Positions 1 through 63,736 of a DNA stretch of 63,736 nucleotides are shown in pieces (positions within the stretch are counted from its first letter, which is position 1; every line of letters begins with the position of its first letter). The DNA lies in the IMG/VR virus record IMGVR_UViG_3300037467_001854, positions 1 through 63,736 of that record; one strand, given 5' to 3'. The notes under the pieces are model-generated. The model was not told where the DNA came from. It made no database searches and was given only the letters and a program-made list of their open reading frames with translations. This DNA is from a virus (taxonomy: Duplodnaviria; Caudoviricetes). The position numbers and the translations under genes were made by a program.

Positions 1-127
1 GCCATGGTTTTTCTCCTTAGTTGTGGACTGTCGCGCCAGCACTAAACTCGCTTTGTTGCTGCGGTTTCGTGCTGCGTTGAATACAGATTAGTATTCATGA
101 AAAATACAGTCAAGGATTATTTTCAAA
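1..127. repeat. Terminal direct repeat, copy 1 (circular assembly overlap)
   Basis: Bases 1-127 are identical to 63610-63736; 127 is a common assembler k-mer length. Confidence 0.95.
80..95. promoter_or_regulatory. Putative phage repressor operator AATAC-N6-GTATT
   Basis: AATACAGATTAGTATT in the AT-rich divergent region between terS and the leftward operon; the same palindrome recurs genome-wide. Confidence 0.65.
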
Positions 128-171
128 TATTTTGTTGTCCTTGAAAATCAACGAGTTAGCCTGGCTTCAGA

Positions 172-1104
172 ATGGCAAAACAACAGTCAGTAACGGAAAG
201 CAACATCAAGCCAGCATCCGAAAACGTATCAAAACGTGATGCAAGATGGCAACAAAGGATTCATGAGCTGGCCGGCATGAGCAAACCGGACGCATTCCGG
301 AAAGCTTCAGAGATCGCCGAAGCGGCCGCATTCACGAAAGAGCAGGAGCTGAAGCTCGGACGGAAAATCACGCGGCGGGAACGATCGGCAATGCTCCGCG
401 CCATGCGGGATGGCATTCAATCCGCCGTCCATGTAGGGGCGAACATCCGCCGTGGAGACATGCCACGGGATGACATCCTCAAGAGAGCCCAAGAGAGCCC
501 GGACGCATTACGGGCCGAGATCATAGCGGCCAGTCCGCACAATCCCGAACTAGCAGAGAGAGTAGCGGCCATGGCAGGAATGGACGATCTGAAATTTCAC
601 GCGGCGGAAAGTCTCCACAGTGGAACGCCCACGGATACCGCTCCGCTCCCAGTAGCAGGAAAGAGAGAGAGAGGACGCCCAAGCTCCTATACGCCAGCAA
701 TAGCGGATGAACTGTGCCAGTGGATCCAGAGCGGCAAAAGCCTGCAGGCATGGTGCAAACATAGCGGCACGCCGGCGAGTACGGTCTATCGGTGGATGCG
801 GGAATATGAGAGTTTCCGCAAGTCCTATGCGCAGGCGCATGAGGATCGCGCGGATACGCTCGTCGAGGACATGCTGGAAATCGCCGACACGGTCGCAGGC
901 GCCAGCATGCCGGCGGAAGTGATGGCGGCGAAGCTCCGGATCGAAACGCGCCAGTGGATCGCAGAGAGAATGCGGCCGGATAAGTACGGCCAGCGGATCG
1001 AAGTCCAGCACAAGCAACCGGTATCCTTCAGTTTCGGCATTCCGCCCCGGACGAAGCCTGTACAAATCGAAGGCGAACCGGCCGCAAACCCGCATGAATC
1101 CTAG
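172..1104 (+). CDS. terS: Terminase small subunit with N-terminal extension
   Basis: C-terminal half RGRPSSYTPAIADELCQWIQSGKSL...TVYRWM...KLRIETRQWIAERMRPDKYG resembles Sf6-type TerS; lies upstream of terL. Confidence 0.8.
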   Translation: MAKQQSVTESNIKPASENVSKRDARWQQRIHELAGMSKPDAFRKASEIAEAAAFTKEQELKLGRKITRRERSAMLRAMRDGIQSAVHVGANIRRGDMPRDDILKRAQESPDALRAEIIAASPHNPELAERVAAMAGMDDLKFHAAESLHSGTPTDTAPLPVAGKRERGRPSSYTPAIADELCQWIQSGKSLQAWCKHSGTPASTVYRWMREYESFRKSYAQAHEDRADTLVEDMLEIADTVAGASMPAEVMAAKLRIETRQWIAERMRPDKYGQRIEVQHKQPVSFSFGIPPRTKPVQIEGEPAANPHES

Positions 1105-1431
1105 CTCGAAGACCGGATGTTGAATCCGTTCGTCTACCCGAAAACGTGATCGATGCAAAGCCGGCGCCCAGAGAGCCCGGAAAAAAAGATCCCCCCTTCA
1201 CAGGGCCGGGGATTTTTTTCTGCCTTCTCTCTCCCATAGGAGAGAGCCCCCCCGGGGTGGCCCCCCCCTGCTGGACCACAGCCGTCACCCCCCAGGGGGC
1301 ATTGAGCCTCCACATACACCCCTACGCCCGCACTTGCCGCCTCCAGTAAGCACCCAAGCTCATATTTGCAAATGTGCAACCAATAGCAACTATAATGTTT
1401 CCATTAGCAAATAATGCAAAGGGGATTGGGC

Positions 1432-1860
1432 ATGAAGTATCAGCTATTCGCCGCACTCGGTGCGCTATTCATCGCAGGCTGTTCCACTACCGCGATTCAG
1501 GTAAAGGAGGCCACGCAAGCCCCTGAGACACAGGTTCGGTTCCATAACAACCTGCCGGCACAAGGTAATGCTCGAGCCGTTTTTGTACGAGACACTGGCC
1601 TATTTGGCGCGGGGGTCTTCCAACATCTTTTCATTGATGGAGAGGAAGCTGCCGTGCTGAATCCTGGCGAGAAGGTGGAGCTGATCTTACCGCCGGGCGA
1701 ACACATATTCGGCGTTCAGCCAACCGACCCGTTTGGGTTCGCTACGATGAATTCCATCGACCAAGATCTGAAGGCCGACCGTAGCTACTTCTATCGAATC
1801 ATGATGCAAGGCGAAGATGGAATGAGCACGGTGCAGCGATTCATTCCTCCAGCTAAGTAG
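1432..1860 (+). CDS. Lipoprotein (moron)
   Basis: Signal peptide with lipobox FIAGC; lower GC; AT-rich upstream region containing TATAAT. Confidence 0.8.
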   Translation: MKYQLFAALGALFIAGCSTTAIQVKEATQAPETQVRFHNNLPAQGNARAVFVRDTGLFGAGVFQHLFIDGEEAAVLNPGEKVELILPPGEHIFGVQPTDPFGFATMNSIDQDLKADRSYFYRIMMQGEDGMSTVQRFIPPAK

Positions 1861-1929
1861 GTTCAGCCCTACGCTCGCAGTCGCTGCCTCGGGTATGCCT
1901 CGAGGTCTCCAGTGCTGGAACAGGTCAGG

Positions 1930-2298
1930 CTACGATGCCATTTTCTTGGCGACCATGAGGAGCAGGGAGCGCATGGCGACAACCAGTTCAACGCTGTCGG
2001 CCGGCTTGGAGAAGGCAAGAGTCATTTCATCGATTGGGTACGCATCGAAAGCCGTACCAGACACGATGATTGCGGGGAGATCCGGCCGGTCGCGGCGCAT
2101 CAGCGCGAGCATCTCTCCGCCGCTCATGTGAGGCATTCGATAGTCCGTGATCACGATATCAGCAGCATCACGTTGAAATATCTGCATTGCAATGAGCGCA
2201 TTTGTTGCGGTGGACACGCGATACCCGTAAATCTTGAGAATCTCGGCAAGCAGGTATAGCCCATCCTCGTCATCGTCGACGATCAAAACGTGTTGCAT
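1930..2298 (-). CDS. Stand-alone response regulator receiver (CheY-like) protein
   Basis: VLIVDDD, ITDYRMP (phospho-Asp), IVSG and SKP motifs; AGAGGA RBS before ATG 2298. Confidence 0.9.
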   Translation of the reverse strand: MQHVLIVDDDEDGLYLLAEILKIYGYRVSTATNALIAMQIFQRDAADIVITDYRMPHMSGGEMLALMRRDRPDLPAIIVSGTAFDAYPIDEMTLAFSKPADSVELVVAMRSLLLMVAKKMAS

Positions 2299-2577
2299 GT
2301 ACCGGTTCCTCTGTAGCTCAAGCGAATAGCAGTGCCTGGTCCAGTCCAAGGAAGTCCGGGCACGATACTAATTGGTTGCTGGGAGTCTACATCCGTTCAT
2401 GACTTTTTGTCTTAGACAAAATTTATTGATTTTCCTAAATCCATCGATGCGACCTCCCATGTGGACCAGGCGAGTCGACCCGGGAGGGGGAGGGTCTGAG
2501 CCCAAAAATTTTTTCACGTTCCCATAAAGGCTTACCCCGGTTGTTACAATAAAGCAAATAATCAACAGGAGCTGGGC

Positions 2578-2880
2578 ATGAAGAAATGGATCCTCTTCGC
2601 GCTACTGGCCGCGGGCCAGGCGCAGGCGCAGGCGCTTTACTATGTTTCCGGAAACAAGCTCTCCAGTCTCGATGAGACTGACCGGGCCTTCTACGTTGCC
2701 GGAGTGATTGACACCGCTGGGCGGACGGATCCGCGGTGAGCCTGCTTTCCGAACACCGTACCAATCGGCCAGATGAGGAAGATCGTCGACGCCTACATGA
2801 CGAATCACCCGGAGCAGCTCCACAAGGACTCCTCGATCATGGTGACTGCTGCCATCAGCGAAGCCTTCCCCTGCAAATAG
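2578..2880 (+). pseudogene. Rap1a/Tai-like periplasmic immunity protein interrupted by in-frame TGA (2737-2739)
   Basis: AGGAG RBS; manual translation MKKWILFALLAAGQAQAQ...SGNKL...FYVAGVID...PR*ACFPNTVPIGQMRKIVDAYMTNHPEQLHKDSSIMVTAAISEAFPCK fits the Rap1a pattern; absent from the ORF track. Confidence 0.75.
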
Positions 2881-2891
2881 GCTTTCCGCTC

Positions 2892-2913
2892 CTGTACATC
2901 CATCCAGTAGAAT
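2892..2913 (+). promoter_or_regulatory. LexA (SOS)-type box abutting a TAGAAT -10 element
   Basis: CTGTACATCCATCCAG (2892-2907) is one mismatch from CTGT-N8-ACAG; TAGAAT at 2908-2913. Confidence 0.65.
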
Positions 2914-2920
2914 CCTGGCA

Positions 2921-3030
2921 CGCGGTGCGCCACGCTTTGGCGCTGAAGCCGGCAGGGCCAACGTGGGTCTCGTAGAGAGAAGGCGACCACGCCTGCCGAA
3001 TAAGCCGGGGGATTAGCGCTCGGCGCCGCG
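2921..3030 (+). ncRNA. Putative cloverleaf-like structured RNA or terL leader
   Basis: Closing stem 2921-2926/3025-3030; arms 2927-2932/2938-2943, 2950-2956/2992-2998 (inner 2962-2966/2987-2991) and 3004-3009/3019-3024; no ATG in the region. Confidence 0.45.
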
Positions 3031-3117
3031 CCCCCTCAATTCCCCGCCGGCCACCGTTCGTTGTGGCCGGTCATCCCCTTCGTACCATCCAGCGCATCTC
3101 ACTCCACCGGTGCGCTC

Positions 3118-4557
3118 ATGCTCATTTCCTACAAGCCGCCCGGGCCGGTCGCCGAATCCTTCCATGCCGACAGCTCCTTCGTGCGCGGCATTAAGGGGCC
3201 GATCGGCTCGGGCAAGTCGACCTGCTGCTGCATGGAGATCATCACGCGCGCCGTCGAGCAAGCGCCTGATGAACAGGGTGTGCGCCGGTCGCGCTCCATC
3301 GTCTGCCGCAACACCTACCCCGAGCTGAAGTCCACGACCATCAAGACCTGGATGGACTGGTTCGGCGACATCTGCACGATGAAGTGGGACGCGCCGATCA
3401 CCGGCACCATCGACATCATGCTGCCTGACGGCACGCGGCTCTGGCACGAGGCCATCTTCCTAGCCATCGATCGCCCTGATGACGTCGGCAAGCTCAAGTC
3501 GCTGGAGGCCACCTTCGCCTGGATGAACGAGGCCAGCGAAATGGAGAAGGCCGTCCTCGACCTGCTGACCGGCCGCGTCGGCCGCTTCCCGTCGAAACGG
3601 ATGGGCGGGCCGACCTGGACGGGGGTCCTGATGGACACGAACCCGCCGGATGACGATCACTGGTTCTACAAGCTCGACGAAGAGAAGCCGGAAGGCTACC
3701 GCTTCTTCCACCAGCCTGGCGGGCTGATGCGGATCACCGACGAGAAGGATCCGCGCTACGGGCAGTGGGTGCCGAACCCCGCAGCGGAAAACGTCGAGAA
3801 CCTGCCAGGCGGATTCGAGTACTACCTCCGGCAGCGCGCCGGCAAGTCCGAGGATTACATCAAGGTCATGCTGGGCGGGCAGTACGGATCCACGATGACG
3901 GGCAAGCCGGTCTACCCGGAGTGGAACGACAAGGTGCATCTGGCCGACGAGCCGCTGATCGCCATCCCGCAGGTTCCCATCGTTGTCGCCTTCGACTTCG
4001 GCCTGACGCCCGCGGCGGTCCTCGGGCAGCAAGCCCCGGGCGGGCGCGCCAACGTGCTGCGCGAGTACACCACCGAGGACATGGGCATCCGCCAGTTTTA
4101 CACGACGGTGGTGAAGCCGGCGCTGAACACCGAGTTCTCGGGCTTCCGCTTCGAATTCGTCGGCGACCCTGCCGGCGCGGGGCGCAGCCAGAACGACGAG
4201 AAGTCCTGCTTCGAGACCCTGCTCGAGCTGGGCTGCGTCTGCGAGCCTGCCAGCACGAACGACTTCCTCGGGCGCCGCGAGGCGGTGGCCTTCTTCCTCC
4301 AGACCATGGCCGCGGGCGAGCCGGCGTTCATGCTCGACCCGTCCTGCAAAACCCTGCGCAAGGGATTCAACGGCGGCTATCGCTTCGAGCGCGTGCTCGT
4401 GGGCGGCAGCACCAGCCGCTACAAAGACAAGCCCGTGAAGGACAGGTTCTCGCACCCGCACGATGCGCTGCAGTACCTCGCGCTGAAGCTGCGCGGTGAC
4501 GCGAACCCTGTCCGCGTTCGGCCCGTAGAACAATCCTCGATGAATGGATGGACCTGA
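3118..4557 (+). CDS. terL: Terminase large subunit
   Basis: Walker A GPIGSGKST, Walker B AWMNEA, DTNPP coupling motif, nuclease AFDFG and HPHDALQY. Confidence 0.95.
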   Translation: MLISYKPPGPVAESFHADSSFVRGIKGPIGSGKSTCCCMEIITRAVEQAPDEQGVRRSRSIVCRNTYPELKSTTIKTWMDWFGDICTMKWDAPITGTIDIMLPDGTRLWHEAIFLAIDRPDDVGKLKSLEATFAWMNEASEMEKAVLDLLTGRVGRFPSKRMGGPTWTGVLMDTNPPDDDHWFYKLDEEKPEGYRFFHQPGGLMRITDEKDPRYGQWVPNPAAENVENLPGGFEYYLRQRAGKSEDYIKVMLGGQYGSTMTGKPVYPEWNDKVHLADEPLIAIPQVPIVVAFDFGLTPAAVLGQQAPGGRANVLREYTTEDMGIRQFYTTVVKPALNTEFSGFRFEFVGDPAGAGRSQNDEKSCFETLLELGCVCEPASTNDFLGRREAVAFFLQTMAAGEPAFMLDPSCKTLRKGFNGGYRFERVLVGGSTSRYKDKPVKDRFSHPHDALQYLALKLRGDANPVRVRPVEQSSMNGWT

Positions 4558-6563
4558 TGCCTGCACTCCTTCGACCCGTGCCGCCCGAGGCACCCGCACC
4601 GACCTTTGATGGCAAGACCGTCGAAGGCTCGGCAATGCTCAACCTGACGGCGCATGTGCGCCAGTGCTATTCCGAGGCGCAGAGCGCGAAGACGGAGATC
4701 ACCCGCCGGCTGCTGACCTGCCAGCGCCAGCGCCGCGGCGAGTACGAGCCCGACAAGGCGGCGCAGATCCGCGCCACCGGCGGCAGCGACATCTACATGA
4801 TGCTCACCGACATCAAGTGCCGCGCGGCCGAGAGCTGGATCAAGGACGTCCTGATGAATGCGCAGGACAAGCCGTGGAGCATGCGGCCGACGCCGATCCC
4901 CGACCTGCCGCCGGAGATGAAGGCGGACATCGTCGAGCATCTGGTCCAGGAGGCGATGCAGGCCCAGCAGATGACGGGCATCCCGCTGCAGAGCGACGCC
5001 ATCAGCGCCCGCATGGACGAGCTCATGCAGGAGGTCAACGAAGCGCTCATGAAGAAGGCCAAGGAAGCCTCCGACAACATGGAGCGCAAGATGGCCGACA
5101 TCCTGACGGAGTCGAACTTCGACGATGTCTATGCCGAGGTAATCAACGACTTCTGCACCTACCCGACCGCCTTCCTGAAGGGGCCGGTGGTGAAGAAGAG
5201 GAAGGGGCTGAAGTGGGGGCCGAACTTCACGCCGGAGGTCACCGACGAGATCGGCCGCGGCTTCTACCGCGTGTCGCCGTTCGATGCCTTCCCGTGCCCG
5301 AACGCCACCGGCGTCAACGACGAGTACTTCATCGAGCGCATCCGCCTGAACCGCAAGACCCTGCAGGGCATGATCGGCATGCCGGGGAATAACGACGGCC
5401 AGATCAAGCAGGTCCTCGACCTGTACGGCCGCAATGGGCTGAAGTTCTGGCGCGACGGCGACTCCGAGACCGAGCGCCTCGACGGCAAGCACGGCACCTA
5501 CCACAGCCGCGGCATCATCGAGGGCTTCGAATACTGGGGCGCGGTCTCTGGCCAGATGCTGCAGGAATGGGGCATGAAGAACGTGGATCCGTACAAGGAC
5601 TACGAGGCCAACGTCTGGGTGGTCGGCCCGTTCACCATCCGCTGCGTGCTGAACTCCGATCCGCTGGGACGCCGGCCCTACGAGGCGGCGAGCTTCGTGA
5701 AGAACCCGGGATCGATCTGGGGCCAGGCGCTGCCAGAGCTGATGTCGGATGTGCAGACGATGTGCAACGCCGCTGCTCGCGCGCTGGCCAACAACATGTC
5801 GATCTCCTCCGGCCCGCAGGTCGAGGTGGATGTCTCCCGCCTGCCTGCCGGCGCGGCCGTGACCTCAATGTACCCGTGGAAGATCTGGCAGACCACCAGC
5901 TCCGCGGCCAACGGCAACTCGCCGGCGATCCGCTTCTTCCAGCCCGACATGAACGCCGAATCCCTGCTGGGGATCCTGCAGCAATTCACCCGCATGGCCG
6001 ACGAGGTCACCGGCGTGCCGAATTACATCTACGGCAGCAGCGCGGTTTCCGGCGCCGGCCGCACGGCTTCCGGCCTGTCGATGCTGATGGAGAACGCGGC
6101 CAAGGGCATCAAGCATGCCATCCTGTCGCTCGACCGCGGCGTGTCCGGAATGCTGCGCCGCCTGTTCGAACACCTGATGATCTACGACCCGGATCCGTCG
6201 ATCAAGGGCGACATGGATCTCGTGCCTTCCGGCGTGGTGGCCACCATCATCAAGGACAACGTCCAGCTCCGCCGGCAGGAGTTCCTGCAGGCCACGAGCA
6301 ACCCGATCGACATCCAGATCCTCGGTATCGAGGGCAGGGCGGAGCTGCTGCGCCAGCTCGCCAAGGGTCTCGACATGGACGTCAACGACATCATCCCGAG
6401 CGCAGCGGCCTTGAAGCAGAAGCAGCTCGCCATGGCACAGATGGCCCAGATGCAGGCGGCGCAAGCCGGCGCTCCCGGCGGCGCGCTGCCGCCGCCTGGA
6501 GGCGCACCCCAGCAACAGCCGCCCGCGCCGCAGGGTCTGCCCAACGCCAGCCCTGCCGGTTGA
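4557..6563 (+). CDS. Portal protein
   Basis: Follows terL with TGATG overlap; about 670 aa with a Gln/Pro-rich C-terminal tail typical of podoviral portals. Confidence 0.85.
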   Translation: MPALLRPVPPEAPAPTFDGKTVEGSAMLNLTAHVRQCYSEAQSAKTEITRRLLTCQRQRRGEYEPDKAAQIRATGGSDIYMMLTDIKCRAAESWIKDVLMNAQDKPWSMRPTPIPDLPPEMKADIVEHLVQEAMQAQQMTGIPLQSDAISARMDELMQEVNEALMKKAKEASDNMERKMADILTESNFDDVYAEVINDFCTYPTAFLKGPVVKKRKGLKWGPNFTPEVTDEIGRGFYRVSPFDAFPCPNATGVNDEYFIERIRLNRKTLQGMIGMPGNNDGQIKQVLDLYGRNGLKFWRDGDSETERLDGKHGTYHSRGIIEGFEYWGAVSGQMLQEWGMKNVDPYKDYEANVWVVGPFTIRCVLNSDPLGRRPYEAASFVKNPGSIWGQALPELMSDVQTMCNAAARALANNMSISSGPQVEVDVSRLPAGAAVTSMYPWKIWQTTSSAANGNSPAIRFFQPDMNAESLLGILQQFTRMADEVTGVPNYIYGSSAVSGAGRTASGLSMLMENAAKGIKHAILSLDRGVSGMLRRLFEHLMIYDPDPSIKGDMDLVPSGVVATIIKDNVQLRRQEFLQATSNPIDIQILGIEGRAELLRQLAKGLDMDVNDIIPSAAALKQKQLAMAQMAQMQAAQAGAPGGALPPPGGAPQQQPPAPQGLPNASPAG

Positions 6564-6618
6564 TGAAGGAGGAACGGTCGATCCGTCGATATGATCCGCT
6601 CAATTTCAGGAGGACGAA

Positions 6619-6864
6619 GTGCAGTTGAATGAACGTGAGATCGCAGCATTGAACGACATTCGTCTGCACCTTCCTGATTTCCTCTCCCTGCTGCAGCGCC
6701 TGCGCGCGGAGCGCCACGAAGAAGTGGAGCTGCTCGCCGGCGAACCAGGGAATGCGATCGCCGCGAAGGCGGGCGAGGCAAAAGCCTTCAGCCTGCTCAT
6801 CAAGGAGATCGCTGATTCCGGAGCCGCGGCTGAACGACTGGCCCAAGCCCGGAAAGCACGGTAA
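6619..6864 (+). CDS. Small hypothetical protein between portal and scaffold
   Basis: AGGAGG RBS, GTG start, position usual for podophage head modules. Confidence 0.7.
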   Translation: MQLNEREIAALNDIRLHLPDFLSLLQRLRAERHEEVELLAGEPGNAIAAKAGEAKAFSLLIKEIADSGAAAERLAQARKAR

Positions 6865-6983
6865 GCGAACACCCCGCAGGGACTCGCACGCCGCCGATTA
6901 ATGCAGATGTGAATACCTGAGCAATCCCAAGTTGGAGTCGCGACCGACGAGGGTGGCTTCCTCAGACTCACGGAGAAATCGAT

Positions 6984-7946
6984 ATGCCATTGCCCCGTGC
7001 AATCGTGGAGCAGGAAGAACGCGCCAACGCGATGATCGCGAAGGCCCAAGGGAACACCGGACAGCCGGCTCCCGCACAGCAGCAGACCCAGCAGCAACAG
7101 GAACCGGCCAAGCAGCCGCAGGAGCCGCCAGCGCAGCAGCAGACCGCAGCGCCAGCAACCCCTCCCGCAGCCCCGGCCGCACCAGCCCAAACACCTGCCT
7201 TCGAGCAGACTTGGGAGCATCGATTCAAGGTCTTGGACGGCAAGTACCGCGCCGAAGTCCCGCGGCTCCATCAGGAGCTCAAGGATCTGAAAGCCGCGAA
7301 TGCTGACCTGACCGCGCAACTGGAGGCAGCGCGCAGCGCCGCGCCAGTCAACGTGCAGCTCACCGACGAAGAGCGTGAGCAGTTCGGCGAGGACTTCCTC
7401 GGCGTCGTGCAGAAGGTGGTGAAGGCCAACGTGCCGCAAGCCCCCGCGACTGCAGCGGCCCCGGATCTCTCGCCGCTGGAAGAGCGCCTCGAGCGCACGG
7501 AAAGGCTGGTGGCGGAGTCCGCCGAAGACGCCTTCTTCCGCAAGCTCGGCGAAAAGGTGCCGCACTGGGAAGCGCAGAACACGGATGCAGGTTTCCTCAA
7601 GTGGCTGTCGGAGTTTGACCCGCTGATTGGCCGCTCGCGCCAGGAAGCGTTCAACGAGGCCTACAACGGCCTGAACGTGGATCGGATTGCAGCCTTCTTC
7701 ACGGCATATCCCTATCAGTCGACCGTGTCCCGTGCAGCCTCGAGCCCGAGCCTCGAGCAGCAGGTAACGCCCGAAGTGAACCATGGCGCTCCGCCGCCGG
7801 TAGCTGGCAAAGCCACCTACTCGCGCGCCCAGATCCAGAAGTTTTACGACGATGTGCGTTCCGGCCGCTTGAAGGATCAAGCCGAGATTGCGCGGATTGA
7901 GCAAGACATCTTCGCTGCGCAGCGGGAGCGCCGAATCATCGGCTGA
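6984..7946 (+). CDS. Capsid scaffolding protein
   Basis: Gln/Pro/Ala-rich N-terminus, coiled coil, directly upstream of the major capsid gene. Confidence 0.75.
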   Translation: MPLPRAIVEQEERANAMIAKAQGNTGQPAPAQQQTQQQQEPAKQPQEPPAQQQTAAPATPPAAPAAPAQTPAFEQTWEHRFKVLDGKYRAEVPRLHQELKDLKAANADLTAQLEAARSAAPVNVQLTDEEREQFGEDFLGVVQKVVKANVPQAPATAAAPDLSPLEERLERTERLVAESAEDAFFRKLGEKVPHWEAQNTDAGFLKWLSEFDPLIGRSRQEAFNEAYNGLNVDRIAAFFTAYPYQSTVSRAASSPSLEQQVTPEVNHGAPPPVAGKATYSRAQIQKFYDDVRSGRLKDQAEIARIEQDIFAAQRERRIIG

Positions 7947-7977
7947 CCGCGCGCAGCACAACTGAACGAGGTACATC

Positions 7978-8916
7978 ATGTCCGTAGCAGTCAGCGGCGA
8001 TCTGTACGGCGCCGGAGCAGGCGTCGACAACTACGTCGGGAAGTTCATTCCCGAGGTATGGTCCGGCAAGCTGGCCGTCAAGTTCTATCTGGCGACCTGC
8101 CTGACCGAAATCACCAACAACGATTGGGAAGGCGAGATCAAGGACCAAGGCGACAAGGTCAAGATCCGCTCCGTCCCGACCGTCACCATTCGTGACTACT
8201 CGAAGGGTCAGACCCTGCAGACCGAGCGTCCGGGCACCACCGTCATCGAGCTGGTGGTCGACAAGGCGAAGTACTTCGCTGTCGTGGTCGACGACGTCGA
8301 TGCCGTGCAGGCCGACATCAAGCTGATGGACCAGTTCGGTCAGGACGCTGCAGAGCAGATGAAGATCGCCGTGGAATCGAGCGTCTTCGCTGTGGTGTAT
8401 GCCGAAGCGCATGCGAAGAACCAGGGTGCGAACGCCGGCATCAAGTCGGGCGACATCAACCTGGGCGCAGCCGGCGCGCCGCTGCAGATCACCAAGGCCA
8501 ACGTCCTCGACTGGATCGTGGACATGGGCCTGGTGCTCGACGAGCAGAACGTGCCGGAAACCGGCCGCTGGCTGCTCCTGCCGGCGTGGGTCTGCGCAAT
8601 GATCAAGAAGTCCGATCTGCGCGAAGCCTCGATCTCCGGCGACGGCACCTCCATCCTGCGGAACGGCCGCGTGGGCATGATCGATCGCTTCACGATCTAC
8701 TCCAGCAACAATCTGCCGCAGGGCGTGGACGGCGCCGTCACCGCCTACGAGGTGATGGCTGGCACCCGCGATGCGATCTCCTTCGCTTCGCAGATCACCA
8801 AGACCGAGTCCATCCGCTCGGAAACCACCTTCGGTGACCTGCTCCGCGGCCTCAACGTCTTCGGCTTCGAAGTCACCAAGCCGGAAGCGCTGGTCCACAG
8901 CCACATCCAGAAGTAA
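7978..8916 (+). CDS. Major capsid protein
   Basis: FIPEVWS...WEGEIKDQGDKVKI and RGLNVFG motifs typical of P22-coat-like MCPs; followed by a terminator. Confidence 0.9.
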   Translation: MSVAVSGDLYGAGAGVDNYVGKFIPEVWSGKLAVKFYLATCLTEITNNDWEGEIKDQGDKVKIRSVPTVTIRDYSKGQTLQTERPGTTVIELVVDKAKYFAVVVDDVDAVQADIKLMDQFGQDAAEQMKIAVESSVFAVVYAEAHAKNQGANAGIKSGDINLGAAGAPLQITKANVLDWIVDMGLVLDEQNVPETGRWLLLPAWVCAMIKKSDLREASISGDGTSILRNGRVGMIDRFTIYSSNNLPQGVDGAVTAYEVMAGTRDAISFASQITKTESIRSETTFGDLLRGLNVFGFEVTKPEALVHSHIQK

Positions 8917-8931
8917 TCGCTTCTGAGAACA

Positions 8932-8968
8932 GGGGGCAGTCCGTAACCACGGGCTCGCCCCCTTTTTT
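8932..8968 (+). terminator. Rho-independent terminator after MCP
   Basis: GGGGGC...CCGT-AACC-ACGG...GCCCCC followed by T6. Confidence 0.85.
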
Positions 8969-8979
8969 GTGAGGATCCC

Positions 8980-9132
8980 ATGCGTCGCCTGAAGAACACC
9001 AAGACCGGAGTCATCTACATGTACACGCGCGAGCTGGCCTCGCTGCCGCACATGGAACTGGTGAAGGAAGACCCGAAGCCTGCAGAAGCCCCGGCGCAGC
9101 CGAAGCCCAAGGCAGCACCCAAATCCAAGTAA
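8980..9132 (+). CDS. 50-aa basic Pro/Lys-rich virion-associated protein
   Basis: GAGGA RBS; MRRLKNTKTGVIYMY...PKPKAAPKSK; fills the gap exactly; below the ORF-track cut-off. Confidence 0.7.
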   Translation: MRRLKNTKTGVIYMYTRELASLPHMELVKEDPKPAEAPAQPKPKAAPKSK

Positions 9133-9141
9133 GGAGCCGGC

Positions 9142-9804
9142 ATGCTTGCGAGCGACATCAAGAGCCGTGTGAGGGACATTACCGGCGATGCCGATGGCGA
9201 CCGCTGGCTTGACCCGGAACTCTTCCGCTGGATGAGCGATGCCCAGCTCTTCATCGGCATCTACCGTCCGGACGCCATTTCCCGCCTGATCGATTTCACC
9301 TGTGTGGAGGGCGCGAAGCAGGAGCTTCCTGCCGACTGCGTCCGCCTGCTCGACATCGCCAGCCAGACCTCTGGCCGCGAGGTCACCTTCATCGATCCCG
9401 CGGTGCTGGCCATCCAGGATCCGAAGTGGCGCACCCGCTCGTCTTCGGATGACATCAAGCACTTCACCTACGACAACCGCCTGCCGCGCGTCTTCCTGAC
9501 GTTCCCGCCGGCGAAGGCCGGCACCCACATCGAGCTGATCGCCTCCGTGCTGCCGACCGACGTTACCGCCGACGCCCAGGTGCTGGACATCGCCGACATC
9601 TACCGCGAGGCCGTCGTGTCCTACGTCTGCTTCCGCTGCTACTGCAAGGACGTCGAGGCGAACCCGCAGGCGGCGTCGCTGCATCTGCAGGCGCTGTCCG
9701 CGACGCTGGGCATCAAGCTGCAGAAGGATGCCGCGTTCCAGCCGCAGTTCTATAACCGCAGCTCGCTGCCCAGCGGGCCTGCCATCCAGGGAGGCGGCGT
9801 ATGA
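9142..9804 (+). CDS. Head-to-tail adaptor-like protein
   Basis: Position after MCP; RWLDPELFRWMSDAQ N-terminus typical of adaptors. Confidence 0.65.
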   Translation: MLASDIKSRVRDITGDADGDRWLDPELFRWMSDAQLFIGIYRPDAISRLIDFTCVEGAKQELPADCVRLLDIASQTSGREVTFIDPAVLAIQDPKWRTRSSSDDIKHFTYDNRLPRVFLTFPPAKAGTHIELIASVLPTDVTADAQVLDIADIYREAVVSYVCFRCYCKDVEANPQAASLHLQALSATLGIKLQKDAAFQPQFYNRSSLPSGPAIQGGGV

Positions 9805-10457
9805 AGCTGCTCGAGGACTTCTACCCGTATGTGCGCCCGTTCGCGCCGGGAGCCTCTGACCTGCTGCTCGAGCAGTATGTCCGCGACGCCTGCATCGAGC
9901 TGGCCACCCGCAGCCACATCATCAAGGCCGACCTCGACCCGATCACCGTCATCGACGGGATCCTGCAGTACGAATGGGATCAGCCGGAGCAGCAGCGGGT
10001 GCTGATGGTCTACCGCGCGTTCTACGGCGACGCCCGCCTGATCGTCCACGGGGTCGACAGCCCCGCGTTCGGCGCGCCGTCGTTCGGCAACAGCTACTTC
10101 GCCGGCGCCAGCGTCCCGACCGGAACGCCGCGCGTGCTGCGCCAGCTCGGCGACATCGGCTTCGTGCTGGACTCGGCTCCCGCGCAGGTCGGCGAAATCA
10201 TGATGACCGTGCATGCCGCGCTCAAGCCGGATCGCAAATGCTCGCGCGTGGATGACATGCTCTTCGAGGACTACGCCAACGACATCGCCCTCGGCGCGGC
10301 CAGCAAGATCCTGATGATCCCCGGGCAGGCCTTCTCCAACCCATCGCTCGCTGCAGGCTACGGCTCGCTGTTCAACGCCGCCTGCGAAGCCGCCAAGCTC
10401 CGCGCCGCCCAGACCTACGGTCGGCCCGAAATGCAAGTCCAGTTCAACCGCATCTGA
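9801..10457 (+). CDS. Second adaptor / tail tubular-like protein
   Basis: ATGA overlap; synteny with the head module. Confidence 0.6.
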   Translation: MKLLEDFYPYVRPFAPGASDLLLEQYVRDACIELATRSHIIKADLDPITVIDGILQYEWDQPEQQRVLMVYRAFYGDARLIVHGVDSPAFGAPSFGNSYFAGASVPTGTPRVLRQLGDIGFVLDSAPAQVGEIMMTVHAALKPDRKCSRVDDMLFEDYANDIALGAASKILMIPGQAFSNPSLAAGYGSLFNAACEAAKLRAAQTYGRPEMQVQFNRI

Positions 10458-10465
10458 GGACGCCA

Positions 10466-11740
10466 ATGTCTATCCCAACTCGCACCATGATCGGTCGGTA
10501 CAACGGCGCCGATGGCAATCCCATCGTCGACGCGATCCTGACCGCAACGCTGGTGGGCGTGTCCACCTACAACGGCTTCGTGCTGCCGAAGACCATCACC
10601 GCGCGCTCTGACTCGGAAGGCTGGGCGCTGCTGCACCTGTGGCCGAACATCCTCGGCTCGGTGCCCAGCTACTACAAGTTCAGCGTCCTCGACGTCAAGA
10701 CCGGCAAGAGCTACAAGTTCAACGCCGTCGTGCCCGACTACGACACCTACCTCGACCTGCTGGCCCACATCGATCCCGAGGGCGATTACATGGGGGCAGG
10801 GGATCCGAACCCGCTGCCCGGAACGCCGGGGGCGTCGGCATCGATCCAGGTCGGCACCGTCGAATCCGTGCCCTATACCGAGAACGCCGAGATCACGAAC
10901 CGCGGCACCCTCGTCGATGCGATCTTCGACTTCAAGATCCCGCGCGGCGCGCCGGGGCTGAACGGCACCGGGACGATGGTGGTCGGCGCGGTCGAGACCC
11001 TGCCGCCGGGATCGCAGGCCACGGTGACGAACGTCGGCACCGGCGACAAGGCAGTCCTGAACTTCGGCATCCCGCAGGGCGAGCCTGGCCCGACCACGGT
11101 GGTGGACGGCAATGGCGACCTGATCTACGGCGTCCCGGCCGGCGGCACCACCGGCCAGGTGCTGATGAAGAACAGCGACAACGATTACTCCATGGTCTGG
11201 GCGACGGTTGCGACCGGTGGCGGCACGGGCAGCACCAGCGTGGCCGACCAGTTCATCGGCAGCTATCCGTGGGAAGGCGTCGTGACGAGCGACCCGGGTG
11301 TGACGTTCGATGCGACCACCCTCACCGAGTACAAGGCAGCGATCGCCGCAGCGGCCTCCGGCAGCAAGCGCCTCGCCGGCGCGCAGGCCGTGCAAGCGGC
11401 CATGGGCACGGCCCAGCGCCTGACGCTCAAACGCGATGGAACGGTGGTGCTCACCGCAGAATACACCGGCCAGATGCCCATCTATAACGATGGCACCCAG
11501 ATCGGTGTGAACCACAGCACGATCTCGTCGGTTTCGAACATCGCGACCGCGGATCTCGACACCGGCACCTGGACTGCGGAGCTGTCCGGCGGCGCCAACT
11601 ATGCGCGGCTGATCATGATGACTCTCGGCGTTGTCGGCTCGGGCAAACAACTCGCCCTGTCTGCCGATACCGCGCAGGGGATGGGCCTCAATCCGACCTT
11701 CAACATCATCGTCCCGCGCAGCGTGGACGGCCTCGCATAA
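10466..11740 (+). CDS. Tail fibre / RBP anchor protein
   Basis: Repeated GTVETLP-x-GS-x-ATVTN...FGIP-x-G modules and a GGTTGQVL-x-K motif of fibre shafts. Confidence 0.65.
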   Translation: MSIPTRTMIGRYNGADGNPIVDAILTATLVGVSTYNGFVLPKTITARSDSEGWALLHLWPNILGSVPSYYKFSVLDVKTGKSYKFNAVVPDYDTYLDLLAHIDPEGDYMGAGDPNPLPGTPGASASIQVGTVESVPYTENAEITNRGTLVDAIFDFKIPRGAPGLNGTGTMVVGAVETLPPGSQATVTNVGTGDKAVLNFGIPQGEPGPTTVVDGNGDLIYGVPAGGTTGQVLMKNSDNDYSMVWATVATGGGTGSTSVADQFIGSYPWEGVVTSDPGVTFDATTLTEYKAAIAAAASGSKRLAGAQAVQAAMGTAQRLTLKRDGTVVLTAEYTGQMPIYNDGTQIGVNHSTISSVSNIATADLDTGTWTAELSGGANYARLIMMTLGVVGSGKQLALSADTAQGMGLNPTFNIIVPRSVDGLA

Positions 11741-11749
11741 GGGCACAGC

Positions 11750-13756
11750 ATGGCAACCAACACCCTTCGTCCCGTTGCCACGGATTCGGGCAGCAGCTAC
11801 CCGCTTCGCGGCGACATGGGCGTGGCCCTGGATTTCGTCCCGCCGTCGAACAAGTTCAAGCTCGAGTTCGTCACCGAGGACTCCAACGTCTACGTCCTGA
11901 CCTCCAACTCCGCCCCGTTCGTCCAGCTCGATGGCACCATCAAGCCCAGCCTGTCGATCGGCGGCGCGATGAACCTGTACATCAAGGTGATGTACGACAC
12001 GAAGCGCAAGGCGTGGAAGGTCACCGCGAACAACCTCGCCGGCGGCAACGGCGGATCCTCGCAGCCTGGCCCCGCCGGCGCAGCGGCGACCGTCAAGGTC
12101 GGCACCGTCACCACGCTGCCCGCGGGAAGCGAGGCAACCGTCACCAACAGCGGCACCAGCTCGGACGCCGTCCTCGACTTCGGCATTCCCGAGGGCGAGC
12201 AGGGTCTGCCGGGAACCTCCGGCCAGACGCTGCCTGACGGCGGCAGCGCGGGACAGGTGCTGACGAAGACTGGCCCTGCCTCCACCGACGTCGCATGGGC
12301 AGCGCCCACCGGTGGCGCGGGCAGCTCCAGCGGCGGACGGCGCGCCGAAGTGCGCGTCCAGCCGGATGCGAACGGCGTGGTGACCCTCGACGGCGCCGTG
12401 TCCGACACCTTCGCCGTGGTCGCGACCATGCCGATCACCTTCGCCAATCCGGTCAACTTCTCCAGCGCGGACGAGATCATCGTCACGGCGAAGCAGGATG
12501 ACACGGGCGGGCGCACCTTCAAGTTCGGCCTCGACTACCTGCTGCCGAATGCGCAGCCTTATGCACCGCCGGCCGATCCGGGCGCGATCTGCCAGATGCG
12601 GATTAAGGGCACGGACATCAACGATTCGCTGCAGTGGATCCTGAAGGGCGATCCGGACAAGAACGTCACCCGCGGCTACGGCCCCGTGACCGAGCTGGTC
12701 CAGATCGGCACCGACAAGTACTACACGCTGGCCGATGCATGGAATGCGTTCCAGCCCGGGCAGACCGCCATCATCCTGCGCAACGGCCTGTCGGCCGAGG
12801 CCACGGCGACGAAGTACGGCACCGGCACGCAGGTCTACTACATCTTCGGCAAGGCCGTGGCGTCCAACGGCAGCGACCAGCGTCCGCACCTGACCCTGCT
12901 GCAGTTCGACTACGGCACCGGCGGCGCGAACCGTCCGTCCTACGAGAAGGCGATCCTGAACTTCGAGGGCGACGGCGGCACCTTCAACATCCGCGACCTC
13001 GTCGTGGAGGGCGCTCGCAACACCGGCGGCGACGCGCGCGGCATCTGTCCGAACGGCGGCGTGTCCCTGAACGTAAACAACGTCCGGATCACCAACTGCA
13101 ACAACGGCATGCTGTGGGGGAACACGGATTTCACCGGCACGATCCGCCTCACCGACTGCGACCTCGATGCGAACGGTCTGGGCACGAACGGCGCCGGCGA
13201 CGGCTTCAGCCACAACATCTACGCCGGCCACAACAACCAGTCCTGGTATGCGCTGCGCACCAGCTTCCATAACGCGGTCAAGGGCCACAACGTCAAGTCG
13301 CGCGCGGCCTATACCGAGCTCAAGCAGTGCCTGATCGAGAACAGCCGGGAGGGCAGGGAAGTCGAGCTGCCGAACGGCGGAAGCCTCCTCGTCGAGGACT
13401 CGATCATCCACAAGTTCGGCGACGCGATGCAGAACGACATGGTGCGGATCGGCGACGAGGGCGTGGACACCGGACGCCCGCGTTCCTACATCTTCCGGCG
13501 CGTGCGCTTCATCTGCGATCTGGTCGACGGCAAGGACGCGACCTTCATCTGGAACCAGGATCCGGACGTCGATGTGATCTGCGAGGACTGCATCTTCGAA
13601 GGCACCGCGGCGCTGAACAACCAGAGCGATGGCGGATCGGGCCTCACCACGATCAACGGTCTGCGCGGCCGCGTGACTGTCACCACCACCGGCGGGCCGG
13701 TTGGGCCGCAGGGCCAGGTGGGCTACGTCGCAATCCCGATGACCCCTGTTGCATAA
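11750..13756 (+). CDS. Tailspike-like protein with predicted right-handed beta-helix (putative depolymerase)
   Basis: Same shaft module as the previous gene; C-terminal Asn/Gly-rich beta-helix-like repeats (GFSHNIY, GHNVKSRA). Confidence 0.7.
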   Translation: MATNTLRPVATDSGSSYPLRGDMGVALDFVPPSNKFKLEFVTEDSNVYVLTSNSAPFVQLDGTIKPSLSIGGAMNLYIKVMYDTKRKAWKVTANNLAGGNGGSSQPGPAGAAATVKVGTVTTLPAGSEATVTNSGTSSDAVLDFGIPEGEQGLPGTSGQTLPDGGSAGQVLTKTGPASTDVAWAAPTGGAGSSSGGRRAEVRVQPDANGVVTLDGAVSDTFAVVATMPITFANPVNFSSADEIIVTAKQDDTGGRTFKFGLDYLLPNAQPYAPPADPGAICQMRIKGTDINDSLQWILKGDPDKNVTRGYGPVTELVQIGTDKYYTLADAWNAFQPGQTAIILRNGLSAEATATKYGTGTQVYYIFGKAVASNGSDQRPHLTLLQFDYGTGGANRPSYEKAILNFEGDGGTFNIRDLVVEGARNTGGDARGICPNGGVSLNVNNVRITNCNNGMLWGNTDFTGTIRLTDCDLDANGLGTNGAGDGFSHNIYAGHNNQSWYALRTSFHNAVKGHNVKSRAAYTELKQCLIENSREGREVELPNGGSLLVEDSIIHKFGDAMQNDMVRIGDEGVDTGRPRSYIFRRVRFICDLVDGKDATFIWNQDPDVDVICEDCIFEGTAALNNQSDGGSGLTTINGLRGRVTVTTTGGPVGPQGQVGYVAIPMTPVA

Positions 13757-13765
13757 GGAACCTCC

Positions 13766-16420
13766 ATGTCTCTCTCCTGCAATCCCGAACTGCGCGCTCT
13801 GCTCAATGCCGCTGCCAACAAACTGGCATGGGTGGACGCGCTGAACACGGCGATGGGCAACGTCCGCACCATCCGCTGCTTCCGCGACAGCGACCCGAAC
13901 GCGGCGAATCCGTTCGCCACCGGCGTCGAGTTCCGCAACGTCACCTCGACCGGCGCGCTGACCACGGCGGCGGGACAGGTGACCGGCCTCGGCCAGCTCA
14001 AGGGAACGGCCATCGCCACCGCTGCGGACATGTCGACCGGGAAGTCGATCCTGCGCATCGAGGGCAACGGCCACTGGCTGCAGGGTACGCTGGGCCTGTC
14101 CAAGGAAGCGCAGATGGCCATGGGCGCGACGGCCGACCAGGTCAAGAGCTACGACTTCACGGTCAGCGGCAACTTCACGGCGAACAACGGCCTCGGCGTG
14201 CGCGCCGGCCTCGCGATCTCCGGCCCGCGCTTCCTGCCCTCCGGCACCGGCCCTGCCGCGCCGGACGTCACCGCGGATCCGGACGCGCCGTATTCCTTCG
14301 AGGTCTGGAACTGGGAAAACGAGAATGCCCCGTTCCTCGTCGGCACCACGATCCTCGACCGCCGCGACGATGACTTCGTCTACGAGGATGCGGACATCGC
14401 CAGCGAGAAGGGCGATATCGCGGTCTGGCAGACCACCTCCGGCGTGCTGCACTGGCAGCATGAGTTCGGCTTCACGCTGCTGGCCTCGCATGCCGGCAAT
14501 ACCGAATCCGGCACCAAGCCGCTGTACCAGGTAATCGGCGCCGCCGCGGTGCGCGCGGACTGGACGGGCTACCCGCGCGACACCTACTGGGACAAGAGCA
14601 AGCACACCGCCTTCCCGAAGCCGTTCAAGGTGGTCATGAAGAATAAGGCCGGCACGGTGCTGCATACCTTCGAGATGCACGACGGCCTGCCGATCAACAG
14701 CCCGCAATGCTCGCAGACCCGCTCGACCACCGCCGCGCTGCGGCCGCACTGGGACACCGCGCAGCAGCTCGTCTGGGTCAACGAGACCCCGAGCCGCAGC
14801 ACCCAGATCGAGCGCTGGTACGCCGGCCTGGATGACCGTTTCCTGCGTCCATCGATCGCGAAGAAGAACTACGCCTTCAACGGCGTGGAGCCGCTCATCA
14901 CCGGCGGCTATCAGGGCAACAACATGAACGGCCTGCACCACATGTTCGCGACGCCGCAGTGGCCGCTGCCGGATGTGGACTTCCAGCCGGACGATCCGTA
15001 CCTGGATGACTTCAACGCCCGCTGGCCACCGCATGCCAATAGCTGGGACGGCTGGGGCTACGAGCCGGGTTCGTTCTCCCAGCACAACCGCTACACCGGC
15101 CCGGGCGGCGTCCGCCAGGATCGCGGCTTCATCCCGTCGATCCTCGCCTACTACATCACCACCCCGGCCGGCAACCGGATCTCGGGCAACGTGCCGTGGA
15201 AGACGGTCGCATGGGAATTCTGCATGGCCTATGCGAACCACTCCGGCCACTGGGTCACGAACCCGAACACGCTGCAGCTCGCGGACACCACGCGCCAGCT
15301 CTTCGACGGCACCTGGCTGATGTCGCACGAGTACTACTCGAGCCACTACTACGCCAACCCGAATCAGATCGATGTGCGCGCGGACATGCGCGACGGCGAC
15401 AACGACACGCACCGCGACTACACCGGCCACTTCGTGTGGAACGGTTCCGGCCGCGATGGCCTGCACATGTACTGCCAGGCCGGCTGGGCCTCGCTGATCT
15501 TCAACAGCCCGATGCATACGCTGATGGGCAAGTGGGACGCCTTCTACGCGCTCAAGGGCGGCGCCGGCAACTGGGATCCACACGAGAACTTCATGGTGCG
15601 CTCGATGGCGTGGATCTGGCTGCACTTCGCCATCATGTGGAAGCTGTCCTCGAAGCACCGCCTCGGCATCGACCGTGCGCTGATCGAGGAGCTGTTCAGC
15701 AACCATCTGCTGCGCGTGTACGAGGATCTCTACGTTCCCATCGAGGTCAACAACGAGCAGAGCCTGTACGCCGAGGGCATCCGCAAGCTGGGCACGCACT
15801 TCCAGATCAACAACGGCAAGACGGAGGACGCCGGCGGCGGACTGGGCTATTACATCGCCCATGTGATGATGCTGATGAAGCAGACGGGCTTCTGGCAGGC
15901 CATGTACAACAAGGGCGGGCACTGCAAGACCGCGCTGGATTACCAGATCACGGTGATGGATCGGAAGTACGTTTCCTACATCGCCGACACCTCCGCGGCG
16001 ATCTGGCACGCCGGCTACCAGAACTTCCCCGATGGCGATCCGGTGCCGACCGACTGGACGGACTACGTCAACAAGTACACCGACTGGACGTACCAGATGC
16101 GCGACTCCAGCGGGAACATCAATGCCTACGGCGTGGGCGGGCAGGCCGACATGTTCCATGGCCCTGACGGCAGCGTGTGGGCGGAGCGCGACGTGGCAGT
16201 ATGGCCCGCGGTGTCGTATGTCTACATCCGGCGCGACTACTTCCCCGAGTACGCGAACCCGAGAGTGGCGACCGCCTGCGCGAAGCTGGACAACTGGCTG
16301 GCGGCAGTGAAGAGCAACGTCGATGCCGGCGCCAACGAAGCCGAGAAGCGCAGCCGCGACCACACCTACGCATGGGGCGCAATCGCGCCGCTGAAAGCGC
16401 CGGCCAAAGTCGGTCCTTGA
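13766..16420 (+). CDS. Large virion-associated protein, possible glycan-degrading enzyme
   Basis: 884 aa, aromatic-rich; N-terminus resembles the C-terminal domain of 10466-11740. Confidence 0.55.
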   Translation: MSLSCNPELRALLNAAANKLAWVDALNTAMGNVRTIRCFRDSDPNAANPFATGVEFRNVTSTGALTTAAGQVTGLGQLKGTAIATAADMSTGKSILRIEGNGHWLQGTLGLSKEAQMAMGATADQVKSYDFTVSGNFTANNGLGVRAGLAISGPRFLPSGTGPAAPDVTADPDAPYSFEVWNWENENAPFLVGTTILDRRDDDFVYEDADIASEKGDIAVWQTTSGVLHWQHEFGFTLLASHAGNTESGTKPLYQVIGAAAVRADWTGYPRDTYWDKSKHTAFPKPFKVVMKNKAGTVLHTFEMHDGLPINSPQCSQTRSTTAALRPHWDTAQQLVWVNETPSRSTQIERWYAGLDDRFLRPSIAKKNYAFNGVEPLITGGYQGNNMNGLHHMFATPQWPLPDVDFQPDDPYLDDFNARWPPHANSWDGWGYEPGSFSQHNRYTGPGGVRQDRGFIPSILAYYITTPAGNRISGNVPWKTVAWEFCMAYANHSGHWVTNPNTLQLADTTRQLFDGTWLMSHEYYSSHYYANPNQIDVRADMRDGDNDTHRDYTGHFVWNGSGRDGLHMYCQAGWASLIFNSPMHTLMGKWDAFYALKGGAGNWDPHENFMVRSMAWIWLHFAIMWKLSSKHRLGIDRALIEELFSNHLLRVYEDLYVPIEVNNEQSLYAEGIRKLGTHFQINNGKTEDAGGGLGYYIAHVMMLMKQTGFWQAMYNKGGHCKTALDYQITVMDRKYVSYIADTSAAIWHAGYQNFPDGDPVPTDWTDYVNKYTDWTYQMRDSSGNINAYGVGGQADMFHGPDGSVWAERDVAVWPAVSYVYIRRDYFPEYANPRVATACAKLDNWLAAVKSNVDAGANEAEKRSRDHTYAWGAIAPLKAPAKVGP

Positions 16421-16433
16421 ACGAGGAACTTAG

Positions 16434-19400
16434 ATGACCACTATCAACACTAGCAATGCCCTCGGTGCCAAGCTGCTGCACTACCTGCCGCTGAACGGCA
16501 CCGAAGGAGACATCGCCGCCGGCCAGAGCTACACGCTGAACTCGGGCGGCTCGTTCGTCAATGACCCCGCCTACGGCACCGTCCTGCAGGGCAACGGCGC
16601 TGACGCGGCGCTGTGGATGGGCACCTTCGACAACTCGAGCGTCAACGCCATCACGTTCGCCTTCCGCCTGTACATCTCCGCGGACAACGACGCCGGTGTG
16701 GCATTCGAGGTCGGCCAGCCCTACGAGAGCGCATGGGGCGGTCTGCAGTTCATGCCGCAGGCCGGCGATGGCGGCATGTGGTTCTGGGCCAATAACAACG
16801 CGGGTGGTGGCGGCGGATACCATTTCCCGCGTCCGTCTGTGGGCTGGCACGACTTCATCATTTCGGTCGATGGCGATGCGGGCACCAGCTACCTGAAGAT
16901 GACCATCGACGGGGTCAACGTCGCGCCAGACAGCGGCAGCGACGGCACCACCGGCAACCGCGGCAACAACCCGCTGCGCCTGCTGTATCGCACCGACACG
17001 CCGATCTATGCGGACGAAGGGCCGATGTCGACCTTCATGGTGTTCTCCGGCGTCCTGTCCGATGCGGAGCGCACCAGCCTGCACGGCGACTGGAACCAGG
17101 TGGTCACCTCGGACGCGCCGCCGGCCACCGCGCCGGCCTTCGCCAGCGCCATCGCCGACAACCTTTCCGGCAACGGCGTCTACGTCGACTTCGATGCGGC
17201 GATCTTCGACTGGAACGCCGATGCGACCAAGAAGCCGGCAACGTCCGCCTTCACGGTCACCGGCTCCGTCACCGGCGCGCATGCCTTCACCGGCATGAGC
17301 TGGGATGCATCGATCGGCAAGATCCGCCTGTACGGCACCAACGCCTTCGAGGCCGGCGAGACCATCACCGTGTCCTATGCCGCGCCGACCGATGGCACTG
17401 GCGTTTTCGACGCCACCGGCGCCGCAGCGGTCGCCTCGTTCGGCCCCGAGCCCGCGTCGAACAACGTGCAGGCCGGCGGCGCATCCGGCTATGCCTACCG
17501 CTTCCACCGGCTCGTCGTGCTGGCCACCAACGGCAGCTACAACAACCAGTGGTCGGCGCAGGAGCTGGAGCTGCGCTCCGCCCCGGGCGGCGTGGATCTG
17601 ACCACCCCGACGTCGCCGATCACGGCCAGCACCGAGAACACCCAGTACGGCGAGGTGGCCACGAACCTGCTGGACAACAACCCGACCGGCGGCAATCCGT
17701 ATTCCTCGGACTTCAACTACAACGCGCCGCATACGCTGACCATCGATCTCGGCTTCGCGCAGGAGGTCAAGGAGCTGGCGATCTGGCCGCAGGTTTCCAC
17801 CGACACCGCCATGGTGACCGGACGCCTGCCGAAGGATTTCGACTACCTCGCCTCGGACAGCGCCACCGGCCCGTTCGTGCTGCTGCACAGCTACCGCGGC
17901 TTCACCGGCTGGAACCTCGGCGGCGTGAACACGTTCGACGTCAGCGCGCAGGTTGCGACCGCCGTGACCGTGAGCGGCCCGACCTCGGGCGGCATCGGCG
18001 ATTCGCAGCTCTTCACCCTGCAGGCCAACGGCGCGCTGGACGCGGACATCACCGTGACCGTCGCCACCTCTGGCACTTCGAATCCGTCGCAGGATGTCGT
18101 GATCGCGAAGGGCACCGGACAGGCGACCTTCTACATCACCACGACCTCGGCCGGCACCACCACGCTGCACTTCAGCTCCGCCAGCTCGCTGGCCATGCCG
18201 GCGGATCAGACCTACGTCAGCGTGACGAACCTGCTGCGCACCTGGGGCTCCGCCGGCGATGACTTCCCGAACCTCGATGCCGCCATCGACTGGGCCAACA
18301 CCCAGGATCCGGCCGGCTCGCGCATGGACGTCATCCTCGAGGGCTCGGTGATGGCCGCGACCGCCAGCAAGTCGCTCGGCAACGCGAATTCCAGCTCGGA
18401 CTACCGTTTCATCATCCGGCCGCGCGCAGATCTGCGCCACAACTACAACGCCGCCACCGCAGCGCTGTATCCGTCCATGGCGGGTGCGACTCTGACGCTG
18501 GGCAACGGCAGCAACCTCGGCCTCGCGCGCGGCACCGTGATCGAGGATTACAAGCTGGATCTGCAGTCCACCGGCGCAATCTGGAACAACCGGGACTACC
18601 CGGAGCTGGAGCCGGAGTTCCGCCGCTGCATCATCCGTATCGGCGCGACCGATGCGATCAACGTGTCTGCATGGCAGAAGATGATCGCCAACGACTGCCT
18701 CGTCTACACCGATGTGGCGATCTCGCGCATGATCAACACGGCATGGGACTTCAGCGCCTACCGTTCCACCTTCGTGGTTCTCCCGGGCGGCTCGTGCGAC
18801 AGCGTGATGAACCAGGCATGGGGTGGTTCGAACTTCGAGGACAGCGCGTTCTACAACTTCAACACCACGCCTGTGACCGGCAACGTCAAGAACTGCTACA
18901 CCGGCTCAATGTACGGCGTCATGAATGGGCTGCAGGCGGTGACCGCGGCCGACATGTTCGTCGACATCAATAGCAACCTGCGCGCGGGCAGCGCCCTCAA
19001 GGGGCTCGGATCGCAAGGTTCGATCTCCACGCTGGACGTCCTCGGCAACAACCGCGGCCTGACCCCTGACGTCGGCGCCGGCCAGCAGGTCGCCGCGACC
19101 CCGCTCGTCGTATCCGAGATCACGAGCCAGCCGGCCGTCGACGGCCAGACCGTGGTTCTGTCTGGCACCTACAGTGGCACCGTGGTTTCCGCGACCGCCA
19201 CGCTGAATCCGGATGCGGATCCGAACGGCGCGATCATGCAGGGGCCGACGCCGCTGACCTATTCGGCCGGCGCGTGGAACGTCACCTTCGACAACGTCCC
19301 GCCGGGGAACTATGCCCGCCCGCAGATCCTGTTCACCAACGACGGCGGCAGCGCGGCGGCGACCGGCGGCGGCGCGTTCGACGTCATGGGCTTCAACGGC

Positions 19401-20060
19401 GTCACGCTCGACCCGGGCACTTCCACCGCGGCCACGGCTGTGGTGCGGATCGCCGCGCCGTCCTCGGGCACGGTCGGCCAGCAGGTCACCGGCTTCCAGT
19501 ACGGGCTCGATGGCGACTTCACCGGCACCGTGCGGATCACCCCGAACGACGCCGGCGCGGGCGGCAGCTTCGCCCCGCTGTATGCCGATATCACCAGCGG
19601 CGGGATCGCGGAGTTCTCCTACACGCCGGCGGTGGCGGGCAACATCACCATCAGCGTGATGAACGACCAGCAGCTCAACAACCCGCCATACACCACGCTG
19701 GCCGTGCAGAGCGCGACGCTGCCGGTGCCTTCGATCGGGATCGCGACCTCCGACCTGAATGTCATGGCGGCAGCGCGGGCGACGCTGTCGGGGCCGTTCG
19801 ACTACAAGGGCGACCCGAACGGGAAGATCGAGGTGTTCGCGGATGACCAATCCAGCGCCAAATCGCTGCTGCTGGGCTCCACCGCGGACGGCAAGGTGAA
19901 CGTCAACGCGGGCACCTGGACCGGTCAGTTCCAGAACGTCCCGGCGGGCCTGTGGAAATTCCGCGCGCGGGTCACGGCGAACAGCCAGCCCGTGAGCGCC
20001 TCCACCGGCATCATCCGCATCCTCGACGTCAGCGGAAGCCCGCGCATGCCCCTGCCTTAA
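16434..20060 (+). CDS. Multidomain carbohydrate-binding tail protein (LamG-like, discoidin-like and Ig-like segments)
   Basis: N-terminal HYLPLNG...WHDFII...GVLSDAE LamG-like pattern; YRFHRL...ELEL and LTIDLG discoidin-like pattern. Confidence 0.6.
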   Translation: MTTINTSNALGAKLLHYLPLNGTEGDIAAGQSYTLNSGGSFVNDPAYGTVLQGNGADAALWMGTFDNSSVNAITFAFRLYISADNDAGVAFEVGQPYESAWGGLQFMPQAGDGGMWFWANNNAGGGGGYHFPRPSVGWHDFIISVDGDAGTSYLKMTIDGVNVAPDSGSDGTTGNRGNNPLRLLYRTDTPIYADEGPMSTFMVFSGVLSDAERTSLHGDWNQVVTSDAPPATAPAFASAIADNLSGNGVYVDFDAAIFDWNADATKKPATSAFTVTGSVTGAHAFTGMSWDASIGKIRLYGTNAFEAGETITVSYAAPTDGTGVFDATGAAAVASFGPEPASNNVQAGGASGYAYRFHRLVVLATNGSYNNQWSAQELELRSAPGGVDLTTPTSPITASTENTQYGEVATNLLDNNPTGGNPYSSDFNYNAPHTLTIDLGFAQEVKELAIWPQVSTDTAMVTGRLPKDFDYLASDSATGPFVLLHSYRGFTGWNLGGVNTFDVSAQVATAVTVSGPTSGGIGDSQLFTLQANGALDADITVTVATSGTSNPSQDVVIAKGTGQATFYITTTSAGTTTLHFSSASSLAMPADQTYVSVTNLLRTWGSAGDDFPNLDAAIDWANTQDPAGSRMDVILEGSVMAATASKSLGNANSSSDYRFIIRPRADLRHNYNAATAALYPSMAGATLTLGNGSNLGLARGTVIEDYKLDLQSTGAIWNNRDYPELEPEFRRCIIRIGATDAINVSAWQKMIANDCLVYTDVAISRMINTAWDFSAYRSTFVVLPGGSCDSVMNQAWGGSNFEDSAFYNFNTTPVTGNVKNCYTGSMYGVMNGLQAVTAADMFVDINSNLRAGSALKGLGSQGSISTLDVLGNNRGLTPDVGAGQQVAATPLVVSEITSQPAVDGQTVVLSGTYSGTVVSATATLNPDADPNGAIMQGPTPLTYSAGAWNVTFDNVPPGNYARPQILFTNDGGSAAATGGGAFDVMGFNGVTLDPGTSTAATAVVRIAAPSSGTVGQQVTGFQYGLDGDFTGTVRITPNDAGAGGSFAPLYADITSGGIAEFSYTPAVAGNITISVMNDQQLNNPPYTTLAVQSATLPVPSIGIATSDLNVMAAARATLSGPFDYKGDPNGKIEVFADDQSSAKSLLLGSTADGKVNVNAGTWTGQFQNVPAGLWKFRARVTANSQPVSASTGIIRILDVSGSPRMPLP

Positions 20061-20133
20061 TCGGCTGTGATCGCTGGGATATGGGCCACCATTCGCCCAT
20101 ATTCCAGCTCCACTCACAACCGAGGTAAATCCC

Positions 20134-20331
20134 ATGCAGCTCATGGAAGAACCGTTCAAGGCGGCAGTCGACGGCGTATCTCTGGCGACCGTTATCGCCA
20201 CCCTGATCGGTGCTCTGCCGACCATCGCTGCGCTCGTGTCCATCGTTTGGGGGCTGATCCGGATTTATGAGACCCGCACCGTGCAGCGCCTGCTGTTCGG
20301 CGTTTCGGAGGACAGGCGAGATGGATCGTGA
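20134..20331 (+). CDS. Holin-like small membrane protein
   Basis: 65 aa, hydrophobic segments, immediately before the endolysin. Confidence 0.65.
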   Translation: MQLMEEPFKAAVDGVSLATVIATLIGALPTIAALVSIVWGLIRIYETRTVQRLLFGVSEDRRDGS

Positions 20332-20764
20332 AGCACTCAAGCGCCAGCTTCGCGTCGACGAGGCGGAACGCGAATTTCCCTATGACGATGCCACCGGCCG
20401 CACGCTGGCCAAGGGCGACACCCTGCGCGGCAACCTCACCATCGGCGTCGGCCGTAACCTGAGCGGCAAGCCGCTGCGCGCGTCGGAGCGCGACTTCATG
20501 CTGGACAACGATGTGCGCGAGGTCGAAGACGCCCTCGACAAGGCGCTGCCCTGGTGGCGGCAGATGTCCGACAGGCGGCAGCAGGCACTGGCCAACATGT
20601 GCTTCAACCTCGGCCTCGAGAAGCTGCTGACCTTCAAGAACACGCTGGCCTACATGCAGGCCGGCAGGTATGACGCGGCGGCGGACGGCATGGAGCATTC
20701 GCTGTGGGCGTCGCAAGTCGGGGCGCGAGCCGACCGGCTTATCAAGATGATGAGGGACGGCTGA
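20321..20764 (+). CDS. Endolysin (GH24/T4-type lysozyme)
   Basis: DE...PYDD...TIGVGRNL, ALANMCFNLG and SLWASQVGARA motifs. Confidence 0.9.
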   Translation: MDREALKRQLRVDEAEREFPYDDATGRTLAKGDTLRGNLTIGVGRNLSGKPLRASERDFMLDNDVREVEDALDKALPWWRQMSDRRQQALANMCFNLGLEKLLTFKNTLAYMQAGRYDAAADGMEHSLWASQVGARADRLIKMMRDG

Positions 20765-21171
20765 TGGCACTGATTAACGATCCGATCTCCGCCGTGCTTG
20801 GCATCGGCGAGAAGCTAATCGACCGGCTGTGGCCGGATCCGCAGAAAGCCGCCGAGGCGAAGCTCGAGCTCTACAAGCTCGACCAGTCCGGCGAGCTGCA
20901 GCAGATCATGGGCCAGCTCGAGATCAACAAGGCCGAGGCTGCGAGCCAGTCCATGTTCGTCGCCGGCTGGCGTCCCGCATCGGGCTGGATCTGCAACGCG
21001 GGTCTGGCCTACACCTTCCTCGTGCATCCGCTGCTGGCATGGGCCGCGCGGATGAAGGGCTGGCCGGAACCGCCGGAGATCGACATCAACACGCTGCTGA
21101 TCCTGCTCGGCTCGCTGCTCGGCATCGGTGGTCTGCGCTCCGTGGAGAAGGTCAAGAAGGTCGCGAAGTAG
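20764..21171 (+). CDS. 3-TM holin family (GTA-type) protein
   Basis: KLIDRLWPDP, FVAGWRP and LLGIGGLRSVEK motifs. Confidence 0.85.
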   Translation: MALINDPISAVLGIGEKLIDRLWPDPQKAAEAKLELYKLDQSGELQQIMGQLEINKAEAASQSMFVAGWRPASGWICNAGLAYTFLVHPLLAWAARMKGWPEPPEIDINTLLILLGSLLGIGGLRSVEKVKKVAK

Positions 21172-21182
21172 CGGGGCGCGGG

Positions 21183-21434
21183 ATGAAGCGGACCAACTGC
21201 GTCCTGTTCGCCTACGCCCTCTGGTGGCACCGGCTCTGGCGAGGAGACCGCTGCTACGTCATGTGGCGAAAGAGCGACTGGGGGTGGTTCCCGCATTGCC
21301 TCTTCTGCAGGCTCCGCGCGGACAAGAAGGTCCAGATCATTTCATACAAGCCCAAGGATCCCACGCGCCGGCGGTTCCCGCCGCTGCGCTTCGAAGGCAG
21401 GGTGGTCTATTGGGACGAATTGCCCGAGGAATAG
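21183..21434 (+). CDS. Trp/Arg-rich hypothetical protein
   Basis: 83-aa ORF filling the gap between holin and tail gene. Confidence 0.6.
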   Translation: MKRTNCVLFAYALWWHRLWRGDRCYVMWRKSDWGWFPHCLFCRLRADKKVQIISYKPKDPTRRRFPPLRFEGRVVYWDELPEE

Positions 21435-21435
21435 C

Positions 21436-23061
21436 ATGGCCGGCATCGTAATCAAGAATTTCCGGGGGCTGACCCCGATGCTCAATCCGCAGCTCCTGCC
21501 GGATGGCTTTGCCACGCGCGCTTCCAATGCGCGCCTCACGCACGGAGACCTGCGGAGCTGGAACGCGCCGAACCAGATCGTCACCCTCACCAAGGTCGGC
21601 CCGAAGAAGACGCTGTACCGCTTCGGCGAGGAGCATGACGAGACCGGCTACTGGTTCTCCTGGACCACCGACGTCGACGTCTTCCGCCTGCCGATCGATG
21701 GCGATGTCTCCGAGCGCACGGTCTGGACGGGCGACGGCTACCCGAAGATCACCGACAACGCGCTGGCCCTGACCGGCGGCACCGCCTATCCGATGAACAG
21801 CTACCGGCTGGGCGTCCCTGTTCCGGACGCCTCGACCGTGCTGCATGTGATCACCGGCGCGCCGACCGATGACAAGGACAGCTTCATCGATGCGGCCTAC
21901 GTCTTCACCTACGTCACCGGCTGGGGCGAGGAGTCCATGCCGAGCGATCCGGTCGGCCCGTGGTCGTTCAAGCCCGGGCAGACGCTGACGCTGAATACGC
22001 TCCCCGGCGCGCCGAACGGCCCCTACAACGTCACGCTGCTGCGCGTCTACCGCACCAACACCGGTGACACCGGCACCACCTACCAGCTCCACAGCGAGCT
22101 TCCGATCGGCACCGCGACGCTGAACGACACGAAGCTGCAGGAGGCGCTGGGTGAGGCCTGCCCGACCTTCGGCTGGGAAATGCCGCCGGAGGACGGCTTC
22201 GGCTTCACGCTGGGAGCCAACGGCAACGCCATCATGCTGAAGGACAAGACGATCTACCCGTGCGTGCCCTTCGTCTTCTATGCCTTCCCGGCCGAGTACC
22301 AGCTCTCGACGGAATCGAAGCTCGTCGGCGCCGGCGCGTTCGGCCAGAGCTTCGCGATCCTGACCGAGTCCAATCCCTACATCGTCAACGGCATCGATCC
22401 GGCGAACTACTCGATGACGCGCATCGACACCGCGGTCTCCTGCGTGTCCAAGCGCTCCATCGTGGAGATGCTGGGCGGCGTGATCTTCGCCTCGCCTGAC
22501 GGCCTGTGGATCGTCAACAACGACGGCCTCAAGCCGCTGACGCAATCGATGTTCACGAAGGATCAATGGCAGGCGCTGAACCCGTCTTCCATCCACGCCT
22601 ACCAGCTCGACGGCCGCTACTACGCCTTCTACGACACCGGCACGAAGCGCGGCTGCATGGTCTTCGACTTCGCCCGCTCGCCGGAGGATTACGTCGAGCT
22701 GGACCAGTGGTGCGACACCGCCTTCAACGACCCGCTGCGCGACGAGCTCTACCTGTCGGTGGACAACGACATCCTGAAGTTCGACGCCGGCGCGGCGCTT
22801 TCCTACATCTGGCGCACGAAGGAATACAAGGTTCGCACGAACATCTCCTACGCCTACGGCCGCGTGGACGCGGAGGCCTATCCGGTCACGTTCCGCCTGA
22901 TCGCGGACGGGGCGCAGGTCTTCGAGAAGCAGGTACAGAGCAGCCAGCCGTTCCGCCTGCCGCACAAGCCGGCTTACAAGGTGGCCTTCGAGCTGGAGGG
23001 CTCCAGCCAGGTCAACACGGTAGCCATCGCTGAATCCGCCGCGGAGATCAAGCAGGTATGA
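21436..23061 (+). CDS. Tail tubular / stabilisation (nozzle) protein
   Basis: 541 aa, beta-rich; CVSKRSIV and FASPDGL motifs; AGGA RBS. Confidence 0.7.
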   Translation: MAGIVIKNFRGLTPMLNPQLLPDGFATRASNARLTHGDLRSWNAPNQIVTLTKVGPKKTLYRFGEEHDETGYWFSWTTDVDVFRLPIDGDVSERTVWTGDGYPKITDNALALTGGTAYPMNSYRLGVPVPDASTVLHVITGAPTDDKDSFIDAAYVFTYVTGWGEESMPSDPVGPWSFKPGQTLTLNTLPGAPNGPYNVTLLRVYRTNTGDTGTTYQLHSELPIGTATLNDTKLQEALGEACPTFGWEMPPEDGFGFTLGANGNAIMLKDKTIYPCVPFVFYAFPAEYQLSTESKLVGAGAFGQSFAILTESNPYIVNGIDPANYSMTRIDTAVSCVSKRSIVEMLGGVIFASPDGLWIVNNDGLKPLTQSMFTKDQWQALNPSSIHAYQLDGRYYAFYDTGTKRGCMVFDFARSPEDYVELDQWCDTAFNDPLRDELYLSVDNDILKFDAGAALSYIWRTKEYKVRTNISYAYGRVDAEAYPVTFRLIADGAQVFEKQVQSSQPFRLPHKPAYKVAFELEGSSQVNTVAIAESAAEIKQV

Positions 23062-24833
23062 GCGACCCGAAGAAAATCATCCTCGGCAGGGCGGACCGCA
23101 ATTCGCTCGCCGCCGGCGCGCCGAAGCTGCCGTCGCTGCCGACTTCCTTCGGCACCGATCCGAAGCAGATGATCGGGGCCATCAAGGAAATCCTCGAGGT
23201 GAGGGAAGGGCAGCGCGGCTCCAAGCTGGACAAGTCGCTGACCTGGCGCGACCTCTTCGAGCAGGGCGTCATCGCGCTGAACATCGACGGGCAGGCCTTC
23301 TACAATCCTCCCGGCGGCGGCATTGTGCCCGGGCCGGCGAACGGCGGCAGCATCGACTCCACCCCGCCGCCGGCGCCGACCGGCCTCGAGGCAGTGGGCG
23401 CGGTCGCGACCGTCATCCTGCGCTGGGACGCGCCGCCGGCGAACGTCGCCTACACCGAGATCTGGCGCAGCGCCACCAACGATCTCGGCACGGCCACGAA
23501 GATCGGCACCTCGACCTCGACCCTGTACAACGATGTGGTCGGCTCGAGCCAGGTCTACTACTACTGGATCCGCTGGGTCACCCGCTTCCCGACCACCGGC
23601 CCGTTCAACAAGACCGAGGGCACGGAGGGGCGCACCGGTCTGGACGCCTCCTACATCCTCGAGCTGCTGGCTGCGAATCCGCCGGCGGGCGTGAATTACA
23701 ACCCGCTGCTCTGGGTGAACGACAATCCCGACCTCGAGATCAACGGGGTGCCCGTCCCGGTCGGCACCTATATGCAGCAGGCGTACATCGCCAACGGATC
23801 CATTGGCCGGCTGCAGGTCGGGCTCGCCGCGATCGATGATGCGCGCGTGGCCAACCTGAGCGCGGAGAAGATCACCGCCGGCGACATCGCGGCAGACCGC
23901 ATGAAGGCCAACATCGTGCAGGCGGCGCAGGGCCAGTTCGCCACGCTGTCGGCGCTGTCGGCCTATCTGGGCACTGTGCTGCTCAATTCTGGCGGCTGGC
24001 TGAAGACGGAAGGCGTGGTCGACTACAACGTCGGCACCGGCCTGTACATGGACGCTACCCTGTTCCGGGTCGGGAACGGCACCCAGGGTCTGTGGTGGGA
24101 CGGCAACCAGCTCTACATCAAGGGCAACCTGGATACCTCCGGCAACGCCGCGATACACGGCACCTTCACCTCTGGCACGTTCACCGGCATGGCGAACCCG
24201 GCGGGATCGTATGGTGCATACGTCGGCCCGGAGGGCGCTGTCATCGGCGCGATTGACGGATCTGGCGCGTATTCGACGGAACTCGTCGTGGACCGCGTCA
24301 ACAACAACGTCAGCATCTATGCGCCAACCTGCCAGATCGTCGGTGGCCCATGGTACATCCAGTCCAACGGACAGGCGCTGTTCACCTACCTGACCGTCAA
24401 CGGCGACGGCTACCTCCAAGGCAACCTGCAGGTACACGGCCGCATCACCGAGGACAACCCGAAGCTGTCCCATGTCCAGATGGGCATGACGGCCAGCGGC
24501 GGCGGGTCGGGCCTTTACGGCACCACCTTCACCACGGACGGGCCGTGCTTCGTGATCGTCACCGGCCGCATCATCAGCGGCTCCGGTTCTTGGGTGGCGA
24601 CCATCTCCGCCGGCCCTGTCGACGCTTCGAACTACTACACGAACTTCCTCGCGCGCGACGCCAGCAATTTCTACACCAACGACTCCACGAATTTCCCGGT
24701 CAACAGCGGCTCGGCGCAGAACATCGTCTACCTCAATGGCCCCGGCGTCACCTACTACCTGAACATCTTCGGCTACTCGGATGCAAGCATCGAGGTCGAG
24801 GCCGAATGCACCTTCATCTACATCAAGGCATGA
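23058..24833 (+). CDS. Tail fibre / host-specificity protein
   Basis: FnIII-like segment (ILRWDAP...EIWRS...YYWIRWV) and ANLSAEKITAG repeat typical of tail tip proteins. Confidence 0.7.
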   Translation: MSDPKKIILGRADRNSLAAGAPKLPSLPTSFGTDPKQMIGAIKEILEVREGQRGSKLDKSLTWRDLFEQGVIALNIDGQAFYNPPGGGIVPGPANGGSIDSTPPPAPTGLEAVGAVATVILRWDAPPANVAYTEIWRSATNDLGTATKIGTSTSTLYNDVVGSSQVYYYWIRWVTRFPTTGPFNKTEGTEGRTGLDASYILELLAANPPAGVNYNPLLWVNDNPDLEINGVPVPVGTYMQQAYIANGSIGRLQVGLAAIDDARVANLSAEKITAGDIAADRMKANIVQAAQGQFATLSALSAYLGTVLLNSGGWLKTEGVVDYNVGTGLYMDATLFRVGNGTQGLWWDGNQLYIKGNLDTSGNAAIHGTFTSGTFTGMANPAGSYGAYVGPEGAVIGAIDGSGAYSTELVVDRVNNNVSIYAPTCQIVGGPWYIQSNGQALFTYLTVNGDGYLQGNLQVHGRITEDNPKLSHVQMGMTASGGGSGLYGTTFTTDGPCFVIVTGRIISGSGSWVATISAGPVDASNYYTNFLARDASNFYTNDSTNFPVNSGSAQNIVYLNGPGVTYYLNIFGYSDASIEVEAECTFIYIKA

Positions 24834-25174
24834 ACTACTTCTATGACCCGACCGGCCTGATCGTGGCCTGGTCCGTGAACGAGGAAATCACCGATGGCAC
24901 CGGCACGCCGCTTCCGTTTGTGGAGGGTGATGCCAGTGTCAACATCGTTTCCAACTATGTGAAGGACGGGAAGATCACGCCCCGTCCCGCCAACCCGACC
25001 ACGCTGGAAGGCACGACGCTGAAGAACCTGCCGAGCCCCTGCCAGATCTACGTCGCCGGCAAGGTGTTCGACTGCACCGACCCCGAGTGCGCGCTCGACC
25101 TGCCGGCAGGCGACTACACCATCGTGGTGTCGGCGTGGCCAATGATGAATGCCCGCTTCGATGTGAGGGTCTGA
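24830..25174 (+). CDS. Tail fibre accessory protein
   Basis: ATGA overlap with the fibre gene; NYVKDGKITPRP motif. Confidence 0.55.
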   Translation: MNYFYDPTGLIVAWSVNEEITDGTGTPLPFVEGDASVNIVSNYVKDGKITPRPANPTTLEGTTLKNLPSPCQIYVAGKVFDCTDPECALDLPAGDYTIVVSAWPMMNARFDVRV

Positions 25175-25548
25175 TGAAGATCACGATCACCGATGACAGC
25201 TATCGCGAGAAGGTTCGCGCCCGCGTGCGCGAGGCGCGCGACGCCGCGATCGGCGACGGCTTCGTCTTCAAGGGCAAGCGCTTCGACTCCGACCCGCTGT
25301 CGCTGCAGCGCATCGCCAACGCCGCCACGCTGGCCCTGATTGCCAAGTCCCGCGGCGTGGACTGGAACACGGTCTGGATCTGTGCTGACAACAGCACGAT
25401 GCCGCTGGGGCTCGAGGACATGCTCGACCTCGGCGTGGTCGCCGGCAAGTTCGCCGATGACCTCTTCACCAAGTCCCGCGGCCTGTATGCACGGATCGCG
25501 GCCGCAACCACCGCTGACGAACTGGACGCTATCCAATGGACCAAGTGA
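25174..25548 (+). CDS. DUF4376-like tail fibre assembly protein
   Basis: RFDSDPLS...WICADN...ATTADELDAIQW pattern. Confidence 0.75.
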   Translation: MKITITDDSYREKVRARVREARDAAIGDGFVFKGKRFDSDPLSLQRIANAATLALIAKSRGVDWNTVWICADNSTMPLGLEDMLDLGVVAGKFADDLFTKSRGLYARIAAATTADELDAIQWTK

Positions 25549-25940
25549 AATCCCTGCTGCGCGAGCGCGCAATCCTGATCGGCCTCGGGCTGGTCGTGTA
25601 CATCGGCAAGATCGTGATCCTGCCGCTCTGGCTGTATGCCGTGCTGTTCGATCCCGACCGCGCACGGAACATGCTCTTTGCCAGCGACTGCTTCTACAAC
25701 GCCGCCTTCAACGGCGACCCGCACCAGACGATCTCGCTGCGCGCCTACTTCGGGACGCAGGCGGGGAGCAAGCGGTGGTGCCTGCTTTGCAAATTCCTGG
25801 CCTATTTCCAGAAGAACCACTGCGAGCTGACGGCCAGGAACGCCGGCGTCATCGCGCCCGCGCCGGCGGTCACGGTTCCCGCTGTGGAGACTCCGAGGTT
25901 TGATAGCGTTCCGCTGTCCAACCAGCCTCCCTCGCAATGA
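25536..25940 (+). CDS. Hypothetical membrane protein
   Basis: N-terminal TM segment; NGDPHQTISLRA...LC...HC motif. Confidence 0.6.
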   Translation: MDQVKSLLRERAILIGLGLVVYIGKIVILPLWLYAVLFDPDRARNMLFASDCFYNAAFNGDPHQTISLRAYFGTQAGSKRWCLLCKFLAYFQKNHCELTARNAGVIAPAPAVTVPAVETPRFDSVPLSNQPPSQ

Positions 25941-26365
25941 GAATCGATCCGGAACAGAAGCCCGAATACTTCGCCTGGGCCAGCAAGGCCCTCGACGCGA
26001 AGTATTCGTATGAGGACGGTTGCCGCGTATTCACCCATCTGCATGACGATGGGCGGATCGCGGCAGTGGTCGTATACAGCCGCTTCCACGAGACCAACTG
26101 CGAGATGTCCATCGCGAGCGACGGAAGCCGCCGGTGGATCACGCGCCGCTTCGCTGCCATGGCTTTCGCCTATCCCTTCATCACGCTGAAGAAACGCCGC
26201 GTCATGGGGATCGTGAAGGAGGACAACGAAGCTGCGCTGCGCCTCGATGCCAAGCTGGGATTCCAGTTCGAAGGCCGGCTGCGCAAATGGTTCGGCGACA
26301 AGGACGGCATTCTCCTCGGCATGCTGAAGGAAGAGTGCGTGTGGATTCGAGGACTCGACAAATGA
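25937..26365 (+). CDS. GNAT-family acetyltransferase
   Basis: DNEAALRL...KLGFQFEG motif; position before podoviral ejection genes. Confidence 0.85.
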   Translation: MRIDPEQKPEYFAWASKALDAKYSYEDGCRVFTHLHDDGRIAAVVVYSRFHETNCEMSIASDGSRRWITRRFAAMAFAYPFITLKKRRVMGIVKEDNEAALRLDAKLGFQFEGRLRKWFGDKDGILLGMLKEECVWIRGLDK

Positions 26366-27516
26366 GCAAACTTTACCAATCGGAATTCCCCATCTTCTTC
26401 ACGCCGCCGCCGACCCGCATGGACAAGCGGCTGTGGAAGGATGCCCCGGATCCGCCCGCGACCGACCCGCGCATGTACGACATCATGGACAAGCAGGTCG
26501 GCCTGTCGCAGCAGACACTGGATTTCGTCAAGCAGTCGTATGCGGAAAACCAGACGCGCCAGCAGGCGATCGATGCGCTGAACCAGCGGATCGGCGAGAG
26601 CCAGCTTCAGGATGCCGCCATCAACCGGCAGCGCTCGCAGGAGCAGTACGACTTCTACAAGCAGAACGGCCGTCCTGTCGTGGAGCAGGCGCTCAACGAT
26701 GCGAAGACTTGGGACAGCCAGTCCGCCATCGACCGCGCGCGGGGCCGCGCCAATGCCGACGTCCAGAACTCCTTCGCGCAGGCGGAGCAGCAGCAGGCGC
26801 GCACCCTGTCGCGCTACGGCGTGATGCCGAACGCCTCCCGGCTGGCGACCATCAACTCGCAGCTCATGGCCCAGAAGGCCGCGGCGCAGGCCGGCGCGAT
26901 GACGAATGCCGAGGAAACCCGGCGCACCCAAGGCGCGGCGATGCGCCAGCAGGCATCCAACATCGCGCAGGGCATGCCGGCGCAGGCCATCCAGTTCGGC
27001 AATGCCGCGCTCTCCGGCCAGCAGGCCGCGTTCGGCAACACCATCGCCGCGAACAATGCGCAACTGCAGGCCCAGCAGGAGGCGACCTCCGGCTTCGGCA
27101 CCGCGGGCAACATGCTCGGCGGCGCCGCATCCACCGGCCAAGGCATCTTCAACGGGCAGGCCGGCGTCTGGGGCAACCAGGTCAAACAGGTCAACGCGGA
27201 GAACGCCGGCACCGGCGACCTCGTCGGCACTGCCGCCACGCTCGCGCTGCTCATGAAGGACGGCGGCAACGTGGGCGAGGCCGAGGATCGCGTCGCCGCC
27301 ATCGATCGCCACGGCATGGTGCAAGGCCCGGGCACGGGCACCTCCGATTCCGTTCCGGCCGTGGTTCAGGAAACCGGCAGGCCGCTGCGCGTGTCCCGCG
27401 GCGAGGTGATCGTGCCGGCGGACGTCGTGCGCAAGCTGGGCACGCAGTACTTCGACAAGCTGATTGAAAAACACCACGGCCCTGCAGCGCTGCAGCGCCG
27501 CTACAGCAGGGGATAA
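26362..27516 (+). CDS. Internal virion / ejection protein 1
   Basis: Gln/Ala/Gly-rich helical protein; ATGA overlap; synteny. Confidence 0.7.
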   Translation: MSKLYQSEFPIFFTPPPTRMDKRLWKDAPDPPATDPRMYDIMDKQVGLSQQTLDFVKQSYAENQTRQQAIDALNQRIGESQLQDAAINRQRSQEQYDFYKQNGRPVVEQALNDAKTWDSQSAIDRARGRANADVQNSFAQAEQQQARTLSRYGVMPNASRLATINSQLMAQKAAAQAGAMTNAEETRRTQGAAMRQQASNIAQGMPAQAIQFGNAALSGQQAAFGNTIAANNAQLQAQQEATSGFGTAGNMLGGAASTGQGIFNGQAGVWGNQVKQVNAENAGTGDLVGTAATLALLMKDGGNVGEAEDRVAAIDRHGMVQGPGTGTSDSVPAVVQETGRPLRVSRGEVIVPADVVRKLGTQYFDKLIEKHHGPAALQRRYSRG

Positions 27517-27518
27517 GC

Positions 27519-29123
27519 ATGGGTCTCGGAGCTTTTGCCGGCGGTCTCGCCAGTGGCATCAGGAACGGCATGGACATCTATGCCGAGAAGCAGCGGCTCG
27601 ACATGGCGAAACAGGAAGAGGAGATGCGCAAGCAGGCGGCTGACCGCGAGCAGACGCGCTTCCAGCACGAGGAAGACCAGCGCCAGCGCGAGGAGCAGTT
27701 CCGCAAGGACATGGCCGACAACGTCGACGCCGTCTTCGGCAAGGCCACTCCGGGCCAGCCGGCGGTGCCCGCGCAGCCGGAGCAGACCCAGACGCTGACC
27801 GGCCCGCTCGATGCGATGGACGCCCGCGCCGGCACGATGGATGGCGTGCAGACCACGGTCACCAATCCTGCCCAGCCGGCGCAGGCGGCGATCCCGCCCT
27901 CCGGCGGCATGAACGGCATCGACCTGACCGCCCCGGAAAACCAGAAGAAGCTCGTCCAGCTTCAGGCGCTGAACTTCCAGAGCCAGATGAAGAATGGTCT
28001 GGTGAAGCCCGAGGATGTCCAGAAGTATGCCGAGTACGGCAAGAAGCTCGAGGAGCAGGGGCTGACGAAAGCGTTCGGCAAATTCCTCATGGGCGACAAC
28101 AGCGCGTTGGACGAGGTGGCCGCGAAGAACGGCGTGAAGTCCTACTCGCTGGCGTTCAAGAATGTGGACGGCATGCCGCAATCCGTGGTCCAGATCGACC
28201 GCGGCGATCAGGGCGTCACCGAGATCCCGACGATGGTATTCGCCGCCGCGATGAGCGCGAACGGCATGATCCCGGGTCTGGACAAGCAGTCCGACAACGA
28301 GACCGCCGCCTTCAAGGCCAAGGCGCTGGGCGACTATTACAAGGTCAGCGGCGCCGCCGCGACGTCGAACGCCGAGACCAATGCCCGCCGCGCGGACATT
28401 TACGGCGACCGCGTCGACAACCAGAACGTCAACGAGAATCGCCGCACCGACAGCACCGTGAGCCTGCAGGGCGCGCAGGCGCAATCCGCGCTCGACCGCG
28501 GCAGGGCCGCGCTGACCCGCGCCAACAAGACGGGAGCGACCGCTGCCACCGGCTACGATCCGAAGCTCGTCGGCGACTTGGTGAGCAAGGCCGCGCCGGT
28601 GCTGCCGTCGATCGTCAAGCGCAGCCCGCTGGACAAGAGCGGCAACCGGGACGTCTGGGCGCAGTCGGCTATCACCGATCTGGCCAACGACGATTACCGC
28701 AACGGCCGCGACCCGACCGAATCGGTTGCCGCCGCGCGCCGGACGCTGAACAACATCAACACGGCGCTGGCCCAGAGCGGCCGCACCTTCAAGAACGCGG
28801 ACGAGCTCAACGCCGCGCGGCAGGAAATGCTGGACAAGGCGCGCGAGCAGATTAAGGCCCAGCGGGCGAAGCAGAAGCCCGCGAGCGCCCCGAACCCGCA
28901 GAGCGCGTTCCCGCGCGTGTCGGCGCAGGAGCAGCAGGCGCGCGACGTCGACCGCTACGCGATCCTGCGGCAGGAGCGCGAGAAGGTTCAGCAGCAGCTC
29001 AATTCGCTGCCGACCACGGCCAGCCAGGAAGATCGCCACCGCATCGAGATGGATCTGCAGGCGATCGACCGTGAGCTGCAGGGCGCTGCCAATAAGGCCT
29101 CCGCCCTCCGTCGCAAATCCTGA
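27519..29123 (+). CDS. Internal virion / ejection protein 2
   Basis: MGLGAFAGGLASG start, coiled coils, synteny. Confidence 0.7.
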   Translation: MGLGAFAGGLASGIRNGMDIYAEKQRLDMAKQEEEMRKQAADREQTRFQHEEDQRQREEQFRKDMADNVDAVFGKATPGQPAVPAQPEQTQTLTGPLDAMDARAGTMDGVQTTVTNPAQPAQAAIPPSGGMNGIDLTAPENQKKLVQLQALNFQSQMKNGLVKPEDVQKYAEYGKKLEEQGLTKAFGKFLMGDNSALDEVAAKNGVKSYSLAFKNVDGMPQSVVQIDRGDQGVTEIPTMVFAAAMSANGMIPGLDKQSDNETAAFKAKALGDYYKVSGAAATSNAETNARRADIYGDRVDNQNVNENRRTDSTVSLQGAQAQSALDRGRAALTRANKTGATAATGYDPKLVGDLVSKAAPVLPSIVKRSPLDKSGNRDVWAQSAITDLANDDYRNGRDPTESVAAARRTLNNINTALAQSGRTFKNADELNAARQEMLDKAREQIKAQRAKQKPASAPNPQSAFPRVSAQEQQARDVDRYAILRQEREKVQQQLNSLPTTASQEDRHRIEMDLQAIDRELQGAANKASALRRKS

Positions 29124-29135
29124 TAAGGCACATCC

Positions 29136-32100
29136 ATGGCTGACTACCAAGAGTACGATCCAGAGCTGGATCCGCCCGCGGACTCCGGCACCTACCAGCC
29201 CGACACCACTTCCGACTCCGATTCGCAGGACACGCCCTCGGCGCTGCCGGTGCGAACCCGGAGCCGGAAGAACCTCGTGCCGTACTCGAAGAATGCGCCG
29301 GACGTCAGCGTCGACGATCTGTCCAATTTCGACTTCAAGTCCCTCGTGCCGAAGCCGCCGGCCAAGCCCGCATCGGCCGCGCAGAAGGGCACCTGGGACA
29401 GGATCAAGGATGCGGCCGGCACTGTGGCCAGCTCCGTCGCCGGCGGCGTCAGCGATGACATCCACGCGGTCGGCGACAAGGTCAGGCACCTGATCTCCGG
29501 CGAGCCGGACATGGGCGTCATGGGCAAGCCGCTGGCACCGGAGCTGCAGAAGGCTCCGCCCGCCGCTGCCCAGCCGCCGGTTCGCCCCGGCCTGCGCCGC
29601 GCCATGGAAGCGGCCTACGACTCCGCCACCCCGGAGCAGCGCGTCCGCATGGCCAACGCCCCGGGCGCAATGGGCGACATCGCGCGCCAGCGCGAGGCGA
29701 TCTACGGCGAGTCGCAGGGTCTGCCCAGCCAGAACGCGCTCGACCCGTCCGCCGAGGCGCGCACCTCCCGCATGATCAGCGGTGGCATGGCCGGCGACAC
29801 CGCGCAGAACTGGGGCCGGGGTGCGGCCGCGCGCGGCGACATCCCGGGCGACGAAGTCGGACAGGCGACGCCGTCGAACTTCGATTTCGAGACCGCCCGC
29901 AAATTCAAGGAAGAACCGCTCTGGTCGCATCCGCTGATGCGCGCGGCCGTCAAGGGCGTCGAGGGCTACAAGCAGGGCGTCATCGGCGTGGCCGAGTGGA
30001 TGGCCGACCTCACCGGTCAGGACGGCGCCGGCCGGGATCTGGCGAAGATGAATGCCGACAGCCAGGCGAAGACCGATGCGATCGGCGAATCCCCGTTCTA
30101 TGCCCAGCGCATGTTCGAAGGCGCTGTCTCCTCCATCGCCCAGCAGCTCCCGATGATCGGCGCTGGCGTCGTGACCGGCTCCGAGGCGCTGCCGCTGGCC
30201 GGCATGTTCGTGCAGTCCTACGGCCAGAACTACGCCGAGTCGCGCGCGGCGGGGCAGGATGTCTCGACCGCGACCGACCGCGCCGGCCTGATGGCGGCGC
30301 TGGAAGTCATCGGCGAGAAGTTCGGCCTGCACGACCAGATGCACGGCATCAAGGCCGCGGCCGGCGGCGACGTCGAGAAGGCCATCAACCTGATGGTGAA
30401 GGCCGGCATCAAGGAAGTCCCGGGCGAGGAGCTGACCACCACCGGCCAGTTCGGTGTCGACATTTCCAGCGTCGGCCTGCACAAGGAGCAGACCCTGAAG
30501 GATCTCGCCGAGCAGATCCGCGACACCGCGGTGCAGACGATGATCCAGAGCGGCATGATGACCGCCGGCACCCATGCGCTGGGCACCGCGGCGAACAAGC
30601 TCGCGCCGGCGGACGGCGCCGTGCCGCCGACCACCCGCGAGCCGCAGGGTGACATCCGCGCGCAGATCCGCGCAATGATGGATCCGAAGAACCCGAAGGA
30701 TGCCGTCTTCATCGCCAAGGGCACTCCCGTCGACGAGGCCGACATCCCCGACGATGTCATCCGCGTCGACCGGGAAGAGGGCACCCTGCTCACCACGAAT
30801 CCGCGCAAGGCGAACACCTTCAACCACGAGGACGTCCTCACCGACCGCACCATGGCCAACATCCTCGGCATCCCAGAGGACAAGGGGCAGGCGGTGGGCA
30901 CCGGTCAGGAAACCGTGATCCAGGCCACCGACAAGGACGGCAACGTGGTCAACGAGGCGGTCGACGGCGGCAGCGGCGCGAATGCGCAAGCCGTTGGCGC
31001 AACCGTGCCAGAAGGTGGCGCACTGCAGGCGCTGACCCCGGAAGAGGCGCAGCGCCGCCGCGCGCTGCTCGCGCAGCAGGAGAACGTCGTTCCGGGCGAG
31101 GACGATTCCGAGCAGGTCAAGAAGCTGCTCGAGGGCGTGCAGACCGTCGACGAGGACGGCAACCCCGTGCAGCCGCCGGCGCAGCAGGAGCAGACCCCGC
31201 CGCAGCAGCAGGCTCCAGCCGAGCAGACGCCGCCGGAGCAGCAGCCTGCCGCCGAGCAGCCGCCGGCGCAGACCCCGGAGCAGGCGCCGGAACAGCAGCC
31301 GCCGGTCGAGAACCCGCCGCAGCAGCCCGCGCCGCCGGAACAGACCCCGCCGCAGGAGCAGACGCCGCCGGAAGAGCAGAAGCCGCAGCTCCCCGACCGC
31401 GCCCCGCTGACGCCGGAGGAGCGCGACAAGGCGCGCAAGGCCTACGAGGAGCAGACGAAGGCCCGCCGCGCGCTGCTGAAACCGAAGACCCCGGAGGCCA
31501 AGCAGACGCTGTCCCAGCGCCGCGTCGCCTTCGGGCAGGCCATCGGCGCGGAAATCAACGAGGGCGGCACCCTGCTGCGCGGCGCGGATAGCCGGCCGCT
31601 GTCGGACGCGCTGCGGCAGGGGAGCGTGCGCTCTGTGATCCACGCGCTGACGAAGTCGAAGAACCACATCAGCCGCGTGATCGGCCACATGCTGGCCAAG
31701 GATCCGACGATCGCCCTGTCCATCGATGACAAGCTCATCGACAAGCGCGTCGGCCCGACCCGCAACAAGAACATCGACGATGCCCGCCGCTGGGTCGGGA
31801 CGCTCGACGCCGTGCGCGCGGTTCGCCGCACCATGGAGAACTACTCCGGCGCCGGCCTGCCCACCGCCGTGCTGCGCCATGTCGTGGTGCCTGCCGGCGC
31901 GCTGCATTCGGTGAAGTCCGCGGTCACGCTGGGCAAGATGCTGCGCCAGCACGGCGTTACGAATCGCGCCCAGTTCATGAAATTCGCCGAAGCCATGGAG
32001 CAGGCCGCGGTCGGGCACGAGAAGGCCGCGCGGGCGAACGCCTCTGCCAACCATGTCCAGAACCCGCAGACCGTGCAGGGGCTGTACGACCACGATGGCC

Positions 32101-35100
32101 ATGCCGTCCGCATGCGCGCGAGCCGCGCCTCCGACGAGCTGGTGGTCACGCACGAGATCACCCATGCGCTGACCGTCGCCGCCATCATGCATCCGAACGA
32201 GATGCAGAAGCCGTATGTCCAGAAGCTGGAGAAGCTGTTCGCCTATGTGCGCAGCCACCCGCTGCTCAGTGGTCAGTATGGTCTGGTGAACCTGCGCGAG
32301 TTCATCGCCGAGGGCTTCGGCAATCCGGAATTCCAGTTCCGCCTTTCCGAGATCCCCTACGAGTCCGACACCGCATGGGGCAAGTTCACGAAGATGATTG
32401 CCTCCCTGCTGGGCATGAAGCACTCCACCGCCTTCACCGAAATGATGGCTCTGGGCGAAGGCATCATGTCCAACAACACGGTCAAGGAACAGCGCTCCAT
32501 GGCCGACAAGCAGAAGGCGGCGAAGGAGAAGGCGGCGAAGAAGGGCAAGCAGGCCTCCACGCCGCACCTGTCGGAATCCGTAGACGAGCTGCACCGGCAG
32601 AAGGATGAAGTCGCCGGCGACCGCTTCAAGCTCCCGAAGGAAACCCGCTCGCGCTACCTGCAGGCGGCGCTGCAGGACAACTTCAACCGCGTCAACCAGG
32701 TGCAGCGCGCCGTGCAGCAGCAGGGCGGCACGGTCGATTCCGGCTCCGACATCTACGCCGCGCACGAGCGCTTCTCCGGGCAGGCCGCGGCGAAGACGGG
32801 CTGGTTCACGAAGTACACCGTCAAGCCGCTGATCCGCGACATGGGGCGCGCCGGCGTCGACATCAACGACCTGGCCCTGTACATGTACGCCCGCCATGCG
32901 GCCGAGCGCAACAAGCGCATCGCCGACATCAACGGCCGCTTTCCTGACGGCGGATCCGGCATGACGAATGCCGAGGCGGCGAACCTGCTGCAGATGTTCG
33001 CCCAGCACCCGAAGGCTGCGCAGATCAAGGCCTATGCCGCGCGCTTCGACCAGATCATCAAGGACACGCAGAAGGTCATGATCGACGGCGGTCTGGTGGA
33101 TCCGAACGTGGTCGCCGCATGGAATGCCGGCTATCAGCATTACGTCCCGCTGAAGGGCTTCGAGAAGCTCGACGAGCTGGGCACGAAGCAGATCGGCGCC
33201 GGCCGCGGCTTCGATGTGCGCGGCACGGAATCCATCCGCGCGCTGGGGCGCGAGAGCAAGGCTGGCCAGATCCTCGAGAACATCATCATGGATCACGAGC
33301 GCGCCATCGTCCGCGCCGAAAAGAACAAGGTCGCCCGCGCGCTGCTGAAGTTCGTGCGCCAGAACCCGGATGACAAGCTGTGGGATGTGAACCGCGTCGT
33401 GCTGAAGCCGTACTTCCAGAAGTCCGGCCTGCCGCCGACCCCGGGCCAGCTCCTCGATGGCGAAGTCCGCTACCGCAACGAGAAGATGAAGGATCCTGCG
33501 CGCACCGTCACCGCCAAGGTGAACGGGCAGGAGTACCACATCATGATCAACGATCCGCGGATGCTCGAGCAACTCGTCGGGGAGAAGGGCGCGCTGAACA
33601 TGGAAGGCGCGAGCGGCAAGTTCTTTCGCGCATGGTCTGCCATCAACCGCACCCTCACCAAGCTCTGGACTGCGTGGAACCCCGTCTTCACGGTGACCAA
33701 CTTCACCCGCGACTTCCTGACCGCCGCCATCAACGGCGGATCCGAGCTGGGGCCGGCGTTCGCCGCCAAGGTGGCCGCGTATTCGTTCCAGGCCATCGGC
33801 CCGATCGCGCGGCACGACATGGCTTCCAACGACATCCAGCTCGCGGCGAACCGCGGCTCGCACAACATCCCGAAGACCTGGCGCGAGCTGTACAAGCAAT
33901 ATCAGGAGGACGGCGGCAAGGCGGGCTTCTACGTCTTCGCCGAGCTGGAGGACAAGCAGCGCGAGCTGGAGCGCGCCTGGAAGCAGGCCGAGCGCATGAA
34001 CACGGTGTCGATGCGCGCCATGGCCGGCAAGGCGATGGACGCCATCCATCTGCTCGACGAGGCGATCACGGATCTGAACTCCGGCTTCGAGAATGCCACC
34101 CGCGTCGCCGCCTACCGCGCCGCGCTGGAGATGGGCAAGTCCCGCGCCGAGGCTGCATCGATCGCCAAGAACCTGACGGTGAACTTCAACCGCCGCGGCA
34201 CCCTGTCGCCGATGCTGGGATCCTTCTACCTGTTCTTCAATCCGTCCGTGCAGGGTCTGGCCCGCATGGCACGGGCGGCGAAGCGCTCCCCGAAGACCTT
34301 CGGCGTGCTGACCGCCGGCCTCGTGGCCACGGGCCTGATGGCGGCGTGGATGGGCGCAGGCGACAAGGACGAGGACGGCGTCCCATACTGGGACAAGACC
34401 GTGCCCGACTACGAGAAGCAGAAGAACCTGATCTTCATGATGGGCGGCGGCAATCGGCTGACGATCCCGCTGGCCTACGGCTACGGCTGGTTCGTGCATC
34501 TGGGCTACGGCCTGATGGACGCCATGCGCGGCCGCAGCCCGACCGCCGTCGCGCTCGAGCTGGCGAACTCCGCCATGAACCACTTCTCACCGGTGAACAT
34601 CGATATCGGCGGCAACCTCGTCACCGCGATCACGCCGACTCTGGCAGGCCCGATGGTCGAACACTGGACCAACATCAAGTCCACCGGCCAGCCGCTGCGC
34701 CCGCCGGCGCAACGCATGGACGGCACCCCGGTTCCGGATTCCGAGCGCTACTGGAGCGGCACCCGCGATTCCGCAGGGGAGCGCGTGACCACCTTCCTGA
34801 ACGAGGCGACGGGCGGCAACAGCTCGGCCCCGGGCCTGATCTCGGTCTCGCCGGAGGTGGCCAAGAACTATGTCAAGGGATACCTCGGCGGCGCCGGCAG
34901 CTTCGTCTACGATCTCGTGAATACCACCCAGCTCGGCATGACGGAGGGCTGGGAAGAGGTCGCGAACCAGAATGCCGCCCCGGGCATCAAGCAATTCTTC
35001 AAGCGCAATGCCAACAGCAAGGGCGAGCAGCGCTTCTTCATGGAGCATTCGAAGGAAGCCCTGCAGGCGCTGGACGAGTTCAAGCACTACTACGACTCGG

Positions 35101-35351
35101 AGGATCCCGCGCTGCAGGCGAAGTTCGAACGCAACGACGGGCTGATCCAGCTCGGCGCGGCAGTCTCCGGCATCGCCCGGGCGACGTCCGATCTGCGCAA
35201 GATGGATCTCGCCGCCATCAGCGACACGAGCCTGTCGGATGCCGAGCGCAAAGCAGCGCGCAAGGAGATCGATGATCAGCGCGCCGAACTCTGGCGGAAG
35301 TGGAACAACGAGTTCTACAAGAACGACTGGGGCATCAAGTCCGACAAATAA
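29136..35351 (+). CDS. Large polyvalent ejection protein with zincin-like HExxH and LPD38-like C-terminus
   Basis: 2071 aa; THEITH...REFIAE; ENATRVAAY, NLTVNFNRRG and YLFFNPSVQG motifs. Confidence 0.8.
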   Translation: MADYQEYDPELDPPADSGTYQPDTTSDSDSQDTPSALPVRTRSRKNLVPYSKNAPDVSVDDLSNFDFKSLVPKPPAKPASAAQKGTWDRIKDAAGTVASSVAGGVSDDIHAVGDKVRHLISGEPDMGVMGKPLAPELQKAPPAAAQPPVRPGLRRAMEAAYDSATPEQRVRMANAPGAMGDIARQREAIYGESQGLPSQNALDPSAEARTSRMISGGMAGDTAQNWGRGAAARGDIPGDEVGQATPSNFDFETARKFKEEPLWSHPLMRAAVKGVEGYKQGVIGVAEWMADLTGQDGAGRDLAKMNADSQAKTDAIGESPFYAQRMFEGAVSSIAQQLPMIGAGVVTGSEALPLAGMFVQSYGQNYAESRAAGQDVSTATDRAGLMAALEVIGEKFGLHDQMHGIKAAAGGDVEKAINLMVKAGIKEVPGEELTTTGQFGVDISSVGLHKEQTLKDLAEQIRDTAVQTMIQSGMMTAGTHALGTAANKLAPADGAVPPTTREPQGDIRAQIRAMMDPKNPKDAVFIAKGTPVDEADIPDDVIRVDREEGTLLTTNPRKANTFNHEDVLTDRTMANILGIPEDKGQAVGTGQETVIQATDKDGNVVNEAVDGGSGANAQAVGATVPEGGALQALTPEEAQRRRALLAQQENVVPGEDDSEQVKKLLEGVQTVDEDGNPVQPPAQQEQTPPQQQAPAEQTPPEQQPAAEQPPAQTPEQAPEQQPPVENPPQQPAPPEQTPPQEQTPPEEQKPQLPDRAPLTPEERDKARKAYEEQTKARRALLKPKTPEAKQTLSQRRVAFGQAIGAEINEGGTLLRGADSRPLSDALRQGSVRSVIHALTKSKNHISRVIGHMLAKDPTIALSIDDKLIDKRVGPTRNKNIDDARRWVGTLDAVRAVRRTMENYSGAGLPTAVLRHVVVPAGALHSVKSAVTLGKMLRQHGVTNRAQFMKFAEAMEQAAVGHEKAARANASANHVQNPQTVQGLYDHDGHAVRMRASRASDELVVTHEITHALTVAAIMHPNEMQKPYVQKLEKLFAYVRSHPLLSGQYGLVNLREFIAEGFGNPEFQFRLSEIPYESDTAWGKFTKMIASLLGMKHSTAFTEMMALGEGIMSNNTVKEQRSMADKQKAAKEKAAKKGKQASTPHLSESVDELHRQKDEVAGDRFKLPKETRSRYLQAALQDNFNRVNQVQRAVQQQGGTVDSGSDIYAAHERFSGQAAAKTGWFTKYTVKPLIRDMGRAGVDINDLALYMYARHAAERNKRIADINGRFPDGGSGMTNAEAANLLQMFAQHPKAAQIKAYAARFDQIIKDTQKVMIDGGLVDPNVVAAWNAGYQHYVPLKGFEKLDELGTKQIGAGRGFDVRGTESIRALGRESKAGQILENIIMDHERAIVRAEKNKVARALLKFVRQNPDDKLWDVNRVVLKPYFQKSGLPPTPGQLLDGEVRYRNEKMKDPARTVTAKVNGQEYHIMINDPRMLEQLVGEKGALNMEGASGKFFRAWSAINRTLTKLWTAWNPVFTVTNFTRDFLTAAINGGSELGPAFAAKVAAYSFQAIGPIARHDMASNDIQLAANRGSHNIPKTWRELYKQYQEDGGKAGFYVFAELEDKQRELERAWKQAERMNTVSMRAMAGKAMDAIHLLDEAITDLNSGFENATRVAAYRAALEMGKSRAEAASIAKNLTVNFNRRGTLSPMLGSFYLFFNPSVQGLARMARAAKRSPKTFGVLTAGLVATGLMAAWMGAGDKDEDGVPYWDKTVPDYEKQKNLIFMMGGGNRLTIPLAYGYGWFVHLGYGLMDAMRGRSPTAVALELANSAMNHFSPVNIDIGGNLVTAITPTLAGPMVEHWTNIKSTGQPLRPPAQRMDGTPVPDSERYWSGTRDSAGERVTTFLNEATGGNSSAPGLISVSPEVAKNYVKGYLGGAGSFVYDLVNTTQLGMTEGWEEVANQNAAPGIKQFFKRNANSKGEQRFFMEHSKEALQALDEFKHYYDSEDPALQAKFERNDGLIQLGAAVSGIARATSDLRKMDLAAISDTSLSDAERKAARKEIDDQRAELWRKWNNEFYKNDWGIKSDK
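31165..31392 (+). repeat. Low-complexity Pro/Gln/Glu repeat linker within the large ejection protein
   Basis: Repeated EQTPP / QQP units. Confidence 0.8.
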
Positions 35352-35886
35352 TCAAGGAGTGCTTTCGACCCGAAGCGGTCGCTGGAATGCATATTCTGTC
35401 TGTCTGCTTACTCCATGAAACGAGCCGTTTTAGCCCTCTCAATCCCCTGATCAACCCACCATTACATGCGCTGCTGCACAGTGAGATGGCGATGCGGCGG
35501 TAGGAGACATCGGCCTGCGAAATTCCGCGCGTGCTTTCTGACGCGATAGTTTGGGTCGCCATCTTCGACAAAAATCACAGGAAAATTGGTCTCCTTATCC
35601 TAGTGGGTTGCTGTCTACGCTGGGAGCAACAGCAACTTTTTAAATGCAGGTCCCATGGACATGTCCGACCAATTTGTGTAGCAGACCACGTCAAGGGTAG
35701 TAAAGCACCTTTTTTGCAAGGGAAAATTTCAAAAAACTTCCGCTAATTATGTTGCGTATAAGCAACGAACCAACTATTACTACGCTTTCTCGGATCATAA
35801 TGATTTCCGCAGTAAAACTAATATCAATCTGCACCTAACCTCAGCAAGTCAAAAGCTTCGGTGGTGCTTTTGGGGAGTCATTGTCC

Positions 35887-37890
35887 ATGCGTCTTAAACT
35901 AATCACTACGCTGGTAGCCAGCAGCGTTCTGGTCGCCGGTTGCGGTGGCGGCAGTTCTTCATCCACGTCAACGTCACCTGATCCGTCAAATCCGGGAACA
36001 ACGCAGTTAGCGCAAGCGACAGTATTTACTGGTACTGCTGCTACTGGCGCCGCCTTCGTAGGTGCGGATGTTTCTATCATTGACAAAACAGGCACTGTCG
36101 TCGGCACCGGCAAGACAGGCGCGGATGGCTCTTACACCATTACATTGAGCGCAAACGCTCAAGCTCCGTTCGTCTTGCAGGCGGTGCGTGATGACCAAAC
36201 GCTTGTTAGCGTAGCGGCTTCCACTACCGACACCAACATCAACATTTCGCCTATCACGACGCTTATCGCCGCTCGTCTTAGCGCTTCCGGTGATCCGACC
36301 AAGCTCGCGGTAGAGATGCAGGCCAACCCCTCCCTTGTCTCCTCTACGTTGGTCAAAAACAAGCTGGATGAAGTCATAGCGGTTTTAAAACCGTTATTCG
36401 ATGCCACTAGCACTAGCATAAATCCGCTTACTGGAACTTTTAAGGCTGATGGTACTGGCTTGGACCAAGCGTTGGACTCAGTGAGCATCACGATCACACC
36501 TGACAGCACCAATACATCCAATATTGAGATTGCGGTAAAACGTAAGAGCGCAGATGACAGCCCAGAGACAGCCATTCTGAAATTCTCTAGCAATGCCACC
36601 ACTGTTCCTAGCTTGCCGGTCATCGCGCCATCTACGCTGGTTGAAAGTGGAACCACCACCCTTATCGCCGAATTGTTACAGCGAATGGCCAGTTGCTATG
36701 CACTATCGGCTACCCAGCGCGTGACCACGCCTGATGTAACCAGTGCTAATGCTAGTACTGTGGTTTCCGATGTCTGCAAGGGGCTATTTGAGGGTAACGA
36801 CCCATCTGTCTACTTGAATAGTGGTAGCCACGTCGGAAGCAGCGACGCCTTTTCGGGTTTGTGGAAATCGTCCGTGACGAACGTAACATTCGATCGTGGG
36901 AATTATGAGTTCTCCCGCTCAAATGGTGATCTTGTAATTTCGTATCGAGTCGTCAATACCAATGAGACGCAGTATGCTGTAGTGCGAAAGTCGTCTGATG
37001 GCAAACTGCGCTTCTATGGCAACCAGTATCAGTATCCTGGCGACGTGAGCCCCTATCATCAAATACGCTCGTATCTGACGCAACCTTCGGCTAATAATTA
37101 CAGCACAGGCTACACGTTGTTTGTACCTAATAATGGCCAGTTCAGCAAAGTGCTGGTGACTACGCCAAAAGGAGGAGTCTTCACGCTAGTTCCAAGCGCT
37201 GGTGTCTCTTTCCTGGTGCTTCAGAAAGGCAATACCACGACTAGTACGGATTATCTTCGGATTCGCAGTGAGTTCGCGGATACCACCCGTTCGGACAATC
37301 CGGCGACGTACGAGACCAGCTTAGTTTACGCTACGACTCAAGCATCAAATGAAGAAATTGCAAGCTATCCCGAATCGAGCCTGTGGCGTTTCGATTATTT
37401 CTTGACTAACAATGCTAGCAGCACGCCTGATGCAACTCAGTATTACCGCACTGTTAATCGCGCCCTCAGCATCCCTGAAATGAAGATTCGACCTTTAGCT
37501 TCCTTGGTGAACGAAGATGCGACATATATCACCTCAAATCTCACTAACCCAAATCAGCCAAACGCAGCCTTGGTGCTCAATAACGTAGATAACGTCCAGT
37601 TTGACTGGTCGGTGCCTAACGGTGGCTTATCTCCTTATTTGATGCGAATCTTTGGCAGAAGTCCGACTGGTGTACGCTTTGAAGATAGCACTGTCGTCAC
37701 GCTGAATGCACGTACTGGAGTCATCATGTGCGCACCAGTTAGTTCCGCTGACGATCATTGCACAACGTCAGTAAATAATGCCAAAGTGTATGCCAACTCA
37801 ACTAAAGTCAACGGCTTTGACCTAGTTGCCCGAGACGAGCGCAAACGTGGATTTTCGCATTTCAATGCGACGTATACTATCTTGCCGTAA
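35887..37890 (+). CDS. Large lipoprotein, bacterial-type cargo
   Basis: Lipobox VAGC followed by GGGSSS; Ser/Thr-rich; visibly lower GC than the phage core. Confidence 0.85.
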   Translation: MRLKLITTLVASSVLVAGCGGGSSSSTSTSPDPSNPGTTQLAQATVFTGTAATGAAFVGADVSIIDKTGTVVGTGKTGADGSYTITLSANAQAPFVLQAVRDDQTLVSVAASTTDTNINISPITTLIAARLSASGDPTKLAVEMQANPSLVSSTLVKNKLDEVIAVLKPLFDATSTSINPLTGTFKADGTGLDQALDSVSITITPDSTNTSNIEIAVKRKSADDSPETAILKFSSNATTVPSLPVIAPSTLVESGTTTLIAELLQRMASCYALSATQRVTTPDVTSANASTVVSDVCKGLFEGNDPSVYLNSGSHVGSSDAFSGLWKSSVTNVTFDRGNYEFSRSNGDLVISYRVVNTNETQYAVVRKSSDGKLRFYGNQYQYPGDVSPYHQIRSYLTQPSANNYSTGYTLFVPNNGQFSKVLVTTPKGGVFTLVPSAGVSFLVLQKGNTTTSTDYLRIRSEFADTTRSDNPATYETSLVYATTQASNEEIASYPESSLWRFDYFLTNNASSTPDATQYYRTVNRALSIPEMKIRPLASLVNEDATYITSNLTNPNQPNAALVLNNVDNVQFDWSVPNGGLSPYLMRIFGRSPTGVRFEDSTVVTLNARTGVIMCAPVSSADDHCTTSVNNAKVYANSTKVNGFDLVARDERKRGFSHFNATYTILP

Positions 37891-37898
37891 GCCGGGAA

Positions 37899-38084
37899 CT
37901 ATGAAGGGATAGTCTTTCGCAGATTTACTCTTGTCCCCCGTCGGTTAATTTCGGCGGGGGCGACGCCGCTAATGCCTTTAGATATGCCGTGAAACAGAAT
38001 CAGAACGGCCAGCGTGATGCGCAAAATGAGCTTGCCGACGTCGTCGGATAAAGTCCCAACGTCGGAAGTGCGAACGGTCTTCAT
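37899..38084 (-). pseudogene. Truncated DoxX-family gene fragment
   Basis: GGAG RBS; DDVGKLILRITLAVLILFHGISK resembles a DoxX N-terminus, then the resemblance breaks off. Confidence 0.65.
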
Positions 38085-38186
38085 GGTTTTCTCCGTGTCT
38101 TGGCCGTCTGTCATTACATGGCAGCGCCAAGAAAGTGCAAACTCATTGCGCAGTTCGATTTGCACCGCGACTTGCCCAAGCGGCCG

Positions 38187-38600
38187 TCAGGTCGAGGTTA
38201 TTTGGGCAAAGGCGATAATGCTGGCAATCAAAATCATGGCATCCCCGAAAGCAATGCCCGTCCTGATTCCAACCTGGGTTTCCAGTGTGTCGGGTTGTCC
38301 GCTCAAACCGCTATACATCGCAGCGATGGCTGCCCCGATAGCGAAGAGCCCTGTGGAAGTGGCAATGAAGAAAAACGTGGCCGCCGCTTCACCGGGAAAT
38401 GCATTCGCCAACTCACCTTCCAGCGTTATGACGACTGCAGAAACGGCACTACTGAGGGAAATGATTTTTCCACTTTCCGTGCCGTCCTCTCTTCCTGCAC
38501 ATCGGTGGCTGACGTACATCAATACGCGAACCACGACGGAAAGAAGCAGACAAGCGGCGAGAGTAATGGCAGTCGCCAGCAATGCATGGTACGAGGTCAT
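38187..38600 (-). CDS. Hypothetical membrane protein, possibly decayed
   Basis: Several hydrophobic segments; GAGG RBS. Confidence 0.45.
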   Translation of the reverse strand: MTSYHALLATAITLAACLLLSVVVRVLMYVSHRCAGREDGTESGKIISLSSAVSAVVITLEGELANAFPGEAAATFFFIATSTGLFAIGAAIAAMYSGLSGQPDTLETQVGIRTGIAFGDAMILIASIIAFAQITST

Positions 38601-38677
38601 GGCAATGCCTCAGGGGAAAAAGCGCGGTCTGCAATCCTGGCTGATATGGCTTCTTCTAGCCGTTACAAACCCAGCCG

Positions 38678-39139
38678 TTAAGGTGAAGTCTTCTGCGAAA
38701 AAGTGCTTATATTCCTGCTTAAGGGCACTCTGGAGTCGAGTTCCGGACGCATGTTGACACTTTCCTGAGCCGTCGGCTCGTTGCGCGCACCGATGAAGAC
38801 GGCGGGTGTCGTCTGACTACGATTGACTGCGACATGGGAAACGCCGGCAGGAAAGAAAAAATAATCGCCCGGATGAGCGACATCCTTATGCTCCAACTTA
38901 TCCCCCGTGTATAGCTCGACTTCGTCCCCGCTTAGCATGTAAAACGCTGGTTCATGGCGTTCATGAATATGCGCCTTCGTTCTACCCTCGGGCAGGATAA
39001 TCACCATGCCGAGGAATAGGGCTTGGGACCCCACCGTTTCCATACTAATGCCTGGCGCATATACCGAGCTTTGTTGGGACGTGTAGCTAGCCGCACCGGG
39101 CACGACACAGCCGAGTTTGGGCTTCGCTAAGGAGTCCAT
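38678..39139 (-). CDS. Cupin-domain protein
   Basis: TKAHIHERHE and PGDYFFFPAGVSH cupin motifs; GGAGG RBS. Confidence 0.85.
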   Translation of the reverse strand: MDSLAKPKLGCVVPGAASYTSQQSSVYAPGISMETVGSQALFLGMVIILPEGRTKAHIHERHEPAFYMLSGDEVELYTGDKLEHKDVAHPGDYFFFPAGVSHVAVNRSQTTPAVFIGARNEPTAQESVNMRPELDSRVPLSRNISTFSQKTSP

Positions 39140-39432
39140 TTGACACCTCCACAAAATGGTGGGCCATCACTGGCCATGCAATCACTATAGACGCAAGAGC
39201 TGGCGGCCTCCAGTCACTTTTCGCCGCTTGTTCAGTTGGGTTGAAGCTCTGCTTCTCGGTCTTAACCGGACATAGGGTTCTTAGAGAAAATGTCCGATCT
39301 TGGCCGGATTCGGACAGTGCTTGATGGTTTGAACACTATACGCAGTGTTTCTATTTATCTATGTTTCATTAACTCTGTACGTCGGTCTATGGCCATCGCG
39401 ATACAAATGGGTAGACAAGCGGATTCCGTGTT

Positions 39433-39448
39433 GATACATTAATGTATT
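39433..39448. promoter_or_regulatory. Putative repressor operator upstream of the second recombinase
   Basis: GATACATTAATGTATT. Confidence 0.65.
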
Positions 39449-39475
39449 GTCTGTAAATTCACGGAAGGAGTCCAA

Positions 39476-40459
39476 ATGTCAATCTTCTTACGCGGCAAAA
39501 CGTGGTGGATGGAGGTCACGGTCAACGGCAAGCCGGCGCGCAAATCCGCCAAGACCGCCGATGAGGAAGTCGCCCGCCTGAAGGAGCAGCTCTGGAAGGC
39601 AGAGGTTCGCGAGCAGGCGGCGGGGCCGCGCCGTCCTGCCGCCGGCCGCACATGGCAGGAAGCCTGCGACCGCTGGATCGCCGACCACGCCGACAAGCGC
39701 AGCCACGCGGATGACCTGCGTTACGCGGCATGGTGGAATGAGAAGTTGAAGGGCAAGACGCTCGCCCAGCTCGACCGCCACGACATCAACGCCATCCTCG
39801 AGCGCCGCGCGCGGGACTCCTCGCATTCCACGGCCAACCGCTACCGCGCCTTCTTCACCGCCGTCATCAACGCAGCCGTCGAGGAATGCGACTGGCTCGA
39901 CACGCCCATCAAGGTCAAGCGCTTCCGCGAGCCGAAGGGGATCGTGCGCTTCATGACGATGGAGCAGATCGAGCGCCTGCTGGCGGAGCTGCCGCAGCAT
40001 CAGCGGGACATGGCGGAATTCGCGCTGGCCACCGGCGCGCGGCAGGCGGCGGTCAAGCGGCTGAAGTGGTCGGCCGTGAATCTGGACAAGGCCATGGCGT
40101 GGATCGTGCCGGAGGATTCCAAATCCGGCGAGCCGGTGCCGATGCCGCTGAATGCCACCGCCCGGGAGGTACTGGCGCGCTGCCGCGGAAACCACGCCGA
40201 GTTCGTCTTCACCTACGAGGGAAACCCGATCGCCAACGTGAACACGCAGGCATGGGTCAAGGCGCTGCGCCGCGCGGGACTGGAGGGCTTCCGCTGGCAC
40301 GACATCCGCCACACCTGGGCCAGCCACCACGCCATGAACGGAACCCCGCTGCAGGCGCTGCAGGCAATGGGCGGATGGTCGGATCCGAAGATGGTGAAGC
40401 GCTATGCCCACCTGTCTCCGGAATCGCTGCAGCGGTTCGCTGCCAACGCCGCACGGTAG
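39476..40459 (+). CDS. Tyrosine recombinase / integrase (P22-like)
   Basis: TGAR, SKSG, HDIRH, GGW and RYAHL catalytic motifs intact; AAGGAG RBS. Confidence 0.92.
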   Translation: MSIFLRGKTWWMEVTVNGKPARKSAKTADEEVARLKEQLWKAEVREQAAGPRRPAAGRTWQEACDRWIADHADKRSHADDLRYAAWWNEKLKGKTLAQLDRHDINAILERRARDSSHSTANRYRAFFTAVINAAVEECDWLDTPIKVKRFREPKGIVRFMTMEQIERLLAELPQHQRDMAEFALATGARQAAVKRLKWSAVNLDKAMAWIVPEDSKSGEPVPMPLNATAREVLARCRGNHAEFVFTYEGNPIANVNTQAWVKALRRAGLEGFRWHDIRHTWASHHAMNGTPLQALQAMGGWSDPKMVKRYAHLSPESLQRFAANAAR

Positions 40460-40525
40460 CTCGACCGGTCTACAATACCTGCCCATGCGCCGCTGACTTG
40501 GCGGCGCCAACTTCCGGGGATATGA

Positions 40526-40921
40526 ATGGGCAAGTACACAAGCGTCAGCAAGATGCGAGATAACAATGTGGTCTGGAGCAAACGGGTTTTCTTGGAAGCC
40601 AAGGAACCCGCGATTGCCGCTGTACCTGGGTTCGATATGTTCAGCGCAGTAGAAGCCTCATGCGCAGATGTCGTGTGCGTTCAGGAATCCTCCGGCTATG
40701 CCGTCTGGTACGAGAGGAAGCTCGCGCAGAACGACGAGCGATTCCAGAACGGCGTTGAGAACGGCCTGTACCTGCTCCGCTTCTTCGCCCCCCCGAACCG
40801 CGAGGACGCCATCGAATATGCCGTGCTGGCGGCGAACAATGACAGGGACGCAGCGAAGCAGATCCGCGCCCTCGATTCCCTGGTTCCCGGCTCCATCCAG
40901 CTTGAAGGCGAACTCTGGTAA
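40526..40921 (+). CDS. Hypothetical protein between the two recombinases
   Basis: 131-aa ORF occupying the gap. Confidence 0.6.
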   Translation: MGKYTSVSKMRDNNVVWSKRVFLEAKEPAIAAVPGFDMFSAVEASCADVVCVQESSGYAVWYERKLAQNDERFQNGVENGLYLLRFFAPPNREDAIEYAVLAANNDRDAAKQIRALDSLVPGSIQLEGELW

Positions 40922-40927
40922 GGCAGA

Positions 40928-41947
40928 TCAGGAATACTTCGCGTGGAGATCCTCCGCGCGGAGCTGCGTATAGCGCTGCAGCATCTTCCAGTCCCGGTGG
41001 CCTGAGACAAGGGCCACCTGTTCAATCGCATATCCCTTCTCAAACAGCCGCGACACGCCCTCGTGCCGGAAGTCGTGGAACCGCAGATCCTTGATGCCCA
41101 GCTCCTGACACGCGCGCGGGAAGATCGTGCTGATGGTGGATTCCTTGTAGGGGAAAATCAGCTCGCCGTCCCGCGGCTGCGCCATGACGATGTCGAACGC
41201 CTCGCCCAGCAGCGGCACGATCTGGTCGTTGCCTGTCTTCTCGGTCGGATGCTTGCGGTCGCGGATGACGATGGTGCGCTTCTTCTGGTCCAGGTCCTCC
41301 CAGCGCAGCCGCGTGATCTCGCCGGCGCGCATGGCCGAGGCCACAGCGAAGCGGATGATGGCGGACATCGGCACCTTCTGCCGCGGCTTCGTGTCGAAGT
41401 AGTGGCACAGCCGCTTGATCTCGTCAGCGGTGGGGCGGCGGTCGCGCTCCCGGGACTTCATCGAGATCCCGATGTACTTCAGCCGCTCGCGCGCCTCGGT
41501 AATGGCGTCCTTGTCCACCGGGATCTTCCACAGCGTCTTGGCAATCTTCAGAACACCGCCGAGGTAGGTGAGGTCGATGCCGATGGTGACGCCGCCCGCG
41601 CCGGCGCGCCGCCGCTCGTCGACGAACTTGTTGATGGTGTCGGCATCGATCTCGGCCACGGTCTTCTCGCCGAGCTTTTCCTGCAGCATGGCCAGCACCG
41701 CGGCCTTGTTCTTGCCGAACGGCCGCACCTCGCCGACCTCCTGCCGGTAGCGGGCAATAAGATCGCCGAGCGTTATAGAATGCTGCCTTTTCTCTTCGCT
41801 GAAGCGTCCAGCATCCATTTCCGCTTCCGTCTTGCGCGCCCACTCCACGGCGAGAGCCTTCGTGGGGAAGGAGCGCGTGATGGATTTGTAGCCCTTGCGG
41901 CGGATGTCGGCGACCCAGCTATTGTCACGTTTTCGAATGGAAGGCAT
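40928..41947 (-). CDS. int: Tyrosine integrase, dusA-associated (Rci-like) type
   Basis: SAMRAGEI, RDRKHP, FHDFRHE and SGHRDWKMLQRYT motifs; adjacent attP with a dusA-like 5' end. Confidence 0.93.
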   Translation of the reverse strand: MPSIRKRDNSWVADIRRKGYKSITRSFPTKALAVEWARKTEAEMDAGRFSEEKRQHSITLGDLIARYRQEVGEVRPFGKNKAAVLAMLQEKLGEKTVAEIDADTINKFVDERRRAGAGGVTIGIDLTYLGGVLKIAKTLWKIPVDKDAITEARERLKYIGISMKSRERDRRPTADEIKRLCHYFDTKPRQKVPMSAIIRFAVASAMRAGEITRLRWEDLDQKKRTIVIRDRKHPTEKTGNDQIVPLLGEAFDIVMAQPRDGELIFPYKESTISTIFPRACQELGIKDLRFHDFRHEGVSRLFEKGYAIEQVALVSGHRDWKMLQRYTQLRAEDLHAKYS

Positions 41948-41954
41948 CGCAAAA

Positions 41955-42247
41955 TTTCTCCGTAATTTTCTCCGTAATTTCTCCGTAATTTAGGATCAAG
42001 ATAGCACAAATCCCCTCTAGGGAAATCAAAGATGAAAATACGCTTCCGTATTGCTGATGCCGAGAAAAACTGAATGGATTCAAAGACTTACAAACCGAGG
42101 ACGGTGTCTATAGCCCCGATGATGGATAGGCCAAACAATATCGTAAGGTATTGATTTTAAAATGACTATGGAGGATTCTCCGTAGTTTTTCCGTAGCGGA
42201 TTTTAATTACATTACGGATGAATGCTCTCCGTAGCTTCTTTCCGTAG
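41955..42247. other. attP: arm-type repeats flanking a dusA-like core
   Basis: TTTCTCCGTAA x3 (41955-41988) and TCCGTAG x4 (42176-42247) flank GCCCCGATGATGGA (42113-42126). Confidence 0.8.
42074..42154 (+). other. Replacement 5' end for host dusA
   Basis: Translates MDSKTYKPRTVSIAPMMDR..., resembling the DusA N-terminal S-V/I-APMMD motif. Confidence 0.75.
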
Positions 42248-42436
42248 TTTGTCCAATGCCGCGGCGACGTCGCGGATGTCGGCAGTCAGCGGCTTGCCGG
42301 CCATGGGCACCGGGAATTTGCCGCAGTGGCGGTGGGTGTAGCCGGTCGCCGTCGTGATGCCGAGCGCCTGGCAGACTTCGTCCATGGACAGGCGCGGCTT
42401 GTTGTAGATCGCGAGGAGCATGAACTCGGTCTTCAT
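42212..42436 (-). CDS. Excisionase-like HTH protein (PrtN/AlpA-like)
   Basis: Small HTH protein with KFPVP motif directly beside attP. Confidence 0.7.
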   Translation of the reverse strand: MKTEFMLLAIYNKPRLSMDEVCQALGITTATGYTHRHCGKFPVPMAGKPLTADIRDVAAALDKLRKEATESIHP

Positions 42437-42666
42437 ATTTCGTCCACCTGTTTGATCTCGGTGAAGCGCTTGCCGAAGTCCTCCACTGTCCGATACCACA
42501 GCCGGCCATCTTCGACCGCGCGGTAGACCACGATCACGGGGTCATCGCGGCTCGTCCCGGCGCCCTTGGCCACACCGACTACCTCGTACCATCCGCCGTC
42601 GACATGCTGTACCAGGGTGGCGTATTCAGGTTTTGCGTTGTTGAGTTCCGTGGATTGACGATCCAT
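42433..42666 (-). CDS. DUF1653-like protein
   Basis: HVDGGWYEVVGVA...VVYRA...LWYRTVEDF. Confidence 0.75.
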   Translation of the reverse strand: MDRQSTELNNAKPEYATLVQHVDGGWYEVVGVAKGAGTSRDDPVIVVYRAVEDGRLWYRTVEDFGKRFTEIKQVDEI

Positions 42667-42835
42667 AGCTTCCTTCCTCCAGATCCCGCAGCTCCTCGAC
42701 GAACAGGCTGTTACCGACTTCGGTGGCATCGTTCAGCGGGGTGTGGGACCAGCAATACTTCGAATTTAGTTTAAGGCAGCACCGGTTGAGGCATGCAGGC
42801 ACGGCACATTTTGGCCAGTCTTTGATATCCATCAT
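42626..42835 (-). CDS. Small Cys-rich hypothetical protein
   Basis: GGAG RBS; CAVPAC...C...YCWSH. Confidence 0.5.
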   Translation of the reverse strand: MMDIKDWPKCAVPACLNRCCLKLNSKYCWSHTPLNDATEVGNSLFVEELRDLEEGSYGSSIHGTQQRKT

Positions 42836-42954
42836 TTTCTCCAAATGGGAGGCACCCCGCGAAAGAGGTCTCCGACACCTGAATCGTATAGCTCGTGCTG
42901 ACAGTTCATGCAGAAATATGTATGCCCCTCCAGATGCGCCGTCACGCTGTTTGT

Positions 42955-43311
42955 TTAATGCCTTGTGCCGAACAGTGCCCACTCGAGCTCGTGCGGGACA
43001 CGCCCGGCAGGCGTGAAGTCGGATTTCAGGGCGCGCCTCAAGGCGCGTTGGGGAACGGGACGCGGCGCGTCGACGCCGTGGCCCCACCGGTAGCGGGCGA
43101 TCAGGATCCGGCCGAAGCGGCAGCGATCCCAGCTATCGATGTGGATCTGGCGCGTTTCCTTCAAGTGGTGGAGGTAGCGGTTCACATGCCGGACGCACAT
43201 GTGGACGGTCTCTGCCACCTCCGCAGCGGTGCGCGGCTTCTCGCGCAAGGCCTTCTCGATCCGCCTGAAGTTGGAATGGCACGGCGCCGTGAGGAACTTG
43301 AGATCTGCCAT
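42955..43311 (-). CDS. Winged-HTH protein
   Basis: TAAEVAETVHMCVRHVNRYL. Confidence 0.65.
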   Translation of the reverse strand: MADLKFLTAPCHSNFRRIEKALREKPRTAAEVAETVHMCVRHVNRYLHHLKETRQIHIDSWDRCRFGRILIARYRWGHGVDAPRPVPQRALRRALKSDFTPAGRVPHELEWALFGTRH

Positions 43312-43790
43312 CACAGGCTCCCGAACAGGGCGGCAGTGATCGGGTCGCGCACCGCATGCTCGCCGTTTACCGCGGGCTTGATCCGCACGACCGGCTTGCC
43401 GGTGTCCTGCGGCAGCGGGGTGCGGCTTGGGCGGCCACGCGGCTTCGGCGGCACCGCGCCGGCGGCTTCCAGCTCGCGCCGCTTCTCGCGGATGGCGGTG
43501 TTCAGGCGCTCGCGATCGATGCGCGCATAGTCCTTCTTCGCCGGCTTCGGCTGGTTCATGCCCGGGCCGGCGGTGTACAGGGCCGTCCACGCCTTGCCGT
43601 TCCATGCCCAGCCTGCAATGTGGACGAGCGGGCCGAGCTGGCGGATCGCATCGTCGATGTAGGTCATGTTCGATTCCATCTTGCGGCGCATGTGTTCGCG
43701 CGTCAGGTAGGCATCGTCCAGATGGGTCAGCAGGCGCTGGCGGAACTCAGTCGCCAGCGCGCCGTTCGGATTGCGCTTTTTGGAGTACAT
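43311..43790 (-). CDS. Hypothetical DNA-binding protein
   Basis: Basic ORF in operon, TGATG overlap. Confidence 0.65.
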   Translation of the reverse strand: MYSKKRNPNGALATEFRQRLLTHLDDAYLTREHMRRKMESNMTYIDDAIRQLGPLVHIAGWAWNGKAWTALYTAGPGMNQPKPAKKDYARIDRERLNTAIREKRRELEAAGAVPPKPRGRPSRTPLPQDTGKPVVRIKPAVNGEHAVRDPITAALFGSL

Positions 43791-43971
43791 GAGTTTTTCC
43801 TCTCGAGCGGTAGGTTGCGAGTTCGGATTGCAACGCGGATACGGTAGACTTCAATTCATTAATGTATTGTTCTCGGCGCTGCAATTCGATGGACTGACGG
43901 CCGACCTGCATGCGCAGCTTGGCGATCTCGGCGTCGTTGTCCTGCAGGCTGATGGTGCGGACGGTTCCCAT
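43747..43971 (-). CDS. Coiled-coil hypothetical protein
   Basis: ORF in operon; start inferred. Confidence 0.5.
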   Translation of the reverse strand: MGTVRTISLQDNDAEIAKLRMQVGRQSIELQRREQYINELKSTVSALQSELATYRSRGKTHVLQKAQSERRAGD

Positions 43972-43972
43972 G

Positions 43973-44206
43973 TCAGCCCCGGAAGGTCGGGTAGGGGCGG
44001 GCCGTTTCTTCGTAGACCACCTGAACGGCGTCCATGGCACCCTGATAGTAGCCCCATCGAAGACCCTCGCCGCGGCCTTCATCCTTGCCTTCGATAAAGC
44101 CTTCGTCGAAGCCGTCCTCGAAGCCATCGGTCTCGCCGCGGCGGTAGGCGACCAGGCCGACGATCACGATTGCGGCTACCAGAAATCCGTTGATGATGCT
44201 GGCCAT
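43973..44206 (-). CDS. Small membrane-anchored protein
   Basis: GAGGAG RBS, N-terminal TM segment, DGF/EG repeats. Confidence 0.65.
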   Translation of the reverse strand: MASIINGFLVAAIVIVGLVAYRRGETDGFEDGFDEGFIEGKDEGRGEGLRWGYYQGAMDAVQVVYEETARPYPTFRG

Positions 44207-44272
44207 GCGTTGCTCCTCTCAAGGTTCCGTTGAACATCCAACGTATGGAGCAAGGATACTAAAGTGTATTAA

Positions 44273-44662
44273 TCAGCGCAACGGTTTTGATGACTTTCTT
44301 TTAGCGAAAGTCTCCCGGTGGTGGGATTGCGTGGTCTGGTCGCGGAGGGCGTCTTCGGCAGGATTGGGGAGCAGCCAGGCGGGGAAGGTGGGCAGATGCT
44401 TCTTGATGATGACGCGGGCGCAGCGGCCGCGCGGTCGGCCGGATGGAACCATCATCTTCTCGATGAGGCCTTCGCGGTACAGATCCATGCAGCGGGAGGA
44501 CACGGTCTTGTTGACAGCACCGAGGATGGCACACAGCTCGTCATAGGACCAGTACTTGTCGGGGTCGGTCAGCATGAGCTGGTGGATGCGGCGGGAGAGT
44601 GGTCCGTCGAACATGAGAACCCCCATAGGAGAAGGGGATCCGAAGATCCCCCGGTACTTCAC
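44273..44662 (-). CDS. Winged-HTH protein
   Basis: SYDELCAILGAVNKTVSSRCMDLYREGLI. Confidence 0.6.
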   Translation of the reverse strand: MKYRGIFGSPSPMGVLMFDGPLSRRIHQLMLTDPDKYWSYDELCAILGAVNKTVSSRCMDLYREGLIEKMMVPSGRPRGRCARVIIKKHLPTFPAWLLPNPAEDALRDQTTQSHHRETFAKRKSSKPLR

Positions 44663-44808
44663 TTGCGCTTCGTCGGCGCACCCTTCATGGCGAAGGGGAT
44701 GCCGGCCTTCTTGTCAGCAGCCATATCACGCTTGCTGCCTTCCTTGATGCCGGCCTTCTTGTCGCGCGCGGCATCCTGCTTCTCGGTCATGGGCTTCTTT
44801 GCTGCCAT
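44659..44808 (-). CDS. 49-aa Lys-rich protein
   Basis: GAGGT RBS; internal DKKAGI repeat. Confidence 0.6.
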   Translation of the reverse strand: MAAKKPMTEKQDAARDKKAGIKEGSKRDMAADKKAGIPFAMKGAPTKRK

Positions 44809-45064
44809 GGTTACCTCACTGGTTGGTGGAGTGGAGTCAAAATTCATGACCCCTTACGGGGGTCGGTCGGCACCGGCCTGGTTGAAAGGAGTATTTCCAT
44901 CCGTGTCCGCTGCGGTCAGGCTCTGACTGTCCGACTTGCAGGGGCTCGCTGTGCTGCAGGGTTATCTTCCTGGCTTGGCTACCAGGCGGCGCACTCTTCC
45001 TGCATTTCGCCGAGTGGAGGTAAAACCCCGCGGCTCGCACGGGAAAAACCCTCCACGCATCCGT

Positions 45065-45949
45065 TCAGAACGGCACTTCGTTGAGCTGCGCCTGCCAGTG
45101 CGGACAGAACTTGGCGGCGGTGCAGTAGCTCTCGCAGCGCGGGTATTCGACTGGCCGAGCGATCACGGTGTGACCCTTGCCGGCGGCGGCAGCGGCGGCG
45201 TCGGCCTCTGCCTTGTTGTCATAGAGCTTGACGGCGGACTTCCTGCCGGCCTTCATCAGGGCGAAGACGGGAGGGCGCATCCAGCGCTCGTCATCGGTGC
45301 AGACAGGCGGCTCGCTGGAGGTGTGAAGGAGCACGCGCTTCCGCATGTATTCCCTCGTCACCTCCAGCGGCCAGACCGGGATCTCGAGGGACTCGACCTG
45401 CGTCTGCGGGTAGTCCTTCGTGACCTTGGCCTTGGCCTTCTGCCAGTCCCGGTAGATCGCGATGATGCGCAACCTGTCCGCGATGAACCGGCGGTCACCG
45501 GTCTGCTCGTAGTGGTACTGGCACAGCAGGCGCAGCATGTTCAACTGCTGCTCCCACTCGATCTTCCCGTCGCGCGACCAGACGGTCGTGAACTTGAAGT
45601 CGTTGATGCACCCTGCTTCCAGCAGGTCGAATGCCCCGCTGATGGTGAAGTCGGGCATGTCGAGCCCGATGTACGTCGCCGGCATGAAGATGCGCTGCTC
45701 CGCGACGGAGGTGGCTGCATCGATCGGCATGCGCTCGAGGATGCCATGGCCGACCTGTCCCATCAGGGACCAGATGCGATCGGCGACATCCTCTTCCAGC
45801 TCCGCGGCGTGCTTCGTCAGGAGCTGGTACTGATAAGCAGGGGAGAGCAGCTTCGTGACGCTGATGCTGGCCCCGCCGTTGGTATATGGATCGTTCAACA
45901 CCGCCGCTACGATCGATGCAGGCAAACCCAGCTTGTTCGTCAGTTTCAT
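45065..45949 (-). CDS. PD-(D/E)xK exonuclease, Cas4-like
   Basis: SGAFD...INDFK, EQQLN and C-terminal RCESYC...FC. Confidence 0.8.
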   Translation of the reverse strand: MKLTNKLGLPASIVAAVLNDPYTNGGASISVTKLLSPAYQYQLLTKHAAELEEDVADRIWSLMGQVGHGILERMPIDAATSVAEQRIFMPATYIGLDMPDFTISGAFDLLEAGCINDFKFTTVWSRDGKIEWEQQLNMLRLLCQYHYEQTGDRRFIADRLRIIAIYRDWQKAKAKVTKDYPQTQVESLEIPVWPLEVTREYMRKRVLLHTSSEPPVCTDDERWMRPPVFALMKAGRKSAVKLYDNKAEADAAAAAAGKGHTVIARPVEYPRCESYCTAAKFCPHWQAQLNEVPF

Positions 45950-45970
45950 TCCGCTTCTTCCCCGCACCCG

Positions 45971-46579
45971 TCAGAACGGGATCGCGTCATCCTCGAATTC
46001 GAATTCGGAGGGAGCCTTCTTCGGCGCCGGCGCGGAGCCGAGGGCGGCGTATTCCGGCGAGGCCATGATCATCTTCTTCAGGCCGTCCGACAGGGACTGG
46101 AAGACCGCATCGTCGTATTCCGCCAGGGAGAAGATGTAGGGCTGCTTGGACAGCACCGGTGCCTGCATGCCGGCCGGGAGCTGCATGATCGATGCGATGT
46201 TGGCGTAGACCTTGCCGCCCTTCGGATCCGAGTGGACCACGTTGAGCATGCAGGGTTTGCCGAGCAGGTTGTCGATCTCGAAGCCTTCCAGCTCCTGCGC
46301 CGTGAACTTGCGACCGCGCCAGGATTCGAGATCCTTGCGGAGCAGCGCCTTCTCGTGGAGGGACAGCGTGTACTTGTTGCCGATCATGAAGGGGTTGCCT
46401 TCGGAATCCTTCTCGGCCAGTTCCCAGTTAATCAGCACTTTGTGAGCCGACTTGTCCTTGCCCATGTGCTGGAAGGACTGGGTGCCCAGATCGATGATGC
46501 GGAAGCAGCGGGCCGCGTAGACGCCCGGAGGGACGAGTTCGAAATCCTTCGAGCTGCCAGCAGTTGCGGTGATACCCAT
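45971..46579 (-). CDS. ssDNA-binding-like recombination/replication protein
   Basis: PPGVYAARC...IIDLGTQ; acidic DDAIPF tail; next to the exonuclease. Confidence 0.7.
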   Translation of the reverse strand: MGITATAGSSKDFELVPPGVYAARCFRIIDLGTQSFQHMGKDKSAHKVLINWELAEKDSEGNPFMIGNKYTLSLHEKALLRKDLESWRGRKFTAQELEGFEIDNLLGKPCMLNVVHSDPKGGKVYANIASIMQLPAGMQAPVLSKQPYIFSLAEYDDAVFQSLSDGLKKMIMASPEYAALGSAPAPKKAPSEFEFEDDAIPF

Positions 46580-46699
46580 CTGAATTACCTCGCTTAGATC
46601 GTTTGTAAATGACTTCAACTGACTCCAGCGACATCACAGGAGTAGCAGAAATGATACATCGATGTAGCAACGAAAATCCATAAAAGGATTAATCAGGAC

Positions 46700-46728
46700 A
46701 AAAATAAAGCCGAGTTTGACCTCGGCTT
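46700..46728 (-). terminator. Terminator downstream of cI
   Basis: AAGCCGAG/CTCGGCTT stem with a T-rich tail on the minus strand. Confidence 0.7.
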
Positions 46729-46751
46729 CATCTGTCTGGAGTCATGGACTC

Positions 46752-47414
46752 TTACAGACCAAGGTGTTCAAGTCTCCCAAGGGCTCGACCTACCACCTTG
46801 AGTTGTTTGTGGTCCTTGGAGGACAAGGTGATGCTAGGGTACTTAGAGTTGTCGCAGGAGATAAGAATGTCACCCGTTAGCTGCTGGGACAACCGCCTGA
46901 TCTTTAGATTTTTCCCCACCCAGATCAAGTAAAGACCGCTTCTAGTTATGTCTTTCTCTGCCTTGTTTATCAAGACAATGTCGTATCGATGAAGGGTTGG
47001 CTCCATTTCATCGTCAATAATCGTACAGAATCCCAATTGGGATTCGTCTACTTCTGGATAACGGACTTGAAGGAATTTTGAATTTATTAGGAGAGTGGAT
47101 CCAGCAAAGTCGATCGGATCCTTCTGTGTGCTTTCAATGCGGTCTACCTTTGTGACAAGGCTTCTGTCTTCATACCCATCAGCCTCCTGGTCCAGCCAGC
47201 CTGTAGGCACGTTCGCAGCGGACTCAAGTTCTCTCGCATTTCTCTCACCTATATTGCGTCGGAGAGATTCATTACTCGATAAATAAAGGTTGATCGTATT
47301 TACGTTTTTACCGACCTGTCGGGCAAAGTTTGAACGATTGCCTTCATATTTTTGTTCTATTAACGACAGGAGGTTTTTCCTCCTTTTCTCGTAGACGTCC
47401 ATTGATAGTTCCAT
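46752..47414 (-). CDS. cI: CI-like repressor (HTH plus degenerate S24 domain)
   Basis: N-terminal HTH (RRKNL...NFARQVG...RNIGERNARELE...GWLD); S24-like C-terminus; low GC; divergent from the cro-like gene. Confidence 0.88.
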   Translation of the reverse strand: MELSMDVYEKRRKNLLSLIEQKYEGNRSNFARQVGKNVNTINLYLSSNESLRRNIGERNARELESAANVPTGWLDQEADGYEDRSLVTKVDRIESTQKDPIDFAGSTLLINSKFLQVRYPEVDESQLGFCTIIDDEMEPTLHRYDIVLINKAEKDITRSGLYLIWVGKNLKIRRLSQQLTGDILISCDNSKYPSITLSSKDHKQLKVVGRALGRLEHLGL

Positions 47415-47742
47415 CTTAATATCCTTTCTAATTATTATTTCGACTTATTAGATTCGGCGTTGTTGGTTGGTATTTGGTCTTCTTAGATTCTATTGGGTCT
47501 TATTTATGATCTGCTTTGTAGACGAGTCACCTGTTGTTGAGTCCATACACTATGGGTTGTTGTAAGGGCGCTTCACTAGGGTCTGTCACTCACCGGTGAC
47601 TTCAACGTGAATACTAAATTGTATGACTCACTTATTCAACCTTTGTTTATAAAAATATGGCTTTTTGCGTCAATGGTTTAGGTTCAATCAAACGGGGGAA
47701 CTCTCCAATTTGGCAAAAAGCCGGCAGAAAGACGGCATAAAG

Positions 47743-47758
47743 CTGTATGCATTTCCAG
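47743..47758. promoter_or_regulatory. LexA (SOS)-type box in the cI-cro intergenic region
   Basis: CTGTATGCATTTCCAG, one mismatch from CTGT-N8-ACAG. Confidence 0.6.
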
Positions 47759-47856
47759 TATTTTTTCTACGGAATTTGCTGCCTAGTTTGTGTCCCGATT
47801 GACTACATTTTAGAATGTGTCTCAAATCCACAACTGGATACGAGCGAGGAACGATC

Positions 47857-48162
47857 ATGAAAAAGCCGAAGCAGTACTCCGAACTGACCCTGGAACAATG
47901 GCTGCTGGCCATGCCGCCCGACGAGCGCAAGGCCGTCATCGTGGCCAACACGGGCACGAGCCTGAACTACATCCAGAAGCGCATCTGGACTCGTGACTAT
48001 GACGTCAGCCCCAAGTTCAAGCTGAAGATCGCCGTGGGTCTGGTCAAAGCTGCCAAGGGGCAGCTTGACCTGCGCGACCTGACGGACGAAGCAGAGGACG
48101 TCGACTGGGACTTTTTACGCCGCACGCTCACGCGGACAATCAAGCCCGTTGCGCGCGTCTAA
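47857..48162 (+). CDS. Cro-like / candidate antirepressor
   Basis: GAGGA RBS; GTSLNYI HTH-like motif; divergent from cI. Confidence 0.65.
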   Translation: MKKPKQYSELTLEQWLLAMPPDERKAVIVANTGTSLNYIQKRIWTRDYDVSPKFKLKIAVGLVKAAKGQLDLRDLTDEAEDVDWDFLRRTLTRTIKPVARV

Positions 48163-48245
48163 CGTTACAATAAAAACGTATTGACGAATGCTACACGTCA
48201 GGATTAGATTTCAACCTGTCGTGTGGTAGCGGCGAAGAAGTTGAG

Positions 48246-48315
48246 AAGGCAGTTTGGAGCGGCCCGCCCCCTTGATGGGGGCTACCACCGGGACGTTCCA
48301 ATCTGCCTTTTTTTT
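48246..48315 (+). terminator. Long terminator-like hairpin, possible attenuator
   Basis: AAGGCAG/CTGCCTT, TTGGAGCG/CGTTCCAA and CCCG/CGGG stems followed by a T run. Confidence 0.6.
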
Positions 48316-48637
48316 CGTCCTCCACCGGCCAGCAAGTGGCCGAGCTGTACTCGCAGTGGATTTGCCTCGATCCCGCCACAAAAAGACCGGCCTGCAGCAC
48401 ACCCTGCAGCGAGCCGACGCGGCGTTGGATGGCGACCGCAACAACCGACAGGGAACCATGGGTGGTAACCGCCCTGTCGGGAACAGAACATTCCCGTCAT
48501 GCGAGCGCTGGATCCTCACGGAGTCATGTGAGTGGTTGGGCGAGTGGATCCGACGATTTTTTTTACTTCCACTGCAGGAAGTGAGGAAAAGCCTGGCGGT
48601 CCACCCTGGTAGAGGTGTGGGTTGAAAGGAGAGAATC

Positions 48638-48850
48638 ATGAAAAGGTCACCAGCAAATCCGGCAGTGAAAAAAAACATCGGCCCCGGCCGGCAGAAGCGA
48701 CTGGCTGTGGCAATGGGACTGCGCAAGACGGCGGGCATCATTGAGATCGCCGGCGCTCTGGCGCACGAGCTAGGATACGAAGCTCCGACCACCAAGGCCG
48801 GCGCCCGTGCGCTGCTCAATTCGAAGTCCGCACTCACCATCAGGGGATGA
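48638..48850 (+). CDS. Small basic hypothetical protein
   Basis: AAGGAG RBS. Confidence 0.55.
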   Translation: MKRSPANPAVKKNIGPGRQKRLAVAMGLRKTAGIIEIAGALAHELGYEAPTTKAGARALLNSKSALTIRG

Positions 48851-49139
48851 CCATGCCGCACCCAGCTCGCAAGATCCGCCGCTCCCAGCGCATCGCAAAG
48901 CGCACGGCCCTCAAGGACGGGCGCGTGGTAGACGAGGGCGAGGACACCACTCACGACAAGCCTGTCGAAGACCATCGGCCGGGATCCAGCGACGAGCCGC
49001 AAAAGCCTGAAGAAAATAATACATAAACGTATTGATCGGTATTGCCTTCTGTGGCAACATGATCTGGCATTGAACGAACAGCGCCCGCTACCAGCGGCGC
49101 TTTCCTTTTGCCTCCAGTTAATACAAAGGTGAATTGAAC

Positions 49140-49664
49140 ATGAATACGTCGCTGACCCAAATCGAGCTGAAGACCGTCCTCTCCTATGACCCCAGCAGCG
49201 GCGTGTTCAGGTGGCGGAACAAGATCTGCAAGCGAGTGGTCCCGGGCACGGTCGCCGGCTGGAAGTCGGACAAGGGCTACATCAAGATCACCCTGCACGG
49301 CGTCGACTACTTCGCGCACCGGCTGGCTTGGCTGTACATGACGGGCGCGTGGCCGAACGATGTGGTCGACCATCGCGACGGGCAGCGCGACAACAACCGC
49401 TGGACCAACCTGCGCGACACGACGCATCAGGAAAACATGCAGAACCGCACCCGCTGCTGGAACCAGACCGGCCTGATGGGCGCATTCAAGCGGACTGGCC
49501 GCGCTGGCTTCTTCAGCGTCATCAAGCGGAACGGCGCCGCGATCTACCTCGGCAACTTCCCCACAGCGGAACAGGCGCACGAGGCCTACCTGAAGGCCAA
49601 GGCGGCGATCCACCCTTTCGCAACTATCGCACTTGAACACGCAGACCAACGGAGGGCAGCATGA
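49140..49664 (+). CDS. HNH endonuclease with AP2-like domain
   Basis: AHRLAWLY, VDHRDG...NNRWTNLR...EN and YLGNF...A..AY motifs. Confidence 0.92.
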   Translation: MNTSLTQIELKTVLSYDPSSGVFRWRNKICKRVVPGTVAGWKSDKGYIKITLHGVDYFAHRLAWLYMTGAWPNDVVDHRDGQRDNNRWTNLRDTTHQENMQNRTRCWNQTGLMGAFKRTGRAGFFSVIKRNGAAIYLGNFPTAEQAHEAYLKAKAAIHPFATIALEHADQRRAA

Positions 49665-49972
49665 ACCTGCAGCCAGGCACCTTGGCCATCATCACGAAGG
49701 CCCACCTCGTCGAGAACGTCGGCAAGATCGTCACCTGTGCCGAGTTCGTCGGCACGAACCACGCCTTCCCGGGCCGCAGCGACATCTGGATCATCCGCTT
49801 CCAGAGCCCCAGCAACGCCCAGACCTACATGCCGGACGGCTCAATGCAGGTCATGAAGTTCCTGTGGGCGCATATCCCCGCCGCGTGGCTGAAGCCTGTC
49901 TCTGGCCTGCCTGACTCCGACAGCACCGACCGAGAAACCAAACTGCCCAACCTTGTGGAGGAACTTGCATGA
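49661..49972 (+). CDS. Hypothetical protein
   Basis: ATGA overlap, GGAGG RBS. Confidence 0.7.
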   Translation: MNLQPGTLAIITKAHLVENVGKIVTCAEFVGTNHAFPGRSDIWIIRFQSPSNAQTYMPDGSMQVMKFLWAHIPAAWLKPVSGLPDSDSTDRETKLPNLVEELA

Positions 49973-50223
49973 CCGCAGACACCCTGAAGAACGTAGCGCT
50001 GGCCACCCAGGTCGCGACCCTGCATGCCCAGAAGCAGAAGCTGGTGGCGGAAGTCGGAACCCTGCTGGGAACGCTCGTTGCAGCCGACGATGCGCTGAAG
50101 GAAGGGCGCATCACCGAGGCGCACAACATCATCCACCGCGAGCTCTACAAGACCCGCTCGCTGCAGTCCATCGTCGCCATGGGCGAGCAGGTTCAAGGGG
50201 AGAAGCAGCCATGTGGATCCTGA
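49969..50223 (+). CDS. Hypothetical protein
   Basis: ATGA overlap, GGAGG RBS. Confidence 0.65.
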   Translation: MTADTLKNVALATQVATLHAQKQKLVAEVGTLLGTLVAADDALKEGRITEAHNIIHRELYKTRSLQSIVAMGEQVQGEKQPCGS

Positions 50224-50259
50224 CCGTCTGGATGATCCTTGCCTACATGTGGGTGCCGT

Positions 50260-50547
50260 ATGTCAGCTCCGCGGCGTAACGTGGACGGCCTGCTCGTCGG
50301 TGGCATCGAGGAATGGATCGACGCCGAGGTGCAGCCGCCAAAAGTCGGCGACGTCGTGCGCGTCTTGAGCTGGGGCGGCGTCGACTGCGGCAAGGCGCAG
50401 TGGCGCGCCGACAGCCACCTGTACTTCTGCGGCTACCTGCCGCTGACAAAGATCCCGCCGGCGCTGAAGCAGAAGATTGTCGAACGCACAATGTACAGCC
50501 GCCACCCGTGTATCAATTTTGCAGATAAGAGCTGGATGGCGACGTAA
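50260..50547 (+). CDS. Hypothetical protein
   Basis: Phage-like codon usage; WIDAEVQPP motif. Confidence 0.55.
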   Translation: MSAPRRNVDGLLVGGIEEWIDAEVQPPKVGDVVRVLSWGGVDCGKAQWRADSHLYFCGYLPLTKIPPALKQKIVERTMYSRHPCINFADKSWMAT

Positions 50548-50649
50548 CGTATACATACGTTGATCCAAATCGGTATTTAACGATTGCTCCAGGAGCAGAC
50601 TGAATTGGCCCGCAGACACGCGGGCCTTTCCGTTTACAAAGGAGCAATC

Positions 50650-51357
50650 ATGAAGGTAAGAAAAACAATTGCTGTGGCATCAATGACATTGTTGTCCCTT
50701 TCAGCGTACGCAGCGCCGTTCACCATGGACTTCACCGGCATTGCGGACGGCGCGCTGGTGAACGACTACTACAACGGCGGTACGGATTCGACCGGTGCAT
50801 CGGGCACGAACTACGGCGTCCACTTCACCAATGCCCGCGTCACCTATAACAAGGACGGCCCGCTGATCACGCCGGCCAGCGGCTTCGGCTTCGGCATCAG
50901 CTTCGCGCCCGGGATCCAGTCAAGCCTGCCGTATCCGACGCTGTCCTTCCTCGCCGCAGGCTATGGCACCGGCAGCGACGGCACCTTCTCCTATCTCACC
51001 GGCGCCAATCCCTACCAGCCGATCGATGCGGTGTTCATCTCCGGGAACGGAGATCCTTATTGCTCGTCCAAGGCTGACTGCGATGCGAAAGGGTATAGCT
51101 GGATCGATCCGATGGACATGGGCGGCTACATCGTCGGCCTCACGCCGGATGCCACGAATTTCGGTTTCAGCAACGTGGCCTACGCGGATGACATCGCCTT
51201 CGGCCTGTCGGCGCGGCCGGATCGCCGGCGCTATCCCGGCGACTCCGCATCGGGCGATCCCAGCGGCGAGGTGCCAGAGCCCGGGATCCTCGGCCTGATG
51301 ACGGCCGGCATGCTGGGCCTCGGCTTCACCCGCCGCCGCGCCTCCCCAGCCTACTGA
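50650..51357 (+). CDS. PEP-CTERM sorting-domain surface protein (moron)
   Basis: AAGGAG RBS; signal peptide ending AYA; C-terminal VPEPG, TM helix and RRR. Confidence 0.92.
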   Translation: MKVRKTIAVASMTLLSLSAYAAPFTMDFTGIADGALVNDYYNGGTDSTGASGTNYGVHFTNARVTYNKDGPLITPASGFGFGISFAPGIQSSLPYPTLSFLAAGYGTGSDGTFSYLTGANPYQPIDAVFISGNGDPYCSSKADCDAKGYSWIDPMDMGGYIVGLTPDATNFGFSNVAYADDIAFGLSARPDRRRYPGDSASGDPSGEVPEPGILGLMTAGMLGLGFTRRRASPAY

Positions 51358-51772
51358 TAGTTATCACTGACGGGACGCTGACGGGGTTGAAACGTGAAGT
51401 TTTGCCCCGTCCATTGTCACAAATGCTTATCCTCTTCCGTATTCGCTGCGCGCCCGCCTTCTTGGCAGAAAAATCGTAGCAAAGTTCCGTAAAAAATCTG
51501 ACATATACTACGTTTTAGTAGTTGATCCTTTGCGCACAGTGCTTCTACAATGTGCGAAATCAGGGGGTTAGACCACCTCCTAGTCACGATCCTTGCGCTG
51601 TCCGTTGAAGTACCGTATGTAACAATCCCCGTGTAATCGCAGTTGTTTTGGCTTTGATGCCAGACAACGCGGAGGATTTCTGACCTTGCGGATAAATACA
51701 CATGAGTATTAATATGAATCCGCCGGGAAAACAAAAAGTCATCTCAACAACAATCGATGAAGGCGCAACCCC

Positions 51773-52246
51773 ATGAACCAGTTACCCGTAGAAACATACG
51801 TCGATGTGGAGACAGGAGACATCTGCATCAAGCAAAGGCTGTCGCTTCACGATCCGCAGGACTGGATCGAAGTCAGGATCACGCAGGAACAAGCGCCGCA
51901 GCTCGCCAGGGAGCTGACGAAATTCGCAGGGAAGAAGCCGGGTGCCGGCAACGGGGAGGCGGGCACCGCGGAACGATTCGAAACGCATTTCTGGCATCTG
52001 TACCCGAACATCAGCGGTCGCAGGGTGGACAAGAAGGCCTGCCTGCAGGTCTGGAAACAGCGCGGGCTCGACGCCAAGGCAGAGGACATCGCCAGCGCGC
52101 TGCGGCGCTTCGCCGAGAGCGATGACTGGATCAAGGACAAAGGCAAGTTCATCCCGATGTCCACCACCTGGCTGCGCCAGAGCCGCTGGGAATCCCTACC
52201 ACCGGGGCCGGGAGGCGGCTCCGACTACATGACGAGGCTGAGATAA
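51773..52246 (+). CDS. Replication-initiator-like protein
   Basis: FETHFWHLYP...KK...W...FIPMSTTWLRQSRWE resembles phage replication protein C-terminal domains. Confidence 0.65.
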   Translation: MNQLPVETYVDVETGDICIKQRLSLHDPQDWIEVRITQEQAPQLARELTKFAGKKPGAGNGEAGTAERFETHFWHLYPNISGRRVDKKACLQVWKQRGLDAKAEDIASALRRFAESDDWIKDKGKFIPMSTTWLRQSRWESLPPGPGGGSDYMTRLR

Positions 52247-52725
52247 TGGTTAAAGCCGGCAACCTTCCGATCTTCGGACAACGCCTTCTTTCGGAGCGGC
52301 TTGCCGGCCGCAATCCGGAAGACATGGTGGTCGTATCCCTGATCGGGCATATTCCCGAAGAATTCTCGAACAATACTAAGCTGCTCGCGGATCCGCGGCA
52401 GAAGTACGACTGGCGCATCCTCGCCGGCCTGAACGTCTGCCTGCTCATCAACGAGAACGTGCTGCATGCGGTGCAGCTCATGACCGACGTCCGCAAGGCC
52501 ATGCCGGTCGGCGACCTCTACGTCTGGGACGTCGACAAGAGCGTCGGTGCCGAGCTGGCGTACTGGCCGCATCCGGATTCGCTGTGCGCCAACCGGGACA
52601 AATGGCGGTGGCAGCTTGTGGTCCTGCCGTGGCTACCGTTTGAGAACGCGGAGTTCGTGCCCGATTTTTTACGCGCCGAAAGAATACATAAATGTATTGA
52701 CAAGGAATGCGGTTATGTAAGATGA
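52246..52725 (+). CDS. Hypothetical protein
   Basis: TAATG overlap, in operon. Confidence 0.7.
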   Translation: MVKAGNLPIFGQRLLSERLAGRNPEDMVVVSLIGHIPEEFSNNTKLLADPRQKYDWRILAGLNVCLLINENVLHAVQLMTDVRKAMPVGDLYVWDVDKSVGAELAYWPHPDSLCANRDKWRWQLVVLPWLPFENAEFVPDFLRAERIHKCIDKECGYVR

Positions 52726-52756
52726 TGTACCCACTGAGAACGAAAGGAGAGACACG

Positions 52757-53131
52757 ATGGAAGCCCTCAAGAACAACCAGATCGAAGAGCAGGAACTGTT
52801 CAACGCGGCCCTGTTCGGCCTGCGCAAGCAGGGTCAACCCTCGATGGTCGTGGGTGGCCCCGCTTATCGTGCCCCGAACGGCTGCAAGTGCGCAGTCGGC
52901 CACATCCTCTCCGACGAGGAATACAACCAGGACATGGAAAGCAAGGTCGTGGCCCGCCTCGTCATGAACCGCCAGTTCCCCGAGCGCCTCGTGCCCCATG
53001 TCTACCTGCTGCAGCAACTGCAGGACGCGCACGACTGCGACTACTGCGAGCGCGACGTCTTCGAATGGGAGAAGGCAATGCAGCAGATCGCCAAGGAACG
53101 CGGTCTGGTCTACGCACCGGTGCAGCAATGA
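52757..53131 (+). CDS. Hypothetical protein
   Basis: AAGGAG RBS; YR...KCAVG...LQDAHD motif. Confidence 0.75.
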   Translation: MEALKNNQIEEQELFNAALFGLRKQGQPSMVVGGPAYRAPNGCKCAVGHILSDEEYNQDMESKVVARLVMNRQFPERLVPHVYLLQQLQDAHDCDYCERDVFEWEKAMQQIAKERGLVYAPVQQ

Positions 53132-54093
53132 GCGGGCTCGACACCAGCGGCATCATCAAGCAGCCGAGCCAGTTCGACATTGCCGCCTACCTGAACCACG
53201 AGCATAACGATGTCGAGGCGCTGTCGCCGGCCCGCTTCGAGGACGAGGTCATCGAGCTGTTCTACGGCGGCGCCGAGGAGGGCGGTGCGCTTCTCCCGTG
53301 GGGCAAGACCTACGACCTCATCAAGTTCCGCGAGCATGAAACCACGGTGTGGGCCGGCTGGAACGGCCACGGCAAGTCGCAGGCCACGACGCAGGTCGCG
53401 CTGGACATGGCCTATGCCAACGAGATCGTGGTGATAGGCAGCTTCGAAATGGCTCCGAAGATGACGCTGTACCGCATGATCCGGCAGGCCTTCGGCGTCA
53501 AGCAGCCGCGCGTGGACGCCATCAAGGAATTCCTGCTATGGGCCGAGGGCAAGATCTACATCCTGAACAAGCGCGGCTCGGTGGATCCCGAGTACGTCAA
53601 CGCCGCAGCGCGCTACTGCCGGGACAAGTACAAGGCCACCCAGTTCTTCTGCGACAACCTGGCCAAGGTGGTCAAGGGCGAGGATGACTTCAATGCGCAG
53701 AAGGACTTCGTCGAGAGCATCACCACGACCGCGATTGATACAGGAATGCATTTCCATTTGATACATCACCTGAAGAAAGCGGAAGACGAAACGAAGATGC
53801 CCGGGAAGATGTCCGTCAAGGGCACCGGTGCCATCACGGATCTGGTCGACAACGTCATCGTGGTGTGGCGCAACAAGAAGAAGGAGCTGAACGGCTTCGA
53901 GCGCCTGCCGAATCCCGACGTCGAGCGCGAGCCGGATCAGGTGCTGAACGTGGTCAAGCAGCGCAACGGCAGCGGGTGGGAAGGCCCGATCGGCCTGTGG
54001 TATCGGCACGAGGCCTTGGCATGGGTCGAGCACACCGATGCGCAACTGAAGTTCTACCGGAACATCTGGCCGGATCTGACGGGGCATATATGA
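53128..54093 (+). CDS. DnaB-like (SF4) helicase
   Basis: Walker A GWNGHGKS, SFEM, FCDNL, HHLKK, KGTGAI and KQRNG motifs. Confidence 0.9.
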   Translation: MSGLDTSGIIKQPSQFDIAAYLNHEHNDVEALSPARFEDEVIELFYGGAEEGGALLPWGKTYDLIKFREHETTVWAGWNGHGKSQATTQVALDMAYANEIVVIGSFEMAPKMTLYRMIRQAFGVKQPRVDAIKEFLLWAEGKIYILNKRGSVDPEYVNAAARYCRDKYKATQFFCDNLAKVVKGEDDFNAQKDFVESITTTAIDTGMHFHLIHHLKKAEDETKMPGKMSVKGTGAITDLVDNVIVVWRNKKKELNGFERLPNPDVEREPDQVLNVVKQRNGSGWEGPIGLWYRHEALAWVEHTDAQLKFYRNIWPDLTGHI

Positions 54094-54386
54094 ACCGCGA
54101 GGAACTGAAGCAGCAGCTCCGCTCGCAGGCTCCGGATCTGGCCGCATTCATGGATGACCTGCGCAGCGAATTCCCGGGCCTGCAGGTGACCTACCTGAAG
54201 GTCGGCGACATCGAGCTAGGCCTGCCGATGGACCAGAGCCGGTTCGTGGAGATCGAGGACAGCACGCCGATCTCCGTGCTGAAGAAGCAGTGGGCCGCGC
54301 AGCTCAAGCAAGACATCGAGAACCACCGCCGCCTGCTGGCGGCACCGAAACGCCGCGCTGCGGCACCCATCAAGAAGAGGAAATGA
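54090..54386 (+). CDS. Hypothetical protein
   Basis: ATGA overlap. Confidence 0.65.
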   Translation: MNREELKQQLRSQAPDLAAFMDDLRSEFPGLQVTYLKVGDIELGLPMDQSRFVEIEDSTPISVLKKQWAAQLKQDIENHRRLLAAPKRRAAAPIKKRK

Positions 54387-54853
54387 TGACCACAATCAGC
54401 GACAAGCACACCGTCTATGCCGGCGAGGCGCGGTTGATGAACTGGGCCGACACCTCCAGCCGCGGCCGCACCGTGACCTTCGAGCTGCCGCCGGATTCCG
54501 ACACGCATCCGTTCCGCGATCTGGCCATCCGGCAGGGGAAAAAGGCAGGGCAGCGCTTCATGCTGGCCGTCGTGCAGATCGACGATCAGGAAGAGCCCGT
54601 CGAGCAGCAGAAGCGCCTGTCGCAGCAGGCCGCGATCCTCTGCAAGGACGAAACCTTCTGGCAGTTCGCCGCCGAGCGCAGCATCAGCAAGATCGACAGC
54701 GAGGCGTCCTGCCGCGCGTGGATGCTCTCCGGCGCCGGCATCACCTCCCGCAAGGAATTCGACACCAACAACCGCGCAGCGGACTGGTTCATTAGCCAGT
54801 GCAAGCTGCCCTTCGAGGCCTTCATGGCCACCATCGAGCAAGGAGCGATCTGA
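54383..54853 (+). CDS. Hypothetical protein
   Basis: GAGG RBS; GITSRKEFD motif. Confidence 0.7.
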   Translation: MMTTISDKHTVYAGEARLMNWADTSSRGRTVTFELPPDSDTHPFRDLAIRQGKKAGQRFMLAVVQIDDQEEPVEQQKRLSQQAAILCKDETFWQFAAERSISKIDSEASCRAWMLSGAGITSRKEFDTNNRAADWFISQCKLPFEAFMATIEQGAI

Positions 54854-55329
54854 TGACCTACACCGCCCAGAGCAGGAACATGCCGCTCGTCGAGCGCCTG
54901 CGCGCCTACCGCAGCAACGCCGGCTATGCCAAGTACGCACGGCAGGCGGCGGAACTCCTCGAAGTCCGCGAGAGGGTGATCCTGCGCCTGACCGAGCACA
55001 ACGCCCAGATGGCGCATGAAATCGCCGAGCTGAAGCATGACCAGGGCCACAAGATCGAGCACATCACCGTCCTGTCCGACCAGGTCAACGAGCAGAACCT
55101 CCGCGCGCAAGAAAAGATCCACGAGCTCCAGTTGATGGTGGCCACACACGAGCAAACCATCGCCGAGCTGTGCCAGCAGCGGGATCTGGATGCCCAGTGC
55201 ATTGAAATGATGCGCTTCATGCGCGAGCAGGACCAGAAGGTCATCGAATCCATGATCGACGATCTGGGCAAGCGGTTCCGGCAGACCCTCGTTCAACGCA
55301 TCAAGCAATGGTGGGAGGATCGTCAATGA
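54853..55329 (+). CDS. Coiled-coil hypothetical protein
   Basis: AGGAG RBS, TGATG overlap. Confidence 0.65.
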   Translation: MTYTAQSRNMPLVERLRAYRSNAGYAKYARQAAELLEVRERVILRLTEHNAQMAHEIAELKHDQGHKIEHITVLSDQVNEQNLRAQEKIHELQLMVATHEQTIAELCQQRDLDAQCIEMMRFMREQDQKVIESMIDDLGKRFRQTLVQRIKQWWEDRQ

Positions 55330-55754
55330 AGATGAAGGTGATGCGCCGCGGCGGCAAACTGCCGGCGCTGGCTTCGGAAGGCGCGGTCGGCTTCGACTGC
55401 TTCGCGGATGCCGACGTCGAGATCGGCCCGGGCGAGAAGTGTAAGGTGCCCCTCGGCTTCGCCATGGAGGTGCCGAGCGCCCATCTCGGCATGCTGACTC
55501 CCCGCAGCGGAAAGGGCACGGCCGGTCTCGTGCTGGCCAACACGGTCGGCATCATCGACCGGGACTACCGCGGCGAGGTGTTCGCCAGCATGTGGAACGT
55601 GTCGGAAGACCCGATCAGGATCCGGAACGGCGAGTCAGTCTGCCAGCTCCTGATCGTGCCCTGCTGGACGCCCGCGACCATCGAGGTGGTCAACGAGCTG
55701 TCCCAGACCGAGCGCGGCGACGGCGGCTTCGGAAGCGCGGAGGGCAAGGTATGA
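55326..55754 (+). CDS. dut: dUTPase
   Basis: All five motifs present: GFD, PRSG, GIIDRDYRGE, CQL and RGDGGFGS. Confidence 0.95.
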   Translation: MKMKVMRRGGKLPALASEGAVGFDCFADADVEIGPGEKCKVPLGFAMEVPSAHLGMLTPRSGKGTAGLVLANTVGIIDRDYRGEVFASMWNVSEDPIRIRNGESVCQLLIVPCWTPATIEVVNELSQTERGDGGFGSAEGKV

Positions 55755-56080
55755 ACCAGAAGATGCTCTTCGGCGTGTCCGCTAGCCCCATCGAGTTCGA
55801 CACCATCGACATCCGCGTCGGTGCGCAAGACGAGCAGTCGCGCCAGTTCTTCGCCGCCGGCCCGCTGACGATGTGCCCCAAGACGCCCGGGCAGCTCATC
55901 GATCCCTGCATGAGCCTGTCGCGCGAGGCCGCGCGCGAGCTGATGGACCAGCTCTGGACGGTCGGCATCCGGCCCAAGGAATTCAAGGAGACCTCGGACG
56001 CCGGCGTGATCGCGGCGCTGCAGGACCACCTCGCCGACCTGCGCAAGGCCTACGAGAAGCTCCTCAACGGGCGGCGATAA
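55751..56080 (+). CDS. Hypothetical protein
   Basis: ATGA overlap; LMDQLW..GIRP...HLADLR. Confidence 0.7.
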   Translation: MNQKMLFGVSASPIEFDTIDIRVGAQDEQSRQFFAAGPLTMCPKTPGQLIDPCMSLSREAARELMDQLWTVGIRPKEFKETSDAGVIAALQDHLADLRKAYEKLLNGRR

Positions 56081-56155
56081 CGAAGCCGAGACTTTGCTCG
56101 CCCGCGGTTGATGCGCGAATGTAGTGAACGGTCATCCGGTCTGCAGTATGGCCGG

Positions 56156-56473
56156 ATGAATTATCGAAACCGAAAGATCCTGGACGAGGCGCGGCACCAC
56201 GAGTGCCAGTACTGCGGGCGCGATGACGGCACGATCGTCGCCGCCCACAGCAACAAGCTCGAGCACGGCAAGGGCATGGGCATCAAGGCACATGACGTCT
56301 TCATCGCCTTCCTGTGCTGCGAGTGCCACGACATCGTCGACGGGCGCAAGTACCCGCACATGGATCAGATCGCAAGAGAACAGCTATGGACAACAGCACA
56401 TTGCAAGACCGTGAAGATACTGCAGCGCCGGAAACTGCTGGACAAGGGAGCGTTGCGCCTGCTTGGAGCCTGA
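56156..56473 (+). CDS. DUF1364-like zinc-binding nuclease
   Basis: CQYC...AAHSN...GKGMGIKA.D...LCCECH. Confidence 0.85.
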   Translation: MNYRNRKILDEARHHECQYCGRDDGTIVAAHSNKLEHGKGMGIKAHDVFIAFLCCECHDIVDGRKYPHMDQIAREQLWTTAHCKTVKILQRRKLLDKGALRLLGA

Positions 56474-56856
56474 GCTTCGTCATCCCGAACCTGAAGTACC
56501 GCACGGCCGACGAGCCGAACATCCGCCGCGAGGTGCGCAAGATCGTCATCGAGGCGCTGGCCCGCACCAATCAGCAGCGCAGCGACAACGTCATCGGCCT
56601 GCGGCTGCACTACCAGCAGGCGATCCCACTGCACTTTTCCGATGAAGACGTCGCGGCCTGCAAGCGCGGCGAGATCATGCCCAGCGTGGACGTCTTCGAC
56701 CTGCACCGCTGCTTCCTGCTGGCCATGGAAGGCCACCTGTTCACGAAGCGCCGGCAGGTATGCCAGTTCCTGATCACGAAGGGCTGGGGCGTCAACGGCG
56801 CCGTGCAGATCACCGCATGGGAGCCCGACTTCGGTCGCAGGCAGGGCGTGCAATGA
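56386..56856 (+). CDS. Degenerate RusA-like protein
   Basis: RusA-like layout (IP...GEIMP...EG.LF...QV...KGWG...VQI) without the acidic catalytic motif; start uncertain. Confidence 0.5.
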   Translation: MDNSTLQDREDTAAPETAGQGSVAPAWSLSFVIPNLKYRTADEPNIRREVRKIVIEALARTNQQRSDNVIGLRLHYQQAIPLHFSDEDVAACKRGEIMPSVDVFDLHRCFLLAMEGHLFTKRRQVCQFLITKGWGVNGAVQITAWEPDFGRRQGVQ

Positions 56857-57146
56857 CCGGCGACGAGTTCCGCGAGCGGCTCGAGAAGGCCCACCCCAAG
56901 TGGGCTTTTCTTCTGCACATCGTGCCGGCCACCGATGGCGACATGACGTACTGCCAACTGCTCGTGACGCCGGCGGCATATCCGCCTGCCGGTGTCGCGC
57001 TTCTCCCGGGCTTCACCGTCACATGGATCGCGGATCCGTGGCACACCGAGGAACAGGCCACCCAGATCCTCGAGTACGTCATCACCCGGGTCAACCAACG
57101 CATCACGGAGATCGAGCATGAGCACCCAGCATCCACTGAGTCCTGA
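56853..57146 (+). CDS. Hypothetical protein
   Basis: ATGA overlap. Confidence 0.6.
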   Translation: MTGDEFRERLEKAHPKWAFLLHIVPATDGDMTYCQLLVTPAAYPPAGVALLPGFTVTWIADPWHTEEQATQILEYVITRVNQRITEIEHEHPASTES

Positions 57147-57369
57147 GTTCCTGCATGCGCGCTACCCCGGCTGGCATGCCCATGCCGAGGTCGTGAAGGA
57201 TCCGTGGCGCTACAGCGGAATCCTCGTGACCCTGACGAAAGCCCGCCTGTGCGATCGGTGCGGCAGGCATCACCAGGTGCAGGGCGCTGTGATCGATGAC
57301 CGCGGCATCGTACCCATGATCAACCATCTGGATTACGCGGTGAATGCCGTGGAATCCATGTCTCACTAG
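57118..57369 (+). CDS. Hypothetical protein with CxxC
   Basis: GGAG RBS. Confidence 0.55.
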   Translation: MSTQHPLSPEFLHARYPGWHAHAEVVKDPWRYSGILVTLTKARLCDRCGRHHQVQGAVIDDRGIVPMINHLDYAVNAVESMSH

Positions 57370-57378
57370 AGGCCCATC

Positions 57379-57693
57379 ATGAAGAAGTATCTGGCAGCAC
57401 TGGCACTGGTCCTCTCCATCCCGGCGCATGCCGGATACTTCGAAGCCCATACCGCATCTGGCGTGAAGGTCATCCTCCACAGGGCCAGCATGCGCTGCAA
57501 GGCACCGCTGCGTGACATCTGGGTGATCGGCGCCGCGTTCAACTTCGGCTGCTACACCATCGCCAACGGCAGCATCTACGCGGTCTTCGAGAGCGGCGAC
57601 CGCCGCATCTGGCCGCTGCAGGCATTCACCTATGTGCCGACCGCCGTCACCAACATCAACTTCGGTTTCGCCCCTCCGAACAGCTCCCTATGA
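57379..57693 (+). CDS. Secreted hypothetical protein
   Basis: Signal peptide MKKYLAALALVLSIPAHA. Confidence 0.7.
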   Translation: MKKYLAALALVLSIPAHAGYFEAHTASGVKVILHRASMRCKAPLRDIWVIGAAFNFGCYTIANGSIYAVFESGDRRIWPLQAFTYVPTAVTNINFGFAPPNSSL

Positions 57694-58097
57694 TCACCTT
57701 CGCCTTTCCAATGCCCCCGACGCTGAACCACTACTACGGTCGCAAGGGCAACCATTCATTCATCAAGGCTGACGGCAAGAAGTTCCGAGCGGCGGTCGCC
57801 GAGATTGTGGCCGCTGCAGGTCATCCGACAATCACCAAGCGCTGCGCCGTGTTCGTCGCGGTCTACCCGAAGAACCGCGCGCGGCAGGACATCATGAATC
57901 GTGAGAAGGCACTCTCGGATGCGATGACGCATGCGGGCGTGTGGGAAGACGATTCCTTGATCGATGAGTACATCATCGTGCGGCGACCTCCCATTCCGGG
58001 CGGCATGGTGCGCGTGGTGGTCACAGAGATCGAAGAGGAACTCCATGACCCGAAAGACGTTGAAGATCGACGACTCCGACTTGCAGCCGCGGTGTGA
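57690..58097 (+). CDS. rusA: RusA-family Holliday junction resolvase
   Basis: PPTLNHYY, DIMNREKALSDA and WEDDSLID motifs. Confidence 0.88.
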   Translation: MITFAFPMPPTLNHYYGRKGNHSFIKADGKKFRAAVAEIVAAAGHPTITKRCAVFVAVYPKNRARQDIMNREKALSDAMTHAGVWEDDSLIDEYIIVRRPPIPGGMVRVVVTEIEEELHDPKDVEDRRLRLAAAV

Positions 58098-58263
58098 GAA
58101 TTGCACCGCCGGCCAGTTCGATCATCCGAGAAGCAAGTATGGCCTGTGCCACCTGTTCCCGATGCACTGGGCGACCGATGGCGACGGCGCGAGTCAGGCA
58201 GTCCACAGCCCAGCCGTGCGTGATGGCTGGTGCCTGCAGTTCAGGCGCAAGGGAGTTCACTGA
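58045..58263 (+). CDS. Small Cys-rich protein
   Basis: GAGGA RBS; CENC...GLC..FP...WC..F. Confidence 0.65.
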   Translation: MTRKTLKIDDSDLQPRCENCTAGQFDHPRSKYGLCHLFPMHWATDGDGASQAVHSPAVRDGWCLQFRRKGVH

Positions 58264-59141
58264 TGGATCCCAAGCTCCTGCTCCTGCATCAGGCCGCTGA
58301 CCTGGTGCGCCAGCACGGCGGCGTGCGGCCTGCGTCCCGCGCATCCGGCATCAACTACAACACCCTGCGCCGGCGCGTCGACAATGCGCTCAAGCTGGGC
58401 ATCCTGACCGATATCGAGCCCAAGCGCCGCGTCATCATCCTCGCGGGCAAGCGTGTCCTCCACATTCCCGACCTGCATTGCCCCTTCGCGCACCGCGATG
58501 CCTTCGACTTCATCGAGGCGGTCTGCGACAAGCATGAGCCCGACGAGATCGTGCTGTCGGGCGATGAACTGGACCAGCACGGCATCGGCGACTACGCCCA
58601 CGATCCAGACGGCTACAGCCCGGGGCAGGAGCTTGCCGCCGGCCTGCGCCAGCTCCGCGCGCTGTACGCCATGTTCCCCGCGGCGAAGGTATGCACCAGC
58701 AACCACGGATCCCGGCCCTTCAGGCGCGCGTTCAGCGCCGGCCTGCCGTCTGCCTACCTGAAGGCCTATCACGAGTTCATGGGCGCGCCAGAGGGCTGGG
58801 AATGGGCTGACGAATGGATCATCGACGGGGTGCGCTACACCCACGGCGAAGAGGCCACCGGCGCGAACGGCGCGCTCGCGCTGGCCATGCGGATGGGGAT
58901 GTCGCAGGCGGTCGGCCACTGGCACGGCAATGCCGGCGCCAGCTTCTTCCACAACGGCCGGCAGACCGTGTTCGGCCTGTATTCCGGATGCCTGATCGAT
59001 GCAGAGGCCTATGCGTTCCGCTACGGCCGCGCGGCCAAGCTCAAGCCGGTTCTGGGTGTCTCCATCATCGAGGGCGGCACCGTGCCGAGCTTCATCACGA
59101 TGGAGCTGGATGCAAAGAAACGATGGACGGGGAAGCTATGA
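58263..59141 (+). CDS. Metallophosphoesterase with N-terminal HTH
   Basis: PDLH, GDELD, SNH, THG and GHWH motifs. Confidence 0.88.
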   Translation: MDPKLLLLHQAADLVRQHGGVRPASRASGINYNTLRRRVDNALKLGILTDIEPKRRVIILAGKRVLHIPDLHCPFAHRDAFDFIEAVCDKHEPDEIVLSGDELDQHGIGDYAHDPDGYSPGQELAAGLRQLRALYAMFPAAKVCTSNHGSRPFRRAFSAGLPSAYLKAYHEFMGAPEGWEWADEWIIDGVRYTHGEEATGANGALALAMRMGMSQAVGHWHGNAGASFFHNGRQTVFGLYSGCLIDAEAYAFRYGRAAKLKPVLGVSIIEGGTVPSFITMELDAKKRWTGKL

Positions 59142-59353
59142 GCGACGAGGCAGACCGCGCAGATGACATCATCGAGCGCAAGCAGGCAGAAGGCCTCGAG
59201 CAGGCTCGTCTGGGTAATGCGATGCAGGCGCTGCGGGAAGAACGGCACAAGGGGCCATGCTTCTGCGGGGAGGTGATGGGGAGGCGATTCTGCGGCCCGG
59301 AGTGCCGGGATGATTTCGAGCGCGAGCAGCGCGCTAGGAGGAGACACTGTTAG
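59138..59353 (+). CDS. TraR/DksA-like zinc-finger protein
   Basis: MSDEADRA; CFC...FCGPEC. Confidence 0.65.
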   Translation: MSDEADRADDIIERKQAEGLEQARLGNAMQALREERHKGPCFCGEVMGRRFCGPECRDDFEREQRARRRHC

Positions 59354-59484
59354 CCACCATACCTGTTGCACTAATGGTAAAAAAGGCGGTGGACTAAAAG
59401 TGATTGTTTCCCGTCAAAGTAATCGAAAAACGCCTCTATACGATCAACTGCAGAAACAAAAACGTACTTAACGAAGGAGGAGAT

Positions 59485-59730
59485 ATGGCCATAAAACTGA
59501 GGATGGAAGATGCGGAGTCGGCTGGGTTTGCAAGGGCTACTGCAGAACAAGTCAGTGAGAGCAGGGCTCTACCTGGAGGCATCCATCTTGAAGGCTTTCA
59601 GGATGGCGATGTTTGCTATATAGGACCATGTCGTCCGCACATTTCATTGCGGCTGGTCTGCTACTACCGCTCCGACGTCGGATGTCAGGTTTGCTATCTT
59701 GAGCCCGATTCCTCTTGTGGCCCGACTTAA
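59485..59730 (+). CDS. Small Cys-rich moron protein
   Basis: AAGGAGG RBS, AT-rich upstream region, six Cys in the C-terminal half. Confidence 0.7.
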   Translation: MAIKLRMEDAESAGFARATAEQVSESRALPGGIHLEGFQDGDVCYIGPCRPHISLRLVCYYRSDVGCQVCYLEPDSSCGPT

Positions 59731-59775
59731 GCGTCAGCGAGCCGAGCGCCAGTAGCGCGCCAAGGCCAGGAATAT

Positions 59776-60027
59776 TCAGCCGTAGATGATGTGGAAGATC
59801 CGGTCGATTGCCCGATTGCATTCATCGAGGACTTTTTGTTCCGCCGGGGTATAGACGTAACGGTCCTCAGTTCTACCGTCCGGATGCTGAATCACCATGA
59901 TCTTCGCCGCGAGAGTGATCTTCACCATGGTCCGCCTGTAGGGAAGGACAGCCCGCTCGTATTCAGCGGCCAGCGCGGCGCATTCTTCTATGCTTCGACG
60001 CTTCGCGTCATTTGCTTGCAATGCCAC
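59776..60027 (-). CDS. Hypothetical protein
   Basis: GAGG RBS before GTG. Confidence 0.55.
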   Translation of the reverse strand: MALQANDAKRRSIEECAALAAEYERAVLPYRRTMVKITLAAKIMVIQHPDGRTEDRYVYTPAEQKVLDECNRAIDRIFHIIYG

Positions 60028-60160
60028 GGCATAGTCCTCTCACCAAAAGCCTTAACCCCCCGCTCGCGTCGCTCGCTGTGTGTTTCTTTCTTTCGGCGCC
60101 ACCGGTTGCCTCCGGTTGCATACTGGAGAAAGAACATCTTACACCCGATTTTCGAGGTTC

Positions 60161-60196
60161 AAAAAAAACGAGTTGACCCCGAAAGATCAACTCGTT
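60161..60196 (-). terminator. Rho-independent terminator of the leftward operon
   Basis: AACGAGTTGA/TCAACTCGTT stem with a T run on the minus strand. Confidence 0.8.
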
Positions 60197-60262
60197 GATT
60201 TGATTGCGAAATACGACTCGGATTCAATACCCTCGAGGTACTTGACAAGGTTTTTGTCCCGA

Positions 60263-60433
60263 TTACACAAACCGGAGCAGGTAAGTCCACAGGATCAGGG
60301 ACAGCGGGCACAGGAAACACAGCACCGCAGCGGCCACGCTGAGTGCCTGTTCGAAGAGGTCATCCTTGCGGATGAAGCGCCAGAATCCGTAGATCCCGGC
60401 CACGAAAAAGACCGCCAGGATCACGGCACCCAT
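60263..60433 (-). CDS. 56-aa two-TM membrane protein
   Basis: Manual translation MGAVILAVFFVAGIYGFWRF...LILWTYLLRFV; TGATG overlap; below the ORF-track cut-off. Confidence 0.65.
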   Translation of the reverse strand: MGAVILAVFFVAGIYGFWRFIRKDDLFEQALSVAAAVLCFLCPLSLILWTYLLRFV

Positions 60434-60789
60434 CAAGGATTCTCCATCGTGCTGATGATGTCATCGAGCTCCTCGTCCATGCCTTCGGGCGTACCCTTGT
60501 TGCCCCTGTGCGTGGAGTGCGTCACGCGGCCGGCATCCTCGTTGATGTGGCTGATGACGAAGCTCCAGCTCGTGTTGATGGACCAGTCGCGCAGCGCGCG
60601 GTAGCGCTTGGCCTCCTGCTTCTCCTTGGCGGACTGCGCAGGCACCATGGCCTGATGATAGGTCGAGCCGCTGATGTGCTGTTCAACGAAAGGGCCACCG
60701 AGCGGCTCCCATCCTTTCGCAATGGCCTGCTTCACCTTCGCGGCGAGGTCGGTGGTCACCGATGCTGTGAGGATCTGGTAATCGTTCAT
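60433..60789 (-). CDS. DUF1737-like protein
   Basis: YQIL...KVKQAIAKGWEPLGG...YHQAMV. Confidence 0.75.
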   Translation of the reverse strand: MNDYQILTASVTTDLAAKVKQAIAKGWEPLGGPFVEQHISGSTYHQAMVPAQSAKEKQEAKRYRALRDWSINTSWSFVISHINEDAGRVTHSTHRGNKGTPEGMDEELDDIISTMENP

Positions 60790-60799
60790 GGTGCGTTCC

Positions 60800-61003
60800 T
60801 TACGCGCCCATCAGGGCGAAATAGACGGACAGGGAAGACGGGAGGCCGTGACGGTCGTAGGCCTCGAATGCGACGTCGAGCATGGCGTCCTGAAACGCCG
60901 GATCGAAGTCCAAGACGGAAAAGGCGTGGCTGATGTAGCCGATGTCCTTCAGGCCTTCGGCTCGGGCCTCGATGTAGACGGAGCGGGTGCGGATGCCGTC
61001 CAT
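60800..61003 (-). CDS. Hypothetical protein
   Basis: In operon; start inferred. Confidence 0.55.
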   Translation of the reverse strand: MDGIRTRSVYIEARAEGLKDIGYISHAFSVLDFDPAFQDAMLDVAFEAYDRHGLPSSLSVYFALMGA

Positions 61004-61004
61004 C

Positions 61005-61196
61005 TCACTTCTCCGATGCATGGATGAAGCCGAGCGTGCAGGCGGCGGACATGACGCGCTGGGGCTCCTGACCGGCCAGCATGCCGAGGTAATGGTCTTT
61101 CGAGTTGCGGGCATAGTCGCCGAGCTTCAGGCCGAGGTGGCGAGCGATCGATACCAGCTCGCGCTTGCTGAAGCGGTTCAAGGTGCGTTTGGTCAT
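61005..61196 (-). CDS. Hypothetical protein
   Basis: GGAG RBS. Confidence 0.55.
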   Translation of the reverse strand: MTKRTLNRFSKRELVSIARHLGLKLGDYARNSKDHYLGMLAGQEPQRVMSAACTLGFIHASEK

Positions 61197-61238
61197 GATG
61201 GTTCTCCAGTGAGGCGCCACGAGGGCGCCAGGTTGAAT

Positions 61239-61634
61239 TCAGAAGCTCGGATCGTTGTATGCGTCACGCGCGCCGATGTGCAGACCACAGCCGCCGGTTT
61301 TCTTCCAGCGCTTGGTCTCTGAGTCGAAGCGGATCTCGGACCAGCGGCCGTCGTTCTCGCGACGGAAATAGCGCTTGCTGCCGCGGACGTTGGTCTTGAA
61401 CTCCCAGGACTGGGACTCGGACAGCCCGTTGCCATCGGTGCGTCGGCATTCATCGTCGCGGGTCTCAATGCAGACGGATTTGCCGACGCTGAACACGCGG
61501 AAGATCGTGCCGGCGCTGCGATCGGTCCAATGCAGGAACGTCACGCCCATACCGACAGCAGGCTCGGGTTGGCCGATCACGGCACGCGATTGCAGATGGT
61601 TCACCAGGGATGCGGTTTGAGTGCCTAGCTTCAT
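61239..61634 (-). CDS. Hypothetical protein
   Basis: AAGGAGG RBS; P.VGMG.T...WTDR and YNDPSF motifs. Confidence 0.75.
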   Translation of the reverse strand: MKLGTQTASLVNHLQSRAVIGQPEPAVGMGVTFLHWTDRSAGTIFRVFSVGKSVCIETRDDECRRTDGNGLSESQSWEFKTNVRGSKRYFRRENDGRWSEIRFDSETKRWKKTGGCGLHIGARDAYNDPSF

Positions 61635-61730
61635 GATTTCCTCCTTACGAGAGCGAAAGGGCGATGAACATGGCGGCGCCGATAATCAGGCCGCAGAAGA
61701 CGCCAGAGGCGAGCAGGTAGACGGTGTTTT

Positions 61731-61952
61731 TCATTGGACGCGCTCCAGTTCATTGGCCAGCCGATATCCCGCGCGCAGCAGACCGTTGCCAGAGTGGATC
61801 CAGCGCTTGCCCACCTTCTCGAAGCTCGAGAACTGCTCGCCGCGCTCGAAGACCACGAGCGTCGCGCCGGCTTTCTCGTCCTCGCGCAGGAGCTTGCGCA
61901 GGGTGGCCACGCTTGGCGCGCGGTCGCCGAATTCATGAAATTTCGTCGGCAT
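61731..61952 (-). CDS. Hypothetical protein
   Basis: GGAG RBS. Confidence 0.6.
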   Translation of the reverse strand: MPTKFHEFGDRAPSVATLRKLLREDEKAGATLVVFERGEQFSSFEKVGKRWIHSGNGLLRAGYRLANELERVQ

Positions 61953-62023
61953 GGTTTTTCTCCGTAGTTGTCCGATGCAAGGCGCATCCAGATGCCGACG
62001 CCAGGCCGGCATGCGGCTGCGTC

Positions 62024-62779
62024 TTACGCTGCGAGAGAGGCTTTAATGCCGGTGATGTCTTCCAGGGTCTGCCGGCCTTTGGTCTTGGACGGCATCATCA
62101 TTACCTGGCCCGTCTGGCGCTCCAGGCGCACATACTCGGCATAGAGGGCCGGATTAAGCCTGGCGGCGGTCGTGAGATCCGCCTTGCTGGCCATGATGCA
62201 GAAGCAGCAGGACAGGCGAGTCATGCCCGCGGCATAGGCCCAGTGCGGCTTCTGGCCCGCTGCAGCGATCTCGGCAAACACTTCTTCGACGGTCCACTCA
62301 TGAATCGGGAGCCATTCGTACCAAGTGCGGCCGGCTTTGCTATTCCTGGCGGAGAGCTTGAATGTCTCGAGCTTGGCGCGACTGCTCGATTCCTGGGCAC
62401 GCATACCCATGCAATTCACGATGAGCTTGCAACCTAATCCGCGGATCGTGCGCTCGATAGGGCCGCGCTTGAGATCGCTAGTGCATTGGCGATGCTTCGG
62501 GCTCGGAAACATGCCGCGCTCTTCGATCATCTGCAGCAAGTTGCGCCGGGAGCGGCAGGTATGCACAGGAATGCCGAGAGTGGTAGCACGGACATGCTCC
62601 TCGACGCCTTCCCATTCGACGCGTGGCAGGACCGCATGCACCACGACAATCTGATTCCTGGGCACATGCTTATGGATGAAATGGAACATTGCCTGGCTAT
62701 CTTTGCCACCTGAGTGATTCACCACGAACGTGGCGCCGGCATCGATCAGATTCTTAATTTCCTGCGGGATGGTTTTCAT
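62024..62779 (-). CDS. PAPS-reductase-family (PP-loop) protein
   Basis: HSGGKDS PP-loop, CTSDLK, GMRAQES.SRA and RLSCCFC motifs. Confidence 0.9.
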   Translation of the reverse strand: MKTIPQEIKNLIDAGATFVVNHSGGKDSQAMFHFIHKHVPRNQIVVVHAVLPRVEWEGVEEHVRATTLGIPVHTCRSRRNLLQMIEERGMFPSPKHRQCTSDLKRGPIERTIRGLGCKLIVNCMGMRAQESSSRAKLETFKLSARNSKAGRTWYEWLPIHEWTVEEVFAEIAAAGQKPHWAYAAGMTRLSCCFCIMASKADLTTAARLNPALYAEYVRLERQTGQVMMMPSKTKGRQTLEDITGIKASLAA

Positions 62780-62870
62780 GGTTTTCCTCCTTGCTTGTCA
62801 GTGGGTCCACAGAGGCGGACGGAATCCGCCTGAATTGACGCACTGTATTTATAAATGATTCAGTAATGTA

Positions 62871-63614
62871 TTAAATGAGGGCAACAATAGGCACGAAGCG
62901 GTTTTTCAGGCTTCCATGCACGACGATTACGGGATCGGCTTTCCTTGTGCCCACTCCACCGGAGCAGGCGCCGCAGGTATCGCAGGTTTTGCGCTTGCCG
63001 GCTTCGGCGCTGGCAGGGCAGACGAATTCGCCGGCCATCGTGTTTTCCGATTCGTGGCGGACGCGGAAAGTGCGGAATCCGCGCGCTTTGGCTTCCATGC
63101 GTTCCATGGCGTTATCGGCGGATGCCATGCACCATTGCATAACGTGATCCGCTTTACCGTCCGCCCATTGATGGGAATATCCGAGATTGCCGGCGGCATG
63201 CTGCAGCAGCTCCGCCCAGACATAGGCAGGGACAGCGGCCGGATCGCCATAAGTGCCAAGCCGAACGACGCGGCCAGCGGCCAGCTCGGATGCTTTCGCG
63301 AGATCGGCAGGATAAATGCCACGGTTCACGCCATCGGCGACGGCGCGCGGCCCTTGGCCGAGGTTCACATAGCAGGATCCGCCCTTGCCGCGGCGATGCT
63401 TGCAAGTGCCACAGATAGCAGCATCGGCCAGCGCTTTGACGTTCGCGATGGGAGATTGGCCATTGTCGACAAGAATGTAGGTTTGCACGACATTGCCGGT
63501 CTTCGCATTCGATGACTTTTTCGTGATGGCAACGACTACAATGGGCTCCTTGTTGAGCAGGGACGCGCCGCGATAGATGATGTATCCGGATGCGGTTTTT
63601 GCTTGAGTGGCCAT
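62871..63614 (-). CDS. Cys-rich putative Fe-S / radical-SAM-like phage protein
   Basis: NAKTG, ICGTC...CY, VRLGTYGDP, GYSHQW and CPA...CDTCGAC motifs; AAGGAG RBS. Confidence 0.65.
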   Translation of the reverse strand: MATQAKTASGYIIYRGASLLNKEPIVVVAITKKSSNAKTGNVVQTYILVDNGQSPIANVKALADAAICGTCKHRRGKGGSCYVNLGQGPRAVADGVNRGIYPADLAKASELAAGRVVRLGTYGDPAAVPAYVWAELLQHAAGNLGYSHQWADGKADHVMQWCMASADNAMERMEAKARGFRTFRVRHESENTMAGEFVCPASAEAGKRKTCDTCGACSGGVGTRKADPVIVVHGSLKNRFVPIVALI

Positions 63615-63736
63615 GGTTTTTCTCCTTAGTTGTGGACTGTCGCGCCAGCACTAAACTCGCTTTGTTGCTGCGGTTTCGTGCTGCGTTGAATACAGATTAG
63701 TATTCATGAAAAATACAGTCAAGGATTATTTTCAAA
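63610..63736. repeat. Terminal direct repeat, copy 2
   Basis: Identical to 1-127. Confidence 0.95.

Follow-up and report, generated by a model that had tools for sequence, protein, structure and literature searches.

How is transcription of the packaging and virion genes brought about in a temperate phage whose large terminase gene, terL, is kept apart from its small terminase gene, terS, by a 2-kb moron insert? The locus that raises this question lies in a window of 63,736 nucleotides, which is the complete 63.7-kb genome of a podophage, temperate and of lambdoid type, recovered from metagenomes of soil and rhizosphere. A first-pass annotation had proposed that an SOS-controlled promoter with a LexA box stands just upstream of terL and is followed by a cloverleaf RNA. 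The SOS-box half of this proposal gains in silico support from a matrix score, from a twin site in the immunity region and from the absence of such sites both in shuffled sequences and in related DNA totalling about 780 kb. The cloverleaf half is not supported, as the RNA shows no excess stability once its flanks are included, folds in a context-dependent manner and has no match in Rfam or by ARAGORN. The answer that we favour, with a confidence a little below even, is a LexA-gated, probably activator-dependent sigma-70-type promoter that restarts transcription into terL.

The terL locus and its neighbours

The genome is laid out in the lambdoid manner, with an integrase, an exonuclease, cI, a cro-like gene, replication genes and RusA. 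The genes and the putative terminator around the locus are as follows.

172 to 1104, + strand: terS, an Sf6-type small terminase (phrog_1482, 1.1e-41; PF20901, 7.8e-32)
1183 to 1222, no strand assigned: intrinsic-terminator-like hairpin with an A7 run before it and a U7 run after it (-16.4 kcal/mol)
1933 to 2298, - strand: CheY-like receiver-domain moron (Pfam PF00072, 6.8e-19)
2578 to 2880, + strand: Rap1a-like moron with a signal peptide (Pfam PF18602, 9.5e-11, C-terminal part)
3118 to 4557, + strand: terL, terminase large subunit (PHROG phrog_2, 1.7e-22; tblastn matches to phage TerL proteins)

A gap of 237 nt (2881-3117) separates the moron cassette from terL, which is the first gene of a same-strand structural block extending to about 35351. 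The terminator-like hairpin is located 80 nt beyond the terS stop, and the receiver-domain gene sits between terS and terL and is oriented opposite to both. Since transcription leaving terS would meet this U7-tailed hairpin and then the opposite-strand gene before reaching terL, a restart appears to be needed. The Rap1a-like gene is broken by an in-frame TGA at 2737-2739, according to a reading of the frame (its translation reads through with X), and a search for its relatives found only the same phage. Judging from the sequence, the 237-nt gap is best explained as a lineage-specific junction between the inserted moron cassette and terL.

Two LexA box-like sites in the genome

Two sites resembling LexA boxes were found, one in the gap and one in the immunity region.

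2892 to 2907, no strand assigned: box 1, a LexA (SOS) box-like palindrome, CTGTACATCCATCCAG, found by sequence reading (17.6 bits over 2890-2909)
47743 to 47758, no strand assigned: box 2, a second LexA box-like site, CTGTATGCATTTCCAG (18.7 bits over 47741-47760, the best of the genome)
46752 to 47414, - strand: CI-like repressor with an S24 peptidase domain (PF00717, 1.9e-8; phrog_6201, phrog_4)

Box 1 begins 11 nt after the stop of the Rap1a-like ORF (TAG, 2878-2880). It is a 16-bp palindrome with CTG/CAG ends and an AT-rich centre, and it fits CTGT-N8-ACAG, the Gamma- and Betaproteobacterial type of LexA box. Its core had been said to differ by one base from that of the E. coli sulA box, and a check against Table 4 of PMC3009722 bears this out. 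Box 1 carries CCAG instead of ACAG, with C at position 13. Among the 18 LexA sites tabulated there for E. coli, 7 share this variant (PMC3009722).

Both sites were scored with a 20-nt-wide LexA matrix built from these 18 E. coli sites (Table 4, PMC3009722), which may not represent the motif of the host. The third-best site in the genome reaches 9.15 bits, against 17.6 and 18.7 for the two boxes, and both fall within the range of the E. coli sites' own leave-one-out scores (6.6 to 27.6). A score of 17.6 bits was attained in none of 500 whole-genome shuffles and in 5 of 500 shuffles in 500-nt blocks, and no shuffle out of 500 held two sites of at least 17 bits. Related phage and prophage DNA amounting to about 780 kb likewise contained no site of at least 17 bits; in the 80 prophage loci (520,513 bases) the best site reached 13.3 bits. 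CTG-N10-CAG occurs 17 times in the genome, and only box 1 and box 2 match 12 of the 16 consensus positions. Both are intergenic, box 2 having the cI-like repressor gene on one side and the cro-like gene on the other. The other LexA motif types considered showed no enrichment.

These figures are to be read together with three others. The loose pattern CTGT-N9-CAG occurs at chance level, with 7 matches against 6.4 expected. A decoy test on 64 palindrome ends found at least two sites for 2 of the 64, CTG itself being one of these, and AT-rich-centred palindromes are therefore commoner in this genome than shuffles suggest. Box 2, by reading, does not overlap the best -35 candidate of the cro-like gene but precedes it by some 30 nt, which counts against the LexA reading.

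The two boxes share CTGTA-N6-TCCAGTA exactly and in identical orientation, and one of them is in the cI/cro region, where operators are expected. This could mean that they are operators of the phage's own CI-like repressor, which would silence both the early region and a pre-terL promoter in the way of mycobacteriophage stoperators. We consider this very unlikely. In its N-terminal part the repressor resembles families of phage transcriptional regulators, and in our reading this part would form an XRE-type helix-turn-helix and not a LexA-type DNA-binding domain. Moreover, the 442-nt cI/cro region holds a single copy of the box and a different 20-nt direct repeat beside cI (47436-47490), and the sites fit the LexA matrix in their flanks and AT-rich centres too. 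A search for relatives of the CI-like repressor that could serve for operator comparison found none. Returning to LexA, we take box 1 for a genuine-looking operator which, to judge by its position, would lie in a promoter spacer and abut the -10 element.

A -10-like hexamer with a poor -35 region

2908 to 2913, + strand: -10-like hexamer TAGAAT, abutting box 1 (5 of 6 positions match the -10 consensus)

The first-pass annotation had CTGTACATCCATCCAG directly abutting TAGAAT, and the two indeed meet without a gap, at 2892-2907 and 2908-2913. TAGAAT is found four times in the genome (7.7 expected), and three of the four copies stand upstream of cI, the cro-like gene and terL, each in the direction of its gene, a placement that supports the hexamer as a probable -10 element. 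The same layout is seen at E. coli recA, where TATAA follows the box directly (Table 4, PMC3009722). However, TA is also the usual flank of LexA boxes, at 8 of the 18 E. coli sites (PMC3009722), and since TAGAAT begins with this TA, the abutting -10 is in part a by-product of the box.

The -35 region is poor. By reading, the best candidates upstream of TAGAAT match at 2 of 6 positions, a consensus promoter scan of positions 1-6000 called no promoters, and no pair of sigma-70 hexamers 16-18 nt apart with at least 9 of 12 matches precedes terL. This poor -35 suggests that a phage activator would also be needed. A sigma-54 promoter, considered on account of TGGCACG at 2916, was rejected, the pattern being at chance level in the genome (6 matches against 4.7 expected).

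Relatives of the locus and the search for a host

Searches with terL returned 25 loci in viral contigs, one of them an identical copy and the others 63% identical or less, and 16 loci in metagenome contigs, all at 63% or less. Genome contigs gave none with a single-protein query and 80 kept loci with an alignment query. Apart from the identical copy, the leader is shared by none of the terL-homologue loci compared. No relative has the box before terL, and in most relatives a gene abuts terL. A relative with about 89% nucleotide identity has a different sequence upstream of terL, with a good ribosome-binding site. An exact scan of viral contigs for the box together with the -10 recovered only the same phage, and blastn against phages and plasmids gave no match.

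Those DNA contigs of the sequencing runs that extend over the leader show no difference from the window. In the one RNA run all contigs came from relatives and left the leader uncovered. Positions 2708-2809 were without a covering contig in four sequencing runs, and no inference is drawn from this.

Phages related in their structural genes have Gamma- and Betaproteobacteria as hosts. The capsid protein gave just three weak matches in 401 Burkholderiales genomes and the portal protein two distant matches in five genomes, and no partial tRNA was found at attP.

The leader between the hexamer and terL

Three folds were considered in the transcript that would start at TAGAAT.

2921 to 3030, + strand: proposed four-way-junction fold (minimum-energy fold alone; unsupported as a functional RNA)
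3046 to 3071, + strand: strong GC hairpin with a 9-bp stem and an 8-nt loop (-17.9 kcal/mol, z -4.42, 0 of 200 shuffles as stable)
3091 to 3116, + strand: 8-bp hairpin (-11.4 kcal/mol, z -3.3, 1 of 200 shuffles as stable)

The leader has a GC content of about 68-70%, as in the phage core, compared with about 55% in the morons. As had been noted at first pass, no ATG lies between TAGAAT and terL, ATG being absent throughout 2914-3117. A coding reading of the leader was rejected for this lack of an ATG and for the lack of a codon-position GC signal in 2911-3060, and Pfam gave no match for ORFs overlapping the leader on either strand. The terL start just downstream of the leader agrees with the homologues, which align from residue 1-3 with ATG 3118. 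The 25 nt before this ATG contain no Shine-Dalgarno-like motif, such a motif being present at 17 of the 26 starts checked, and the 3091-3116 hairpin ends 3 nt ahead of the ATG, over the expected Shine-Dalgarno position.

The additional hairpin announced at about 3047-3070 proved to be real and stable (3046-3071, z -4.4). Its tail, TCATCCCCTTCG, has no U-run of the kind that marks intrinsic terminators, and the terminator scan did not list it.

The proposed four-way junction stands as the minimum-energy fold of 2921-3030 taken alone, and its signal is lost with flanks while its stem dissolves in longer transcripts. The isolated segment reaches -53.1 kcal/mol (z -1.71), a stability matched by 10 of 200 shuffles, and the excess disappears in 2914-3120 (z -0.64) and in 2921-3080 (z -0.65). 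The pairing probability of the closing stem falls from 0.96 in the 110 nt alone to 0.05 in 2914-3120 and 0.00 in longer contexts. These z values (-1.71, -0.64, -0.65) do not set the fold clearly apart from shuffles, as would be asked of a conserved structured RNA, and the sole other copy of the leader is identical. Rfam gave no match at gathering score over the whole window, and the best two hits of a local Rfam scan with E up to 10, and its only ones, were sX9 (13.4 bits against a cut-off of 44, E 5.6) and sul1 (12.5 against 36.2, E 9.6). ARAGORN reported no tRNA-like or tmRNA-like gene in the window. The likeness to the P1 C4 and P4 CI RNAs (Rfam C4 family) that had been suggested comes down to the multi-armed look of the fold and the temperate nature of the phage, and it found no support, the C4 family being matched neither at gathering score nor with E up to 10.

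Two readings would nevertheless give this RNA a function. HK022 put, acting in cis, renders RNA polymerase resistant to terminators, and the leader might be an element of this sort, or else a cloverleaf antirepressor in the manner of P1 C4 and P4 CI. The four-way junction is, after all, the minimum-energy fold of its segment, it begins at the expected start of a TAGAAT transcript and precedes a strong hairpin and a long operon, and among 579 GC-matched windows taken from the same genome its energy ranks in the lowest 1.4%. However, such a tail position is expected, because the segment was chosen by eye out of 63 kb. With a z of -1.71 at best and -0.65 with flanks, a fold that vanishes in longer contexts, a reverse strand that folds nearly as well (z -1.33), no Rfam match and no diverged homologues found, a functional structured RNA is highly improbable. 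We give still less credence to an undescribed class of SOS-linked leader, in which LexA would act at cI/cro and at the late operon and the approximately 110-nt four-way RNA would either act in trans as an antirepressor or work in cis, as an antiterminator that needs no protein and takes RNA polymerase past the 3046-3071 hairpin and along the 32-kb late operon. Most likely, the GC-rich leader is just a 5' untranslated region and not a conserved cloverleaf RNA.

The hairpins also bear on whether the promoter serves terL at all. The box and TAGAAT could be functional and belong to the cassette, as the orphan SOS promoter of a decayed moron whose transcript of about 150 nt would end at the 3046-3071 hairpin and be either what remains of a lost cargo gene or a small RNA induced by the SOS response, with terL being served by an upstream late transcript. 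The neighbouring Rap1a-like moron is itself broken by its in-frame stop, the right edge of the leader coincides exactly with the terL ATG, where the close relative differs, as fits a mosaic insert, the strong hairpin could end a transcript, and in a 2921-3075 RNA the bases of the four-way fold pair with probabilities of about 0.5 to 0.7. On the other hand, that hairpin lacks a U-run and was not called as a terminator, the 160-nt RNA is not more stable than shuffles (z -0.65), the leader contains neither an ATG-started small ORF nor a codon-position GC signal in 2911-3060, and its GC content is that of the phage core and not that of the morons. We regard an orphan promoter as unlikely.

It is equally doubtful that the box has no function and sits in a junction scar by chance or as a relic, with late transcription coming from upstream of terS and passing the morons by antitermination, lambdoid-style. 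The chance-level frequency of the loose box pattern, the lack of a -35 and of any promoter call, the absence of the leader from all relatives, a fold not above chance and the lambdoid layout of the genome are all consistent with this. Against it stand two intergenic boxes that score like E. coli LexA sites, a pair found in 0 of 500 shuffles and absent from about 780 kb of related DNA. Furthermore, no Q-type antiterminator was recognised, and an opposite-strand gene block (61239-63614) stands between the early genes and terS.

A proposed LexA-gated restart of transcription into terL

With a LexA-gated promoter, the locus could work as follows. In the lysogen, LexA would occupy 2892-2907 and block RNA polymerase. 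After DNA damage, RecA-stimulated cleavage of LexA would free the promoter, and transcription would restart into terL and the same-strand structural genes, thereby bypassing the post-terS terminator and the opposite-strand moron gene. The twin box in the cI/cro region would provide a second LexA hold, on the early region. Within the leader, the 3046-3071 hairpin may dampen read-through and the 3091-3116 hairpin may dampen translation of terL. It counts against this reading that LexA control is not required for SOS induction, since the phage has its own S24-type repressor.

If LexA does bind, this would be a lambdoid-type phage that has its own cleavable repressor and in addition puts its late genes under a second and independent SOS checkpoint. 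Such an arrangement may stem from the moron insert having cut terL off from terS and, if true, it would show that moron insertion is able to rewire late-gene control. As the evidence is in silico and the RNA is unsupported, the present value of the locus is that of a cheap and well-defined test case.

Comparison with known systems

To our knowledge, the tectivirus GIL01 is the only phage in which direct LexA control over packaging and virion genes has been worked out. A full-text literature search found, by title and abstract, no paper on a LexA box-terminase arrangement in a prophage, although one may still have been published. In GIL01, LexA represses two promoters, P1 for the early and P3 for the late genes, the latter requiring an activator as well (PMC6182141). 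The putative arrangement in the soil phage resembles this in two respects. Host LexA sites are found at the early/lysogeny and at the late (virion, lysis) promoters of GIL01, as the boxes are here at cI/cro and before terL, and the late promoter of GIL01 needs a phage activator, which recalls the -10 with a poor -35 in the soil phage. GIL01, which infects Bacillus thuringiensis, differs in having no dedicated repressor, in its LexA-gp7 complex and in tandem boxes of a Gram-positive LexA motif, whereas the soil phage has its own S24 repressor, single E. coli-type boxes and a lambdoid podophage genome. The GIL01-type late promoter combines a box or boxes inside a virion-gene promoter with a co-repressor and an activator, whereas the soil phage has a single box before terL.

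In temperate phages more generally, prophage LexA boxes are well known at antirepressor and early promoters. LexA-repressed antirepressor promoters occur in coliphage 186 (tum) and in the Gifsy phages, and CTXphi PrstA is a further case. The soil phage resembles these in that the prophage would couple a promoter of its own to DNA damage by way of a host LexA box. The promoters of 186 tum, the Gifsy phages and CTXphi control an antirepressor or an early gene, whereas in the soil phage no ORF lies between the box and terL.

The recA and sulA promoters of E. coli, which resemble the present site in the direct succession of box and -10 and in the box core respectively, have good -35 elements and belong to chromosomal SOS genes; in the soil phage a phage terminase gene lies downstream, and the -35 is poor.

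Genome organization

By its gene content the virus appears to be a lambdoid-type temperate podophage, and the ends of the record (63,736 bases, the whole IMG/VR virus record) repeat, which indicates a circular assembly. Its DNA is present in soil and rhizosphere metagenomes, and its TerL shares at most 46% identity with cultured phages and, one identical 4.6-kb contig excepted, at most 63% with uncultured ones. An exonuclease gene is present in the genome, together with the following features.

Features of the phage genome
172-1104: terS
1433, probable ATG start (with a ribosome-binding site), not 1414: lipoprotein gene (phrog_890)
1933-2298, strand opposite to terS and terL: single-domain CheY-like receiver
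2578-2880: Rap1a-like gene (type VI immunity family) with signal peptide; in-frame TGA at 2737-2739, mid-domain
3118-4557: terL
4548-6563: portal
7978-8916: major head protein
up to about 35351, all on one strand: structural block
39476-40459 (+) and 40928-41947 (-): two tyrosine-type integrases, close together on opposite strands
46752-47414, minus strand: CI-like repressor, S24-type
47857, ATG: start of the cro-like gene, followed by replication genes and RusA
61239-63614, minus strand: gene block directly upstream of terS

No tRNA fragment marking attP was found near the two integrase genes. The minus-strand block upstream of terS, with genes for a phrog_2554 protein and a PAPS-reductase-like protein (phrog_424) among its members, parts the early from the packaging genes. 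The late promoter must accordingly sit in the 170 AT-rich nt ahead of terS; an inverted repeat, GAATAC-N6-GTATTC, is found within this segment.

The terminase genes are separated by an insert of ~2 kb that contains the lipoprotein, receiver and Rap1a-like genes and has a GC content of about 55%, against about 65%, and its moron cluster (1105-2577) is in an unusual location. Just after terS lies a terminator-like bidirectional element (1183-1222), a hairpin with A7 on one side and U7 on the other; both this hairpin and the opposite-strand receiver gene stand between terS and terL. Within 1183-1250 the element is followed by a perfect 8-bp hairpin (CTCTCTCC/GGAGAGAG) and by C-rich and G-rich runs. 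Because of its mid-domain TGA, which also occurs in the identical second contig, the Rap1a-like moron is probably a pseudogene; positions 2708-2809 within it are uncovered by contigs from four sequencing runs. In the homologous terL locus L018, from a 61%-identical relative (a 60-kb phage), there is likewise a gap without coding sequence, containing a terminator-like hairpin, about 300 nt upstream of terL (4001), and terS is 1.2 kb upstream, an arrangement suggesting that the terS/terL split may recur in the lineage.

Two LexA-type boxes

A LexA (SOS) box-like palindrome at 2892-2907 (box 1) lies ahead of terL and is directly followed by TAGAAT at 2908-2913, both in place as the first-pass annotation had reported; its observation that box 1 differs by one base from the E. 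coli sulA box agrees with Table 4 of PMC3009722. The genome contains 17 CTG-N10-CAG sites. Only two of them agree with the consensus at 12 of 16 positions, both intergenic: box 1 and CTGTATGCATTTCCAG at 47743-47758 (box 2), between cI and the cro-like gene. Scored with a symmetrised 20-nt matrix derived from that table's 18 E. coli sites, box 1 reaches 17.6 bits and box 2 18.7, followed by 9.15 for the genome's third-best site. Left out one at a time, the E. coli sites span 6.6-27.6 bits. A score of 17.6 bits was attained in 0/500 dinucleotide shuffles of the whole genome and in 5/500 shuffles of 500-nt blocks, which keep local composition; two sites of at least 17 bits occurred in none of the 500 shuffles of either kind. 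No matrix site exceeded 14.6 bits in the loci of other phages or 13.3 bits in 80 prophage loci (520,513 bases).

A loose LexA pattern occurs at chance level in the genome (7 matches, 6.4 expected), and a less flattering control, in which 64 decoy palindromes shared the AT-rich centre, gave at least two sites for 2/64 ends, CTG itself being one of the two. Three further types of LexA motif showed no enrichment in the genome. Set beside the shuffles, in which the two boxes exceed chance, a functionless box seems unlikely to us. We consider both boxes very likely to be genuine LexA-type operators, provided that the host's LexA motif is of the E. coli type, as the hosts of related phages suggest: relatives of an internal virion protein are known from phages of Vibrio, E. 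coli (Stx phages), Ralstonia, Burkholderia, Achromobacter and Aeromonas.

Box 2 raises the alternative that both boxes are operators of the phage's own repressor. It lies in the unusually long (442 nt), AT-rich cI/cro intergenic region (47415-47856), where a palindrome, GCATAAAGCTGTATGC, overlaps it. The same region holds a 20-nt direct repeat beside cI (47436-47455 and 47471-47490), which overlaps a minus-strand TAGAAT and likely represents the repressor's operators; we regard the alternative as highly improbable. Inverted repeats are also present at 47659-47668/47713-47722 and 47525-47534/47592-47601.

The leader and its RNA fold

The leader between the moron cassette and terL (2881-3117) is GC-rich (about 68-70%) and is predicted to be non-coding since it carries no codon-position GC signal; ORFs overlapping it had no Pfam match. 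As first annotated, no ATG precedes the terL start at 3118. No Shine-Dalgarno sequence was found at that start. The proposed four-way junction is indeed the minimum-energy fold of 2921-3030, but it shows no excess of stability over shuffles when flanks are included (z -0.64 or -0.65, against -1.71 for the segment excised as drawn and -1.33 for its opposite strand). Its energy is in the lowest 1.4% among 579 GC-matched windows of the genome, which is unsurprising for a segment picked by eye from the whole window. The closing-stem pairing probability falls from 0.96 in isolation to 0.66 in 2921-3075, 0.05 in 2914-3120 and 0.00 in longer segments. Rfam returned nothing at gathering score, its best local-scan E values being 5.6 and 9.6, and ARAGORN found no gene. 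The undescribed cloverleaf RNA, ranked highest in the first-pass annotation, is thus without support, with the z scores, sequence context and both searches against it.

The second hairpin of that annotation (3046-3071) is present and stable (-17.9 kcal/mol, z -4.4), with no U-run after it, and another at 3091-3116 (z -3.3) ends 3 nt before the terL ATG, at the would-be ribosome-binding site. The only other copy of the leader is identical and metagenome contigs spanning it show zero differences, offering no substitutions for a covariation test. A relative whose terL is about 89% identical at the nucleotide level (a contig from an RNA run) has different sequence up to the ATG, including an AAGGAG ribosome-binding site, and in most of the more distant relatives a gene directly adjoins terL. 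We conclude that this leader arose recently as a lineage-specific junction and is not a conserved terL leader. A functional structured RNA here is very doubtful.

A candidate promoter ahead of terL

The hexamer adjoining box 1 matches the -10 consensus at 5/6 positions, its -35 is poor, and a consensus promoter scan of 1-6000 called zero promoters. In activator-dependent late promoters a good -10 is typically paired with a weak -35. In favor of a promoter, TAGAAT occurs only 4 times in the genome (7.7 expected), and terL, the cro-like gene and cI each have one of these copies upstream, oriented toward the gene. The initial TA is also a common flank of LexA boxes (8/18 E. coli sites in Table 4 of PMC3009722), and E. 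coli recA has the same layout of box followed by -10 (PMC3009722).

We tentatively favor a LexA-gated, probably activator-dependent promoter that would restart transcription into terL. In the lysogen, LexA would occupy box 1; SOS induction, probably with a phage activator, would open the promoter, with a start near 2920, and the transcript would run into terL and the structural genes, its leader hairpins moderating read-through and terL translation. To the rival reading of these elements, as an orphan promoter of the morons or the source of a short SOS RNA, we give only a minor chance. As precedent for LexA at a late promoter, in GIL01 LexA together with gp7 represses both P1, an early promoter, and P3, a late one that also requires the activator gp6 (PMC6182141).

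LexA boxes in prophages are of a known kind; a candidate box at the entry to the packaging/structural operon, in a phage with its own predicted cleavable repressor, is an unusual variant. A full-text literature search turned up no such LexA box/terminase prophage arrangement, judged by title and abstract, which is thin evidence of absence.

Other features

The ORF at 29136-35351 encodes a virion-associated giant protein of 2,071 residues (phrog_14770, 5.6e-151), and an acyl-CoA N-acyltransferase gene lies at 25937-26365; together they are, we presume, reminiscent of the large Burkholderia Bcep22-like podophages. An early-region ORF (50584-51357) carries a weak C-terminal PEP-CTERM sorting motif (Pfam E 2e-4, slightly over the cut-off), which would hint at an exosortase-bearing host.
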